A stretch of DNA of 53,843 bases, taken from contig DATKGN010000002.1 of the NCBI GenBank assembly GCA_035510735.1, positions 69,275 through 123,117 of the forward strand, given 5' to 3'. Source of the stretch: Patescibacteria group bacterium. Its GTDB lineage: Bacteria; Patescibacteriota; Microgenomatia; UBA10105; UBA927. Under the pieces are notes generated by a model. The model was given only the letters and a program-made list of their open reading frames with translations. It made no database searches and was not told the DNA's origin. Shown piece after piece: positions 1-53,843 of the stretch; the first letter of the stretch is position 1, and each line of letters starts with the position of its first letter. Position numbers and translations under genes: made by a program.

Positions 1-1155
1 CGGCCAGACGGCTTCAATAATCGCTTCCCGTTCACAGAGTTCATCCTCATGAGCTTTCAGGAATGTATAAAGTAAATGCTCCTTTTTGGTGAAATCCTTA
101 CCGGTTGTAAGAACCATCGACAGCGTGCCCAGATATTCAGCGAAAAGTTGACTGAAAAATGCTGTTTTCCCACCTTCATCACTTACGATCCCGGTGTTCC
201 ATAAATACTTTGCAGATTCTTTTTGCTCAGGCGACAGCGCATTTCCCTGTTTAATCTGCAGAAGCATCTCCTTTTCCACTTTCGTAAGACTCTCAAACAA
301 TTCCTCAGACTGAAAAACAATCTGTTCGTCTTTCGATAATAATGCAAAAAGATCTTCCCTCGCTTTTGGAATCGATTTTTCCTCATGAAGCCTGATGATC
401 GCAAGTTGGAGATATTGCACATATCCGCCGGATAGTTCAACCAGCGCGCCAGTTGTTTTATCATCAAATGCAGTATGATATTCGGCCTTTAGTGTGTCGA
501 CAATGGCGCTCACATCACCGCTTCCAACCGGCCTGAGATACATGTCTTTTGTGAAAATAGAGAGCGACTGCTTTTTAAACACGTCTGGCGCGAGATCTGA
601 TAAGGGGCGGTAGCTCGTGAATACATAACTCATCCGCTGTTTCACTGCGTCCCGAAGACCCAGGAGGTTACTGAAAAATTCAGGTGTTACGACATCCGCA
701 AGTCTATCGAATCGTAGCAAAAAGAGTGAAGGATAGAGGCCGCCTGCTACAAGCGCCTCGAGGACTTTGCGCACACTGTCGACGGTAAAAAATTGATCCT
801 TAAGCTGGATACTTTGTACGAAAAGACGTCGGCAACTGCGTTTTTCAGATTCGGGAAGTTTTGAGCGCTGTACGGCGTCAACAAGACGTGTGAGAAGAAG
901 CGTCCAGAACGCCGTAATATTCCGTTCAATGAGATCATTTAAATCAACGTGGACAAAGATGGGTTCTGATCCGTTTTTTACATACGTTTGAACGATTGCC
1001 TCATGGTACATGAAGAAACGAAGAAAATTGCTAATCCCGACCCGTTTCATTCCGACCAAAACGACCGAATGGCGGTGCTTGAGGTGATCTCCGAGCTCTG
1101 CCGCTTCAGCCTTCCTGAAGCTGATCGGGTAGCTTTCCTCAATGACGTGTTTCAT
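1..1155 (-). CDS. P-loop-like ATPase fused to a C-terminal OmpR/PhoB-type winged-helix domain (3' end cut by window edge)
   Basis: Absent from the ORF track because no stop lies in the window. My minus-strand translation is open from ATG 1155 to base 1 (MKHVIEESYPISF...HSVVLVGMKRVGISNFLRFF...KEHLLYTFLKAHEDELCEREAIIEAVWP). GMKRVGIS sits where a Walker A motif would be. The last ~35 aa look like an OmpR-type wHTH. Confidence 0.6.
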   Translation of the reverse strand, partial: MKHVIEESYPISFRKAEAAELGDHLKHRHSVVLVGMKRVGISNFLRFFMYHEAIVQTYVKNGSEPIFVHVDLNDLIERNITAFWTLLLTRLVDAVQRSKLPESEKRSCRRLFVQSIQLKDQFFTVDSVRKVLEALVAGGLYPSLFLLRFDRLADVVTPEFFSNLLGLRDAVKQRMSYVFTSYRPLSDLAPDVFKKQSLSIFTKDMYLRPVGSGDVSAIVDTLKAEYHTAFDDKTTGALVELSGGYVQYLQLAIIRLHEEKSIPKAREDLFALLSKDEQIVFQSEELFESLTKVEKEMLLQIKQGNALSPEQKESAKYLWNTGIVSDEGGKTAFFSQLFAEYLGTLSMVLTTGKDFTKKEHLLYTFLKAHEDELCEREAIIEAVWP

Positions 1156-1163
1156 ATCCGGCA

Positions 1164-1192
1164 ATTGTAACGTTAAAACCTAAAATTGACAA
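1164..1192 (-). promoter_or_regulatory. sigma70-like promoter TTGTCA-17-TACAAT, 8 nt upstream of ATG 1155
   Basis: Minus strand reads caattagcTTGTCAattttaggttttaacgtTACAATtgccggatATG. Confidence 0.45.
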
Positions 1193-1245
1193 GCTAATTG
1201 ATGCACAGAGATTTCCCAAAAAAATAGCGTCATCAGCCCGTTGAC

Positions 1246-1794
1246 ATGCATCGTCGTCTTGAAAGTCCTATAATGACCGTTATTATGAACGCGCAAGAGT
1301 GTTTGTCTATGCTTGATGATCCAACGAAAAGGATAAATGTTAGTCGTATTCAACCGAGACATATGGTACATGTTATGGAAAACGGCGTTGTTTCAACCGA
1401 CGGATATTTACCTCTTAATCAATTCAATGCAAATTTATATGAAAGTGGAATGATGGGAGTAATACTTGAAAACAACTCGTCTATTTCGTATGTTGGTCTT
1501 GATGCTCAGGTAAAAACGTATGATGATTACGTCGGAGATTTCAAATTTGCTCTAATAGTTAAACTAAAGGATAGGACAGTGCAATGGGAATCAACATTTC
1601 CTGATTTCCCTTCGCGATCTCCAGAGCCTCTTAAAGTCGGACATGTATTAACATACGCGGCCTTTGGTCGGGGTGAGTATTCCATTGAATATGGCGAAAT
1701 TGCATTCCTTTTGAATAGAATGTATGACGCCATTGAGTCTTTAGATCTTATATACAAGCACGAAATTCTTGAAGTATTACAAGATCGAACATAG
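1246..1794 (+). CDS. hypothetical protein (start uncertain; alternative ATGs at 1273 and 1285)
   Basis: 182-aa ORF with no recognisable motif. A TATAAT at 1269-1274 overlaps the early part, so the true start may be 1285. Confidence 0.5.
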   Translation: MHRRLESPIMTVIMNAQECLSMLDDPTKRINVSRIQPRHMVHVMENGVVSTDGYLPLNQFNANLYESGMMGVILENNSSISYVGLDAQVKTYDDYVGDFKFALIVKLKDRTVQWESTFPDFPSRSPEPLKVGHVLTYAAFGRGEYSIEYGEIAFLLNRMYDAIESLDLIYKHEILEVLQDRT

Positions 1795-1855
1795 CCTCAC
1801 GTATTCTCGCATTTAACTTTACTTCAGTATGAACCTATAGTATACTATTAGCTCC

Positions 1856-3187
1856 ATGAAAGTTATTGAGGCTATACATGAGTCTCCAACCCCTCAATTT
1901 GAACGAGCGAAAGGGCTGCTTCGCGAGCTCGGAGTCGTCATTCCGGGAGAAGAAGAACTGTATGTCATCTTCAAACAAAGCATCAGTGAACTTGGCCCGA
2001 ATCGCGGCTACCCCAGCCTTATTGAGCCACGAACTAACGAAAAGATGAAACCTGATTCAACAGCTCTGGTCGTTGAATATGGCGGAACAAACAAACACGT
2101 AACCCTTTTTCGCGCAACAGCTGATAATGCGCTTGAAATCGTAACCGGAACCGACGGGTGGCCCATACAACGAGAACTACCGTTTCTGACAAAGAAATTT
2201 GCCACCGCTCATGAATTCTATGCAGACATCGTAAATTCATTATCACCAGCACTCTCCCGTATACCCCGCGAAGTCACTATTGATGCGCTGAGTATTATTG
2301 ACTCTTTCGAATTCGATTCGATACGAACTGCTCATGGTATAGAAGGTAAACCGAAGGAAGAAATGCCAAAAGGATTTGATGTGCCTGGTGTTTCCGATAC
2401 CTATGTGGGGAAAGCTATACGGGAGCTATTTCAAGAATCCGGTATCCCGATCCCGGACAACACGCCCACCATTGTGATGAATGACGGAGTTGCGGTCATG
2501 TTGGCACAAGCTCACGTCCGCATCGCTATGATTCTTGCATCAGGACTCGGAGGTGGCCGTGCCGCGCTTCATAATGGAGTATTACAAATTCAAAATATAG
2601 AACCCGGTAACGTCAACGGTCTCCCTATGTCAAAACTCGAAAGAACACTCAATAAAATAAGCACTACTCCTGGAACATTTGAGTCGGAAACTATGGTGAG
2701 CGGTTACAATCTCGAACGAGAGCTTGTAGAACTCGTGAATATGTTCCGTTTCGTATCACCACCCATTCTTGATGTTGCGGTAAAGCGCCCGTTACGCACA
2801 AAGGATCTTTCAAGAATTCTCAGCCTCAACACTGGTGATCACGATGAACTCCGAAGCGTGCTTATCGGGCTCCAATCTGACAGCGAATCAATGGGAGTGT
2901 TAAATCATGTTGCCTACATATTATGTAAACGGTCAGCGCTTATCGCGGGCAATGTGTTTGCCGGAGCAGTCGCCGCGACACCCGGTATTTTTCCCGACGA
3001 TGGACACCCTTTCGTTTGGCCAATTGAGGGCCCGCCATTTTGGAAGATTTCCGGTTACCATCAAACCGTAAAATCCGTCGTGGAAGATCGGCTGAACCGA
3101 CCGGTTGATTTTACTCCGGCATCGGGAAGATACGGCGCGGCATTTGGTGCAATACGAATGCTTAACGAACGACACCATTATTTCTAG
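1856..3187 (+). CDS. hexokinase-fold (ASKHA) sugar kinase-like protein
   Basis: The order of motifs resembles hexokinases: VVEYGGTNKHV (LGGTNFRV-like), VMNDGVAVML (NDT-like), ILASGLGGG, FESETMVSGYNLE (FEKxxSGxYLGE-like), C-terminal SGRYGAAFGA. Confidence 0.55.
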   Translation: MKVIEAIHESPTPQFERAKGLLRELGVVIPGEEELYVIFKQSISELGPNRGYPSLIEPRTNEKMKPDSTALVVEYGGTNKHVTLFRATADNALEIVTGTDGWPIQRELPFLTKKFATAHEFYADIVNSLSPALSRIPREVTIDALSIIDSFEFDSIRTAHGIEGKPKEEMPKGFDVPGVSDTYVGKAIRELFQESGIPIPDNTPTIVMNDGVAVMLAQAHVRIAMILASGLGGGRAALHNGVLQIQNIEPGNVNGLPMSKLERTLNKISTTPGTFESETMVSGYNLERELVELVNMFRFVSPPILDVAVKRPLRTKDLSRILSLNTGDHDELRSVLIGLQSDSESMGVLNHVAYILCKRSALIAGNVFAGAVAATPGIFPDDGHPFVWPIEGPPFWKISGYHQTVKSVVEDRLNRPVDFTPASGRYGAAFGAIRMLNERHHYF

Positions 3188-3191
3188 ACGT

Positions 3192-4133
3192 ATGAATGAA
3201 ACGCCTTTAACAATCAATGACCTCTCAATACTCCGAGAAAATCCGACATTCGGAAGGATTGGGATGGATCAGTTGCCCCTTGAAATAACAAAACAGTATC
3301 GTGAAGCATTCAGTAACTTATCATATCCACGGCAACACCCAGCGATACCGATTATTGCACAAACAGAAAAGGCTATAGCTGATATGTGTGCGATATTAGC
3401 CCTGCCTACCGGACACGTAATGAACGAGGTGGGAAATTGGGTAAATTTTGGAAATTATCCCGGCTACGAAACTCCGGAATGTATTCAAATTCCCGGGGCA
3501 GAATCCTCTGAGGATCCGATGGCTCAATTAAGAATCCGAGTTCGCCACCAACCTAATTTTCACAATGTCGAAGGAGTGTCTGTTGAACAAGGAACATTGT
3601 TTAACCCGAAGCGGGACAGCGGGTATTTCTTTTCACATATACAGACTATGAATTCCGACCAATTTTTCGCTCAGTTTAGTCATCACTGGGGGGCCGAAGT
3701 CGATAGACAAATGAATGACCAACAAAATATACGCTACCTTCTTAAAGGCAACGGTCACGTAAATTCAATCATGACCCGTGACGTTCGCACGAAACTTCCT
3801 GATGTGACACAAGGCGTACTGCGTGCGGGATTCTTAAACGAATTATCGTACAAGATGTTCATGTTTACCGGCCAAACATTCGGAATAGAAAATCCGGTAG
3901 ATTCAATTATGGAGATATACAACGGATCCGGCGATATGAATGGGTACTATCTCAAGTTTAAGGAAGCGCAGGAGTACACCAGGAAGGTACTAGGACTATC
4001 AGATATACATGCTCAGCAAGAACAGGCTGCAGCCTTGATAACACCGCAACTTACTGACTGGGGATTCACACAGCGTAGAGTATTTGAAATACCAAAATAC
4101 AAGCTTATTATTTGTGCCGCTCATAAACCGTGA
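3192..4133 (+). CDS. hypothetical protein
   Basis: Track ORF 3105..4133 trimmed to ATG 3192 (MNETPLTIND), which lies just after the stop of the upstream gene (3187). No motif recognised. Confidence 0.6.
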   Translation: MNETPLTINDLSILRENPTFGRIGMDQLPLEITKQYREAFSNLSYPRQHPAIPIIAQTEKAIADMCAILALPTGHVMNEVGNWVNFGNYPGYETPECIQIPGAESSEDPMAQLRIRVRHQPNFHNVEGVSVEQGTLFNPKRDSGYFFSHIQTMNSDQFFAQFSHHWGAEVDRQMNDQQNIRYLLKGNGHVNSIMTRDVRTKLPDVTQGVLRAGFLNELSYKMFMFTGQTFGIENPVDSIMEIYNGSGDMNGYYLKFKEAQEYTRKVLGLSDIHAQQEQAAALITPQLTDWGFTQRRVFEIPKYKLIICAAHKP

Positions 4134-4254
4134 AGTCTATTAGCCTCAAGCGCGTGAAATGTCAGCCGCTTGTCAGCTAAAATTTGCCTCATCGTCAAGC
4201 TAAATCCAGGATTATACCCGATAATATCAAAGTCACAAAGTGTGTGGCTAATTT

Positions 4255-5919
4255 ATGACAAACTATGAAATATTAGAATTGCCACGTGGCTCGGATATTG
4301 ATCCTAATTTGCGGCTCGAAACGGAGCTTGGGGCTCCTGTATTCGTCAGGTCGCTTCTTTATCTTAACCCACATCATCCTGCGTGGCCCAAGACTACTAA
4401 AGAAGACAATACATTACGTAATTTTCTCTCCCGCATACGGGGTGAGGAAACTATTATCAATTGGGATTGGGACCATACGATATCCGAACTAAAACCTCAA
4501 TTAACACTTCCTGACTGGGACGAGATTTTTCCACCGAGACCCCAGTTCGAGGAGCAGGAGGTTTTCCTTCTTGACCCGTCCAAGCATCTGGATAAGGAAG
4601 GAAAAAGCGTTGAACTCGAGAATATTGATCTCCTTCTGATCGCCGCACTGGAACGCGGTATTGTCATAAATATTGAAACCGGCAAAGATGCCAATGCATG
4701 GCGTTGGGAAATGTATATGAAGGACCGTATGCCATATATTCAGAACAAACTCCAGGAAAACGGGCATGAATTCGGGTACTACAATGACGGCAGACTGAAA
4801 ACAAAAACCGATAAATCGTATGCACCGGTTATTATTACATTCAGCGTTGGAAACGGTGGATACACCGAGGACCTCATATCTGGTGAAGTGATTGTGTATA
4901 AACCTATTCCTTTATCCGGCTGGGAAGGATTACAACGCGAAGGGGACCTGCTTCGTGATTCAACGAAACAGGCGAGAAAAGATCTTATAAAGAAAAAGCT
5001 TCCTCCGCGAATACCATACGATATCAGTAAAGACATCTATGAGCTGAATCAGGCTGACAGGTTTCCTGTTCCGCACACACAGCAAATGCATGAAGTTGAT
5101 TTAAGCCCTATAACACGACGCGACCAACTTTTTCGGGAAGTGGCACCGCAACTGACTGATTTAGAACAGGAACATCGGGCGCTGCTTATTAACGATATTC
5201 AGGATTTTGCAGTGAGCGTAGCAGGAATCGGCACCAAGGCCAACCTTGTTATGGATCTTGACAGGATCGTTAGCGACCCGTCCCTCAACAAGCGGTGGAA
5301 AGAAAAAACCGGAGTTAGAATAACAGACGGCAGAACGTTGTTTCTCGCATTTAAACGTCTGTCTCGTGATTGGAATATTAACTGTGCCCGTGCGTATGCA
5401 CAAGGAGTGACGTATATCGATATTTCATCCGGCAATTCAGACGATGATGCTGATCAATTATGGCAAATTCATAAAGAAAATGGCGGCCGCTGGGTAAAAA
5501 ATTACGCCCAAGGACTCAAACGGATATATCGTAGGGAAGAGTTAGGCATTACGGATGAATCGTTTGTTCCGCAAATACCCAAAATGCATACCTGCTCTGG
5601 CGGCGACGCTCCCGGAGATGAAAAATATGAATCAACAAACGACGCAACGATGTTGCAACATGCAGGCGGATTTACGGATGATATATCCGACGGGCGGCGC
5701 CCAAATCACAATGGATGGCCGATTTATCTAAATGATTATTATGGCTTGAACAACGAAGTTGAACTTATTAATCGAGTCTTACGCGACTTTATCATCGGCC
5801 ACGGTCACCCGGATAAAAAACGGAGAATTGAGAGCCGAAGAAGAAGACTGGACAATTTGCTAAATATTATAGCATTGGAACGTCAGCTCCAATGGACTCA
5901 AAACCCAAATACGCAGTAA
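4255..5919 (+). CDS. hypothetical 554-aa protein, possibly a very divergent HAD-IIB-type phosphatase
   Basis: IINWDWDHT fits HAD motif I (hhhhDxDxT). INIETGK could be motif II. SGGDAPGDEKYESTNDATMLQHAG resembles GDxxNDxxML (motif IV). These are weak, motif-level matches only. Confidence 0.5.
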   Translation: MTNYEILELPRGSDIDPNLRLETELGAPVFVRSLLYLNPHHPAWPKTTKEDNTLRNFLSRIRGEETIINWDWDHTISELKPQLTLPDWDEIFPPRPQFEEQEVFLLDPSKHLDKEGKSVELENIDLLLIAALERGIVINIETGKDANAWRWEMYMKDRMPYIQNKLQENGHEFGYYNDGRLKTKTDKSYAPVIITFSVGNGGYTEDLISGEVIVYKPIPLSGWEGLQREGDLLRDSTKQARKDLIKKKLPPRIPYDISKDIYELNQADRFPVPHTQQMHEVDLSPITRRDQLFREVAPQLTDLEQEHRALLINDIQDFAVSVAGIGTKANLVMDLDRIVSDPSLNKRWKEKTGVRITDGRTLFLAFKRLSRDWNINCARAYAQGVTYIDISSGNSDDDADQLWQIHKENGGRWVKNYAQGLKRIYRREELGITDESFVPQIPKMHTCSGGDAPGDEKYESTNDATMLQHAGGFTDDISDGRRPNHNGWPIYLNDYYGLNNEVELINRVLRDFIIGHGHPDKKRRIESRRRRLDNLLNIIALERQLQWTQNPNTQ

Positions 5920-5971
5920 TTAAATTATTGACTTTTTCACACGAACTCAGTACATTCCAAGTATCATCAAT

Positions 5972-7042
5972 ATGACGTCAACTAACTTGCAATCGATAAG
6001 CGCCAATTTTGTCCGAGAACTTAGTGACGCACAAAACGGCAAAAAGACGAGTCTTCCGTTCATCATCCACCAGCTTCCAAAAACCCCGATCGTCAAAGAA
6101 AATGAACCGTTCCAGGTCCTTAAAATCGGCGGCTCGATACTGCAAAACTCTCACGTCGTAAGACAGGGAAGCGACATTATCATCAAAACACTGGTTGAAG
6201 AGCAACTGCCTGTCATGACCACCAAAGATGTATTTCTTTCAGTTATCGATAAGCATCTCGATCCACAGGTATCGACGGTTGCTATAAACTTTGCCTATCC
6301 GATGCAACCGGTCTTTGAAAACGGGAAACTGGACGGAATCCTTGTGCAGGGGACAAAAGAACATTCATTTTTGGGCCTTGTCGGGCAACAATTAGGGAAA
6401 ACCATCGAGCTCTATACGAATGCAAAATACGGCCGAAACATTAACGTATCTATGGCAAACGATACGATCTGTTTAACCCTTGCCGGCTTAATCCGGCATA
6501 CGGCCTCCGAGTTAAGCGGAGGGGTGGTCGGAACGGGCCTTAACTTTGCCGTATTTCTTGATGACTCGCACCTCGTGAATCTGGAAGCCGCTAATTTCGA
6601 CAAATTTACGCAGTCGGATGAGGGAAAACAGATCGACGCCCAATCACTCACCAAAGGACGGTCATTTTTCGAGAAAGAAGTCGCAGGCGGATACCTTTTC
6701 CATCATTTCAATATTCTCCTCACGAAAAACCAGATCAAACACCCGGCGCTTGAATCCACCCATCAGATGGACAGGATCGCGCGCGGGAACATTTACAAAG
6801 CCACGAAGATCGCACGGCAGTTATTTGAACATTCAGCTCAGCTCCTCGCATGTGAAATCGCAGGAATTACGGAATTTAAAAAACGTGATATGGTATTTGT
6901 CATGGAAGGCAGTCTTTTCTGGATCGGTTGGAATTATAAATCAATGGTGGAAAAGTATATACGAGAATTAACCAAATATAAAGTTACGTTCGAGGAAATC
7001 AAAGACTGCGGTATTATCGGCGCTGCCAAACTGGTGACCTAG
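5972..7042 (+). CDS. hexokinase-family sugar kinase
   Basis: VLKIGGSILQ, AINFAYPMQP (FTFSFP-like), SMANDTICLTLAG, GVVGTGLNFAVF, FEKEVAGGYLFHHF, MEGSLFW, CGIIGAAKL follow the hexokinase motif order. Confidence 0.65.
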   Translation: MTSTNLQSISANFVRELSDAQNGKKTSLPFIIHQLPKTPIVKENEPFQVLKIGGSILQNSHVVRQGSDIIIKTLVEEQLPVMTTKDVFLSVIDKHLDPQVSTVAINFAYPMQPVFENGKLDGILVQGTKEHSFLGLVGQQLGKTIELYTNAKYGRNINVSMANDTICLTLAGLIRHTASELSGGVVGTGLNFAVFLDDSHLVNLEAANFDKFTQSDEGKQIDAQSLTKGRSFFEKEVAGGYLFHHFNILLTKNQIKHPALESTHQMDRIARGNIYKATKIARQLFEHSAQLLACEIAGITEFKKRDMVFVMEGSLFWIGWNYKSMVEKYIRELTKYKVTFEEIKDCGIIGAAKLVT

Positions 7043-7047
7043 ACACT

Positions 7048-8034
7048 ATGGACGCTCATTCTCCTTCGGTTTACTGCTTCGGTGAAGCGCTTGTTGATGG
7101 ATTTGTTGGAAATCACACAAACGGTAAAGAACAGGAGCATAGCGGCGCCATCGAATATACCCTCGGCGGCGCTCCGACCAACACAGCGGCGGGACTTGCC
7201 AAATTGGGTGTGAACGTATCGCTTATTGCAGAAGTTGGCGATGATGAGTATGGCAAATCCATTCGGAATGAACTTGTAGAACACGGCGTCCATATAGAAC
7301 ACGTATTGGTCAATGAATCTGAGCCGACAACCCGGGCAATGGTGACGTTAGGACCCAGCGGCGCGCGCAGTTTTGATTTCTTTCGCGGAGCTCATGAGAA
7401 GATTACTCCACGGGATGTATCGCTACCAAACGAAACCTTTCTCCTTCATTTCGGAAGCATTATGCAAATAGGCGAGACTGGCGCCCAAGCCACACAAAAA
7501 CTCATATCCCAGGCGAAAAAGCACGGTACGATCCTTTCCTATGACCCGAATATCAGAGAAAAACTCTGGGAGAATCTCAATCGTGCCCGTGATGTCATTC
7601 TCGCTACCGCAAAAGAAGTCGATATATTAAAGATCAGCGAAGAAGAAGCACATATTCTTTCCCCTGACACGACGTTTGAGGAAGCGGCACAACAATTATG
7701 TACCGATAATCTTGAAATTCTTATCATCACGCGCGGGAGAGAGGGATGTTATTTTATGACGAAAAAATTTAATGGCTACTTACCGACAATATCCGTTGAT
7801 GCCGTGGACACAACCGGTGCGGGGGATGCATTTAACGCGGGATTCATTTACCAACTACTTCGGACCAAAAAACGTGTGTCTGAGTTAACACGGAAAGAAC
7901 TCGAGCAAAAACTACGGTTCGCCGAGGTTGTTGGTTCCCTCACGACAACAAAAAAAGGTGCACTGACCGCATTTCCCACAATTCACGAAATATACATGTA
8001 TACTGATTTTATCCAAAACATACAACCGACATAA
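7048..8034 (+). CDS. PfkB-family carbohydrate kinase (fructokinase-like)
   Basis: N-terminal VYCFGEALVD and C-terminal DTTGAGDAFNAGF (PfkB signature). Confidence 0.8.
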   Translation: MDAHSPSVYCFGEALVDGFVGNHTNGKEQEHSGAIEYTLGGAPTNTAAGLAKLGVNVSLIAEVGDDEYGKSIRNELVEHGVHIEHVLVNESEPTTRAMVTLGPSGARSFDFFRGAHEKITPRDVSLPNETFLLHFGSIMQIGETGAQATQKLISQAKKHGTILSYDPNIREKLWENLNRARDVILATAKEVDILKISEEEAHILSPDTTFEEAAQQLCTDNLEILIITRGREGCYFMTKKFNGYLPTISVDAVDTTGAGDAFNAGFIYQLLRTKKRVSELTRKELEQKLRFAEVVGSLTTTKKGALTAFPTIHEIYMYTDFIQNIQPT

Positions 8035-8044
8035 GGAGGTATCG

Positions 8045-9301
8045 ATGATTACACACAAAGCGAGCGACCAAAACGAACCTAGCATTTTACAAAGAATTGA
8101 AAAATTAAGAGAACAGTTTACTGATGTATATCAATCTCCGCCGACGGTCATTTCAAGAGCGCCCGGCCGGGCAGAAATCCTCGGATGCCACACGGACTAC
8201 AACTTCGGATTTGCCCTTGCGGCAGGAATCAGCAGAAGTACCTTAGGATTCTTCAGCAAGAGAACGGATAATAATATTCATGCTGCATCCACGGCTTATC
8301 CGGGAGAACCCGTTGAATTTTCTTTAACGCATATATCGTGCGATGAAAAAAATACTTGGGTGAATTATGTCCGCGCAGTTGTCCGCGAATTACTACAAAA
8401 CGGGTATCACATCGGCGGAGCGAATATCCTCATTGACAGTACGGTACCCAAATCCGGGGGCGTTTCAAGTTCTGCAGCGCTCGAACTTGCCGTTGCATTC
8501 GGACTTCTTGCGCTTTATAAGCAAAAAATCGACCGAACAAAAATCGCGCTCGCGTGTAAAACCGCAGAAAACAGCGATCTCGTCAAGAGCCCGTGCGGAT
8601 TTTTGGACCAGGGGGCATCGGCATTCGCCAAAGACGGTGCGATGGTGTTCTTTGATTTCCTACCGAAAGGGGATTCCCCGGTTTCAAGCGTCCGCGTCGT
8701 TGATGCAAAACTCAATCCCAAGGAGGTCTCATTTGTCATACCAGTTGATCTGACGCTTGAGCGGCAATTGGGGGAAACCGGCTATGTCGCGAGACGTAAA
8801 ATGTGTGAAGACAGCCTGCCATTTTGGAGTGACGTTCTTCATAAAGAAGTTAAGAGCCTTCGTGACGTAGCTCTCAGCGACTTTCTGAAATTCCGTAGTG
8901 CCCTCGAAAAGAAAAACCAGGTCATGAGAAAACGCGTGGAACACATAATTTATGAGAATGATAGGGTGATGAAGGCATTACCGGCGCTGAAAAACGGAGA
9001 TCTGGCGACATTTGGGCGATTATTAACAGAATCCGGAGTGAGCGGGCTCACATTATACGGTCTTGACGAAAACACACCACAACTCACATTCCTGGTCACC
9101 TATGGAAGGACATTGCCGGGTGTGTTGGGGATGCGAAATATGGGTGGTGGGTTTTCCGCAATTGCCCTTGCCTTGGTAAAAAAACAAGCGATGAAATCAT
9201 TTCAGAAAACACTGAGCGAGGCCTACAAAAAGAAGTTTCACAGGACGCTTACCTATATTGAATTTTCCCTTACTCAGGGAGCTGAAGTTTTATATGCTTG
9301 A
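8045..9301 (+). CDS. galK: galactokinase
   Basis: RAPGRAEILGCHTDYN (galactokinase signature) and GHMP motif PKSGGVSSSAALE. Strong SD, GGAGGtatcgATG. Confidence 0.9.
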   Translation: MITHKASDQNEPSILQRIEKLREQFTDVYQSPPTVISRAPGRAEILGCHTDYNFGFALAAGISRSTLGFFSKRTDNNIHAASTAYPGEPVEFSLTHISCDEKNTWVNYVRAVVRELLQNGYHIGGANILIDSTVPKSGGVSSSAALELAVAFGLLALYKQKIDRTKIALACKTAENSDLVKSPCGFLDQGASAFAKDGAMVFFDFLPKGDSPVSSVRVVDAKLNPKEVSFVIPVDLTLERQLGETGYVARRKMCEDSLPFWSDVLHKEVKSLRDVALSDFLKFRSALEKKNQVMRKRVEHIIYENDRVMKALPALKNGDLATFGRLLTESGVSGLTLYGLDENTPQLTFLVTYGRTLPGVLGMRNMGGGFSAIALALVKKQAMKSFQKTLSEAYKKKFHRTLTYIEFSLTQGAEVLYA

Positions 9302-10421
9302 TACATTCGACGGCGCCAAATCACATTCGATAAATCGGCGTACGAAGCGCCACCCTGTTTCAACCCTGAGCGATGGTGAGCGAAGGCGAACCGGAGTCGA
9401 ACGGGTCGATTTTTCCCTACCGCACCGCCGCTACAACCCCTTAACGGGCGATTGGATTTTGGTTTCACCACAGCGTACTAAGCGTCCGTGGCAGGGAAGT
9501 ATCGAAGCGGTTGCTCTCGACGTAATTCCTGACTATGACCCCGCATGTTATCTGTGTCCCGGTAATACCCGAGCAAGCGGCCAGGTCAATGAGAACTATA
9601 CCGGCACATTTGTTTTCACCAACGATCACCCGTCCTTGCTTCCCGACCCGCCCCCGGGTACATATAAAACCGGCGATCTCATGGTTGCCCAGCAGGAACG
9701 GGGCACATCGAGAGTCGTCTGTTATACGCCCCACCATAACCGCACGATGGCGCAAATGAACGAGCAGGAAATAGTCGACGTGATAAAAACATGGGAGCAT
9801 GAATACGAAACAATAGGGGATTCGCCAAACATTTCCTACGTCCAGATATTCGAAAATAAAGGCGGGCTCATGGGCCCCAGCAGCCCCCATCCGCACAGCC
9901 AGATCTGGGCAAACGAACATCTCCCGACCATTATACAAAAGGAGCAAACCAACCAAAAGCAATTCCTAAAAAATCATAATGAACCATTGCTTCCTGCATA
10001 TCTTCGGGAGGAAATGAAGGAAGACAAAAGGATAGTTCTTGAAAATCAATCGTTCGTTTGTCTCGTTCCGTTTTGGGCAACATGGCCTTATGAAACAATG
10101 ATTCTTCCGAAAGAACAAAGGCAATCATTAAGTGATCTGAATCGCAAAGATCAAAGAGATCTCGCCGGCATCCTTCTTCACATAACAAGGCGTTATGACA
10201 ATCTGTTTAACACACCATTCCCGTATTCCATGGGCATCCATCAAAAACCCACCGATAAAAAACCGCATGGAGAGTGGCAATTCCATATGCATTTTTATCC
10301 GCCACTGCTTCGCAGTGCAACGGTCAAAAAACATTATGTCGGCTATGAAATGTTTGCCGAAGGCCAGCGCGATATTAGCCCTGAGGCAGCAGCAGCGACA
10401 TTGCGAGGACTCCATGAATAA
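9294..10421 (+). CDS. galT: galactose-1-phosphate uridylyltransferase
   Basis: RYNPLTGDWILVSPQRTKRPWQG, CYLCPGN, HPHSQIW (HxH active site). ATG 9294 overlaps the galK stop (ATGCTTGA). The track start at 9258 is a TTG extension. Confidence 0.9.
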   Translation: MLDTFDGAKSHSINRRTKRHPVSTLSDGERRRTGVERVDFSLPHRRYNPLTGDWILVSPQRTKRPWQGSIEAVALDVIPDYDPACYLCPGNTRASGQVNENYTGTFVFTNDHPSLLPDPPPGTYKTGDLMVAQQERGTSRVVCYTPHHNRTMAQMNEQEIVDVIKTWEHEYETIGDSPNISYVQIFENKGGLMGPSSPHPHSQIWANEHLPTIIQKEQTNQKQFLKNHNEPLLPAYLREEMKEDKRIVLENQSFVCLVPFWATWPYETMILPKEQRQSLSDLNRKDQRDLAGILLHITRRYDNLFNTPFPYSMGIHQKPTDKKPHGEWQFHMHFYPPLLRSATVKKHYVGYEMFAEGQRDISPEAAAATLRGLHE

Positions 10422-11394
10422 ATCATCATTTGCTTTCACGATTGATAAGAAACCCTACCCGGTTATCACTCTACTCTACACTCCGAAATCAAAAAGCGGC
10501 GAACCGCTCTCAATAAAAATCGCCCCAACCCTGGGGAGCAACATGTTTTCATTCAAATTCGGCGCCCACGATATTATCTATCATGATCCTTTACTCCTTG
10601 AGCGCTGTGGGTTTACCGGATGTTTTGTCTTATTTCCGACGCCGAACCGCGTCGCCAATTTTACCTACCAGTGGGCCGGGAAACGCATACTCATGAAAAA
10701 GCGGGGAACTGTCGTGCAAATTCACGGGCTGGTATTTGATGAAGAGTGGCAGTTTACCAAAGCAAAAATTACAAAATCATATGCTGCATTTGAGACAAGT
10801 ATTTCTATCGATAAAAAGTCTCCATTATTTGCAGCGTACCCGTTTCCCTGTCAATTAACGCTTGAGTACCGTTTGTACTCAAATCGGGTGAATATTCACT
10901 ATACAGTAGAAAATAAAGGGTCGTCTGATTTGCCTTTCGGGTTCGCACTGCATCCGTATTTTTCGCGGCTGTCAGGTAACGATAAAACGTATATTCAGAT
11001 CCCGACCGCCTCATGGATGGAGTCACCAAAGGATACACTTCTGCCAACCGGAACTCTTATAGACGTTTCTCATAAACCCTATAACGTAAATATCCCGCGT
11101 CCTGTAGGAAAATTATCCCTGGATCATGTCTATACCAATCTCAAACCCCGGAAACATGCAATTATTGATTTCCGAACGCTCGGAATTAAAGTACACCTGA
11201 AAACCTCAAAAGATTTCACCCATATGGTCGTCTATACCGGACACAAAGACGCCGTCTGTATAGAAAATCAAACGTGTTCAACCGATGCCCACAATCTTTG
11301 GGCAAAAGGCTTAAGGAAAGAATCACATCTCATTGTTCTTAAACCCGGCAAATCACACAAGGGAGACGTGAGCTACATCATTGAACGCTACTGA
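10414..11394 (+). CDS. galM: aldose 1-epimerase (mutarotase) family protein
   Basis: Follows galT with an ATGAATAA start/stop overlap. Features typical of small aldose epimerases (FGFALHPYF, HMVVYT). The track start at 10195 lies inside galT. Confidence 0.75.
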   Translation: MNKSSFAFTIDKKPYPVITLLYTPKSKSGEPLSIKIAPTLGSNMFSFKFGAHDIIYHDPLLLERCGFTGCFVLFPTPNRVANFTYQWAGKRILMKKRGTVVQIHGLVFDEEWQFTKAKITKSYAAFETSISIDKKSPLFAAYPFPCQLTLEYRLYSNRVNIHYTVENKGSSDLPFGFALHPYFSRLSGNDKTYIQIPTASWMESPKDTLLPTGTLIDVSHKPYNVNIPRPVGKLSLDHVYTNLKPRKHAIIDFRTLGIKVHLKTSKDFTHMVVYTGHKDAVCIENQTCSTDAHNLWAKGLRKESHLIVLKPGKSHKGDVSYIIERY

Positions 11395-11396
11395 AG

Positions 11397-12242
11397 TTAC
11401 GCCTGCGAGGAAAGGGCAATAGAACAAATTTCCCCAAACCGCTCTTTCACCGTCGTCTGCATAAACTGTTCCCACTCCGTCTCCGGTAATGTTGCAAAAT
11501 CCTGCCAGATGGAACGGCCGGCTAAAAATCCGCTGGCCCCGTTTGCAATGGCGGTTTTCAGTCCCGCAATAAACCCGTCATAGGATGCGCCTTTAGTAAG
11601 TAAAATCCAGGGCGTCTTCCCAAGAAGCTGTGTCACCTCGCGGCAGGCTTCAGGATTCCCTGGAAACTCCAGTTTAAACACATCAGCCGCAATACCCTGA
11701 TCTAAAAATATCTTTACGGACCGGGGGACAAGGACGGACGCTTCATAGGGCGTATCGTCCAAGGAATAATTGAGAATCTCAAGAAAAAACGGCAATTGGT
11801 TTGCCTTACATTCTTCATAGACCCGTTTCGTGAGCTCGATCTGATGGGGCGCAGTACGCGCATCAGGATGGAAAAAAAGAAGGATCTTTACCCCGCGGGC
11901 GCCCTTTGCTTTAAGCTCCGGAACGCTGTATTCAAGCATGGTCAGCCGTTCATGATTCGTATCAGTGTAGCCGGTTTTCTCGATGCACAGAAGATACGGC
12001 TTGGCAAGAACGTCGGAATTTGATTTTGCCTGTTCATACGCGGGCAGTCCATAATCTGAATCCATAAGTACGCCGCTGTACTGGGACGCAAGTGATGTGA
12101 TAAGCATCTTTTTTATCGCAATAATTGTTTCCCTCTTTTTCTCCGAGGCAATAGTTGCCGGAAGCATTTTTTCTATACTTCCCCTGTGGTCAAGCGCGAG
12201 CATGAGTATGCGGCCGTTTGTGGTAAATGCATCGATGTTCAT
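11397..12242 (-). CDS. class I aldolase, LacD/tagatose-bisphosphate aldolase-like
   Basis: N-terminal MLALDHRGSIEKML resembles the LacD-family MLALDQRGS. Size is 281 aa. Confidence 0.6.
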   Translation of the reverse strand: MNIDAFTTNGRILMLALDHRGSIEKMLPATIASEKKRETIIAIKKMLITSLASQYSGVLMDSDYGLPAYEQAKSNSDVLAKPYLLCIEKTGYTDTNHERLTMLEYSVPELKAKGARGVKILLFFHPDARTAPHQIELTKRVYEECKANQLPFFLEILNYSLDDTPYEASVLVPRSVKIFLDQGIAADVFKLEFPGNPEACREVTQLLGKTPWILLTKGASYDGFIAGLKTAIANGASGFLAGRSIWQDFATLPETEWEQFMQTTVKERFGEICSIALSSQA

Positions 12243-12308
12243 ATACCTATTGTAAACGCAATAAGCTCATACTGCTATAGATAACTCAGGTAACGTATAA
12301 TAGTCATA

Positions 12309-13241
12309 ATGCCCAATCTCGATAGTGCTCAACATTTCACTAAAGTAGCCGGATTCGGACTCGCCGTCATTGATGTGTTAATGGCAACCGAATCCATTGT
12401 CCTTGAAGAAAAAAATCCGATATCCCGACAGGCTATTCAAATCGGCGGCGTCATACCGACGGCACTCGCCACACTGACCAGGTTGGGAATACCGACGGAA
12501 CTCCATACGATTGTCGGCAAAGATACGTTGGGCGACGAGATCGCAACAATATTAAAACATGAGCGAGTTGCGCTTGATAATGTTATAGAAAATCCTGATA
12601 TCGAAACACCGTTTGCCTGCGTCATTGTGAATAAATACTCAGGCGCGCGGACGATATTTTACTCAACAGGATCATTTTCCACACTCACCAATACTGAGTA
12701 TGCCGCCACGCTCCGGCCCGACTCACGGTTTCTTCTCGTCGATGGTCATAATCCGATGCTTACCCACGCGTTTATAGAAAAAGCACATGCGCAAAATATT
12801 CGCGTACTTCTCGACATGGGCAATCCAAAGCCCGGTATTGAGGCGCTCGCCTGTGAATCCGATGCGATCATCGTCCCGCATGTGTATTGGAAAACAATAA
12901 GTCCGGACAGCCCTGAGAAAATGATCAAAGACTATTTGTCCAAAGGTCCGACACTCGTTGTCGCGACGATGGAGGAAAAAGGCTGCATGGTGGGGACTGG
13001 TGAAACGATCTTCCATAAACCCTCATATAAAGTGACAGCCGCCGACACCAATGGCACCGGAGACGTTTTCTTTGGAGCCTTCACATACGGTCTCATCAGG
13101 AATTGGTCGCTTGAAAAAACTGCAGCATTTTCCTGTGCGGCCGCGGCCCGGAGCTGCGCCATCTTCGGGAAGGAAGATAAACTTCCGCATTCGGAGGCGG
13201 AAGTCAATGAATTTATAAAAACCCACACGACAACGGGATAA
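12309..13241 (+). CDS. PfkB-family sugar(-phosphate) kinase
   Basis: DTNGTGDVFFGAF PfkB signature near the C-terminus. Divergent from the LacD-like aldolase. Confidence 0.75.
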   Translation: MPNLDSAQHFTKVAGFGLAVIDVLMATESIVLEEKNPISRQAIQIGGVIPTALATLTRLGIPTELHTIVGKDTLGDEIATILKHERVALDNVIENPDIETPFACVIVNKYSGARTIFYSTGSFSTLTNTEYAATLRPDSRFLLVDGHNPMLTHAFIEKAHAQNIRVLLDMGNPKPGIEALACESDAIIVPHVYWKTISPDSPEKMIKDYLSKGPTLVVATMEEKGCMVGTGETIFHKPSYKVTAADTNGTGDVFFGAFTYGLIRNWSLEKTAAFSCAAAARSCAIFGKEDKLPHSEAEVNEFIKTHTTTG

Positions 13242-13245
13242 GTGA

Positions 13246-14253
13246 TTATTCTTGTTTTTTGTGATGGAATTTATTGTAGATTTCCTTAAGTTGAGGATTC
13301 GTTATGTGCGTGTAGATCTGGGTCGTCGATACATTTTTGTGTCCCAGCATCTCCTGAATCGCCCGAAGATCGGCCCCGCCGCTTAACAAATCTGTCGCGA
13401 AACTGTGCCGTAATCCGTGGGGCGTAATTTTCACCGGCAGACGGGCTTTCTTCACATATTTTTCAACCAACCGCTGCACACTCCGTGCGGTTAACCGCAT
13501 CGACTCATTGGCATTTTGTCCGTCATCCGGCTTCTTGCCCGCATACCGGATAAAAAGCGCCGGCGCATCATCTTCCCGGCTGTCGATGTACCGTTTGAGC
13601 CACTCGACTGCAGAATCGGATAAAAATACAACCCGGGCGCGCCGGCCCTTTCCGATCACACCGAATTCTTTCCGGTCGAAATTAATCGTGTCGCGGTTTA
13701 AACCCACAAGTTCAGACACCCGGAGACCTGTTGAGAACAATAATTCAAGAATCGCTTTGTCCCGTAAACCCTCTTTATCTGATAATTCCGGCATATTGAG
13801 GAGCCGGTCGACCTGGTCGCGTTCAAGAAATTTAATAGATCTGCTCTCGGCTTTCGGCAAATCTATTTTTTCCGGTGCAACAACCGCAATATCGCGTTTG
13901 AGAAGGTACTTCAGAAAACTCCTAAGCGCAATAAGATGATAATTCTGCGTAATGCGCTTCAAACTTATCCCGTGATCATCAACATAACGTGAAAGAAACA
14001 GGCGGTATTGCCGTATCGATTCGGATGAAATGTCGGAAACGTTCACAGTTTTTCCGGCAGAGCCGGATCTCACAGTTTTTCCGGCAGAGCCGGATCTCAC
14101 TTCGTTCGACACGCTAGGGGATTGGGGATAGTCTGAGAGAAAGATCAAAAACCGGTGTAAATAGTGCGCATAATTGCGGATCGTTAATTGCGAAACATTT
14201 CGTTCAATTTCGAGATATTCTAAGAAATCTTTGATAAGTGCAGAAAGATCCAT
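13246..14253 (-). CDS. tyrosine recombinase, XerC/XerD family
   Basis: C-terminal HGLRHSFATDLL...LGHKNVSTTQIYTH (R-H-R-Y catalytic region) and an N-terminal SAM-like core-binding domain. Confidence 0.85.
   Translation of the reverse strand: MDLSALIKDFLEYLEIERNVSQLTIRNYAHYLHRFLIFLSDYPQSPSVSNEVRSGSAGKTVRSGSAGKTVNVSDISSESIRQYRLFLSRYVDDHGISLKRITQNYHLIALRSFLKYLLKRDIAVVAPEKIDLPKAESRSIKFLERDQVDRLLNMPELSDKEGLRDKAILELLFSTGLRVSELVGLNRDTINFDRKEFGVIGKGRRARVVFLSDSAVEWLKRYIDSREDDAPALFIRYAGKKPDDGQNANESMRLTARSVQRLVEKYVKKARLPVKITPHGLRHSFATDLLSGGADLRAIQEMLGHKNVSTTQIYTHITNPQLKEIYNKFHHKKQE
14044..14100. repeat. perfect 2 x 27-bp tandem duplication inside the Xer gene
   Basis: cacagtttttccggcagagccggatct occurs twice head to tail, followed by a partial cac. 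It encodes VRSGSAGKT twice. Each unit carries the hairpin TCCGGCagaGCCGGA. Confidence 0.95.
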
Positions 14254-14301
14254 AAAGTTATGTATGCCTATGCATATATAGATTGTACGACATCTCGGTA
14301 A

Positions 14302-14329
14302 ATGTCAAGTACGAATTGTCTGCTATACT
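14302..14329 (+). promoter_or_regulatory. candidate promoter ATGTCA-16-TATACT, 6 nt before ATG 14336
   Basis: aATGTCAagtacgaattgtctgcTATACTtattatATG. There is no SD sequence. Confidence 0.35.
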
Positions 14330-14335
14330 TATTAT

Positions 14336-15262
14336 ATGAAGCTCGGGCTCAAAGTTAATGCCGATCGTGAATCCGCCGATCGCCTGAACGGCGCGGGTCC
14401 GCCGTTTGTTGAAGTCTGGTTTAACGTAAACGAAAAAGACCGGTACGACGACCTTTTCCGAGAACTCCAGCGCAGGCAGTGCCAGGCAGGACTCCATTTT
14501 TGGGGATTATTAGATGGTAATATCGCGCCAAACATTGCATACCCCGATGAAAAAGTTATCAAGGAAAGCATGACTCTCATGCGCCAAACCATTGATATTG
14601 CGGCCAGACACAACTGTGCTTATGTGAACATTCATCCGGGCGCCTCTGCACTGTCTAAAGTACAGTACGATAAGGAACGGTATGACGTAATCAGTGATCC
14701 TGCTGATACGGATAGGTCCATCGACCTATTTCTTGAACATGCCATTGAGCTTCATGAGTATGCAACCTCAAAAAACGTTGTTTTTACCGTTGAGACGGTT
14801 CCACCGAGAATCACTGACGGATGGTATAACGCAACAGCCCGCCTACGACCCAAGAATGCTTATGAACTGCCGCCTAGGGCTATTACACGGGCTTGTGATG
14901 CCGGTCTCTGGGTCGCCAACGATTTCTGTCATACAGCGGCAAATGCAATAACGGATAATCCCGACGTTGTTTTTACGTTTCTCAAAGGAATTACACTTCA
15001 GCTGGCGCCAAAAACACGGCTCATCCACTTGGGATTCGTCATGCCGCCGTATAACGGCACGGACAATCACGATGAGCTTGATAATCCGTTATTACAAACC
15101 AACCAAGCCGTTCCGAATCATCATCAAATGATTGAACTTTTGCGGATGTTTCAAAACCGTGATGACGTATGGATTTTGGTTGAACCAAAAGAAGACCATG
15201 TTAAAAATTATTTTCTTGCAAAACAGCTCCTTGATGAAGCATTTGGTGCTCGCGACCGGTAA
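14336..15262 (+). CDS. probable sugar-phosphate isomerase/epimerase (xylose-isomerase-like TIM barrel)
   Basis: 308-aa ORF. Only a loose resemblance (AYVNIHPG, LVEPKED) to the AP-endonuclease-2/IolE fold, so the function is tentative. Confidence 0.45.
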   Translation: MKLGLKVNADRESADRLNGAGPPFVEVWFNVNEKDRYDDLFRELQRRQCQAGLHFWGLLDGNIAPNIAYPDEKVIKESMTLMRQTIDIAARHNCAYVNIHPGASALSKVQYDKERYDVISDPADTDRSIDLFLEHAIELHEYATSKNVVFTVETVPPRITDGWYNATARLRPKNAYELPPRAITRACDAGLWVANDFCHTAANAITDNPDVVFTFLKGITLQLAPKTRLIHLGFVMPPYNGTDNHDELDNPLLQTNQAVPNHHQMIELLRMFQNRDDVWILVEPKEDHVKNYFLAKQLLDEAFGARDR

Positions 15263-15388
15263 GAAACCGTCCGGCAAATTTAGCCTCGGCTGTAAGCCTC
15301 TACAATGACCTAGAATGACTTAATTTAGGATGGCCTTACCAGTTCATCGTCCCTGTTATAGAGCAAAAATAAGAAGACCGATAAAACC

Positions 15389-15643
15389 TTAATTTTCCCA
15401 TACACAGATAACATCCTGACAACATAAAACATGAGGATAATTTGACCGGAATCCATACCGGAGAAATACTGTCAATACAAGAGAAACAAATGCAATACAT
15501 TGTGTACATATGATGAACGCGAATCCGAATATGGACAAACAGGCCTCAAAGCAGTCTCCTCCGGATCCCTTGGCTATTGACGTCGCAAAAGTATTATTGT
15601 ACGACATTATGCCTTTTAGCGCCCTGCCGGTTTCAGGTGCCAA
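15389..15643 (-). CDS. possible small Cys-rich membrane protein (doubtful)
   Basis: 84-aa ORF with a hydrophobic stretch CLSIFGFAFIICTQCIAFVSLVLTVFL. No SD, and it overlaps the next ORF in a different frame. Confidence 0.2.
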   Translation of the reverse strand: MAPETGRALKGIMSYNNTFATSIAKGSGGDCFEACLSIFGFAFIICTQCIAFVSLVLTVFLRYGFRSNYPHVLCCQDVICVWEN

Positions 15644-15834
15644 AAAGCATGGTCGTTACCGATAATTAAAATCGCCACACAAATACAGGAGAATATGAGC
15701 CCTGCCTGAGGACACCTCACTAAAATGATGATGTATTCTCCGGCGTTTATATCAGCGCACGAAATACGGACCAATACGGACAAGCTCCTTAAGAGGCACG
15801 TAACACCCTTTCGGGTTTTAGAAAGAGCTTGCAT
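15616..15834 (-). CDS. possible small Cys-rich membrane protein (doubtful)
   Basis: 72-aa ORF with GLIFSCICVAILIIG. Together with 15389..15643 it could be one frameshifted gene. Confidence 0.2.
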   Translation of the reverse strand: MQALSKTRKGVTCLLRSLSVLVRISCADINAGEYIIILVRCPQAGLIFSCICVAILIIGNDHAFWHLKPAGR

Positions 15835-16305
15835 TTAGGCCTTTAATATGCTCTAAATACAATAATCTGAGGCTAAATAATGCGATTATCGCGTTCAATA
15901 ATCACAGGATAGCGTAGTTTAGAACATATAGACGTTCTAAAGTTGCATAATTGAGGCTAAACAAATACATCTACCGCTTCATTCCATAATGCAGTTCATA
16001 TATACGATTCGATTTAGAGCATAATAACGCTCCAATCAATAATTATTGAGGCTAATAATATAGCAAACAGAAAATAACCCGGGTACTTATTTGGAGCGTA
16101 GTAATAATCTAAACGCGATATTCTAGCCTGCAAAACGTGTGATTCTCACCCGCTTGTAAGATATCCGCACAAACCCACAGAATGCGGTTCGGGTTTCGGT
16201 TCTTTTTAGGCCGTCTATATGCGCCAAACGGCTATTATTGAGGCTGATAATCGACAAAATTGTTGTGGGATGTTATTTAGTTTAGAGCGTAGTAACAATC
16301 TAAAC
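15834..16305 (+). repeat. array of six degenerate hairpin-plus-ATTGAGGCTAA modules
   Basis: Units start near 15834, 15911, 16010, 16087, 16205 and 16274. The 25-mers at 16090-16114 and 16281-16305 are 23/25 identical (TTTRGAGCGTAGTAAYAATCTAAAC). GAGGCTAA/GAGGCTGA occurs at 15869, 15953, 16048 and 16240. Perfect hairpin TTTAGAAC-N8-GTTCTAAA at 15918-15941. Confidence 0.8.
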
Positions 16306-16573
16306 AATGAATATTACGCACACATTGTGTACTCAACAGAGCGTGCCCGAGAGTGAGGAGCCACACATACAGCCTCCCGCTCTCTCCCAAACACGATCAC
16401 ACGCCGTGAAATACATTCATTCAAACCGTGAAATTAATTATCCACATGTTATAGGATAACTATTATAGGGTACACATAGACCCTATAGTGTTACTAGATC
16501 AATCTATATCACCCCCTCGTCCGTCAACCGACGGATCGGGGTAAACCACTTCCCTCTCCTCTACCTCGTCGTC

Positions 16574-17407
16574 TTAAAAATTTCCCCGCCAATGAGTGGC
16601 AATCATCGTAATAATAAATACAATTGATGTTAACGAAAAAAATTCTACTACCGTTTTTTTATACAGCTTTTCCACGAGATACTGCTGAGCCATACCGACC
16701 ATACCGTAAAAACTCGTCATGACGAAAAGGACAATAAGTGTCGACTGGGTCGGTAAGTAGGAAAACAACCAGGCAAGCTCCGTAAGAACGAGAGAAACCG
16801 CGACCGTTACGGCCCAAACGCGTTTTGACACTGTTTCTTCTAAGACCACCGACCACAGTGATTGGAACACCAGAAAAAAACTGATAACACCTACCAAAAT
16901 AGTATTTGTGATGCCCGGAAACCGGAATGCCAATACCGTTTGAACCAGTAAGAAATACGTCGTGAGCGTTATGAGGTATCCAACCGAATGTGCGGCTCGT
17001 AAAAGCGCAATAGTCCGTTCCGAAGCCACATGATAAATATTTTCCGTTAGCATGAGTGCATACATACCAACTGCGTAAAGAGCCAAAAACGGTACACGCG
17101 TTAACCACCGGGTTGGAAGCAAAAAATAAAATAATGAAATCGATAGTGTAAATAATGTCGGCAGAAGAAGGAGTGTCACCCATTTGATTCCGCGCAGATT
17201 TTCGCGAAGAGCGAATGCGGTCATCCAGTAGGTGACCAGTGATAGAACTGCCGTCATAGGATAACGAAGTTCAGGAGGGACCACTTCCGTCAACATGAGT
17301 CCGAATACGAGAATGACGGTAACCAGAACAAACTGCTGCCGCTTCGTGAGTGACGCTTTTCGGTCCCAAAGAAGTAAACGGCGCTGAATTTGAGAAGCTA
17401 TTTTCAT
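16574..17407 (-). CDS. polytopic membrane protein, unknown function
   Basis: 277 aa with about 8 hydrophobic segments. Confidence 0.7.
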   Translation of the reverse strand: MKIASQIQRRLLLWDRKASLTKRQQFVLVTVILVFGLMLTEVVPPELRYPMTAVLSLVTYWMTAFALRENLRGIKWVTLLLLPTLFTLSISLFYFLLPTRWLTRVPFLALYAVGMYALMLTENIYHVASERTIALLRAAHSVGYLITLTTYFLLVQTVLAFRFPGITNTILVGVISFFLVFQSLWSVVLEETVSKRVWAVTVAVSLVLTELAWLFSYLPTQSTLIVLFVMTSFYGMVGMAQQYLVEKLYKKTVVEFFSLTSIVFIITMIATHWRGNF

Positions 17408-17416
17408 AAACCAATA

Positions 17417-18133
17417 TTATACATTCGTAAACACGTGCTGGACATCATCCAAATTTGAGAGATGCTCTACTAACTCATCAATCTTTATCATCGTATCATC
17501 GGGAAGCGGCATCATTGTTTTGGGTTTCATGATAATTTCCATATTATCTATAACGATACCATGTTCATCAAGCAACCGCTTAACCTCCTGCAAAGCCGCA
17601 ACCTTCGCGTACACTTCAAACATATCCTCGGTTTCAACGACGTCATCAGCTCCGGATTCAAGTGCAGCTTCAAATAGCATATCAAAGGAATGTGAACCTT
17701 TTGGTATGGTGAGAATTCCGCTCCGTGAAAAAAGGTACGATACCGTCCCGGGTCCGCCGATAGCGCCACCCGCTCGCTCAAGTACGTTTTTAATCGCCGA
17801 TACGGTCCGCTGTCTGTTATCCGTTGCGGCCTCAATGACGAGCGCCACTCCCCCCGGGCCGTATGCTTCATATTGGATTTGTTCGATAGCGCTGTCCCCC
17901 ACTCCCATACCCTTTTCTATCGCGCGCTCAATATTATCTTTCGGCATATTGACATCGCGGGCTTTTTCAATGGCGAGCCGCAGGTGGAAATTATGCACCG
18001 GATCTCCAATCCCACCGCCCTCCTGAACTGCGATAGTGATGGCGCGGGCAGCTTTCGTAAATGCCATACTCTTCACCACATCCGTTGTCGCTTTCTGATG
18101 TTTCACTTTCGACCATTTTGAATGACCTGACAT
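17417..18133 (-). CDS. yebC: YebC/PmpR-family transcriptional regulator
   Basis: Starts MSGHSKWSKVKHQKATTD, the hallmark N-terminus of the family. Confidence 0.9.
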   Translation of the reverse strand: MSGHSKWSKVKHQKATTDVVKSMAFTKAARAITIAVQEGGGIGDPVHNFHLRLAIEKARDVNMPKDNIERAIEKGMGVGDSAIEQIQYEAYGPGGVALVIEAATDNRQRTVSAIKNVLERAGGAIGGPGTVSYLFSRSGILTIPKGSHSFDMLFEAALESGADDVVETEDMFEVYAKVAALQEVKRLLDEHGIVIDNMEIIMKPKTMMPLPDDTMIKIDELVEHLSNLDDVQHVFTNV

Positions 18134-18232
18134 AGTAAAAGAAGCTTAAAGCTTAGCAAGACCAGAGTGTAGTAAAAATAAATACTAAACTCTAAGTTCT
18201 GCACTCTAAGCTCTCATATTCTACTTGCTCTC

Positions 18233-18260
18233 TTGACATTTCTCAAGAAATCGATACACT
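18233..18260 (+). promoter_or_regulatory. sigma70-like promoter TTGACA-16-TACACT, 7 nt before ATG 18268
   Basis: tcTTGACAtttctcaagaaatcgaTACACTgacccccATG. Confidence 0.5.
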
Positions 18261-18267
18261 GACCCCC

Positions 18268-18987
18268 ATGACTGATTCTCTCTTGCCCGCAACAGCCGTT
18301 GCCGCTGCGCTTTCACAAAATTGGAAAGAAGCCCTTCGTATCAACCTATCTATACTCAAGGAAATACCCGATGATGTTGAAGCGCTTTCCCGGCTTGCCT
18401 ACGCGTACACGAAAACCGGGCAATTAACTCTTGCAAAAAAAACGTACGAAAAGATTCTTGATATTGATCAATATAACCAAATTGCCCAAAAAAATATCAA
18501 GAAACTCGCAACCATAAAGAAAAAAGATGTCATCCAGCATATTCCGACCAATATGTCGCCGATGATATTTTTGGAAGAACCGGGAAAAACGAAAATTGCC
18601 GAATGTATTCACATCGCCCCGACGCAACTGCTCTCTACCCTGTCGGCCGGGCAGGAAGTCGTATTAAAACCAAAAAACCACTGTGTAGAAATCCGCTCGC
18701 TTACAAACGTTTACCTAGCGGCGCTACCGGATGATTTATCATTTAAAATGAATAAACTTATTGCGGCCGGCAATACGTATCAGGTTGTCGTCAAGAGTGT
18801 GGATAAAAATTCTTTAAAAGTATTAATACGGGAATTAACAAGGGGGAAGCGATTTGCGACACAACCGTCATTCATTAATACAACCAGCTATATCCCCTTC
18901 TCCCGCGGTGTCGGGCAGGATGCTCCCGAAGGACCGGATATGACGCCGACCGGTGAGGACGGTGACGCTGAAGCGCCGGAAGAATAA
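18268..18987 (+). CDS. TPR-repeat protein with acidic C-terminus
   Basis: The N-terminal ~80 aa have a TPR-like pattern (ALSRLAYAYTKTGQLTLAKKTYEKILDIDQYN). Confidence 0.65.
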   Translation: MTDSLLPATAVAAALSQNWKEALRINLSILKEIPDDVEALSRLAYAYTKTGQLTLAKKTYEKILDIDQYNQIAQKNIKKLATIKKKDVIQHIPTNMSPMIFLEEPGKTKIAECIHIAPTQLLSTLSAGQEVVLKPKNHCVEIRSLTNVYLAALPDDLSFKMNKLIAAGNTYQVVVKSVDKNSLKVLIRELTRGKRFATQPSFINTTSYIPFSRGVGQDAPEGPDMTPTGEDGDAEAPEE

Positions 18988-19007
18988 TTATTTCTCCACC
19001 CGTCGGG

Positions 19008-19967
19008 TTAATGAACGAGCGGCTCATATCGCTCAGCAAAATCGGTTCCCAATCGAAGTGATAAATCGGCTCTGACGCTTTGAGTGCTTAAAAATGTTTT
19101 GCAATGAAACAGCTCCTGGGTGAACGCTGCTGTTTTAGAAGACAACGCGTTACTTGAACCCGTCAGTGTACAACCGGCACGTTCTGTGTTCTCATTGGCA
19201 ACAGCAACGACAAGGGCGCCTCCGGCAGATAAAAACCGCGCAGCACGGTTCCCAAGACCAGGAGTTTGTGTCGTATTATAAATTGCAACAGTTGTCCCCT
19301 CCCGTCTCACATTCTCATCTTCAACAACGTTGTGAAAAGTCAAGTCAACCTGAGCGGGGTCAATCACTTCCTGTTTTGTGCCGTCGGGTTGTGTTACCTC
19401 ACTCGTCACCGGAACGGTTGATAGGTCAACAGGCGTTATCTGATTAATTGGGATCCGCGTTAATTCCCGTACAAACGCGATAAATACCGGAATCGGCATA
19501 TTCGTATCGTACGGATGAAACAAAAAAGATATAACCGATCCCCAGGAAAATACGGACCTGCCGAATGTAACCGGACTTGCTATTCTTGAGAGAGACGTGC
19601 GGCCTACATCAATATACCACGGGGTGATTATCCCTACGGTATCACCTAAACTCTCAGCGACGAGCGAGCCATTTCGCTTATCGATAATACCCAATTGAAA
19701 GAGGGATGCGAGGGAGTAATGGCCGTAGCCGTGTATTGCGTCGACAACGTAAGATGGCGGCGCAGAAATTACGGCACAGGTGTCATCTTTCGTATTGCAG
19801 GACCAGATCACCATCGGATCTCCGACGATCATAGCCGAAATGCGCGTGGGTAATGCTACACCCGATATGGTGAGTATAAAATATACGACCAATGCGCCAA
19901 GTAAGACAGCGATCACGACCGCGATTGATCGCGGACTAACTTGCTCTTGCCTGCGGGCATTTTTCAT
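19008..19967 (-). CDS. membrane-anchored LytR_C-domain protein
   Basis: N-terminal TM segment. C-terminal TVAIYNTTQTPGLGNRAARFLSAGGALVVAVAN matches the LytR C-terminal domain pattern. ATG at 19967; the track start at 19973 is TTG. Confidence 0.6.
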   Translation of the reverse strand: MKNARRQEQVSPRSIAVVIAVLLGALVVYFILTISGVALPTRISAMIVGDPMVIWSCNTKDDTCAVISAPPSYVVDAIHGYGHYSLASLFQLGIIDKRNGSLVAESLGDTVGIITPWYIDVGRTSLSRIASPVTFGRSVFSWGSVISFLFHPYDTNMPIPVFIAFVRELTRIPINQITPVDLSTVPVTSEVTQPDGTKQEVIDPAQVDLTFHNVVEDENVRREGTTVAIYNTTQTPGLGNRAARFLSAGGALVVAVANENTERAGCTLTGSSNALSSKTAAFTQELFHCKTFLSTQSVRADLSLRLGTDFAERYEPLVH

Positions 19968-20113
19968 CACCAATCTTTTTTGCCCTTTTTTATAATCTCA
20001 ACCTGTGGTGGAGCCCACGTAGACCCGCCGAACTGTTTTTGCGCCTTTTTCTCCAGATCTTTCTTCTTCATTTTTTTATTTTCCCCTTTATAAAATCCAC
20101 CGAATGTTGCCAT
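19967..20113 (-). CDS. small Lys-rich protein (48 aa), below the ORF-track cutoff
   Basis: MATFGGFYKGENKKMKKKDLEKKAQKQFGGSTWAPPQVEIIKKGKKDW. SD AAAGGAGGT lies 5 nt upstream, 12 nt after the tgt stop. Its TGA shares one base with the ATG of the next gene (TGATG). Confidence 0.45.
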   Translation of the reverse strand: MATFGGFYKGENKKMKKKDLEKKAQKQFGGSTWAPPQVEIIKKGKKDW

Positions 20114-20124
20114 ATGTACCTCCT

Positions 20125-21558
20125 TTATCTATTGTAAAGCCAGCGCCTCCTGAGATCAAGAAACTGATTGCGTTTAATCGCATCGCGAATCTCCAAAACC
20201 AGCGCGTGCATAAAATGTATGTTGTGAATGGTCGCGAGACGATACCCCAATAACTCGCGAACATGGAAGAGGTGGTGAACATAGGCTTTCGTAAATGTCC
20301 GGCACGTATAGCATGTGCAGGACACATCAACAGCGCGCACATCTGCTGCATTTACCGCTTTTGTAATATCATATGTGAATGTCGGCGATACCTCCGGTCG
20401 GACCAAAAGCCAGCCCATACGGGCGAGGCGGGTCGGTTGCACACAGTCAAATGTATCTATTCCTGCCGCGACAAGCGCGAAAATGTCATCGACCTCCCCT
20501 ACTCCCAATAGGTGACGAGGCTTGTCGTTAGGGAGAAGCGGCACGACCCAGTTCATTGCAGACTCCATCTCTTTTTTACTTTCCCCGACGGAAACACCGC
20601 CGATGGCAAACCCGTCAAAATCCATACGGGATATAAATCTCGCCGACTTTTTCCGGAGATCTTCGTAAACGCTTCCTTGAACTGAACCGTACAAAGCCTG
20701 ATATGGACTTCCTTTGTCATCCCGGGCTTGACCCGGGATCCATGTTATCTTCTCTAGATTCCGGCTCGGGGGCCGGAATGACAACTTGCGGTGCGCCTTC
20801 AAACTCCTTACGGCCCAAGCATGTGTCCGATCCAAAGAAGCCTGTGCTTTCTCATGTGTGACGGGGTACGGCGTACAATCGTCAAATGCGATATGGATGT
20901 CGGCGCCCAAATCCCATTGCCAACCCATGGAGGACTCCGGTGTGAAGATATGTTTGGATCCGTCCCAATGGGACCGGAATTCAACGCCATCGTCGGAAAT
21001 CTTAACTAATTGCGGCTTTTTGCTTTCCGGTTCCGTATCTTTGTCGCCTGAGGTCGGCATGCTTGTTTCTGCGTATCCGCCAACGCTTAGACTATTGCGG
21101 GTGATCCTCCTTCGCCTACGGCTTCGGAGGACAAGCGCGGCAGGCCTGTCCACCGTAGTCCAGTATCCTGGGACGGAGGAGGAACCCGCTGGGAGATCCT
21201 GCGTGACGACGGTACTCGAAAAAGTATGCCTCCCCGGCGCCGTTTTCGCGAGTGAAAACACCTGGAATCCGCCGCTGTCCGTGATTAAGGGTCTGTCCCA
21301 ATGCATAAAATTATGGAGGCCCCCCATTTTTTTGATGACCTCTATCCCCGGCCTGAGATACATGTGATAGGTATTGACGAAATACAAATGAGTTCCTAAA
21401 TCTTTTACTTCTTCGGGGGTGAGCGATTTAACCGATGCCTGCGTGCCGCACGGAACAAACGCCGGGGTTTCAATATCACCGTGAGGCGTATGAATTACTC
21501 CGAGTCTGGCGCCCGATTCTTTGCTTTCAAAAGTGGATTCAAAGGAAAAAGGCTTCAT
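20125..21558 (-). CDS. tgt: queuine tRNA-ribosyltransferase carrying two in-frame insertions
   Basis: ITDSGGFQVFSL, LLGVGEVDD, zinc site CTCYTCRTFTKAYVHHL. At 477 aa it is much longer than the E. coli enzyme because of inserts at about aa 105-183 and 259-282. Confidence 0.9.
   Translation of the reverse strand: MKPFSFESTFESKESGARLGVIHTPHGDIETPAFVPCGTQASVKSLTPEEVKDLGTHLYFVNTYHMYLRPGIEVIKKMGGLHNFMHWDRPLITDSGGFQVFSLAKTAPGRHTFSSTVVTQDLPAGSSSVPGYWTTVDRPAALVLRSRRRRRITRNSLSVGGYAETSMPTSGDKDTEPESKKPQLVKISDDGVEFRSHWDGSKHIFTPESSMGWQWDLGADIHIAFDDCTPYPVTHEKAQASLDRTHAWAVRSLKAHRKLSFRPPSRNLEKITWIPGQARDDKGSPYQALYGSVQGSVYEDLRKKSARFISRMDFDGFAIGGVSVGESKKEMESAMNWVVPLLPNDKPRHLLGVGEVDDIFALVAAGIDTFDCVQPTRLARMGWLLVRPEVSPTFTYDITKAVNAADVRAVDVSCTCYTCRTFTKAYVHHLFHVRELLGYRLATIHNIHFMHALVLEIRDAIKRNQFLDLRRRWLYNR
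20715..20783. repeat. 69-bp palindromic element (TGTCAT...ATGACA family) in frame within tgt
   Basis: TGTCATCCCGGGCTTGACCCGGGATCCATGTTATCTTCTCTAGATTCCGGCTCGGGGGCCGGAATGACA. It forms two 8-bp hairpins and has inverted termini. 69 nt equals 23 codons, encoding SFRPPSRNLEKITWIPGQARDD. Confidence 0.8.
21105..21135. repeat. TTCGC-loop-GCTTC palindromic element (family 1) inside the large tgt insertion
   Basis: TCCTCC TTCGC CTACG GCTTC GGAGGA CAAG. Confidence 0.75.
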
Positions 21559-21633
21559 GATTTATCCCAACCCGTACTCACAATCCCTCCGCAGATGCCG
21601 GAATGTGGGACGACCTCAATTTGTAGCCTTCTA

Positions 21634-23364
21634 TTATCCAAGTCCATGTTCTATTTTTAACCGTGAAATTTTGCCTGCAAGATCGTCAGGGGTTACGCCG
21701 AATTCGGGCAGTAATTTTTCAACAACAGAGAGAGCCGCTTCAAACTCAGGCTGAACGAGCATATGGACCCCCAGTGACTTTAACCGGCTCTGATCCTCCT
21801 CATGGTGAGTACGGCAGATAATTCTGATGTGACGGTTTAACGTTTGGGCATTACTGATCACCATCTCCTGCGTGTGCCGGTCAGGAATTGCGATAATAAC
21901 AGCCCGGGCCTTATCTATCTGGGCATAATCGAGCACATCCTTATCAGCAGGATCGCCGTAAACTACCGAAACACCGTGGGTACGAAGCGATGCAATGGTC
22001 GCCTGGTTGTAATCGACCACAAGATACGGAATCCGTGCCATCTCGAGTGCGCGTCCTATGTATTTACCGACCCGGCCGTAACCGCAGATGACAATATGCC
22101 CTGATATCGACAATTCTTCGCGATTGGGCGACAATTCCTGCTTCGTTGAAAACACTTTTGGCAGCAATTTCCCGAGCGTCTTATAAAAACTATAATAGAC
22201 TGAATGCACATGCGATAAAAAGACCGTCCCGCCGACCATGGTGAAAAAGGTTAATGTCACTAAAAAAACATACCGGTCCTGCGTTAATACACCTGATGAC
22301 AGGCCGTCGCGTGCGATAATAAATCCGAATTCGCTCATCTGCATGAGGGCGACCGCAACGTAAAATGCGGTTTTCCTGTGATTTCCCAAATAGCGGCTCA
22401 AGCCAAACACCAAAAACCATTTAATACCGAGAACACATGCGGTGACCAAAAGTAGGAGTGGCAACATACTGATAATCTCGTGAATGGGAAGTATCATTCC
22501 CAGTGAAACGAAAAATACGACGCCAAAAAGATCCCGAAGCGGCCGAACCTCTGCAAAAATTGCGTGATTTTGACTCGTTTCCGAAATCAGAAGCCCCGCA
22601 ATAAAAGCGCCGAGAGCCGCAGATAATCCAACACTGTAGGTCACAAGTGCAGACAGAAAAACGATACCGATCGTGGACAACAGAAATATTTCCCGGTTTC
22701 CGGCGGTGGCCGCGAGATTTAATGCTCTCGGAATCCCCTTCCGTCCGAGGTAAAAAATGACACACAGGGCGATCGCTGATTTAATAAAACTTCCGCCTAT
22801 AGCGGTAAACAGTTGACCGGCCGAAACGCCGGCGCCAGCGCCAACATGAACAAGAGCCGGCAAGAGAATCATGATAGGAATCACGGAGAGATCCTGAATA
22901 ACTGACCATCCCGTCGCGAGTTCCCCTGGCACACTTTCAAGTTCGCCCCGTTCGGAAAGTACTTTCACAATAATTGCAGTGGACGACAGAGCACCGGCAA
23001 CTGCAATATATAACGCAGGATAAAAACTAAAACCTAAAAAAAGTAAAATAAAGATAAAGACTAAAATCGACAAAAGAATCTGCGTAATTGCGGCCCATGA
23101 GGCCGTTTTCATCACTTTCCGAAGCTTATGGAACGAAAACTCAACACCGATGGTAAAGAGGAGTAGTGTTACCCCTGTATCGGCGATGGTCTGGAGAAAC
23201 GATTGGTTGACCCACGAGGCAAATAGATTACCAAATAAAACCCCCGAAGCAATAAACCCGATGAGGGTCGGTTGTTTGAGCCGTTTTGCGATTAATCCGC
23301 CGGCAATGGCAGAAATAAAAACTAATAAAAGCGTCTCGATGAGGGAAATGCTATGTGGATCCAC
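21634..23364 (-). CDS. CPA2-family cation:proton antiporter with C-terminal TrkA-N/TrkA-C (Kef-like)
   Basis: About 12 TM segments, then a Rossmann motif (VICGYGRVGKYIG) and an RCK C-terminal region. GTG start. Confidence 0.85.
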   Translation of the reverse strand: MDPHSISLIETLLLVFISAIAGGLIAKRLKQPTLIGFIASGVLFGNLFASWVNQSFLQTIADTGVTLLLFTIGVEFSFHKLRKVMKTASWAAITQILLSILVFIFILLFLGFSFYPALYIAVAGALSSTAIIVKVLSERGELESVPGELATGWSVIQDLSVIPIMILLPALVHVGAGAGVSAGQLFTAIGGSFIKSAIALCVIFYLGRKGIPRALNLAATAGNREIFLLSTIGIVFLSALVTYSVGLSAALGAFIAGLLISETSQNHAIFAEVRPLRDLFGVVFFVSLGMILPIHEIISMLPLLLLVTACVLGIKWFLVFGLSRYLGNHRKTAFYVAVALMQMSEFGFIIARDGLSSGVLTQDRYVFLVTLTFFTMVGGTVFLSHVHSVYYSFYKTLGKLLPKVFSTKQELSPNREELSISGHIVICGYGRVGKYIGRALEMARIPYLVVDYNQATIASLRTHGVSVVYGDPADKDVLDYAQIDKARAVIIAIPDRHTQEMVISNAQTLNRHIRIICRTHHEEDQSRLKSLGVHMLVQPEFEAALSVVEKLLPEFGVTPDDLAGKISRLKIEHGLG

Positions 23365-23375
23365 AAATTAATCTG

Positions 23376-23409
23376 CAAATCCGACAAATAAACAAATCCG
23401 ACAAATAAA
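23376..23409. repeat. perfect 2 x 17-bp tandem repeat in the rluA/antiporter intergenic region
   Basis: caaatccgacaaataaa occurs twice. Related inverted copies (atttgtagatttg) lie at about 23449 and 23465, within the rluA 3' end. Confidence 0.9.
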
Positions 23410-23428
23410 TATATGAATTATTTAAATA

Positions 23429-24184
23429 TTAGGTCAATTTTTCATTCATTTGTAGATTTGTAGTATTTGTAGATTTGCGTATTATGCTATCCATATCATC
23501 CGGTATCGGCGCTTCTATTGCAAGTGGAAGAGCGGTTATTGGATGAGTCAATGTCATCTTCCAAGCATGAAGCATAACACGCGGCGCCCAGACGCGGTCG
23601 TTGCGGCTGGTTTTCCTCCCTGCATACAGGTAGTCGCCGACAATCGGGTGATTGATATATTTAAGGTGCACACGAATCTGATGAGTTCTTCCTGTCTCAG
23701 GTGCCAGCGATAGAACGCTCACCTTTTCACCGTGCGTTATAAAACTTGACCCTATGACGCTATAGCGGGTCACTGCATCTTTACCACCCGGGACGATACC
23801 GAAATGCTCCCGGTTCCAAGGCAGCCTTCCGACCGGCGCCCGTATCTCACCCGCTCTCGGCACGACATCTCCATGAACGATCGCAAGATATGTTTTTTTT
23901 ATAACCCGGTCTTTAAACTCCTTTTGAAGAAATTCAAATGCCTGGGGCGTTTTCGCGATAACCAGAATTCCTGAAGTTTCTTTATCAATTCTGTGTACTA
24001 TTCCGGCCCGGCTTTCAAACGAATCACCCCAGGATTCCCCCTCTTTACACTCAATCTGTAATTTTTTTTCAGCCCAATCCTGAATTGTTTCTGTCGTGAC
24101 ACTTTGCGCGCGGTTGACGACAATACCCGGAGGCTTATTGATAACGAGGATGTCATCATCTTCAAAAAGTATCGCAATATCCAT
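23429..24184 (-). CDS. RluA-family pseudouridine synthase
   Basis: HRIDKETSGILV catalytic motif and KTYLAIVHG. ATG 24184 (MDIAILFEDDDILVINKP) is preferred over the TTG at 24199. Confidence 0.85.
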   Translation of the reverse strand: MDIAILFEDDDILVINKPPGIVVNRAQSVTTETIQDWAEKKLQIECKEGESWGDSFESRAGIVHRIDKETSGILVIAKTPQAFEFLQKEFKDRVIKKTYLAIVHGDVVPRAGEIRAPVGRLPWNREHFGIVPGGKDAVTRYSVIGSSFITHGEKVSVLSLAPETGRTHQIRVHLKYINHPIVGDYLYAGRKTSRNDRVWAPRVMLHAWKMTLTHPITALPLAIEAPIPDDMDSIIRKSTNTTNLQMNEKLT

Positions 24185-24200
24185 GAGGTTATTAAACAAG

Positions 24201-24578
24201 TTATTTCACCTGCAACACTGTTTTTTTGGTGTGCTCGCAGTCGGAACAAAGTGTCGCAGTCGGCAGTATCGCAAGTCTGTCCGTATCAATCATTTGTTTA
24301 CAATTCGTACAAAAACCATATGTTCCGTCTGCAATGCGCAGAAGCGCGGCGTCGATATCTGACAATTTTTTATTTAGCTCCTCAACGAGCGCCGCAAACC
24401 GATCGTGACTTGATTCTTCACTCGCTTCACTGTCTGATGCCGCATTATCGTTCACCCGGTCCGGATCAGAAAACGGATCCTGCGCCGTCAGTTGTGCGAT
24501 ACGGTCATTAATATTTTTTTTATCTTCTTCTAAATGTTTCCGTAAATTATCAAGAATTTCACTTGGAAAACTTTGCAT
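24201..24578 (-). CDS. DksA/TraR-family C4 zinc-finger protein
   Basis: CTNCKQMIDTDRLAILPTATLCSDC. SD GGAGG upstream. Confidence 0.8.
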   Translation of the reverse strand: MQSFPSEILDNLRKHLEEDKKNINDRIAQLTAQDPFSDPDRVNDNAASDSEASEESSHDRFAALVEELNKKLSDIDAALLRIADGTYGFCTNCKQMIDTDRLAILPTATLCSDCEHTKKTVLQVK

Positions 24579-25386
24579 ATATTCCTCCCATAAAACCCCG
24601 TACTGACGCCCGTATTCTATAGATCAACGGCCGAACCATCTCCCGTCCTCCCCCGCGAACATAAAAAGCGCCAACTGCTTCTGCGAAAAATGCAATAAGA
24701 ACCCATTGGTTAGCGCTTAAGGAAATCCAGTATACACGAGTTTCTTTGAAAAATTCAAGGGGAAACATGAAAAGACTGTACAATATAAAAAACCACACAC
24801 CGACAATTCCGTACGGCCATTTATTTTTAACGCTTCTGTTTTCAAGAGATGATAACACAATCATGATGACTCCTAGTGCAATCATTTCGTATAATTCGAC
24901 CGGGTGCCTTCGCCCAGCATGCCCTACAAATCGGACAGCCCAGGGAAGAGTCGCCACTTTCCCGATAACGGATCCGTCTAAAAGCGCTCCGATAAGTCCC
25001 ACAACTAACGCCGCCGGAAATGAAAGGGCAAACGCATCGAGAATATGTCCGAGGCGGACCTTCTGCTGCCGGCTCAGGGAAATAAGCGTCAATGTACCTG
25101 CCAAAAATGCACCATAGAGCGACAAACCGGGCTGAACCCATAACGTCACTATTTTAAGCGGCGTTGCCGCAAATAACGGCCAATTAAAATACACGAAGGC
25201 GAGTCTTGATCCGATAAGCGCCGCAAGCGTACTGTAGAACGTCAGATCGAATATCTTATCATCATCAATTGCGTCGCTCCTCAATTTTTTCCAAAACAAA
25301 AAAGAAAAAATACACCAGGCGACGACGATGAACACACTGAAGCTAAATAATTTGAAATAACCTACTGTGATAAGAACGGGCCACAT
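24559..25386 (-). CDS. lgt: prolipoprotein diacylglyceryl transferase
   Basis: Polytopic membrane protein with RRHPVELYE (HPTQLYE-like) and LIGSRLAFV motifs. Confidence 0.75.
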   Translation of the reverse strand: MWPVLITVGYFKLFSFSVFIVVAWCIFSFLFWKKLRSDAIDDDKIFDLTFYSTLAALIGSRLAFVYFNWPLFAATPLKIVTLWVQPGLSLYGAFLAGTLTLISLSRQQKVRLGHILDAFALSFPAALVVGLIGALLDGSVIGKVATLPWAVRFVGHAGRRHPVELYEMIALGVIMIVLSSLENRSVKNKWPYGIVGVWFFILYSLFMFPLEFFKETRVYWISLSANQWVLIAFFAEAVGAFYVRGGGREMVRPLIYRIRASVRGFMGGIYAKFSK

Positions 25387-25396
25387 AGAAATACCT

Positions 25397-26689
25397 TCAC
25401 CTATTATACCGCATCCGGTAGATACCGTACGACATAAGAAGTAAACCGAGAATTAACAAAACGTTTCCAATTCCCAGAGTATCGGCAAGAACGCCGCCCG
25501 CGATAACGGGCACGATGCCGACTCCGCCGACAAACGCAGCAAGAATGCCGTACACACGCCCATGGAGAGATCCGTGAGCCCGTTCCTGAAGCATTGCATT
25601 TGACGGAACGTCTAAAAAGCTGTTGGCTATACCCAAAAGGAAAAATAACACCATGATTGTTGGCAACAAAATGTGCGTCCCGTACAACCACTGCAATTTT
25701 TTGAAAGCAAGCAAATCAGCCAATATTGCGATTATGATAAGGACGCTCCCAGCTCCCTGTACGCCGATATTAATAAGACGTTCAGGTTTGTGTACGTATC
25801 CCACTGTACCCACCCACAGCGCGCCAAATAATATGCCAAGCACCGCGGGTCCTACAATAAATAACGACGCGTCGCGGATATCAATATGAAGCACCCGGTC
25901 GGCAAACCCCGGCCCCAAACTTCCCAAAAGCGCCATAATGATCTGAGTGCCGGTTAAAAGCATGATCGCATTAAAAAGTGCGCTGGACTGCGTTACATAG
26001 CGTACGCCTTCGATAAGTGATTCCCATATTTCTGGGATAACGGCGAAAATATTGTAGCGCATAATATAGTGAAACCCGATCGTGCCTTCGCTTTGTGAAG
26101 AAATTTTTGACGAAAAAAGAGACGCAGTGAGGAATAAACCGGCGATAACGATAAAAATGCCGTACGGTCCGAATATCCGGAGTAAGGGCCCTGCCAAAAT
26201 CGAACCCATAGCCAGACTTGAATAAAACGTCAGAGAAAACAAACTATTTGCCGGTACTAATAACTCCGTGGGAACGATTCTCGGGATAAGCGGTGCTTCT
26301 GACGGAACATAAAACTGCGTAATAACGGCATTAATGAACGTCACGACATAAACAACGACGACCTGCCGCGACAGAAAAAGAAGAATAAAGACAAATAATG
26401 AGCGTACGATATCACAAAGGACAAGTACTCTCCTTTTATCCAGACGGTCGACGACGGTTCCCGCAACCAATCCGAAGATAATAGCAGGGATGCTGTACGC
26501 TAAAAAAATGCCGGAAACGGCTGTATTACTTGTCGTTGTCTGATAGACCCGGAGTGCGAGGACAAAAAGAAGCGTATTCACCGCCAGTTGTGAACAAATC
26601 TGACCGAACCATAACATGCGGAAAGCCGGGAGTCCCAAAACCTGCCGATAGGCGGACTGAGTGCTCCCTAAGTTTGCGTGTATTTTCAT
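25397..26689 (-). CDS. MFS transporter
   Basis: About 12 TM segments with DRLDKRRV between TM2 and TM3. ATG 26689 (MKIHAN) is preferred to the TTG at 26701. Confidence 0.8.
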   Translation of the reverse strand: MKIHANLGSTQSAYRQVLGLPAFRMLWFGQICSQLAVNTLLFVLALRVYQTTTSNTAVSGIFLAYSIPAIIFGLVAGTVVDRLDKRRVLVLCDIVRSLFVFILLFLSRQVVVVYVVTFINAVITQFYVPSEAPLIPRIVPTELLVPANSLFSLTFYSSLAMGSILAGPLLRIFGPYGIFIVIAGLFLTASLFSSKISSQSEGTIGFHYIMRYNIFAVIPEIWESLIEGVRYVTQSSALFNAIMLLTGTQIIMALLGSLGPGFADRVLHIDIRDASLFIVGPAVLGILFGALWVGTVGYVHKPERLINIGVQGAGSVLIIIAILADLLAFKKLQWLYGTHILLPTIMVLFFLLGIANSFLDVPSNAMLQERAHGSLHGRVYGILAAFVGGVGIVPVIAGGVLADTLGIGNVLLILGLLLMSYGIYRMRYNR

Positions 26690-26708
26690 GCTGATGTACA
26701 ATAAATAA

Positions 26709-27182
26709 ATGACTGCAACAGCTCATGCAATCGTTTCGGCTGCTATCGTCGCTGCCATCCCAAATCCTGAAATCGCCCTCCCCTTAGTATTTGCATCGCA
26801 TTTTCTAATGGACGCTATCCCCCATTGGGATTTCGGTACTAACTGGCGTAGCCGCTCAAAGGCAATGACCGGTACAATCGCTGTTTTGGACACTGTCCTG
26901 GGATTTACACTAGCATATTTTATCTTCGGAGGGAAGGTGGGGCTCCCTATGCTCGCGCTTTCGGTAGTTCTCGGAAACCTCCCCGACTGGTTGGAAGCGC
27001 CGTACTATATTTTCTTTGCAAAACAATCAAAAAAAGAACCAGGAAACGGCGCAAGTTTTTGGGAAAAACTGACATACCGAATTTATAAAACGGAAAATGT
27101 GTTTCACACAAAGGCCCAATATCCGTTTGGTCTTATTACACAGGTCTTAACTGTCGTCTTTTTCCTTATTCTTCTCCACTAA
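26709..27182 (+). CDS. small membrane protein, unknown function
   Basis: 157 aa with 4 hydrophobic segments and a His/Asp cluster (SHFLMDAIPHWD). Confidence 0.6.
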   Translation: MTATAHAIVSAAIVAAIPNPEIALPLVFASHFLMDAIPHWDFGTNWRSRSKAMTGTIAVLDTVLGFTLAYFIFGGKVGLPMLALSVVLGNLPDWLEAPYYIFFAKQSKKEPGNGASFWEKLTYRIYKTENVFHTKAQYPFGLITQVLTVVFFLILLH

Positions 27183-27189
27183 CCCTCCC

Positions 27190-28536
27190 TTACCCGTGTT
27201 TTGTCGTACTTGTGAAGCGGAACTTTCCGATGTGAAGTGCCGGCACGACGCTCGGCGACCCCTCAGATCCTTCAAGGACTGCCGTTTTCCCAACAGATTT
27301 AATATTCTTGAATGCCGTAATGACGCTTTCCGTGTAGCGTAAGTTGCGGGCGCGGCCCACTATTTTGCCGTTCTCTATATAAAACGTCCCGTCGCGCGTC
27401 ATGCCGGTCAAAAGTAACTGTTTATGGTGAATCACCCGCGTATACCAAAACCGTGTGACTAATAACCCGCGTTTCACGTTTCTTATCATCTCAGCAACAG
27501 TACTAACGCCTGGTTCTATCATCATATGGGTCGGTATCGGCCCCCAGGTATTCGGCGCAAGGAGCGCATGACCCGTATTCACTTTTTTATGTTTATTTGC
27601 ATGGTAGGAATCGTAGGTTAAACCGGTGAGGACTCCCTTTTCGACAAGAAGATGCTTCTTCTTTGGAGCGCCCTCATAATCAAATGCTAACGGATACCCC
27701 AGCGGGTGGAACGGATCATCGGCAATGGTGAGTGATTCATGGAAAAATTGTTTCCCAAGATTCCCCTGATAAAAACTCACGCCTTCGTGATAAATTCGGG
27801 CATTGGCGCCCAGCCAGGCAAAAAAATCAAGGAGTTCCGCAACGGCCGGGGGCTCCAGAATAACTTCGTATTCTCCTGCCGGCACATCAATGAGCTCTCC
27901 GAGCGTCGCCTTGGCTACAGCAGTTTTTGCCACCTGGTGGGGATCTATCTCCCTCCCTCCTTTAGCGCTTTGGGCTCCATAGCCGCTCCCTTTTTCTCCC
28001 ATCATGATCGTCGAAAGACTCGCGCTTTTGCCTGTTTGATAGCCCCAAACGCCGTTTGAATTGGCTATAGCAATTTCATTTTCAGATTCGGTAAATGCCC
28101 CGCTTGCCACAAGCGATGATTTTTTCGCTTCTTTTATAACAATGCCGACCGCATCTGCCCGCCCGACAGGTCCCACGTGTTTTGTTTTCGCATAATACTT
28201 ATCGGTCTTTTTATACGATGCCTTCTCGGGTAACCCGACAAAAAACGGATCGGCCCGCTGTAGTTTTGCTATCTCAACAGCACGGATCACAACATCACTA
28301 ATTCCTTCTTTATCAATTCTGTTCGTTCTGGCGACTCCTACCTTTTGACCGATACATACACGTACGTGAACCAGGCTGTCATTGAGGAAAACCGACTGAT
28401 GAATCATGGAATTGGCAAACCGCGTCACTTCTTCAACGCCATTGGATATAAGTACCTCACAGGATGTGCTCCCAAGTTTTTTAGCCTGTTGTAAAGCGAT
28501 CGTTGCGCTTTTTTTTAGTTTTGTTGGTCCTATCAT
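27190..28536 (-). CDS. pmbA: PmbA/TldE-family metalloprotease subunit
   Basis: Paralogous to the adjacent TldD. ATG 28536 (MIGPTKLKK) lies 5 nt after the tldD stop. The track extension to 28665 runs into tldD. Confidence 0.85.
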   Translation of the reverse strand: MIGPTKLKKSATIALQQAKKLGSTSCEVLISNGVEEVTRFANSMIHQSVFLNDSLVHVRVCIGQKVGVARTNRIDKEGISDVVIRAVEIAKLQRADPFFVGLPEKASYKKTDKYYAKTKHVGPVGRADAVGIVIKEAKKSSLVASGAFTESENEIAIANSNGVWGYQTGKSASLSTIMMGEKGSGYGAQSAKGGREIDPHQVAKTAVAKATLGELIDVPAGEYEVILEPPAVAELLDFFAWLGANARIYHEGVSFYQGNLGKQFFHESLTIADDPFHPLGYPLAFDYEGAPKKKHLLVEKGVLTGLTYDSYHANKHKKVNTGHALLAPNTWGPIPTHMMIEPGVSTVAEMIRNVKRGLLVTRFWYTRVIHHKQLLLTGMTRDGTFYIENGKIVGRARNLRYTESVITAFKNIKSVGKTAVLEGSEGSPSVVPALHIGKFRFTSTTKHG

Positions 28537-28541
28537 ATTGG

Positions 28542-30041
28542 TTATTGTTTTGCTACCACACCGACGTGAACCGCGCGAAAGCGCGCAGGTGCTGCACCGT
28601 GACCGGTATGCATAAGCTGCGGGGGCTGACCTTTGCCGCAGTTCGGGGTCCCCCATACGACCCAATGATCACGCCCGCAGATAGCGTCGCAGCTGCCCCA
28701 GAAAACCTGGGTAATGCCTGCGTACGTCGCATTCTTAAGCATTCTTCCTAATTTTCCGTTTATAATTTCCCAGGCAATTTCAGTCCCGAACTGAAAGTTC
28801 TGCCGTTTATCATCAATGCTCCAGCTTTTATTCGTCGAAAAGAATATACCGTGCTTCGTATCAGCTATCAATTCCTCGGGTGTCCATGCGCGTCCCGCGC
28901 CCTCGCCTTCTCCGCCGGGTTCAAGATTGATATTGGTCATCCGTATCATAGGTAAGTGACCCCAGCCGTCTGAACGCACCGTCCCGCCGCTTGATTTATT
29001 GTAGCCGGGGACCCTTCTTTGTAAAATCGAGGCAACTTCACGTGACGTCTGATAATCGACGAATATCCCGTTTTTAATTAAGTACTTGCGCTGTGCGGGC
29101 ACGCCCTCGTCATCATAACCGAATGTGCCTAATCCCAAAGGTACCGTCGCATCGGCCGTAAGGTTTACGATATCGGATCCGTAACGGAATGTCCCGAGCT
29201 TATCGGGGGTTAAAAATGTTGTCCCTGCATACGATGCTTCCCACCCGAGCGCACGGTCGCCCTCCGTGGCATGACCACAGCTTTCATGAATCTGAAGGGC
29301 TAACTGGTTGCCATCCAGAATGATATCCATGTCCCCCGCCGGACATTCATCGGCTGTCAATAGGGCCATCGCTTCCGACGCGATTTGCTCGCCGTGCTCA
29401 ACTAATCCCATCTTTCTCACGTGTTCAAAGCCTCCGGTCACGAATTGTCCACGGAACGAATTCGGGAATGACCGGTTCTGCACTTCCGTATCACTCACTG
29501 CCGTCGCCTCAATCCCGCCGCCGCACTCGAGTAGATCCTGCGTTATCCACGATCCTTCGGTTGACGCAAATAATTTCTTTTGTTTCCAGCCGGTATAATA
29601 GGACTGGCTTATCCGAATGTTTTTCACACGGCGCTGCGCTTCATCAGCAGCGAGAAGCAATTTAACTTTCTCATCAAATGAAACGGCAAACGGGTCTTCT
29701 TTATACGGCGTCTTATATACTGCTTTAATTGCTTTTTCTTCCGTGAGCGAGACGTCTTCACCGGTGATTTTTTTGGCCGCCTGGGTAAGTTCGATTGCTT
29801 TTTTCACGGCGGCGTAAATACCGCCATTGGTCATGTCATTACTTGCGGCAAATCCCCACCGTCCGTCTTTTACCACCCGTATGCCGTAGCCGCTTGTAAT
29901 ATTACTCTCCATCGCCTCGACGACGCCATCTTTTGTCGCGATATGCTCATGGGCATACTCCCCGACTTTGATATCGCCGTAGGTGACGTGCGCCAATTCC
30001 AATGCGTCAAGTGCTGTTTTTGCAATCTCGTCCAAATCCAT
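28542..30041 (-). CDS. tldD: TldD-family metalloprotease
   Basis: HESCGHATEGD (HExxxH-type site typical of TldD) and the conserved C-terminal GxC..GQ region. Confidence 0.9.
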   Translation of the reverse strand: MDLDEIAKTALDALELAHVTYGDIKVGEYAHEHIATKDGVVEAMESNITSGYGIRVVKDGRWGFAASNDMTNGGIYAAVKKAIELTQAAKKITGEDVSLTEEKAIKAVYKTPYKEDPFAVSFDEKVKLLLAADEAQRRVKNIRISQSYYTGWKQKKLFASTEGSWITQDLLECGGGIEATAVSDTEVQNRSFPNSFRGQFVTGGFEHVRKMGLVEHGEQIASEAMALLTADECPAGDMDIILDGNQLALQIHESCGHATEGDRALGWEASYAGTTFLTPDKLGTFRYGSDIVNLTADATVPLGLGTFGYDDEGVPAQRKYLIKNGIFVDYQTSREVASILQRRVPGYNKSSGGTVRSDGWGHLPMIRMTNINLEPGGEGEGAGRAWTPEELIADTKHGIFFSTNKSWSIDDKRQNFQFGTEIAWEIINGKLGRMLKNATYAGITQVFWGSCDAICGRDHWVVWGTPNCGKGQPPQLMHTGHGAAPARFRAVHVGVVAKQ

Positions 30042-30159
30042 GATAAAATCTATTCTACTGCGGGACTAATTGAAGCGGAAGAGGGAAATTATTTCGTTTA
30101 CCCGAAGGTGTGAAGCGAGGAAGGGTACCTAGGGAGAGACTCCCGCCTACGCCAAGATT

Positions 30160-30190
30160 TCCACCTTCGCATGAAGCTTCGGTGGACCAG
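30160..30190. repeat. family-1 palindromic element, intergenic copy
   Basis: TCCACC TTCGC ATGAA GCTTC GGTGGA CCAG, between the tRNA-Leu and tldD. Confidence 0.75.
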
Positions 30191-30218
30191 GTCGGACGGG
30201 CGCTGCGAACTCTCTATG

Positions 30219-30304
30219 TGCCGCGGGTCGGACTTGAACCGACAAGAGCTTTAAGGCTCACGGGTTTTTGAGACCCGCGTGTCTACCAATTTCACCACCG
30301 CGGC
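30219..30304 (-). tRNA. tRNA-Leu (anticodon CAA), no encoded CCA
   Basis: GCCGCGGTGGTGAAATTGGTAGACACGCGGGTCTCAAAAACCCGTGAGCCTTAAAGCTCTTGTCGGTTCAAGTCCGACCCGCGGCA. 7-bp acceptor stem, 3-bp D stem, anticodon loop CTCAAAA, long variable arm (GAGC/GCTC), T arm GTCGG-TTCAAGT-CCGAC. Confidence 0.93.
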
Positions 30305-30322
30305 AAGGAATTTACCGATTCT

Positions 30323-30351
30323 CGCCTCATCGGTGAGTCGCCGATGAGGCG
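30323..30351 (-). terminator. 11-bp hairpin between the dnaB stop and tRNA-Leu
   Basis: CGCCTCATCGG-tgagtcg-CCGATGAGGCG. No U-tract follows, so terminator function is uncertain. Confidence 0.35.
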
Positions 30352-30392
30352 ACCGCCATCTTGGCAAAGCTATTTCCCTGGTGGTTATTATA

Positions 30393-31736
30393 TCACGCTG
30401 CCTTGGCGGCCTGTTGCGGATGCTCCACCCCATAAAACCGGATGCGGTCGCCGCGGAAGATAAGATCAATTTCCCCTAACGGACCATTCCGGTGCTTGGA
30501 GATCCTTAGCTTTGTCGGAATCTGTTCGCCCCATTGCATCTGGTCCGTGTCCTCCCGATACAGAAACATAACAACGTCAGCATCCTGTTCAATAGATCCG
30601 GATTCCCGGAGATCGGAAAGCTCCGGCACTTTACTGCCACGGGATTCAACCGCACGCGACAGCTGCGAACACGCCAGTACCGGAACCCGGAGTTCGCGGG
30701 CTAAGTTTTTAAAATTCTGCGAAATGATCGAAACTTCCTGTACGCGATTGTCGTAATGGCGGCCGGAATCCGCAAGCTGTAAATAGTCGATGATGATAAG
30801 ACGTACTCCCTGTTCAACCTGGAGACGTCGGGCTTTGGTGCGCATTTCGATAATATTGATACCGGGCGTGTCGTCAATATAAATAGGCGCCTCAGCAAGC
30901 TCCCCCATCGCTTCGGACAGTTTCGTAAAATCATCATCAGACAATTTTCCTGTTTTCAATTTCCACGCATCAATGTCCGCCTGAGAAACAAGCAAACGGT
31001 CGACCAGCTCCTCTTTACTCATTTCAAGAGAGAAGATCCCGACAGGGATTTTCATCTTGACCGCCGCATATTGGGCGATATTGAGGATCATCGCGGTTTT
31101 ACCGGTTCCCGGACGGGCAGCCAGAATAATAAGGTTGGAATCCTGCATACCTGCGAGGCGGAAGTCGAGATCAGAAAATCCTGTTGGTACGCCCCGCAAA
31201 CCCCCTGCTCGTTTATGAAGCTCATCAAGGCGGTCAAACGATGAGGCCAGCGCATCTTTAATCGGGATAAAATCACGCTTCGTCGCTTCCTGCGATATGG
31301 CAAATATCTGCCGCTCTGCATCATCCACAATGGAAGCGGCGTTCCCCTCGTCTTTGAATGCCAGTTCAGTAATTTTGGCCCCGACATCGATAAGTTTCCG
31401 CTTCGTATAACTCTGCTGGATGATATGACCGTACCGCTCTGCATGCGCACTCGTCGGCACCACATTCAATAACTCAGAAAGATAGGATGCGCCGCCTGCG
31501 GCTTTGAGCGTTCCGTCTTGCTTGAGTTGTGCTGCAACCGATACCGCATCAATGGGTTCATGCGCCTCATAGAGCGTCATCATTGCGGCAAAAATATTCC
31601 CATGTGATTCTTTGTAAAAGAAATCGGGCCTTAAGAATTCGGCAACATCGACCATCGCATCTTTATCAAGAAGAATGGCGCCCAGGACCGACTGCTCGGC
31701 AACTTCATCGTGCGGAGGAATTTTGGGGTTCATCAT
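30393..31736 (-). CDS. dnaB: replicative DNA helicase
   Basis: PPHDEVAEQSVLGAILLD, Walker A ARPGTGKT, IIIDYLQL, SQLSRAVE. Confidence 0.93.
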   Translation of the reverse strand: MMNPKIPPHDEVAEQSVLGAILLDKDAMVDVAEFLRPDFFYKESHGNIFAAMMTLYEAHEPIDAVSVAAQLKQDGTLKAAGGASYLSELLNVVPTSAHAERYGHIIQQSYTKRKLIDVGAKITELAFKDEGNAASIVDDAERQIFAISQEATKRDFIPIKDALASSFDRLDELHKRAGGLRGVPTGFSDLDFRLAGMQDSNLIILAARPGTGKTAMILNIAQYAAVKMKIPVGIFSLEMSKEELVDRLLVSQADIDAWKLKTGKLSDDDFTKLSEAMGELAEAPIYIDDTPGINIIEMRTKARRLQVEQGVRLIIIDYLQLADSGRHYDNRVQEVSIISQNFKNLARELRVPVLACSQLSRAVESRGSKVPELSDLRESGSIEQDADVVMFLYREDTDQMQWGEQIPTKLRISKHRNGPLGEIDLIFRGDRIRFYGVEHPQQAAKAA

Positions 31737-31746
31737 AAATATATCT

Positions 31747-31826
31747 TGTCATCGCGAGTCGAGTCTTCGAGATGTGGCGATCGATTTTTAAGGGGATTGC
31801 CGCGTCACTCCGAGCTCGCAATGACA
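31747..31826. repeat. 80-bp palindromic element with TGTCAT...ATGACA termini (family 2), intergenic
   Basis: TGTCATCGCGAG...CTCGCAATGACA (arms 11/12 complementary), with a nested GTGGCGATC/GATTGCCGC pairing. Confidence 0.75.
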
Positions 31827-31829
31827 GGT

Positions 31830-32477
31830 TTACTCCAATACAACGACCTGCATTTCGGCAGGTAATTTATCTTTGGTTATAGATAACTTCGGCTGGGGAA
31901 CGATTCCCTCTTTCCCGATTTCCTTCATGAATACGGATAGCGGAGCCAATACGTCTCCCAACTTCGGGTTCAATCCTTCAGTTTTATAGTGCATCGGGAT
32001 CACGATTGACGGCTCTATATCACGAATAATCTGCACTGCACGTGCCGCGTCAATCGTATAAAAACCACCGACCGGCACTAAAAGAATGTTGACGCCGTCC
32101 AATTCATCAACTTGCTCTGAGCTTAACGTATGACCCAAGTCTCCGAGATGAACGATGCTTAATCCGTCAATTTCTATCCGATAAATCGTATTTTTCCCGC
32201 GCACTGCACCCTTCTGGTCATCATGAAACACGGACATACCGACGACGCCGACTCCTTTGATCTCATATTCACCGGGACCATTCACAACAAACGGTGATCC
32301 CTCAACTTCCGATACGGCATTATGGTCTTTATGATCATGGGAAACCGTCACGATGTCCGCTTCCGTGTGCTTGGGAAATTTAAGTCCGACCGCCCCCGGA
32401 TCAAACGGATCAATTACAACGGTTGCCGACTTTCCCCGCAGGCGAAATGATGACTGACCGAAATAGGTAATATCCAT
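31830..32477 (-). CDS. MBL-fold metal-dependent hydrolase (UPF0173-like)
   Basis: MDITYFGQSSFRLRGK...VVIDPF...VSHDHKDH. Confidence 0.8.
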   Translation of the reverse strand: MDITYFGQSSFRLRGKSATVVIDPFDPGAVGLKFPKHTEADIVTVSHDHKDHNAVSEVEGSPFVVNGPGEYEIKGVGVVGMSVFHDDQKGAVRGKNTIYRIEIDGLSIVHLGDLGHTLSSEQVDELDGVNILLVPVGGFYTIDAARAVQIIRDIEPSIVIPMHYKTEGLNPKLGDVLAPLSVFMKEIGKEGIVPQPKLSITKDKLPAEMQVVVLE

Positions 32478-32539
32478 ATTTTTTATCCCAACATATGTCG
32501 GGATGCCGAATTTTATGCGAAATATACAATGAGCGGCAC

Positions 32540-32568
32540 TTGCAATTTATATCAGATTTGGATATGCT
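32540..32568 (+). promoter_or_regulatory. candidate promoter TTGCAA-17-TATGCT
   Basis: cTTGCAAtttatatcagatttggaTATGCTtagc, about 50 nt upstream of ATG 32619. Confidence 0.35.
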
Positions 32569-32618
32569 TAGCAACACCCAAGTAGCTAATTCACTGCCTT
32601 CAATCGTATTTTTTTGCT

Positions 32619-33062
32619 ATGAATAAAGATGCAATCTTAGCAACAATCATCGGGTTTGTCATCGGTTTATTAATTACCGGCATACTTCTTGTTGGTCCGA
32701 GACTTGTCGGCATGATACCAAAAATTTCGTTCACGATGCCGAAATTTTATACGGCACAATCAAAAAGCAAACTCACACCCACGCCGACGCCGACAATAAA
32801 CACACTGACCATCGAAAGCCCGCTTGCGGATTCCATTGAACAGGACAGCGATCTCCTCGTATCAGGAAAAGCCCCGGCTGGCTCCACCGTCGTCATCCAG
32901 GGAAATGCAACTGAGTCTATCTCGTCCGTCAAAAGCGACAGTAAATATGCAGGTAAAATTACACTCGTTGAGGGAGTCAACGAAATTACCGTTACAAGCT
33001 TCCTTTCGGGTAAACAGACAACACAAACAGTAACAGTGTACTATACCCCCGAAACATTTTAA
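32619..33062 (+). CDS. membrane-anchored extracytoplasmic protein, unknown function
   Basis: N-terminal TM segment, a TPTPTPT linker, then a beta-rich domain. Confidence 0.6.
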   Translation: MNKDAILATIIGFVIGLLITGILLVGPRLVGMIPKISFTMPKFYTAQSKSKLTPTPTPTINTLTIESPLADSIEQDSDLLVSGKAPAGSTVVIQGNATESISSVKSDSKYAGKITLVEGVNEITVTSFLSGKQTTQTVTVYYTPETF

Positions 33063-33064
33063 TT

Positions 33065-33871
33065 ATGAAACGATTTCTCACAATTAGCTGCCTTTTGTTG
33101 TCGATCGCAGGAACTGTACACGCTGCCTCGGTAAAAACGGCAAGTCCAGTAGACGCAACCGCATCTGCAGCCATAAGTCCACCTGAGCAACAAATAGAGA
33201 ATCTGAAACAACGTCTCGCAACCGGTGTTGCCCAGCTAAGCCAGCTTGAACGTAAAGCTATCGTCGGGACGGTCAAAGACGTCTCTGTATCCACAATCAC
33301 CGTCGAAACGAAAACAAGCGATATCAAAATCGAGCTCGTTGACGGAATAAAAGTTTTTCAAACGATCAAAGGCAAACGCACAACGCTTACGACTGACGAT
33401 ATTTCAAAAGGAGACACGGTTGTCGTGTTCGGCCAATATGATGCGACGCTCGATCTGTTGAAAGCCGGCGTCATTGTAATACAAGATCCTCTCCCCGAGC
33501 GAATCGCAGGCACGGTGACCGATGTCGATAAGAAAAATTACATGGTAACTGTGGCGACACCTGACGGACAATCATATATGGTTGACATCGAAAATACGAC
33601 AGCTATGCTCGGTCGTGATATTGACGATTCAGTTATCAAACGCGGATTTTCCAAATTACAGACACAGGAAACGGTGCTTATTATCGGCACGATCGAACCG
33701 AAAGTGGCCAACAGGTTAAGCGCCGTCAGATTTCTCGATATCGGAAATTTAAATGCACCTACAGCAACACCGACTCCGACACCGGGAGACACTACCCAAC
33801 AGGCAACACCGAGTGCTACCGCGACACCGAAAACAAAAGCCACAACCACCCCAACGTCAAACGGCTATTAA
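33065..33871 (+). CDS. secreted protein with Thr/Pro-rich C-terminus, unknown function
   Basis: Signal peptide MKRFLTISCLLLSIAGTVHA. C-terminal PTATPTPTPGDTT...TTTPTS. Confidence 0.65.
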   Translation: MKRFLTISCLLLSIAGTVHAASVKTASPVDATASAAISPPEQQIENLKQRLATGVAQLSQLERKAIVGTVKDVSVSTITVETKTSDIKIELVDGIKVFQTIKGKRTTLTTDDISKGDTVVVFGQYDATLDLLKAGVIVIQDPLPERIAGTVTDVDKKNYMVTVATPDGQSYMVDIENTTAMLGRDIDDSVIKRGFSKLQTQETVLIIGTIEPKVANRLSAVRFLDIGNLNAPTATPTPTPGDTTQQATPSATATPKTKATTTPTSNGY

Positions 33872-33901
33872 GTACAACATCCGGAAATACTGGGTTTTTC
33901 G

Positions 33902-33919
33902 ATATTAACGTGTTACCAT
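33902..33919. promoter_or_regulatory. operator-like site O3 directly upstream of the YerC-like gene
   Basis: ATATTAACGTGTTACCAT shares its first 14 nt with O2 (34399-34416). Confidence 0.5.
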
Positions 33920-33925
33920 GTAAAT

Positions 33926-34318
33926 ATGAAAAAATTCCGTATGGAGCAATTCGCAGAGACTCCCTCCTCGTATCCAAGCCTCCAAATGCAGGAACTTTTT
34001 CGTGCGGTTATAACCCTAAGTTCCGTAAAGGACGCATCGGACTTTTTCCGAGATTTACTGACGATGGCAGAACTCAAAGAATTCGCGAACCGTTGGCAGA
34101 TGGTGAAAATGCTTTACCAAGGCCACTCATATGCCGATATAGCCGAAAAGCTAAAAACGTCAACCGCCACGGTCACACGGGTCGCCTACTGGCTCCATAG
34201 TGGCATGGGTGGATATAAATCCGCCGCTGACCGGATGTTTGGGAAAAAATTCAAAGATACGATATCCAAAAAACCATTCAAACTCCGCGGCAAATATACA
34301 TTTCTTCAAAATCACTAA
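33926..34318 (+). CDS. TrpR-related YerC/YecD-family DNA-binding protein
   Basis: FFRDLLTMAELKEFANRWQMVKMLYQGHSYADIAEKLKTSTATVTRV matches the YerC/YecD pattern. Confidence 0.75.
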   Translation: MKKFRMEQFAETPSSYPSLQMQELFRAVITLSSVKDASDFFRDLLTMAELKEFANRWQMVKMLYQGHSYADIAEKLKTSTATVTRVAYWLHSGMGGYKSAADRMFGKKFKDTISKKPFKLRGKYTFLQNH

Positions 34319-34363
34319 GTCAATAGAATACTCTCCTACAAATAATCTCCCACAGAGGAATGC

Positions 34364-34400
34364 TTGACAGTATCATATTAACATGTTAATATGATAATAT
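34364..34400 (+). promoter_or_regulatory. sigma70-like promoter TTGACA-17-TAATAT (plus alternative TGaTAATAT extended -10)
   Basis: gcTTGACAgtatcatattaacatgtTAATATgataatat. Confidence 0.6.
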
Positions 34401-34416
34401 ATTAACGTGTTAATAC
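34371..34416. promoter_or_regulatory. two adjacent palindromic operators (O1, O2) overlapping the promoter
   Basis: O1 is a 26-bp perfect palindrome TATCATATTAACATGTTAATATGATA (34371-34396). O2 is ATATTAACGTGTTAATAC (34399-34416). Their centres are 24 bp apart. Confidence 0.7.
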
Positions 34417-34424
34417 GTGAATAT

Positions 34425-34511
34425 ATGGAACAACGATCAATCATCACATCCGATTCCTCAACAGCCGGCCTGACCGGTGTTTCCTCCTGCTGTCATCATC
34501 GCCTCATCTAA
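34425..34511 (+). CDS. 28-aa candidate RiPP precursor peptide
   Basis: MEQRSIITSDSSTAGLTGVSSCCHHRLI. It sits between the operator-controlled promoter and the rSAM/SPASM gene. It is below the track cutoff and has no clear SD. Confidence 0.5.
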   Translation: MEQRSIITSDSSTAGLTGVSSCCHHRLI

Positions 34512-34647
34512 ATCCCTTCGCGTGGCCGAGGCGAGAATGTGTTTAATCCTAATCTCTAACCCCTAATCACTAAGTTCTCATTCATTCCCCCCTTCACCAT
34601 TCGCAGGTTTTATTGGTCTGCGAAGTTAAAAAACGGTAAAAAAAATT

Positions 34648-35814
34648 ATGACTCAAATTGAACAAGGAAGTTATCCATGGAGAAACTGGGTTGCCAGTGT
34701 CACTGATATCTGTGACAATCGCTGCCCCGGGTGTTATCGGGTGGAGCAAGATTCTCTTCAACCTGCATCGGTTCAAAGCAATATGTCTTTGAGTAATTTT
34801 ATCAACATTTTAGACATATTCACTTCGCAAGGGATTCAGGATCAAACTGATGATTTTGTGGGCGGTGAACCGCTATTGAACCCGGAGGTGAGAGAGATGG
34901 TACAGATTTCTTTGGAGAGAGGTTTGAGTTCGTGGATTTATACGAATTTACGCCAAATCGCAAGAGATCCGACACTCGCACCGTTCTTTAAAAAAATGTC
35001 CGATCAATATCCCGGTCGATTAACCATCGTAGGGAAATTAAATGTTGCAAATTTAAACGATCCTACTCAACGAAAACTTCAAGCCGAACTTATCGGATCA
35101 GATGAAACAGGTGTCAACGAAATGTGGGAGGGACTAAATATCTTGCTTCGTTCTGGATTACCGAAGGGTTCAATAGGCATAGAAAATCTTATTCGGGTAA
35201 ATAATATTGAATATGCAACAGATGTGTATAAACTTGGTATACAAATGGGATTTTTCGCCGATATGGAATTACCGACTTGCCCGGTCACGGCAAACAGACA
35301 GGGTTTTCAGGAATGGCTAAACCAAAAACCAACTCGCGATCAGGTTGTGACTCTCATAAAAGATATTAATCAGGTGAATCGTGAATTTGGAATAAAATCA
35401 TTCACGCCGAGACCACCTCACTTAACAGGAAGAAATAGTGACGGTGTCGGGACCGGTTGTATTTCTTTTAAACAGGGCGCATTGCTTACCGAAACGGATG
35501 GCCGTTTAGCCCTATGTACCAGCGGGTTGCCGTTAACTGATGAAAATGGTCGACTGCTGAACATTTTCACCGATCCACTTGAAACCATCCTGAATAGTCC
35601 TGCAGTGAAAAGACGGCGGGCTAGCACTATCCAGGGTACTATTCAGGGACCATGCGGTGATTGCAGCGCATGGAATAATTGTATGGCTGGTTGTGCTGCG
35701 TTACGGGAAAGTGTTCTTGGAAACGTATTTGCTTCTTATCCATTATGCGTCTATGGGGAATGGATGAATGATGAGAAACTGACAAGGGAAGCTTTTCAGA
35801 ATATGAAGGAATAA
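34648..35814 (+). CDS. radical SAM enzyme with C-terminal SPASM domain (peptide-modifying type)
   Basis: CDNRCPGCY (CX3CX2C). SPASM pattern CISFKQGALLTETDGRLALC (CX13GX4C), then CGDCSAWNNCMAGC (CX2CX5CX3C) and a downstream Cys. Confidence 0.85.
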   Translation: MTQIEQGSYPWRNWVASVTDICDNRCPGCYRVEQDSLQPASVQSNMSLSNFINILDIFTSQGIQDQTDDFVGGEPLLNPEVREMVQISLERGLSSWIYTNLRQIARDPTLAPFFKKMSDQYPGRLTIVGKLNVANLNDPTQRKLQAELIGSDETGVNEMWEGLNILLRSGLPKGSIGIENLIRVNNIEYATDVYKLGIQMGFFADMELPTCPVTANRQGFQEWLNQKPTRDQVVTLIKDINQVNREFGIKSFTPRPPHLTGRNSDGVGTGCISFKQGALLTETDGRLALCTSGLPLTDENGRLLNIFTDPLETILNSPAVKRRRASTIQGTIQGPCGDCSAWNNCMAGCAALRESVLGNVFASYPLCVYGEWMNDEKLTREAFQNMKE

Positions 35815-35824
35815 TGTATAGGGT

Positions 35825-36337
35825 ATGTGTACTGAAATGAATCGAAAAATACTACAGAGTGCCATGAATAGATTTAATATCCTGAAGAATAATTATGCGG
35901 GCTTTCTTACTGTCGGAGTGGATAATTGGCGTGGATTCAGATTCATTTACGATACGAAGGATGTCCGTACGTGTACGAACAATTGTTCTATATGCCCGTT
36001 ATATATCACGCTTAAAAACGAGCCAGCAGGACTTTTCACCGCATCACTCATAGACGCCACGGAAGATGACAAACAACTATTTGACAACCAAAATAAACTA
36101 AACTGTAAAACATTACAACAATATAAACAGTGCTACATATCGTTTTTGATTAACAAAACGAATACGCCAGAAGCAATAAAACAAGAATTACTGCTCATTA
36201 AAAACTTTACCATTATATATTCGAGTAAGCATAGAAACTTACGGAAACTTGAATATAATTTCAGGAGAGATATCATTGAGGATACGCTAAAACTGGCTGA
36301 TGAAAAGAAAAAAATTATAATTCAACATTTTTTATGA
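35825..36337 (+). CDS. hypothetical Asn/Lys/Ile-rich protein (alternative start 35837)
   Basis: 170-aa ORF, visibly more AT-rich than its neighbours. Contains CTNNCSIC. Its stop overlaps the next ATG (ATGA). Confidence 0.6.
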   Translation: MCTEMNRKILQSAMNRFNILKNNYAGFLTVGVDNWRGFRFIYDTKDVRTCTNNCSICPLYITLKNEPAGLFTASLIDATEDDKQLFDNQNKLNCKTLQQYKQCYISFLINKTNTPEAIKQELLLIKNFTIIYSSKHRNLRKLEYNFRRDIIEDTLKLADEKKKIIIQHFL

Positions 36338-37305
36338 CCGCTCATCCGAAAGTGAATAACAAAAAATTGGAAATTGGATCACTCGTTTATCGCATCTGCT
36401 TAAACGCAAAGAACGGTGAGAAAATCCTCATCGTCACGGATGCGGAAAAAATGCCGGTGGCATCGATATTTGTTCAGGCCGCAAAAACGTTTTCCAAAAA
36501 TGTACAGACCCTCATCCTTGAAGGGATGACCGAAAACGGGCAGGAGCCGTCTGAGGAAATCCGGGAAGCATTGTATTCAACCGATATCGCCATTCTGGTC
36601 ACGTCCTATTCCCTCTCGCACACGAAAACACGCCTTGAAGCAAGTGCGCGCGGCGCGCGGATTATCAGCATGCCGGGAATTACAAATGAAATTATGAACC
36701 GGTCAATCGACGTTGATTATGCCGATCAGACAAAGCGAACCGATGCATTACAGGAATATTTAACAAAAGGAAACTCAGTGACTATCCGGTCGCCGGGCGG
36801 AACAGATGTGACATTCTCAATTAAGAATCGTGTGGGATTCGGCGATACCGGTCTATGTACAAATCCGGGCGATTTCATTAATTTACCCGCGGGTGAAGCA
36901 TTCATCGCACCCGTTGAAGATTCGGCCCGGGGAATGATTGTTTTTGATGGAGCTATTGCCTCAATTCCACTTGATAAACCCATTACACTAACACTCAAGA
37001 ACGGAACTATCGAGTCGCTTGCAGGCGGCACAGCGGCACATATATTTGGAGAGCGCTTGGATTCGGTCGGCCCCAAGGCCAGAATTATCTGCGAATTTGG
37101 CATTGGCACCAATGAAAAAGCGATCGTCTCTCCTGAAATCCTTGAAGCAGAAAAAGTCTCCGGCACGTGCCACATCGCCTTCGGCAGGAATATCACGTTC
37201 GGCGGCACCAATGATGTCTCCTTTCACACCGACGGACTTATTTTGAAACCGACTATAATAATTGATAATTTGATAATCATGTCGAGTGGAAAACTATTAG
37301 GATAA
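36334..37305 (+). CDS. M29-family (AmpS/PepS-like) aminopeptidase
   Basis: The N-terminal pattern LVYRICLNAKNGEKILIVTD, later PGGTDVTF, NLPAGEAFIAP and HIAFG are typical of short M29 aminopeptidases. Confidence 0.7.
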   Translation: MTAHPKVNNKKLEIGSLVYRICLNAKNGEKILIVTDAEKMPVASIFVQAAKTFSKNVQTLILEGMTENGQEPSEEIREALYSTDIAILVTSYSLSHTKTRLEASARGARIISMPGITNEIMNRSIDVDYADQTKRTDALQEYLTKGNSVTIRSPGGTDVTFSIKNRVGFGDTGLCTNPGDFINLPAGEAFIAPVEDSARGMIVFDGAIASIPLDKPITLTLKNGTIESLAGGTAAHIFGERLDSVGPKARIICEFGIGTNEKAIVSPEILEAEKVSGTCHIAFGRNITFGGTNDVSFHTDGLILKPTIIIDNLIIMSSGKLLG

Positions 37306-37328
37306 TGAGATATAATCCTATAATAAAT

Positions 37329-37357
37329 TTGACAACACAAATTCCCCCTGGTATACT
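37329..37357 (+). promoter_or_regulatory. near-consensus sigma70 promoter TTGACA-17-TATACT
   Basis: aatTTGACAacacaaattccccctggTATACTccatg. Confidence 0.7.
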
Positions 37358-37362
37358 CCATG

Positions 37363-37603
37363 AACAATTTAATACAAAGCGTTAAGCGGAGTCACGATCC
37401 GCGAGCTGAAGGCCAAAATGCCTTACGGAGGCTTAAACCGTAAAAAGCAAGCAGACGATGTCGCAAGTACGCGGAGTCGCCATAAAGAGTTTCGAATTTG
37501 CAAGAATTCGGAAAATAAGGATGGGACCGCGGGAGGCCCTTTTTTGATGCCTCCCGTTCCTTTTTCATCACGTTTGTGGTGACTTAGGAACGGGAGGTTT
37601 TTT
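37363..37603 (+). promoter_or_regulatory. T-box riboswitch leader, predicted tRNA-His specific
   Basis: AAUAAGGAUGGGACCGCG compared with T-box AAnnnGGGUGGNACCGCG. Antiterminator is AAGGA-[UGGGACC bulge]-GCGGGAGGC...GCCUCCCGU-UCCUU (37517-37562). The competing terminator shares the 3' strand. Stem III-like hairpin CGAAUU-UGCAAG-AAUUCG at 37493-37510. Confidence 0.8.
37550..37603 (+). terminator. T-box intrinsic terminator
   Basis: CCTCCCGTTCCT (37550-37561) pairs perfectly with AGGAACGGGAGG (37586-37597), followed by TTTTTT. Confidence 0.8.
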
Positions 37604-37827
37604 GATGGTTCGTTGGCAAACAAGTTCATATTTGTGAGCTTACGAGCCGATCAATCCTCCTTACGTCGCTCTTTGAACTGCGCTACGAATAGCAGGTAAG
37701 GTGAGAAGAAAGACGAGGAGGATATCGATATTGGTGGCAGTCATTCAATCGGTAGGATGTCAGGCTGTGAACCTGAACATGCGGGATCGTCCCCCGCCAG
37801 CCACCCCAAAGAAAGGAGGTGATATAT

Positions 37828-38238
37828 ATGGGAGAAAAAAATAATATAATTATTGATCGACTAACTGGAAAACCGTTTGGATATCGGGATGATTCTGATG
37901 CGGGTATCGCAGGAGAATTGATGGGTTGGTCTATAAAAGACATAGAACAAAAAGCTTTGAGAATGGGCAAACAATTCAAACCAAATCCCGAAATAATCAA
38001 TCGTTTACAAACAGATTTAGACAGTGGAGCGATTGTTTTATTTGACGAAGTTGATGTTGCGAAGGCGTTCCAATATGGAATTGTAGCGCTTGAAGAGGTG
38101 CCAGATCTCTTTAATCTTGTTGGTATTAAAGGATTAAATGATGTGGGAATCATTCCACCTCAAATCGTCTCAGAGAGAATTGATCCAGCTAGAAAAGGAG
38201 CTCTTGTTTCGTGGTTACTCACGAACCAGAGTTGTTGA
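37828..38238 (+). CDS. hypothetical 136-aa protein between the T-box and hisS
   Basis: SD AAGGAGGTG lies 8 nt upstream of ATG 37828. No recognisable motif. Confidence 0.65.
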   Translation: MGEKNNIIIDRLTGKPFGYRDDSDAGIAGELMGWSIKDIEQKALRMGKQFKPNPEIINRLQTDLDSGAIVLFDEVDVAKAFQYGIVALEEVPDLFNLVGIKGLNDVGIIPPQIVSERIDPARKGALVSWLLTNQSC

Positions 38239-38321
38239 GTTCCTCCTCCGCCGAAGTACAAGGCGGAGGGAGAAAACAATAAAAACACTTGTTCTCATTA
38301 CAAATTGTTGCTACGATGAAA

Positions 38322-38350
38322 GGTAGCATTCGCTTAAAGCTTCGGCTACC
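38322..38350. repeat. family-1-like palindromic element just upstream of the hisS SD
   Basis: GGTAGC A TTCGC TTAAA GCTTC G GCTACC. Confidence 0.6.
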
Positions 38351-38362
38351 GAAGGAGAAAAT

Positions 38363-39577
38363 ATGAACAAAGTACAAACACTTAAAGGATTTCGGGATTT
38401 TTTACCGATAGAAGCAGCTAAACGCAAATGGCTGAGAGATAAGCTTGCTTCCATCTGTGAACAGTGGGGATTTGCACCGCTCGAAACACCCACGTTGGAA
38501 CCTCTTGAGCTTTTTACCGGACAAATCGGGGAAGATGAAAAACTTTTTTTCAAATTTAAAGACCAGGGAAATCGGGATGTTGCACTTCGGTATGACCAGA
38601 CAGTTCCGTCGTGTCGTGTAGTTGCAGAGTATCAAAACACATTAACATTTCCATTCAAACGCTATCAAATTCAACCGGCATTCCGGGCCGAAAAACCGCA
38701 AAAAGGACGCTACAGGGAGTTTATCCAGTGTGATGCTGATATATATGGTATCAAAACGCCGGATGCTGACGCTGAAACAATCGCGTTATCGTTGGATATT
38801 TATAAACAATTAGGATTTACCAAAGTGATTGCAAAAATTAGTTCCCGGTCTCTTCTTAAAAATATCCCCTATAAGGCGATTGTCGCGATTGATAAAATTA
38901 AAAAAATCGGTGCCGACGGCGTCATTGCGGAAATGATCGGCAAAGGCATCGCAGAAGCTGAAGCACGTGAATATCTTTCCATCGTTACAAATCTAAAACC
39001 AAATGAAGAACTAAAAACAATATTTGGGTATTTGAAAACATATGGATTCCCTGATGATTGGTACGAATTTGACCCGTCAATTGCCCGATCTTTTTCTTAC
39101 TCTGTCGGGCCTATTTGGGAGGTTGTCATTCCTGAATATGGTGCTTCATCTGTATTAGGCGGCGAACGGTATGACGGAATGCTGGAAAAGTTCGCAGGAA
39201 AAGATATTGGTGGAACGGGATTTGCTCTCGGATTTGATCGAACGCTCGAAGCAATGGATGCATGTGGATTATTACCTTACATGGCAAATAATACGCAAAT
39301 ACTCATCACAATTTTTGCACCGCAATTGTGGGATGAAGCAATAAAAACGAGTTCAGTTCTTAGAAAATCTAATATTTATACAGAACTCTATACAGATCCA
39401 AACGCTAAACTTGAAAAACAACTCAAATACGCGGATAAAAGGGGCATCCCATATGTCATCATTCAGGGTCCTGATGAAGCAAGCCGAGGAGTCGTGAAGC
39501 TTAAAACGATGGCGACGAAGGAACAGGTTGAGCTTACAATTGATCAACTTATTGATAAGCTGACCCGCGCCGAATAA
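38363..39577 (+). CDS. hisS: histidine--tRNA ligase
   Basis: LKGFRDFLP, motif 2 FRAEKPQKGRYREFIQCDADIYG, motif 3 GTGFALGFDR. Confidence 0.9.
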   Translation: MNKVQTLKGFRDFLPIEAAKRKWLRDKLASICEQWGFAPLETPTLEPLELFTGQIGEDEKLFFKFKDQGNRDVALRYDQTVPSCRVVAEYQNTLTFPFKRYQIQPAFRAEKPQKGRYREFIQCDADIYGIKTPDADAETIALSLDIYKQLGFTKVIAKISSRSLLKNIPYKAIVAIDKIKKIGADGVIAEMIGKGIAEAEAREYLSIVTNLKPNEELKTIFGYLKTYGFPDDWYEFDPSIARSFSYSVGPIWEVVIPEYGASSVLGGERYDGMLEKFAGKDIGGTGFALGFDRTLEAMDACGLLPYMANNTQILITIFAPQLWDEAIKTSSVLRKSNIYTELYTDPNAKLEKQLKYADKRGIPYVIIQGPDEASRGVVKLKTMATKEQVELTIDQLIDKLTRAE

Positions 39578-39664
39578 TTCTCTCCCCTTTTCGATGTTCA
39601 CTAATTGTTATATTGTTAAATTGTTCTATTATTTTTAGCAATATAACAATAGAGCAATAAAACA

Positions 39665-40726
39665 ATGAAGTTCTCTAAAATTCAAAAGGCGTTCATTGCA
39701 ATCATTGTAGCCAATATTATCTGGGGAGCTGCGGCTCCGATATTTAAAGTCAGTCTTACGAATATTCCACCGTTTACACTTGCTTTTTGGCGGTTTTTTA
39801 TCGGCGCTCTCGTCCTTCTGGCATTCTTGGGGAAAAAGGCTGCACTTCCGAAGCTTTCCCACAAGGATTGGCTGTATCTTTTGGGCTATTCAATTTCGGG
39901 AATTACTATAAATATCATGTTCTTTTTCTGGGGACTACAACGGACCTATTCCATTAACGCTCCGGTGATCGCGTCAGCAGGACCCATCCTTACGTATATT
40001 CTTGCCATGTTTTATCTCAATGAAAAATTTAACTGGAAACGGCTCTGGGGTATGCTCATCGGATTCGGCGGCATTATCCTTATCGTCCTTGAACCCATCC
40101 TCAAAACCGGTCTTCACGCCTCAATCATAGGCAATACATGCCTCGTGATCGCCACGTTGGGCGCCGTCGTCCAAAACATCATCGGGAAAGAAGTGTTTCC
40201 CCGGCTCGAACCCTTTGCATTCACCTTCTGGTCATTTATCATCGGAGCCGCGAGCTTCCTTCCCGTTGCTTTTTGGGAATATACCAAAAATACGCATCTT
40301 TATACGACGATTGATATCCGAGGCTATATGGGTGTGGCGTTTGGTGCTCTTCTCTCAAGCGCTGCGGGCTATAGTCTCTTTGCCTGGGGTTTATCAGTGA
40401 TAAGCGCGTCTGATGCAGCGCTATTTACCTATATTGACCCCGTCGTCGGAAGCAGCCTGAGCTTTTTTTTCCTCCACGAACCGATTACCAGCTATTTTGT
40501 TTTGGGAACTCTCCTTATCTTCGGCGGCATCTTTGTCACGGAAGGCCGCATCAATTACCATCCGTTCCATAAATTCCGGCCTCCTGAGGCGAAACCGATC
40601 CCCGCGCCCGCAGCCCCACCCGTTCCGGTCGCAAACGAGCCTGAGCGTCCCCAGAAAGATACTCATGAGGTCGTCGCTTCCCTCTTCACCCGCGAGGCCA
40701 CGCTAGACAGTGATAAGGCTAAATGA
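39665..40726 (+). CDS. EamA/DMT-family transporter with Pro-rich C-terminal tail
   Basis: Ten TM segments in two EamA-like halves. Tail is PPEAKPIPAPAAPPVPVANEPERP. Confidence 0.8.
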   Translation: MKFSKIQKAFIAIIVANIIWGAAAPIFKVSLTNIPPFTLAFWRFFIGALVLLAFLGKKAALPKLSHKDWLYLLGYSISGITINIMFFFWGLQRTYSINAPVIASAGPILTYILAMFYLNEKFNWKRLWGMLIGFGGIILIVLEPILKTGLHASIIGNTCLVIATLGAVVQNIIGKEVFPRLEPFAFTFWSFIIGAASFLPVAFWEYTKNTHLYTTIDIRGYMGVAFGALLSSAAGYSLFAWGLSVISASDAALFTYIDPVVGSSLSFFFLHEPITSYFVLGTLLIFGGIFVTEGRINYHPFHKFRPPEAKPIPAPAAPPVPVANEPERPQKDTHEVVASLFTREATLDSDKAK

Positions 40727-40741
40727 TATAATAATTCTCTT

Positions 40742-41050
40742 ATGAAAGCGGCAATTCATCCACAATGGTATAACGATGCAAAAGTCAGTTGTGCCTGCGG
40801 TAACAGCTTCACAGTCGGCGCGACAAAGCCGGAGCTCCGTGTGGAAATTTGCTCGAAATGCCACCCCTTCTACACAGGCGAGATGAAATTCGTCGACACG
40901 CTGGGACGGGTTGAAAAGTTTAAACAGAAACAGAAAGCCGCACTGGTAACATCAGCTCAGCTTGCCGATAAAAAGAAAAAGAAAGAAGAGCACGTAAAGT
41001 CCCTACGGAACCAGAAATCCCTCAAAGAAATGTTAATGGGACTGAAGTAA
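40742..41050 (+). CDS. rpmE: ribosomal protein L31 with a ~35-aa Lys-rich C-terminal extension
   Basis: [10 protein letters not shown]...CACGNSF...[10 protein letters not shown], then [26 protein letters not shown]. Confidence 0.9.
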
Positions 41051-41068
41051 TATAGTAAACTTAGAGCA

Positions 41069-41114
41069 TTAGAGATTAGAGTTTAGTTAATTATATACTT
41101 TTACTAATCTCTAA
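41069..41114 (+). terminator. AT-rich 11-bp hairpin after rpmE
   Basis: TTAGAGATTAG...CTAATCTCTAA with a 24-nt loop and no clean U-tract. Confidence 0.3.
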
Positions 41115-41140
41115 ACTCTAAACCCTAAACTCTAATTCAT

Positions 41141-41269
41141 ATGAACCCCGATATTGCTATTATGGAATTCCGTCCCGGCCCCGGTGGAGAGGAAGACTTG
41201 ACTGGTTACTTAACGAGCGGATTCCTATTCGCGAGTTTAGGAACCATCAATGCGACATGGGCAAATTAA
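41141..41269 (+). pseudogene. decayed duplicate of the 5' end of the release-factor gene
   Basis: The 42-aa ORF MNPDIAIMEFRPGPGGEED... shares a perfect 31-bp repeat (gaattccgtcccggccccggtggagaggaag, 41165-41195) with the real gene (41298-41328), then diverges. Confidence 0.6.
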
Positions 41270-41273
41270 TTTT

Positions 41274-41972
41274 ATGAATACAGATGTAGCTATATTAGAA
41301 TTCCGTCCCGGCCCCGGTGGAGAGGAAGCTAGAATTTGGGCCAACGATCTTATGCGGATGTACACGCGGTATGCGAGTATATTGGGATGGAAAGTCGAGC
41401 AGTTAAGTGATACGGCAATTCGGATTAAAGGCACGGAAGCCTTCACCAAATTACAATACGAGGCAGGCACCCACAGGGTCCAGCGCGTCCCCACAACCGA
41501 GCGCCAGGGGCGTATTCACACGTCAACGGCCACAGTTGCAGTACTTCCTGAAATCCCTGAAACAGAGGTCTATATACGGCCAGAGGATATCATATGGGAA
41601 TTCTACCGGAGCGGGGGTAAAGGCGGCCAAAACGTTAATAAAGTAAGCTCAGCCGCACGAATCCGTCACAAAGCGACGGGAATTGTCGTCTCCTGCCAGA
41701 CGGAGCGCGATCAATACCAGAACCGCCAGATGGCCCTTTCGATGCTCCGCGCAAAACTCTGGGAGCTCAATGAACTCAAAGCAGCAGCAGCTCTTGGCGC
41801 AGCACGTAGCGTTATCGGCCGGGGCATGCGGGCCGAAAAAATCCGGACGTACAACTTCCCCCAGAACCGCGTCACCGACCACCGGATCAACAAATCATGG
41901 CATAATCTCGAAGATATTATTGAAGGAAAAATGCAAAAAGTCACCGACGCGATGATCACATCTCAGGCATAA
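41274..41972 (+). CDS. prfA: class I peptide chain release factor, RF1-type, lacking N-terminal domain 1
   Basis: EFRPGPGGEEARIWANDLMRMY (start of domain 2), RVPTTERQGRIHTS (PxT), SGGKGGQNVNK (GGQ), RTYNFPQNRVTDHR. Only 232 aa, whereas E. coli RF1 (which I aligned from memory) has roughly 100 more residues N-terminal to this point. Confidence 0.8.
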   Translation: MNTDVAILEFRPGPGGEEARIWANDLMRMYTRYASILGWKVEQLSDTAIRIKGTEAFTKLQYEAGTHRVQRVPTTERQGRIHTSTATVAVLPEIPETEVYIRPEDIIWEFYRSGGKGGQNVNKVSSAARIRHKATGIVVSCQTERDQYQNRQMALSMLRAKLWELNELKAAAALGAARSVIGRGMRAEKIRTYNFPQNRVTDHRINKSWHNLEDIIEGKMQKVTDAMITSQA

Positions 41973-41978
41973 AAACCG

Positions 41979-42016
41979 ATTCCCGCCTTCCTGCCTGCGC
42001 AGGTGGGCGCGGGAAT
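41979..42016. terminator. GC-rich hairpin (family-2-like, ...GGGAATGACA) between convergent prfA-like and htrA genes
   Basis: ATTCCCGC...CCTGCGCAGG...GCGGGAAT, followed by GACA. Confidence 0.5.
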
Positions 42017-42025
42017 GACAAGAGG

Positions 42026-43228
42026 CTATTGATCCGCCTGATTCCCCAATACAAGTTTAACCGTTATCGTCTTTCCATCACGGTCAAGCGTGATATCAAG
42101 CGTATCCCCCACTTTTTTATTTGATATGAGCGACGAAAGTTCCGCATTCGTTCCCGACAACCGCGTGCCATCAATATTCGTGATGATATCCTGCACTTGT
42201 ATTCCCGCTTTATCGGCAGGTGAACCCTGGATGACGTCCATGATGTACGCTCCCTCTGGCACATCATTGAGTATCGCCACATCCTTGGTAACAGTTTTAT
42301 ACCGTACCCCTAAATATGGCCTGTTAAACTGGCCGGTTTGGTTAAAGTTGGTTATCGCATCCCGTATGACGTTTATGGGAAGCGCAAACCCGATATTCTG
42401 ACCTTCCTGGGAAACCGCAGTATTGACGCCAACGACCTGACCGCTGCTGTTGAGGAGTGGCCCTCCGGAATTGCCCGGATTTATCGCAGCACTGGTCTGA
42501 ATGACGTTATCAAGCTTTTCCGCCGCCCCTTCAAGCGGGCTCCCTGCGGTAATCCCCCGGCCGATACCGGAGACGACACCAGTCGTCACCGTGTTTCGAA
42601 ATTCACCAAGCGCTGTGCCGATCGCAATAGCGAGCTGGCCTACTTGAATTTTACTTGAATCCCCCATCTCGACAACCGGTAGACCTGATGCGTTAATTTT
42701 TAAGATTGCAAGATCGTTGACCGGATCGCGGTAAATCTTTGTAACGTCATAGGTTTTGTTATCTTTGGTAATGATCCTGTATTTGCCTAACGTATCGGCA
42801 ACCACATGTTTATTGGTGACAATAAGCCCGTCAGACGCCACAACGAAGCCGCTCCCGATATCCTGTTCAGCATTTTGTGAGGGGCTTGGGGTCGGAGTCA
42901 GATCAAGGGGCGACAGTTGGTTAAACGGATCGAATTGAAATAAATCCCCGAGATTACTACTGGCTGTCTGAGTGATTCCGACCGTCACGACGGCCGGGGA
43001 AACCTTATTGACAACGTTGATGACAACGGATTCTTCACTCACGACACGCACATTTTGGGGCTCGGGTATTTGACTCTGTATCTTTGATGTCACGGGGATG
43101 CGAAGTATACGGCTCACAAAATCCCAATTTAATCCAAACAGTCCTGAGCTTACGAACCCGCCGATAGCAAGGACGATAATTGCGACGAGAAGTAATGACC
43201 GTTTATAATTCGGTGAATTTATAGCCAT
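42026..43228 (-). CDS. HtrA/DegP-family serine protease with one PDZ domain
   Basis: TNKHVV (His), DLAILK (Asp), GNSGGPLLN (Ser), C-terminal PDZ domain. N-terminal TM anchor. Confidence 0.85.
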   Translation of the reverse strand: MAINSPNYKRSLLLVAIIVLAIGGFVSSGLFGLNWDFVSRILRIPVTSKIQSQIPEPQNVRVVSEESVVINVVNKVSPAVVTVGITQTASSNLGDLFQFDPFNQLSPLDLTPTPSPSQNAEQDIGSGFVVASDGLIVTNKHVVADTLGKYRIITKDNKTYDVTKIYRDPVNDLAILKINASGLPVVEMGDSSKIQVGQLAIAIGTALGEFRNTVTTGVVSGIGRGITAGSPLEGAAEKLDNVIQTSAAINPGNSGGPLLNSSGQVVGVNTAVSQEGQNIGFALPINVIRDAITNFNQTGQFNRPYLGVRYKTVTKDVAILNDVPEGAYIMDVIQGSPADKAGIQVQDIITNIDGTRLSGTNAELSSLISNKKVGDTLDITLDRDGKTITVKLVLGNQADQ

Positions 43229-43263
43229 ATGATACCTGTCTTTACAACATGACTATGTGAGAT

Positions 43264-44547
43264 TTATTTAAATAATACCTCAATTGCTTTCCCGAGCTGC
43301 GCATCCATAGTCGCGGTAACAGAGTCAGATGGAATAATGATATTCGGTGTTATCCCTATTTTATTAATCCAATTGCCGCTCGGGAGGAGCCACTTACCGG
43401 TCGTAATGTGGAGCCCCGATCCGTCCGGCAGATCCTCAGGTGTCTGCACGGACCCTTTTCCAAATGAAACCTCGCCGACGAGCGTTGCGCGTTTATAATC
43501 CTTAAGCGCTCCCGATACGATTTCAGCTGCCGATGCGCTGCCTTTATTGATAAGAACGACCATAGGAATCGTAAGGAGCTGCCCTTTATGGTCGACGGGA
43601 TAATTCTGTTTAGAGCCGTCGCTATTCACCTGAGAGACAATAGTCCCCGACGGAATAAATTCACTTGCAATATGAACAGCGCTTTCAAGGTACCCACCCG
43701 GATTATTGCGGAGATCAAACACTAATCCCTTTATTGAATGATCGGATGCGTACGCAGTCTCAACCTGCAAAACCCCTGCCGCCATTTCATCATTCGTATG
43801 ATCACCGAACTGGGAAAGTTTAATATAGGCAACTTTTCCGGATTTTCCTGCGAGCGCCGCCGATGAAGGCGTCCCTGCAATCTCCGGTATATCGCTAAGC
43901 TCTTTGATCCATGTATCAACCGTCGAAACGGTAATCGTATCCCTTACTATGGAAATATCAATGGGTTTCGTATCGGTTTCATGGAGAATCTGAAGTTTAA
44001 CCGTCGTCCCCTTCGGACCCCGAATCTTTAAGACAGCCTGCGCGACCGTCCAGCCTGCAGTCGATACTCCGTCTACTTTTAATATATAGTCTCCGGGGCG
44101 GATACCTGCTTTTTCCGCAGGATTACCCTTCAGCGGCGTCTGAATGATGACGTTGCCGTCTTTCATATCAAGCTGAGCCCCGATACCCGTAAATTGACCG
44201 CTTAGATTATCCTTGAAATCCGTGTTGTCGTGGGGAGGAAGGAATAGTGTATAGGGATCTCCGATAGCGCTCACCATGCCCCCGATCGCCCCATAGACCA
44301 TTTTTTGGGCATCCAGATTCGCGTGGTCTATATAGGAAGTGTTAAGCCGCTGCCAAACATCCCAGAAGAGTGAAAAATCGACATTGACGCCTGCGGGCTG
44401 CTGTTGGTTGACGACGACGCGCTTGTCAGGACTAATTCCCACGGTCGTTCCGCGGACGCCCAGATTGTACCCCACTCCCGCAGATAATAAACAAAGAGCG
44501 GCAATGACGATGTACGATCGGATTTTTGAAACTTCAACCGATTTCAT
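43264..44547 (-). CDS. S41-family C-terminal processing peptidase
   Basis: PDZ domain (GIRPGDYILKVDG), LRNNPGGYL, LINKGSASAAEI. Confidence 0.85.
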   Translation of the reverse strand: MKSVEVSKIRSYIVIAALCLLSAGVGYNLGVRGTTVGISPDKRVVVNQQQPAGVNVDFSLFWDVWQRLNTSYIDHANLDAQKMVYGAIGGMVSAIGDPYTLFLPPHDNTDFKDNLSGQFTGIGAQLDMKDGNVIIQTPLKGNPAEKAGIRPGDYILKVDGVSTAGWTVAQAVLKIRGPKGTTVKLQILHETDTKPIDISIVRDTITVSTVDTWIKELSDIPEIAGTPSSAALAGKSGKVAYIKLSQFGDHTNDEMAAGVLQVETAYASDHSIKGLVFDLRNNPGGYLESAVHIASEFIPSGTIVSQVNSDGSKQNYPVDHKGQLLTIPMVVLINKGSASAAEIVSGALKDYKRATLVGEVSFGKGSVQTPEDLPDGSGLHITTGKWLLPSGNWINKIGITPNIIIPSDSVTATMDAQLGKAIEVLFK

Positions 44548-44605
44548 AAGGGTATACCACCCATACTACCAAGAACAATAAGACCGCGTAAATGGGGAAA
44601 ATACC

Positions 44606-44845
44606 TTAGGCCCGAACCAAAAACGGCAGGAATGCGACGTGCCGCGCATACTTGATTGCCAGCTGCAATGACCTCTGATGCTTGCTGCAAATACCCGTCC
44701 TGCTCCGTCCTAAAATTTTACCGCGCTCCGTTATATACTTGGACAGGAGCATGGTATCTTTGTAATCGGGCTCAATTTTGTTGTTGCAAAAATGACAATT
44801 TTTGGCAACCGGTCGTAATTTTTTTGTAAATCTGCTTGATCTCAT
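44606..44845 (-). CDS. rpsR: ribosomal protein S18
   Basis: [59 protein letters not shown]. Confidence 0.93.
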
Positions 44846-44857
44846 AAATTTTCTCCT

Positions 44858-45406
44858 TTAAAATGGAATATCGTCCGGGTTGACCTCCTCCGCTGCCGCT
44901 TTTGTTTCGTTTTTGGCAACGGGTTTTGGCTCATCCTGTTTTTTCGTTACAACCGGTTTTGCCGGTGGTTGCGCAGCCGCCAGTGCTGAGGTCGCAGGTG
45001 CAGCTGTCGCAGGCGCAGACTCATGATATTCATTCCCCGCTTCTGTGGCCGCCTCTCCGGTCACCGGACGCCGGGAATCAAGAATAATCATATCCTCGAT
45101 AACAACCTCTGTCGTTGACCTCTGGCTTCCGTCCTGTGCCGTCCAACTGTTCGTCCTTAGCCTGCCTTCAACGTAAATTTTGCGGCCCTTCGCCAAAAGC
45201 TGGCTACACAGTTCCGCAAGCTTATTCCATGCAACGACCCTATGAAATTCCGTTTCCTCTTTCTTTTCCCCTGATTCGGTTGTCCACGTCCTATTTGTCG
45301 CTAAACCGATTGTACACACTGCTGCCCCTGTCGGCGTATAGCGTAATTCCGGATCCCGTGTCAGATTTCCAATGAGTTGTACCTTATTCAAGCTTCTCGA
45401 TGACAT
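44858..45406 (-). CDS. ssb: single-stranded DNA-binding protein
   Basis: LNKVQLIGNLTRDPELRYTP OB-fold start, with an acidic tail ending DDIPF. Confidence 0.93.
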   Translation of the reverse strand: MSSRSLNKVQLIGNLTRDPELRYTPTGAAVCTIGLATNRTWTTESGEKKEETEFHRVVAWNKLAELCSQLLAKGRKIYVEGRLRTNSWTAQDGSQRSTTEVVIEDMIILDSRRPVTGEAATEAGNEYHESAPATAAPATSALAAAQPPAKPVVTKKQDEPKPVAKNETKAAAEEVNPDDIPF

Positions 45407-45407
45407 A

Positions 45408-45686
45408 TTATTTTTTCAGGGTAAGCAGGAACCGCAAAACCTCCGCTCCCAATTGTACTCTTTTCTCTATATCGTGGACAATAATAGTGCCGGTGAGGTT
45501 TGATAAAACGTAAATCCCCTCTGTTTTCTTTTGAATGGGGTATGCAAGCGTCCGTTTACCCATAAACGTGACATCAACAACCGTAACACCCTCACCCACT
45601 AGTTTTTGAACAATTTCCTTTGCATTTTTCTCCGTCACATCAAGATCGGAGCGAAATACCGTCATAAGTTCATATTTCCGTGTCAT
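45408..45686 (-). CDS. rpsF: ribosomal protein S6
   Basis: MTRKYELMTVFRSDL..., in the canonical rpsF-ssb-rpsR order. Confidence 0.9.
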   Translation of the reverse strand: MTRKYELMTVFRSDLDVTEKNAKEIVQKLVGEGVTVVDVTFMGKRTLAYPIQKKTEGIYVLSNLTGTIIVHDIEKRVQLGAEVLRFLLTLKK

Positions 45687-45695
45687 AAGGCTCTA

Positions 45696-45724
45696 ATAAT
45701 ACCATGAAGGATAGACTGAAACAA
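45696..45724 (-). promoter_or_regulatory. candidate promoter TTGTTT-17-TATTAT, 9 nt before the rpsF ATG
   Basis: Minus strand reads cTTGTTTcagtctatccttcatggTATTATtagagccttATG. Confidence 0.45.
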
Positions 45725-45743
45725 GATGGAGATCATAATATAT

Positions 45744-46487
45744 TTAATTGTTTGAAGACCTCGGCGTATACTGATATTCCATCACTCCGTCGGGAGTATG
45801 CTGGAATTTATCCCGCCACGCTCGAAGCTCCAATAAATGTTCATCAACATACTCTTTCGTTAACCTCCCGGGTAACTTACCGGCCTCCCCTTCCCATTGT
45901 TCATACGTTGCAATTTGATTCTCTATCCAAACCCTCTTAATATGTGGATCGATCTGATCTTCAATTTCCTGATATAGTCCCTCTATCGCTTCGCAAAATC
46001 CTTGAAGCGACTCCATAGAAAGAAAACCACCCTCATTCTGCTCGTGTTCCCGGATTGATTGATATATCTTCTCGTAAAATTGAAAAACCGACGATCCACT
46101 ATAATCCGGTATTTTATCCCGCCTCCACCCTTTAAAAATGAGAAATGTAGGACTATCGCGAAAACGCTATTGAGTTATTTCGTGCATTACGCCAGTTATT
46201 GGAGAATGAAGCAGTGACTCAAATTTTGGATATTCTATTGGATCCAACATGGTAAACTGACTTCTATCCGCAACAAATTGAACCATCGGCTTAACATGTT
46301 CTCGTAGAAGAATATTTTGTACTAAAACGCTTAAACTTCTTTCCGCAAGAAATTCATTGTCCTCAATACCCTTCGCAGACAACGGAGCATCTGATCGGGC
46401 ATGAACGTGCGGAAGGTTAATTCGTGGCGCCCGTGAAGAACCGACAAACGTTTGCTCAACCGTATCGAATTTGTCAGCGTGTGTCAT
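45744..46487 (-). pseudogene. single reading frame interrupted by one in-frame TAG (46167-46169)
   Basis: Track ORFs 46167..46487 and 45744..46016 are in the same frame. The 150 nt between the TAG and ATG 46016 contain no stop (RFRDSPTFLIFKGWRRDKIPDYSGSSVFQFYEKIYQSIREHEQNEGGFLS). Confidence 0.45.
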
Positions 46488-46505
46488 ACCTCAATAATAC
46501 GCTTT

Positions 46506-47633
46506 TTACGTCCCGATTTTAAACTCTACCACATCCCCGTCCTGCATCACGTATTCTTTGCCCTCAAAACGGGCTTTGCCGGCCTCGCGGGCCTTCTTCC
46601 ATCCCCCTTCGCTAAAGCTTCGGGGGACAGGCCCACCTGCCGGATTAATAAAGTCGTTATAGTGGACTACCTCGGCCTTAATAAATTTCTTCTCAAAATC
46701 CGTGTGGATGGTGCCTGCAGCAGCTGGCGCCTTTATCCCCTTCTCAATCGTCCACGCGCGCGCTTCAATAGGACCGCACGTGAGAAATGAGATAAGGCCA
46801 AGTTCTTCGTATGCTTTTTGGATGAGTAAATCGAGACCTGACGATTCAACCCCCAATGATTTGAGATATTCCGCCTGCTCGACGGGCGCAAGTGCCGCTA
46901 GCTCCGACTCCATCTCGGCACAAATAAAGACAATGGGTCGTATATCAGTTAATTTGTCAATTTGTGAATTTGTTAATTGTTGCTCTGACACATTGCCGAT
47001 GTACATGATCGGTTTCATGGTTAAAAGCTGTAGATCACGAAGGAGCAACCGTTCTTCCGGATCAATAACGACCTCGCGGGCCAATTTCCCCCCGTCCATG
47101 AGCGGTTTTATCCGCTTGATGAGTTCCCATCGCTCTCTATCCTCTTTCGTGGCATTCATCTTCGGTTCGCCTTGTTTCGTGAGCGTTTGGAGGTCGGCAA
47201 GAATTAATTCCGTCTCGACCGTCACACGATCGCGGGCAGCGTCGGGCGTCCCATCGACGTGAACGATATCAGGATTCTCAAAAAACCGTAAGACGTGGCA
47301 AATAATGTTGACTTCGCGGATGTGGGAGAGGAATTTGTTGCCCAGCCCCTGCCCTTCCGACGCACCTTTGACGAGTCCCGCAATATCCACAAATTCGACG
47401 ACAGCCGGCACCAACGGCGGCAGCTTGTCCATTTTTTCCTCAACTTTCGTGATTTCGGCGAGCTTCGCAAGCCTATCATCCGGCACCGGCACGACGCCGA
47501 TATTTGGCTCGATCGTGGCAAACGGATAGTTGGCGGCTAATGCTACCTGCTTTTTCAAAAGTGCATTAAACAGCGTCGACTTTCCAACGTTGGCAAGACC
47601 TACAATACCGACTTTCAGACCAGAACTTGACAT
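46506..47633 (-). CDS. ychF: redox-regulated ATPase YchF
   Basis: GIVGLANVGKSTLFNAL, NYPFATIEPN, C-terminal TGS-like MQDGDVVEF. Contains a ~12-aa insert, PAGGPVPRSFSEG. Confidence 0.93.
   Translation of the reverse strand: MSSSGLKVGIVGLANVGKSTLFNALLKKQVALAANYPFATIEPNIGVVPVPDDRLAKLAEITKVEEKMDKLPPLVPAVVEFVDIAGLVKGASEGQGLGNKFLSHIREVNIICHVLRFFENPDIVHVDGTPDAARDRVTVETELILADLQTLTKQGEPKMNATKEDRERWELIKRIKPLMDGGKLAREVVIDPEERLLLRDLQLLTMKPIMYIGNVSEQQLTNSQIDKLTDIRPIVFICAEMESELAALAPVEQAEYLKSLGVESSGLDLLIQKAYEELGLISFLTCGPIEARAWTIEKGIKAPAAAGTIHTDFEKKFIKAEVVHYNDFINPAGGPVPRSFSEGGWKKAREAGKARFEGKEYVMQDGDVVEFKIGT
46602..46631. repeat. family-1 palindromic element in frame within ychF
   Basis: TCCCCC TTCGC TAAA GCTTC GGGGGA CAGG. 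Confidence 0.75.
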
Positions 47634-49179
47634 AATTAGCTTCAGTTACGGGAATATGCCCGCTAACATGAACCTCTTTTTCACTTGCGGTGATATCGTT
47701 TACTACATTTAATATCACTCGCCGTCTTTTTGTATAATCTGCTACTTCGAGCTTTTCTTTCGCTCTTTTGCAGTATGATTCTATCTGTTCATCGGTAGGT
47801 TTGGCAAATGGTAAAAGCCTTTGCTCTTTTGCAAACTCAGCAAGTCGCTGTTCTAGTGTCGTTCGTTTTAACCGAATATCCTGCACATACGAGGTTAGCT
47901 GAGTAAGAGTAATAACCTGTTTCCCATAGGCTTTTGTATATCGTTCTTCTTCTATCGCTAACTTGGATAAATCACGCTGAATAGACACGAGATCACTCGA
48001 ATGATCCACGACCTTCATTTTTTTATCGAAATGTCGATCAGCATGCCATTTTAACAGCCGAGGCGTTACCATTGTCTTTTCTAACCTATCCCAGACCAAA
48101 TAATCAGCTATACGGGCATTTATTCCCTTTTGAAGGCAGGAAGGCGGCATCGGGTATCTGTTCACACGTCCGGAACAGCGATAATAGAGGTGCTTTCCGT
48201 GCTGTGGCCCTTCTCCGGTCCGTGTAGAACCGCACGTACAGTGAATAAGATTACTGAGTAAGTACTCATTCTTTTTATTCCGAACACACCGATCATAATT
48301 AATGCGGAGTTGCTTTTGTGTTCTATCGAACAATTCTTTATCTATAATAGAAGCACAATCAATAAATACCCAATCCTCAACGGGTTTATTTTTCCGGCTG
48401 CTCTTTACTATCCGTTTATATTTCTCCGTACTTTTTGGGTGCTCCGGAATAATACCTACCGTTTTATTAAAATGTGCCTTCCCGTAGTACGTTTCGTTTC
48501 TCAGAAGTGTGGTAAGAGTACTGTTATTCCACACGCCTCGCAAGCTCTTGCGTGGTGCTATATTCTTCTCCTGTAGTCGTTTTACTACCTTTCGAATTGT
48601 CATCCCTTCGTCCGCAATCCAATGGAAAATATCTCGTACAACTCGTGCTTCTACTGGTATCGGCTCGAAGTATCCGTGTTTCTCCCCTTGTTTAGGGATA
48701 TAAGCGTAGCCATACGGTGCATGCGAGGTAACTACATGCCCTTCCCGTGCTTTCCGGAGCTTCCCTAGTCTAAATCTTTCCGCTATACGGGCTCGCTCAT
48801 ACTCTGCGAACAATCCCTTCACGCCATAGAGGAGCTTATCGCCCTCGTCTTTCACCGGAGGCGTGGTAACGAACAATACTTTTATTCCACGAGATTCTAA
48901 TTCATCACGCACTAATTCCTGATGTGCGTACTTTCGGGACAATCTATCGGGATCATAGACCACTACGGCCTCCCAGAGCCGTTTAGGGGCATCTAAGCGA
49001 AGCTGATCGAGCGCAGGACGGGCTAAAATAGTGCCGCTCCATCCATCGTCCCTATATTCCTGTATAAGCGTATGATTATTGGCCTTCACGAAGTCTTTAA
49101 TGGCCATTATCTGTGTCCCTATGGTTTCCTCTACCTCTTGGCGTTGAGATGACACACGAGCGTAAAATGCTACTCTCAT
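47566..49179 (-). CDS. large serine recombinase (integrase)
   Basis: MRVAFYARVSSQRQ resolvase-type catalytic N-terminus, a recombinase domain, zinc-ribbon region CTCGSTRTG...YYRCSG, and a coiled-coil. The last 68 nt overlap the ychF 5' end in another frame. Confidence 0.9.
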   Translation of the reverse strand: MRVAFYARVSSQRQEVEETIGTQIMAIKDFVKANNHTLIQEYRDDGWSGTILARPALDQLRLDAPKRLWEAVVVYDPDRLSRKYAHQELVRDELESRGIKVLFVTTPPVKDEGDKLLYGVKGLFAEYERARIAERFRLGKLRKAREGHVVTSHAPYGYAYIPKQGEKHGYFEPIPVEARVVRDIFHWIADEGMTIRKVVKRLQEKNIAPRKSLRGVWNNSTLTTLLRNETYYGKAHFNKTVGIIPEHPKSTEKYKRIVKSSRKNKPVEDWVFIDCASIIDKELFDRTQKQLRINYDRCVRNKKNEYLLSNLIHCTCGSTRTGEGPQHGKHLYYRCSGRVNRYPMPPSCLQKGINARIADYLVWDRLEKTMVTPRLLKWHADRHFDKKMKVVDHSSDLVSIQRDLSKLAIEEERYTKAYGKQVITLTQLTSYVQDIRLKRTTLEQRLAEFAKEQRLLPFAKPTDEQIESYCKRAKEKLEVADYTKRRRVILNVVNDITASEKEVHVSGHIPVTEANYVKFWSESRYCRSCQRWKVDAV

Positions 49180-49349
49180 ACTTTTACCTTTCGGCTTTCC
49201 ATAAACTTATCAAAATCAACTTTTTTGACCCGATATTCTTTCCCAAGTGAGTACGCAGGAAGTAACCCCTTGGCTATCCATCGGCGCACTGTAATGCCCT
49301 TAATCATAAGTAGCTTCGCTATTTGCCGTGTTGTGTAGTATTCGTACAT
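49176..49349 (-). CDS. excisionase-family helix-turn-helix protein (57 aa)
   Basis: MYEYYTTRQIAKLLMIKGITVRRWIAKGLLPAYSLGKEYRVKKVDFDKFMESRKVKV. Its TGA overlaps the recombinase ATG (ATGA). Below the track cutoff. Confidence 0.6.
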   Translation of the reverse strand: MYEYYTTRQIAKLLMIKGITVRRWIAKGLLPAYSLGKEYRVKKVDFDKFMESRKVKV

Positions 49350-49373
49350 AGCTTTACTATACAGAACTTTATA

Positions 49374-49937
49374 TTACATTGCAACTACTAATTTCTTTTT
49401 AGGTTTTCTTCGTTTATTATGATGATGCTTCAACTCATCGGTAAAGTACGCCGCCGGACTCTTTATAGTCATCCAACCCTCTACGTGAGCCTTTGTCATC
49501 TGATGAATGACGCCGTTTATTGACTTGGGCGTGTAGTGTTGGGCGATCCATAACCAGTGGCTATCCTTCGTAACGCTTGAAAGAAATATTACTTGTAATA
49601 GTGAGGCTATTTTCTTTGGACTCGTTTTATATGTGTATGTCGTTAGCTCTGCGATTGCTTGTTTTTTCTTTTGTGTTTCCTCTGCGTTTTCCTGCCGTTT
49701 CCCTATATCATTAACACTCCCATTAACACTAGCACTTCTTTCACTTGTCCCCTTTAAGGATAGGATTGTTCTACCATCAATATCAATGGGATCAACGGGT
49801 GTGGATTCTGCGATGGACTCACATATCAGTAATTGGTCTAGGAGCGGTAAATGTGAATCCGGATCGTAGGTGCCACCGAGTTGTTCTATCCGGCGGATTG
49901 CCTCATCTCTGGATAGTTGCGGGGTGTCCATATTCAT
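49374..49937 (-). CDS. hypothetical protein (element-borne)
   Basis: 187-aa ORF with a basic C-terminus. Confidence 0.55.
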   Translation of the reverse strand: MNMDTPQLSRDEAIRRIEQLGGTYDPDSHLPLLDQLLICESIAESTPVDPIDIDGRTILSLKGTSERSASVNGSVNDIGKRQENAEETQKKKQAIAELTTYTYKTSPKKIASLLQVIFLSSVTKDSHWLWIAQHYTPKSINGVIHQMTKAHVEGWMTIKSPAAYFTDELKHHHNKRRKPKKKLVVAM

Positions 49938-50079
49938 CTTTCTTGTCTAAACGCTCCAAATCCTCAGCGTCTAGCTCATCAAATATCACGTCATACGCAT
50001 CATCTAGCCTTTTCTGACGCTCCGCTTGCTCATAATCCACAAACGAATATTTTATCCGTAGTTGTTTCTTAGGTTTCAT
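49903..50079 (-). CDS. possible 58-aa acidic protein
   Basis: MKPKKQLRIKYSFVDYEQAERQKRLDDAYDVIFDELDAEDLERLDKKDEYGHPATIQR. Overlaps both neighbouring ORFs. Confidence 0.25.
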   Translation of the reverse strand: MKPKKQLRIKYSFVDYEQAERQKRLDDAYDVIFDELDAEDLERLDKKDEYGHPATIQR

Positions 50080-50311
50080 ACTGCCTCGTTTTTATTTCCG
50101 AGATCAGCATCTCTCGATTAGAAAAAAGCTCTCTCGCCGGAGCCTGTGCGTTATTCAGATAATCTTTGGAAAGTTGTTTACACAATGAAGGGTTTGTGAG
50201 AATAAAAAGAAACTTACCAGGATTGGCTTCTTTAACTTCCGCTAGTGATACCTCTTTATTCGTTAAGAGGAATGAGCAGAGCAGTATGTCATAAGTCGTG
50301 AAGTTTTCCAT
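50069..50311 (-). CDS. small phage-type protein, DUF5659-like
   Basis: TYDILLCSFLLTNKEVSLAEVKEANPGKFLFILTN resembles the DUF5659 pattern as I recall it. Weak. Confidence 0.45.
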   Translation of the reverse strand: MENFTTYDILLCSFLLTNKEVSLAEVKEANPGKFLFILTNPSLCKQLSKDYLNNAQAPARELFSNREMLISEIKTRQYET

Positions 50312-50377
50312 ATTTTTTCAATCTTATGGAAATAGTAAGTGTTCTTTCGAATAACCGCACTGAAGTTTGAGGTGTTG

Positions 50378-51109
50378 CTAAATGTCAGCGTTTAGAAGTT
50401 TCTTGTAACGGGAGACTGCTTGCTCGATCTTATTCGGATCAATATAATCATTTGGATCTTTAGGCAAATGTTTCTTTTCCCAATCCTCTACAATTCGTTT
50501 GTATATGCCTCTGCCACTTGTCTTTTCTTTTTTATACATCCAGTACCATTCTCTATCTCTTTTTATCTCGCTTTTTACGTCTGATATTTTTAAATAATCT
50601 TTATATTGCTTAAAACGTTCCTCTAATTGCTCAATTTTTGTTTCTGGATAAACAATAAACGCCACCTCATTACTGTCGAGTGAAATATCAACTCCCCTTT
50701 TAAAAGCGTGATAATAAATAGGATCGTTATCGAAGTGCTCATCACAAACATAACCACTTAAAATAGCAAAACGTATAACATTCACAAATGCTTGGCTTTT
50801 TCTGTATTTATGTAGTAGATAATCAATCCCTTCAGGGGTTAATGAATCAAACGACCGCCAATCTTTTAAACTCTTATCTGTTAATAGTTCAAAATGGATA
50901 CTTAAACCGTGCACATCCTCCTGTTTTAACACCTTAAGCTCGTTATACCTAATTAGTTCATTAATGCCCAAGTGTCTTCTGATGTCCTTAACCTCATGTA
51001 AAAAATCATCTCTATCAACTAATAATGCTATCGCCTCGTACGTCCATTTAGATTTTACCTTAATTACAATTGGACCATTTATACTAGGAGTATCTAATAT
51101 AGTTTTCAT
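50378..51109 (-). CDS. hypothetical protein (element-borne)
   Basis: 243-aa ORF, Lys/Asp/Glu-rich, no motif recognised. Confidence 0.6.
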   Translation of the reverse strand: MKTILDTPSINGPIVIKVKSKWTYEAIALLVDRDDFLHEVKDIRRHLGINELIRYNELKVLKQEDVHGLSIHFELLTDKSLKDWRSFDSLTPEGIDYLLHKYRKSQAFVNVIRFAILSGYVCDEHFDNDPIYYHAFKRGVDISLDSNEVAFIVYPETKIEQLEERFKQYKDYLKISDVKSEIKRDREWYWMYKKEKTSGRGIYKRIVEDWEKKHLPKDPNDYIDPNKIEQAVSRYKKLLNADI

Positions 51110-51225
51110 ATCAATTTGCCTGCAATTATACTACGTTTACAATTCTAATTTGCCGTAATAGTGTATTTCTGCTACTCTACAAATAATAATTTAATGGCCT
51201 AAACCTTTATGGCATGGCCTAGAAA

Positions 51226-51266
51226 CCTTCACAGAAGTAAGCTCTTCGTCAGAGCATCTGTGAAGG
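51226..51266 (+). other. strong compound hairpin in the divergent intergenic region
   Basis: CCTTCACAGA-agtaa-GCTCT-tcgtc-AGAGC-a-TCTGTGAAGG (10 + 5 bp). Confidence 0.7.
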
Positions 51267-51354
51267 TCATATGCCGAAAGGTGTATGGGTGACGCAAGTC
51301 ATCGCTGGCGGGGAGCTTTTTTGTGTTCTAGCAAAAATTTATATTGAGATTAAA

Positions 51355-51984
51355 ATGAACATGAAGATTTTTAAATGGATATTATTTTTACCAGCAGCTT
51401 TTTGTATTCAAGCGATTGTCAGCATACTATTCGGCTTAATATTTTATGGAATTGGATTGAAAAATCAAGTATTGTTTGATAGCATAAATGCTTTTGTAGG
51501 CGCCTTTTTATTTGTTTTTTTTGCTGGATATTTAGCCCCATCTAAAAAGACTAAGGTTGCGGAAATTATTTTTTGGATCGAAATTTCTTTAGCAATTCTA
51601 AATTTGGTTCTTGGATTTTTGGGAGTCTATACTTTTGTTAAAATGGAAACACCTAATAGTATTATTCCCGTCTTACAAGTTCTTGGAGCCCTGTATGCAG
51701 TAACATTAGTTCCTATTCTTACTACTCAAGGTGCTAGGCTTGATCAATTATGGATAGCAATTGCCGGTCTCGGTGGATTGATTATGTTTATTGGAGGAGC
51801 TATTTCAATTCTGGGCATAATAATAGGACTTTTTAGTAACCATTGGATGACACTTTCTGTAGGCGCTATTGTTCTTGGGATGGGGATAATAACTTGGCTT
51901 TACCCAGATATTCATCTTTTCCTAAGGGTAAGAAGAGCAAATAAGATTATTAAGAAAATGGAAAAGGGAGATTCTTTTAATTAG
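51355..51984 (+). CDS. polytopic membrane protein (element cargo)
   Basis: Track ORF 51271..51984 trimmed to MNMKIFKWILFLPAAF, because ATG 51271 lies 4 nt after the hairpin. About 6 TM segments. Confidence 0.55.
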   Translation: MNMKIFKWILFLPAAFCIQAIVSILFGLIFYGIGLKNQVLFDSINAFVGAFLFVFFAGYLAPSKKTKVAEIIFWIEISLAILNLVLGFLGVYTFVKMETPNSIIPVLQVLGALYAVTLVPILTTQGARLDQLWIAIAGLGGLIMFIGGAISILGIIIGLFSNHWMTLSVGAIVLGMGIITWLYPDIHLFLRVRRANKIIKKMEKGDSFN

Positions 51985-51985
51985 C

Positions 51986-52402
51986 ATGACCATAAACGAT
52001 TTAGAAAAATTAAACTCTCCATATATAGTTGAAACTGAAAAAGATTTAATTGTTTTTAGAAAAGTGGCTAGTGATGCAATTACAAATTCCGTTTTCCTTC
52101 TTATAGCAAGTATAGTTGTGATATTTTTAGGTTATTTAAATTATTGGCTGGGCGCATCACTGTCGGTAGCTCTAATGATTTTATTTATATTAGATATAAT
52201 CACGGGATTAACAGCTGTAATAACTAATATTGTATTTCTATATCCTCTTCTCCTAATCATTACAAGATTTACAAAAAATAAGGATAGTCTGAGTGGAAGT
52301 TTGGGTTACAAGTTGGGAGCTTGTCTGGTAAGAGCATTAGAATCTGGGGTTAATGTATACTTATTTGTGCTAATTCTTAATGCATTAAAAAGTAAATTTT
52401 AA
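51986..52402 (+). CDS. membrane protein (element cargo)
   Basis: 138 aa with 3-4 TM segments. Starts 1 nt after the previous stop. Confidence 0.6.
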   Translation: MTINDLEKLNSPYIVETEKDLIVFRKVASDAITNSVFLLIASIVVIFLGYLNYWLGASLSVALMILFILDIITGLTAVITNIVFLYPLLLIITRFTKNKDSLSGSLGYKLGACLVRALESGVNVYLFVLILNALKSKF

Positions 52403-52404
52403 AT

Positions 52405-53190
52405 ATGTTTAATTTTTTCAAAGGCATAATTATTTTTCTTACAGCTATAACACTTCCCATAACTGGGCTATTCGTTCATGCAAAACCCGTGAATACAACA
52501 ACCCAAGTCAAAACTGTTATAACCCCTATAGTCACTCCAAAAGCGTCTCCGGTGCCACCAGTAATACCATCGGAAAAGACAACGATTGTTACTACTCCTA
52601 TTCCAACATTTGTACTCATTCCAACCCCATTACCTCAAGTGCCAACTACTGCGCAAACAAATAACGATAGTCAAATACGGCAACAAATACAAAATAGTAT
52701 TACTCAATACAATAATTCAGTAAATCAAATCAAACAACAAAAGTTGCAAATATGTAGCGATCAGACAAATAGTGTTAATCAAAAGTATCAACCACAAATA
52801 GATACCATTAATCAACAAATTAGCCAACTCAACGATCAAGTAAAAGCGGCATGTCCAGAAAGTAATCCCTATGCAGAAGCCTGTATGGTTGGAAGTATTC
52901 GAAAACAAGTTGATTATCTCGATGCGCAAATATCTGCACTCACAAGTCAAATTAGCACGTTGCAACAAGAACAAACCAGTGAACTCAATAGTATCAGAAC
53001 GACCTTTTGTAACTTACCTGCTATCCAATACCAACCGATGCCCGTATCAAATTACGTAACAAATAATGTTTCACTCCCCATATATTTTCATATGGAAGCA
53101 AACGGCATGGGAGGTTATATTATTTACGATAACAACTCAACATATCTACATGTCGATCCTGATGGAATGGGTGGATATACCGTGTACTAA
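52405..53190 (+). CDS. secreted Gln/Asn/Thr-rich coiled-coil protein (element cargo)
   Basis: Signal/anchor MFNFFKGIIIFLTAITLPITGLFVHA, a Pro/Thr linker, a Q-rich heptad-like region, and a duplicated GMGGY motif. Confidence 0.6.
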   Translation: MFNFFKGIIIFLTAITLPITGLFVHAKPVNTTTQVKTVITPIVTPKASPVPPVIPSEKTTIVTTPIPTFVLIPTPLPQVPTTAQTNNDSQIRQQIQNSITQYNNSVNQIKQQKLQICSDQTNSVNQKYQPQIDTINQQISQLNDQVKAACPESNPYAEACMVGSIRKQVDYLDAQISALTSQISTLQQEQTSELNSIRTTFCNLPAIQYQPMPVSNYVTNNVSLPIYFHMEANGMGGYIIYDNNSTYLHVDPDGMGGYTVY

Positions 53191-53462
53191 TTACGATAAC
53201 CTAGACATTTCCTACAAGTAATCCTTTTACCTAACGGGTCTTGATATAATACTCCCCTTCTTCTATGACACTCAGGGCACTCAAACCATAGCCTAAACCC
53301 TCCGAAACGGGTTTTTGACTGAGTTAGATTTACAGTATGTCCATTTACGCTTACCTGAGCCTCTATGATGGCTTTCTTAAGGCTATTTCGTGCGTAACGT
53401 ACATAATCATCAATTCGAATCTTTTGATAGTTTTCCGTCACGGGGAGATTACCTCTAATCAT
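53187..53462 (-). CDS. zinc-ribbon protein
   Basis: CPECHRRRGVLY...CRKCLG. ATGA overlap with the upstream ORF. Confidence 0.55.
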   Translation of the reverse strand: MIRGNLPVTENYQKIRIDDYVRYARNSLKKAIIEAQVSVNGHTVNLTQSKTRFGGFRLWFECPECHRRRGVLYQDPLGKRITCRKCLGYRN

Positions 53463-53843
53463 ATGGGCTTAACGGTGTGATTTTGTTGTATTAGCTGGCT
53501 ATTCGCTATATTCGCAGTTTCTGCCTTAACTGTAACACTCAACGGCGGTTGTTTAAGCATGAATAATGTCTGTAACGCCGTTATATAGTGCCTTTGTGCT
53601 CTATCCAACTCTTTCGATAAGACTGCGAGATATCTAATATCAAGGTCTGAAAAAGAAGTTATATCGAGACGCCGAGCAACCTTAGCGGATAACTGCAACA
53701 TACGACCATAAACGCACGCTATTGCCTCTGCGGTCGCCTTCTGACTTGCGGTGGTACAACTATACTCTTTTTGGATATTTCGGCTAAGATCAATTACAAA
53801 TGTTTTATACTCCTCTCGTACGGTTTCACTTAACAACACTCCA
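53459..53843 (-). CDS. hypothetical protein; the frame stays open to the window edge
   Basis: Track ORF starts at GTG 53839, but the frame is still open at 53843. Confidence 0.5.
   Translation of the reverse strand, partial: GVLLSETVREEYKTFVIDLSRNIQKEYSCTTASQKATAEAIACVYGRMLQLSAKVARRLDITSFSDLDIRYLAVLSKELDRAQRHYITALQTLFMLKQPPLSVTVKAETANIANSQLIQQNHTVKPI

Follow-up and report, generated by a model that had tools for sequence, protein, structure and literature searches.

In-Frame Palindromic Repeats at Two Loops of the tgt Gene of a Gottesmanbacteria (CPR/Patescibacteria) Genome

The tgt Gene and Its Product

The window (the whole stretch of DNA that was analysed, 53,843 nt) carries a gene for queuine/tRNA-guanine transglycosylase, tgt, which has two inserts in its reading frame. 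The window's own tgt and its Tgt product are called Q here, and Q is the reference in all of the comparisons below. The features are as follows.

20125..21558, minus strand: tgt (queuine/tRNA-guanine transglycosylase) coding sequence, the host gene; an intact ORF of 477 aa
20715..20742, plus strand: REP unit A of insert 2; tag TGTC, stem ATCCCGGG, loop CTTGA, stem CCCGGGAT, tail CCA
20743..20754, no strand: spacer of insert 2, 12 nt; unrelated among Q, L128, L076 and L001
20755..20783, minus strand: REP unit B of insert 2; tag TGTC, stem ATTCCGGC, loop CCCCGA, stem GCCGGAAT, tail CTA
21010..21041, minus strand: remainder of a native variable loop (…KDTEPESKKPQ), outside the element; placed by the loops of orthologues and by hairpin pairing, which stops at ~21045
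21042..21242, minus strand: insert 1 proper, a 201-nt (67-codon) long-hairpin, MITE-like palindromic element; placed by the ends of its relatives and by folding
21105..21184, minus strand: variable core of insert 1 at the apex of the hairpin; differs from the cores in L002, L203 and L205
31747..31826, no strand: a second TGTC...GACA palindrome, 80 nt, in the spacer that separates dnaB from an MBL-fold gene; of another subfamily, TGTCATYGCGAG...CTCGCAATGACA

Q matches the Pfam TGT family with an E-value of 5.8e-132, and Z. mobilis TGT structures align to it with an E-value of 1e-95. The Z. mobilis alignment is used here in place of the E. coli comparison of a first-pass annotation of this DNA. 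That annotation described tgt as carrying two in-frame palindromic insertions that leave the catalytic and zinc motifs intact, and both statements hold. The ORF is uninterrupted, both elements can be delimited, the catalytic Asp residues are present (TDSGG, AFDDC and GVGEVDD), and the Zn motif CxCxxC...H is kept, both in alignment with Z. mobilis TGT. The two inserts make Q about 100 aa longer than minimal orthologues. The gene order PseudoU_synth, Na/H exchanger+TrkA_N, TGT, LytR_C is conserved in L001 and in L204, the latter being the closest relative. The dN/dS ratio between Q and L204 is 0.05, and by this measure tgt is under strong purifying selection.

Repeats can misassemble, and the G+C content of the inserts (58–59%) is above that of tgt (51%) and of the window (45%), as might be seen in an assembly chimera or a decaying pseudogene. 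The inserts are not an assembly artefact of the window, since an independent JGI contig of 1221 bp (L206) is 99.9% identical to the Q locus and spans both of them. Homologous elements also occur at the same sites in orthologues from other assemblies. Together with the intact ORF, the conserved catalytic and Zn residues and the low dN/dS, these observations leave a chimera or a pseudogene with next to no credence.

In Z. mobilis TGT numbering, the site of insert 1 is between S113 and L114, and that of insert 2 is within the 186–196 loop. The core of an AlphaFold model of Q has pLDDT >90; residues 109–178 and 263–280 have pLDDT <50 and no secondary structure, so both inserts are predicted to be disordered loops. 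The earlier expectation was of surface loops; both inserts map to loops of Z. mobilis TGT, and a surface position is predicted from the low pLDDT. The lengths of both inserts are multiples of three and contain no stop codons; therefore, they would be read through, adding ~67 and ~23 disordered residues. Given the intact ORF, the inserts are presumably expressed and translated, and the predicted peptides include ITWIPGQAR and NSLSVGGYAETSMPTSGDK. Since insert 1 starts only ~13 residues past the strand carrying the catalytic Asp, it may affect Tgt activity.

Insert 2 and the CGTC-Tagged REPs

Insert 2 is exactly 69 nt (20715–20783), bounded by TGTCAT and ATGACA, and has two perfect 8-bp hairpins at 20719–20726/20732–20739 and 20758–20765/20772–20779. 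In length, termini and number of hairpins, it is as first described. Per shuffled window, 0.12 occurrences of TGTCAT-N30-60-ATGACA are expected. The mRNA strand of the insert folds with z = -4.8, and 0/200 shuffles fold as well. The terminal TGTC tags are at 20715–20718 on the plus strand and at 20783–20780 on the minus strand, and the right half after the spacer reads TAG-ATTCCGGC-TCGGGG-GCCGGAAT-GACA in plus-strand order. With the tags outermost and two stems that differ, this is a head–head heterodimer.

In the survey of Di Nocera, De Gregorio & Rocco 2013 (BMC Genomics 14:522; PMC3733652), the CGTC REP is defined by a terminal CGTC (with TGTC and CCTC variants), an 8–9 bp stem starting with AT, a 4–5 nt loop and a CCA tail. 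These REPs are described there as mostly head–head dimers, often heterodimers, dispersed in multiple copies through the host genome. Dimers within ORFs encode 20–30 aa, and the class is one without a known dedicated transposase in that account. Both stems of insert 2 (ATCCCGGG/CCCGGGAT and ATTCCGGC/GCCGGAAT) start with AT and are perfect over 8 bp, in agreement with the stem of that definition. Unit A has a 5-nt loop, within the published range, and the consensus CCA tail, whereas unit B has a 6-nt loop, one nt over, and a CTA tail with one mismatch. By these features of its sequence, together with the TGTC tags, the heterodimeric arrangement and the position within an ORF, insert 2 is a CGTC/TGTC-tagged REP head–head dimer in the sense of Di Nocera 2013 (PMC3733652). 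The 8-bp stem and 5-nt loop suggest class CGTC-2. The superfamily as delimited in the same survey includes Neisseria dRS3 and, from Rickettsia conorii, RPE-4 (CGTC-4) and RPE-6 (CGTC-1). The parallel with Rickettsia palindromic elements drawn in the first-pass annotation is therefore sound for insert 2, by way of that assignment.

A known structured RNA was ruled out. Rfam gave only a sub-threshold match to FtrB (Francisella sRNA B, RF02748), which is explained by common REP architecture. The FtrB consensus is itself a GUCAUUCCCGCG...CGCGGGAAUC ... GAUCCCCGUGUCAAGCACGAGGAU REP dimer, and insert 2 aligns to the whole model, but with 28.6 bits (E 0.007–0.04) against a gathering threshold of 66. 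Insert 2 also lies within a coding sequence and is not a member.

No further copy of insert 1, of insert 2 or of the 27-nt motif TCCTCCTTCGCCTACGGCTTCGGAGGA (see below) was found in the window by exact search, by search with ≤3 mismatches or by blastn-short. A hairpin at 38232–38282 was ruled out as a related copy, having only a 12-mer in common, at chance level. The sole other TGTC element in the window is the intergenic palindrome at 31747..31826, which folds end to end with z = -2.8. A Pfam scan of the 50 window ORFs found no Y1/RAYT transposase (no Y1_Tnp). The ORFs include a Xer-like integrase and a serine recombinase. An intein was ruled out for either insert, both being too short.

Copies of the REP units are abundant outside the window. 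Unit A, searched as ATCCCGGG-N5-CCCGGGATGACA, is matched in at least 120 stretches across many phyla, including Proteobacteria, Bacteroidota, Fibrobacter and six CPR groups. The CCA tail is present in 86/133 (65%) of the genomic copies, and 62/133 of the matches (47%) are paired with an inverted, tagged unit, the median of the inner distances being 32 nt. The unit is multi-copy in other genomes, such as Ramlibacter RYN_591 and Bacteroidetes RYN_276. It is identical over 28/28 nt in Q, L001, L076 and L128, and unit B is 93% identical to the matching unit in L128 and L076. In L076, which is also from Gottesmanbacteria, a near-identical dimer lies in frame in another gene with an ORF of >700 aa. 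REPs are also in frame in UvrC, PPDK and APH-family ORFs; high-G+C REP loci (e.g., L099, L024, L030 and L111), which have long spurious open frames, were left out of these intragenic cases. Although synonymous sites between Q and L001/L002 are saturated, the right REP unit (28 nt, or 33 nt with flanks) is 100% identical.

Insert 1 and Its Relatives

At the position of insert 1, Q has 79 extra residues (aa 105–183) flanked by GGFQVFSLA and LVKISDDGVEF, where minimal orthologues have 0–5 residues. The position and the 79 residues are as first reported, but the 237 bp then assigned to the insertion comprise an element of 201 bp (21042–21242) and native loop. The limits were set from comparison with relatives (L002, L203 and L205) and from end-to-end hairpin folding, and the element proper encodes roughly aa 106–172 (TAPGRH...MPTSGD). 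Orthologues without a large insert have a 12–17 aa loop ending in ...DEEKP(Q/S)LVKI, and in the alignment, TEPESKKPQ is the counterpart of that native variable loop.

As DNA, insert 1 folds into a single imperfect end-to-end hairpin (dG -47 kcal/mol, z = -3.5), and the members of its family have z-scores from -3.5 to -5.0; as RNA, insert 1 has z = -4.8. The ends are imperfect inverted sequences of ~40 nt that pair end to end. At the apex is a core with arms TCCTCCTYCG/CGRAGGAGGA and inner stems CTACGG/CCGTAG and GGACA/TGTCC. The “family-1” motif of the first-pass annotation is present within the core as the 27-nt TCCTCCTTCGCCTACGGCTTCGGAGGA; it runs from 21105 to 21131 rather than to 21135, and no second window copy exists at ≤3 mismatches. 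The core is wholly different from its counterparts in L002, L203 and the two L205 copies, and the framework around it, AGCGGGT...TCACCCGCAA, is conserved in all of these. The idea that the middle of insert 1 in Q and P0005 is the same DNA read in a different frame was ruled out, since the cores are different DNA sequences within a conserved framework.

The insert-1 family was recovered in just a handful of sequences. With nhmmer, members were found in the tgt genes of both L002 and L203, in an unrelated ORF at L205:1-232 and in intergenic DNA at L205:5946-6142 (E 2.8e-9). The carriers P0005 and P0017 are 67–69% identical to Q. An exhaustive profile search of representative proteins found P0121 (E 3e-12), whose contig also holds the intergenic copy. 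P0124, from the same ~180-aa (FrvX-like) protein family as P0121, has the element at the matching position, and most members of that family are without it. In all, relatives of insert 1 lie in two further tgt orthologues, in one unrelated gene of two genomes and at a single intergenic site. Two weak matches of that search, P0122 and P0123, were discarded as unrelated tandem-repeat proteins. A word-indexed protein search with a profile from three insert-1 peptides returned nothing at E ≤ 10, which is a limit of the method because the same profile scores P0005 at E 5e-34 and P0017 at E 1e-31 locally. A scan of metagenome contigs for CATGCCGACCTCAGGCGACA, a 20-mer taken from the right-hand end of insert 1, gave 0 matches, which says little because that collection is without even the L002 contig. 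Copies beyond the window, on which the first-pass annotation had made its repeat reading depend, are thus found for both inserts: the REP unit in its many stretches, and the insert-1 family in P0121, P0124 and intergenic L205.

The codon position of insert 1 is identical in Q, L002 and L203. The 73-nt right end is 84% identical between Q and L002, with the terminal 45 nt nearly invariant. Synonymous sites between Q and L001/L002 are saturated (pS ~0.8).

Insertion Hot Spots in tgt

Among 120 homologues, both insert sites are hypervariable, and many orthologues are without any insert. In other orthologues, unrelated palindromic families are found at the same two sites. Site 2 is occupied in L128 by the insert-2 dimer in reverse orientation, in L129 by a single REP, and in L131/P0077 by a different TGTC family, of the same subfamily as the intergenic element of the window. 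At site 1, L124 has a CGTC dimer. In P0001, the closest relative (89% identical over 366 core columns), neither site carries the element that Q has there. The alignment of orthologues proposed in the first-pass annotation as a check on its reading thus brings out no conserved lineage-specific domains. Judged from these sequences, both sites are insertion hot spots that have taken up different element families in different orthologues. No target-site duplication was seen flanking six independent insertions, and neither Q insert has a direct repeat beside it.

Natural variation of both loops is seen even in orthologues that lack palindromes, and the ADENLDP-type insert of P0001 folds no better than shuffled sequence (z = +0.6). 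Taken alone, this would fit lineage-specific loops or domains, or hairpins made in situ by template switching, with no relation to mobile repeats. That account is contradicted for both inserts: identical 28-nt REP units recur in unrelated genes and phyla, the insert-1 family exists outside tgt, and the inserts of the closest relative are different. We find it scarcely believable.

A somewhat stronger case can be made for homologous recombination or gene conversion of tgt fragments among related CPR genomes, the hot spots then being a record of allele shuffling. Q, L002 and L203 carry insert 1 at exactly one codon position, and its termini have diverged far less between Q and L002 than the synonymous sites of the gene, which are saturated; patchwise recombination could produce this too. 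P0001 has the left-end motif of insert 1, TCGCCGGGRAGG, followed by another family. However, the same element families are in unrelated genes and intergenic DNA (L076, L205 and P0124), and both orientations occur at tgt site 2, which is impossible by allelic exchange. Recombination could supplement transposition but not substitute for it, and as the whole explanation we consider it unlikely.

It is also conceivable that the inserts are useful and have been exapted, either to make extra contacts with tRNA or a partner (through the Arg-rich LRSRRRRRITR or the REP loop) or as mRNA hairpins regulating tgt. Tgt is a tRNA-binding protein, the basic insert 1 lies in sequence terms on the catalytic side of the barrel, and the REP stems are perfectly conserved. 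The Francisella sRNA FtrB shares the REP-dimer architecture, so stable RNAs can arise from dimers of this kind. Against a function of this kind, the encoded peptide is not conserved among orthologues; families, frames and orientations differ; and the Arg-rich run is found only in the variable core of Q. Insert-free orthologues are numerous, disorder is predicted for both inserts, and the conservation is at the level of the DNA palindrome and not of the protein. We rate exaptation as quite improbable, a little below recombination.

The explanation that we favour, and hold to be very probable, is that two unrelated palindromic mobile repeats have inserted in tgt of Gottesmanbacteria and are read through as loops. 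The elements have the anatomy of palindromic repeats and belong to dispersed families, insertions have occurred independently at both sites, and the host gene is under purifying selection. The elements would move as single-stranded hairpins by means of a trans-acting enzyme encoded elsewhere. The survivors of selection would be only those insertions that keep the frame and fall in structurally permissive loops, and a resident palindrome may also promote further insertion or replacement. Once in place, the inserts would be translated and roughly neutral.

Relation to Known Elements and Significance

In-frame palindromic repeats are best known from Rickettsia. The palindromic elements of that genus (RPE-1 and others) are reportedly the subject of Ogata et al. 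2000 in Science, Ogata et al. 2002 in Genome Res and Claverie & Ogata 2003. They are ~100–150 bp, lie in frame in conserved genes of a bacterium with a small genome, in loops, and are compatible with protein function. Insert 1 is like RPE-1 in being a long palindrome in frame in a conserved gene, at 201 bp and ~67 aa, and this likeness is one of behaviour, the link by family assignment to RPE-4 and RPE-6 being that of insert 2. Unlike the RPEs, the insert-1 family combines a conserved framework with an exchangeable apex. The RPE host is an obligate intracellular alphaproteobacterium, whereas the host here is a free-living or episymbiotic CPR bacterium.

The Neisseria Correia elements are bacterial MITEs that overlap ORFs. 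Coxiella QMITE1 and QMITE2 are further such MITEs (Wachter et al. 2018; PMC5896051). Insert 1 resembles both in being small, non-autonomous, structured, dispersed and sometimes translated within host proteins, but neither a target-site duplication nor a parent IS or promoter was identified for it.

Insert 2 is comparable to the REPINs in being an inverted doublet of REP hairpins able to form one larger hairpin. REPINs and GTAG REPs are said to be mobilised by RAYT (TnpA-REP) transposases, in work attributed to Nunvar 2010, Bertels & Rainey 2011 and Ton-Hoang 2012. The likeness extends to a presumed movement as single-stranded DNA and to the lack of a target-site duplication. The differences are the tag, which is TGTC rather than GTAG, and the lack of a RAYT or Y1 transposase among the 50 window ORFs.

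The closest precedent is within the CGTC REPs themselves. The 2013 survey reports in-frame palindromic repeats in several species besides Rickettsia, and REPs at about the same recB site in two Xanthomonas species (PMC3733652). The CPR/Gottesmanbacteria host and tgt are outside the survey, and the reoccupation of two loops by several families in both orientations far exceeds what it reports. Literature searches turned up no account of REPs or MITEs within CPR proteins. The present case adds the Candidate Phyla Radiation to the range of the phenomenon, with two loops that gather such elements time after time. It suggests repeated insertion and turnover of small mobile palindromes, at a handful of tolerant loops, as one source of the lineage-specific differences in length among CPR proteins. 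When metagenomic proteins are annotated or their structures predicted, peptides such as ...WIPGQARDDK, ...SFPRRRES...GNDK and ...SLRGA...RND are to be taken as derived from repeats and not as functional motifs.

A more speculative extension, which we hold to be unlikely, is that both Tgt loops and the loop of the ~180-aa FrvX-like protein are true insertion targets. A resident hairpin or cruciform would serve there as a landing pad, at which elements would be inserted or swapped by a trans-acting enzyme recognising TGTC-tagged hairpins. If so, cassette exchange would be continually rewriting specific protein loops in tiny CPR genomes. The 25-nt REP unit common to co-occurring Comamonadaceae, Bacteroidota and others would then mean cross-phylum element traffic. 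The tgt hot spots provide a natural series of independent insertions usable for studying the movement of CGTC-type REPs, and this series spans several families, both orientations and one 89%-identical pair with different inserts.

The tgt Gene and Its Product

The host gene and its two palindromic inserts are as follows.

20125–21558, minus strand: tgt, encoding a 477 aa queuine/tRNA-guanine transglycosylase
21042–21242: insert 1, element proper, 201 nt
21105–21131: TCCTCC...GGAGGA palindrome inside insert 1, 27 nt
20715–20783: insert 2, 69 nt, with TGTCAT/ATGACA ends and two perfect 8-bp hairpins

The protein matches Pfam TGT (E 5.8e-132) and the Z. mobilis TGT structures (E about 1e-95). Its top homologues belong to Candidatus Gottesmanbacteria and other Microgenomates (CPR), and relatives keep the gene order pseudouridine synthase, Na/H exchanger with TrkA_N, tgt and LytR_C protein. 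It exceeds the minimal orthologues (360–370 aa) by about 100 residues. The first-pass annotation held that the frame is kept and the catalytic and zinc motifs are intact, and this is borne out: the frame continues across both inserts, and an alignment of 36 sequences shows no variation in the catalytic aspartates, the substrate-binding motifs or the CxCxxC...H zinc site, none of which is missing. Since dN/dS against the closest relative (contig L204, encoding P0001) is 0.05 over 362 core codons, the gene is functional. An assembly artefact as the source of the inserts is ruled out by an independent JGI contig (L206), which is 99.9% identical over 1221 bp spanning both of them.

Insert 2 and the CGTC REPs

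Insert 2 has exactly the extent, ends and hairpins first ascribed to it. The TGTCAT/ATGACA-bounded pattern is expected 0.12 times per shuffled window, and the mRNA-strand fold has z = −4.8. There are two units, 12 nt apart, with TGTC tags on the outer ends. On one strand, the unit reads TGTC tag, ATCCCGGG stem, CTTGA loop, CCCGGGAT stem and CCA tail; on the other, it reads TGTC tag, ATTCCGGC stem, CCCCGA loop, GCCGGAAT stem and CTA tail. Repetitive palindromic units (REPs) of the CGTC class are defined by the tetranucleotide CGTC, or frequently TGTC, as terminal tag, by 8–9 bp stems starting with AT, by 4–5 nt loops and by a 3-nt tail whose consensus is CCA (Di Nocera et al., PMC3733652). These REPs are mainly head–head dimers with the tags outside, are also found within genes, and are without an associated transposase (PMC3733652). 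Insert 2 agrees with all of the criteria save the 6-nt loop and the CTA tail, both in one unit, and reads as a CGTC/TGTC-tagged REP dimer. R. conorii RPE-6 and Neisseria dRS3 are CGTC-1, and RPE-4 is CGTC-4 (PMC3733652); intragenic CGTC REPs and RPEs are already established there and in the Rickettsia work it cites. The proposed parallel with in-frame Rickettsia palindromic elements is thus supported, insert 2 fitting the class that includes RPE-4 and RPE-6.

In an Rfam search, the minus strand of 20693–20799, containing insert 2, aligned to the whole model of the Francisella sRNA FtrB (RF02748) at 28.6 bits, below the gathering threshold of 66. The model consensus is itself a CGTC-type REP head–head dimer, and the likeness suggests that the FtrB family was derived from this repeat class.

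Scanning one genome per GTDB species with the pattern ATCCCGGG-N5-CCCGGGATGACA found the REP unit in at least 120 stretches, from Alpha- and Betaproteobacteria, Bacteroidota, Fibrobacter, Zixibacteria, Cloacimonadota and six CPR groups. Among the matches listed, several genomes have more than one copy; in the 133 of these with sufficient flank, the TCAAG loop is identical in 58%, the CCA tail is present in 65%, and an inverted tagged partner lies upstream in 47%, at a median inner distance of 32 nt. Gottesmanbacteria RIFCSPHIGHO2_01_FULL_46_14 (contig L076) has an insert-2 dimer in frame within an ORF of >700 codons, whose product resembles a membrane protein. The left and right units of this dimer are 93% and 100% identical to ours, and the spacer is unrelated. 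Copies are also in frame in UvrC-, PPDK- and APH-family ORFs. The UvrC-like ORF (L089:6987–7998, with GIY-YIG and UvrC RNase H domains) contains an in-frame CGTC REP dimer (…SSCHSRESGNPG…GSRVKPGMT…), echoing the report that repair genes are enriched in intragenic REPs (Di Nocera et al. 2013, PMC3733652). It has a second apparent insert (…SLRGVTRSGTTKQSRGIAA…), resembling the TGTCATTGCGAG-type (SLRGA..RND) family at the peptide level.

Insert 1 and Its Family

Between GGFQVFSLA and LVKISDDG, the protein has 79 residues, as against 0–5 in minimal orthologues. The insertion recognized in the first pass therefore exists, but only the 201 nt are the element proper; the remaining ~11 codons are native variable loop. 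The TCCTCC...GGAGGA motif it labelled family-1 is present, but it has no second copy in the window and constitutes no repeat family there. The label was probably prompted by 38232–38282, a terminator-like hairpin (TTCCTCCTCCGCC-N9-GGCGGAGGGAG) directly past the ORF at 37819–38238; the 12-mer it has in common with the insert 1 core is no more than chance would give (blastn E 0.59).

Insert 1 is found at one shared codon position in three tgt genes: that of the window, and those of contigs L002 (P0005) and L203 (P0017). The three elements have common ends (...GTCGCCGGGGAGGCRT.C.TTTTCGAG... and ...TTGGCGGAGACGCAGAAA...ATGCCGACCTCAGGCGACA) and a common inner stem (AGCGGGT...TCACCCGCAA), and differ in their central cores. 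Each folds into one imperfect end-to-end hairpin (DNA z-scores −3.5 to −5.0). Insert 1 is a long-hairpin repeat whose framework is conserved and whose apex varies.

When 1.84 billion representative proteins were searched exhaustively with a profile, one clear carrier outside Tgt emerged: P0121 (E 3e-12), annotated in a Gottesmanbacteria MAG as a partial "hypothetical protein". Copies on its contig are:

L205:1–232: insert-1 copy
L205:5946–6142: intergenic insert-1 copy (nhmmer E 2.8e-9), core different again

The P0121 family (roughly 180 aa) is widespread in Microgenomates, and most members carry no insert at all. At the position occupied in P0121, P0124 bears an insert-1-type element whose core is different, and other insertions are seen in P0125, P0127, P0129 and P0131. 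The insertion hot spot of this family (locus on the P0121 contig, L205:1–534) lies between ...GAREVAK.L and LVIVVDTT and is mostly empty; some family members are labelled "putative aminopeptidase FrvX". Because insert-1-type copies occur outside tgt (P0121, P0124 and the intergenic copy), the family is a dispersed one, of which only a handful of copies was recovered. It is probably undescribed. Full-text searches of the literature turned up nothing on REPs, MITEs or in-frame palindromes in CPR/Patescibacteria and no mention of tgt as a host.

Turnover at the Two Sites

Among 120 Tgt homologues, only three segments between core blocks ever exceed 6 residues. Segments of at least 20 residues occur at site 1 (the insert 1 loop) in 38 and at site 2 (the insert 2 loop) in 29; a minor third site is extended in 3. 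At the third site (aa 387–395), where our protein has no insert, Microgenomates P0073 has ~28 extra residues, and P0060 and P0116 have ~13 each.

The occupants of the two main sites are varied. At site 2, L128 has the insert-2 dimer in opposite orientation at the DNA level, L129 has one single REP unit, and L131 (P0077) has a TGTCATTGCGAG...CTCGCAATGACA element. L124 has a CGTC head–head dimer at site 1, and in L001/L123 and L204 both sites are occupied by other palindromic families. Of six ortholog tgt inserts put through folding, five fold better than shuffled sequence (z-scores of the inserts, −2.0 to −6.2), the exception being a decayed copy in L204. P0001 has 89% core identity to our protein (366 columns), yet has other elements at both sites. 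The remaining insert-1 carriers share only 67–69% identity with ours, which makes them no closer than orthologues lacking inserts. Against L001/L002, synonymous sites are saturated (pS about 0.8); despite this, the REP unit is identical over 28 nt, or 33 nt once the flanks are counted, and insert 1 has 84% identity over 73 nt at its right end, where the terminal 45 nt are nearly invariant. Taken together, these observations call for several insertions or replacements that took place independently, and they cannot be squared with a conserved lineage-specific domain; both sites are hot spots of rapid turnover. As multi-family insertion hot spots, they are unusually clear.

Besides insert 2, the only TGTC-tagged element in the window is an 80-nt intergenic palindrome (TGTCATCGCGAG...CTCGCAATGACA, 31747–31826), of the same subfamily as the L131 site 2 element. 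Its neighbours, both on the minus strand, are dnaB (30393–31736) and an MBL-fold gene (31830–32477).

Consequences for the Protein

An AlphaFold2 model from the 36-sequence alignment (pTM 0.78) has pLDDT >90 over most of the core. Residues 99–105, 109–178 and 263–280 have pLDDT <50 and no secondary structure. In the Z. mobilis TGT frame, S113 and L114 bracket insert 1, which comes soon after the Asp102/Tyr106 strand and loop and ahead of the small beta-sheet insertion, and insert 2 falls in the 186–196 loop, from the long helix to the next strand. From the intact frame, the unconserved peptides and the predicted disorder, we infer that the inserts are translated and neutral.

Possible Mechanism

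The repeat reading implied copies beyond the window, and these exist for both inserts, which are members of dispersed palindromic families that arrived repeatedly and independently at identical loops. Such elements might be mobilized in trans, as hairpin DNA, with selection sparing only insertions that keep the frame and lie in tolerant loops. Further insertion or apex replacement may be favoured by a palindrome already in place, as hinted by the swappable insert-1 core and a composite left end in P0001. No transposase, Y1/RAYT included, was found among the 50 ORFs of the window, two of which encode an Xer-like integrase and a large serine recombinase, and no target-site duplication is visible at the inserts. 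CGTC REPs in general have no known mobilizing enzyme.

Other Repeats and Loci

The Xer-like tyrosine recombinase gene (13246–14253) contains a perfect 27-nt tandem duplication (14043–14096, two copies of TCACAGTTTTTCCGGCAGAGCCGGATC), in frame, adding 9 aa and holding a small CCGGC...GCCGG hairpin. A 56-nt direct repeat (41140–41195 and 41273–41328, 86% identity) doubles the MN(P/T)D(I/V)AI(M/L)EFRPGPGGEE-coding segment at the 5′ end of a peptide-chain release factor gene (41250–41972), which has PCRF and RF-1 domains in only 240 aa. A CTAAxCTCTAA-rich 37-nt motif (18185–18221, 34549–34585 and 41104–41140) lies directly upstream of genes in two of three copies (34648; 41141/41250), possibly serving as a promoter or leader motif. 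AT-rich palindromes (ATATTAACRTGTTAATAT and variants) at 34371–34424 and 33902–33927, either side of a Trp-repressor-like gene (33926–34318), resemble operator sites. Finally, 47566–53843 may be an integrated mobile element, beginning with the large serine recombinase (47566–49179) and continuing with ORFs without Pfam matches to the window end.
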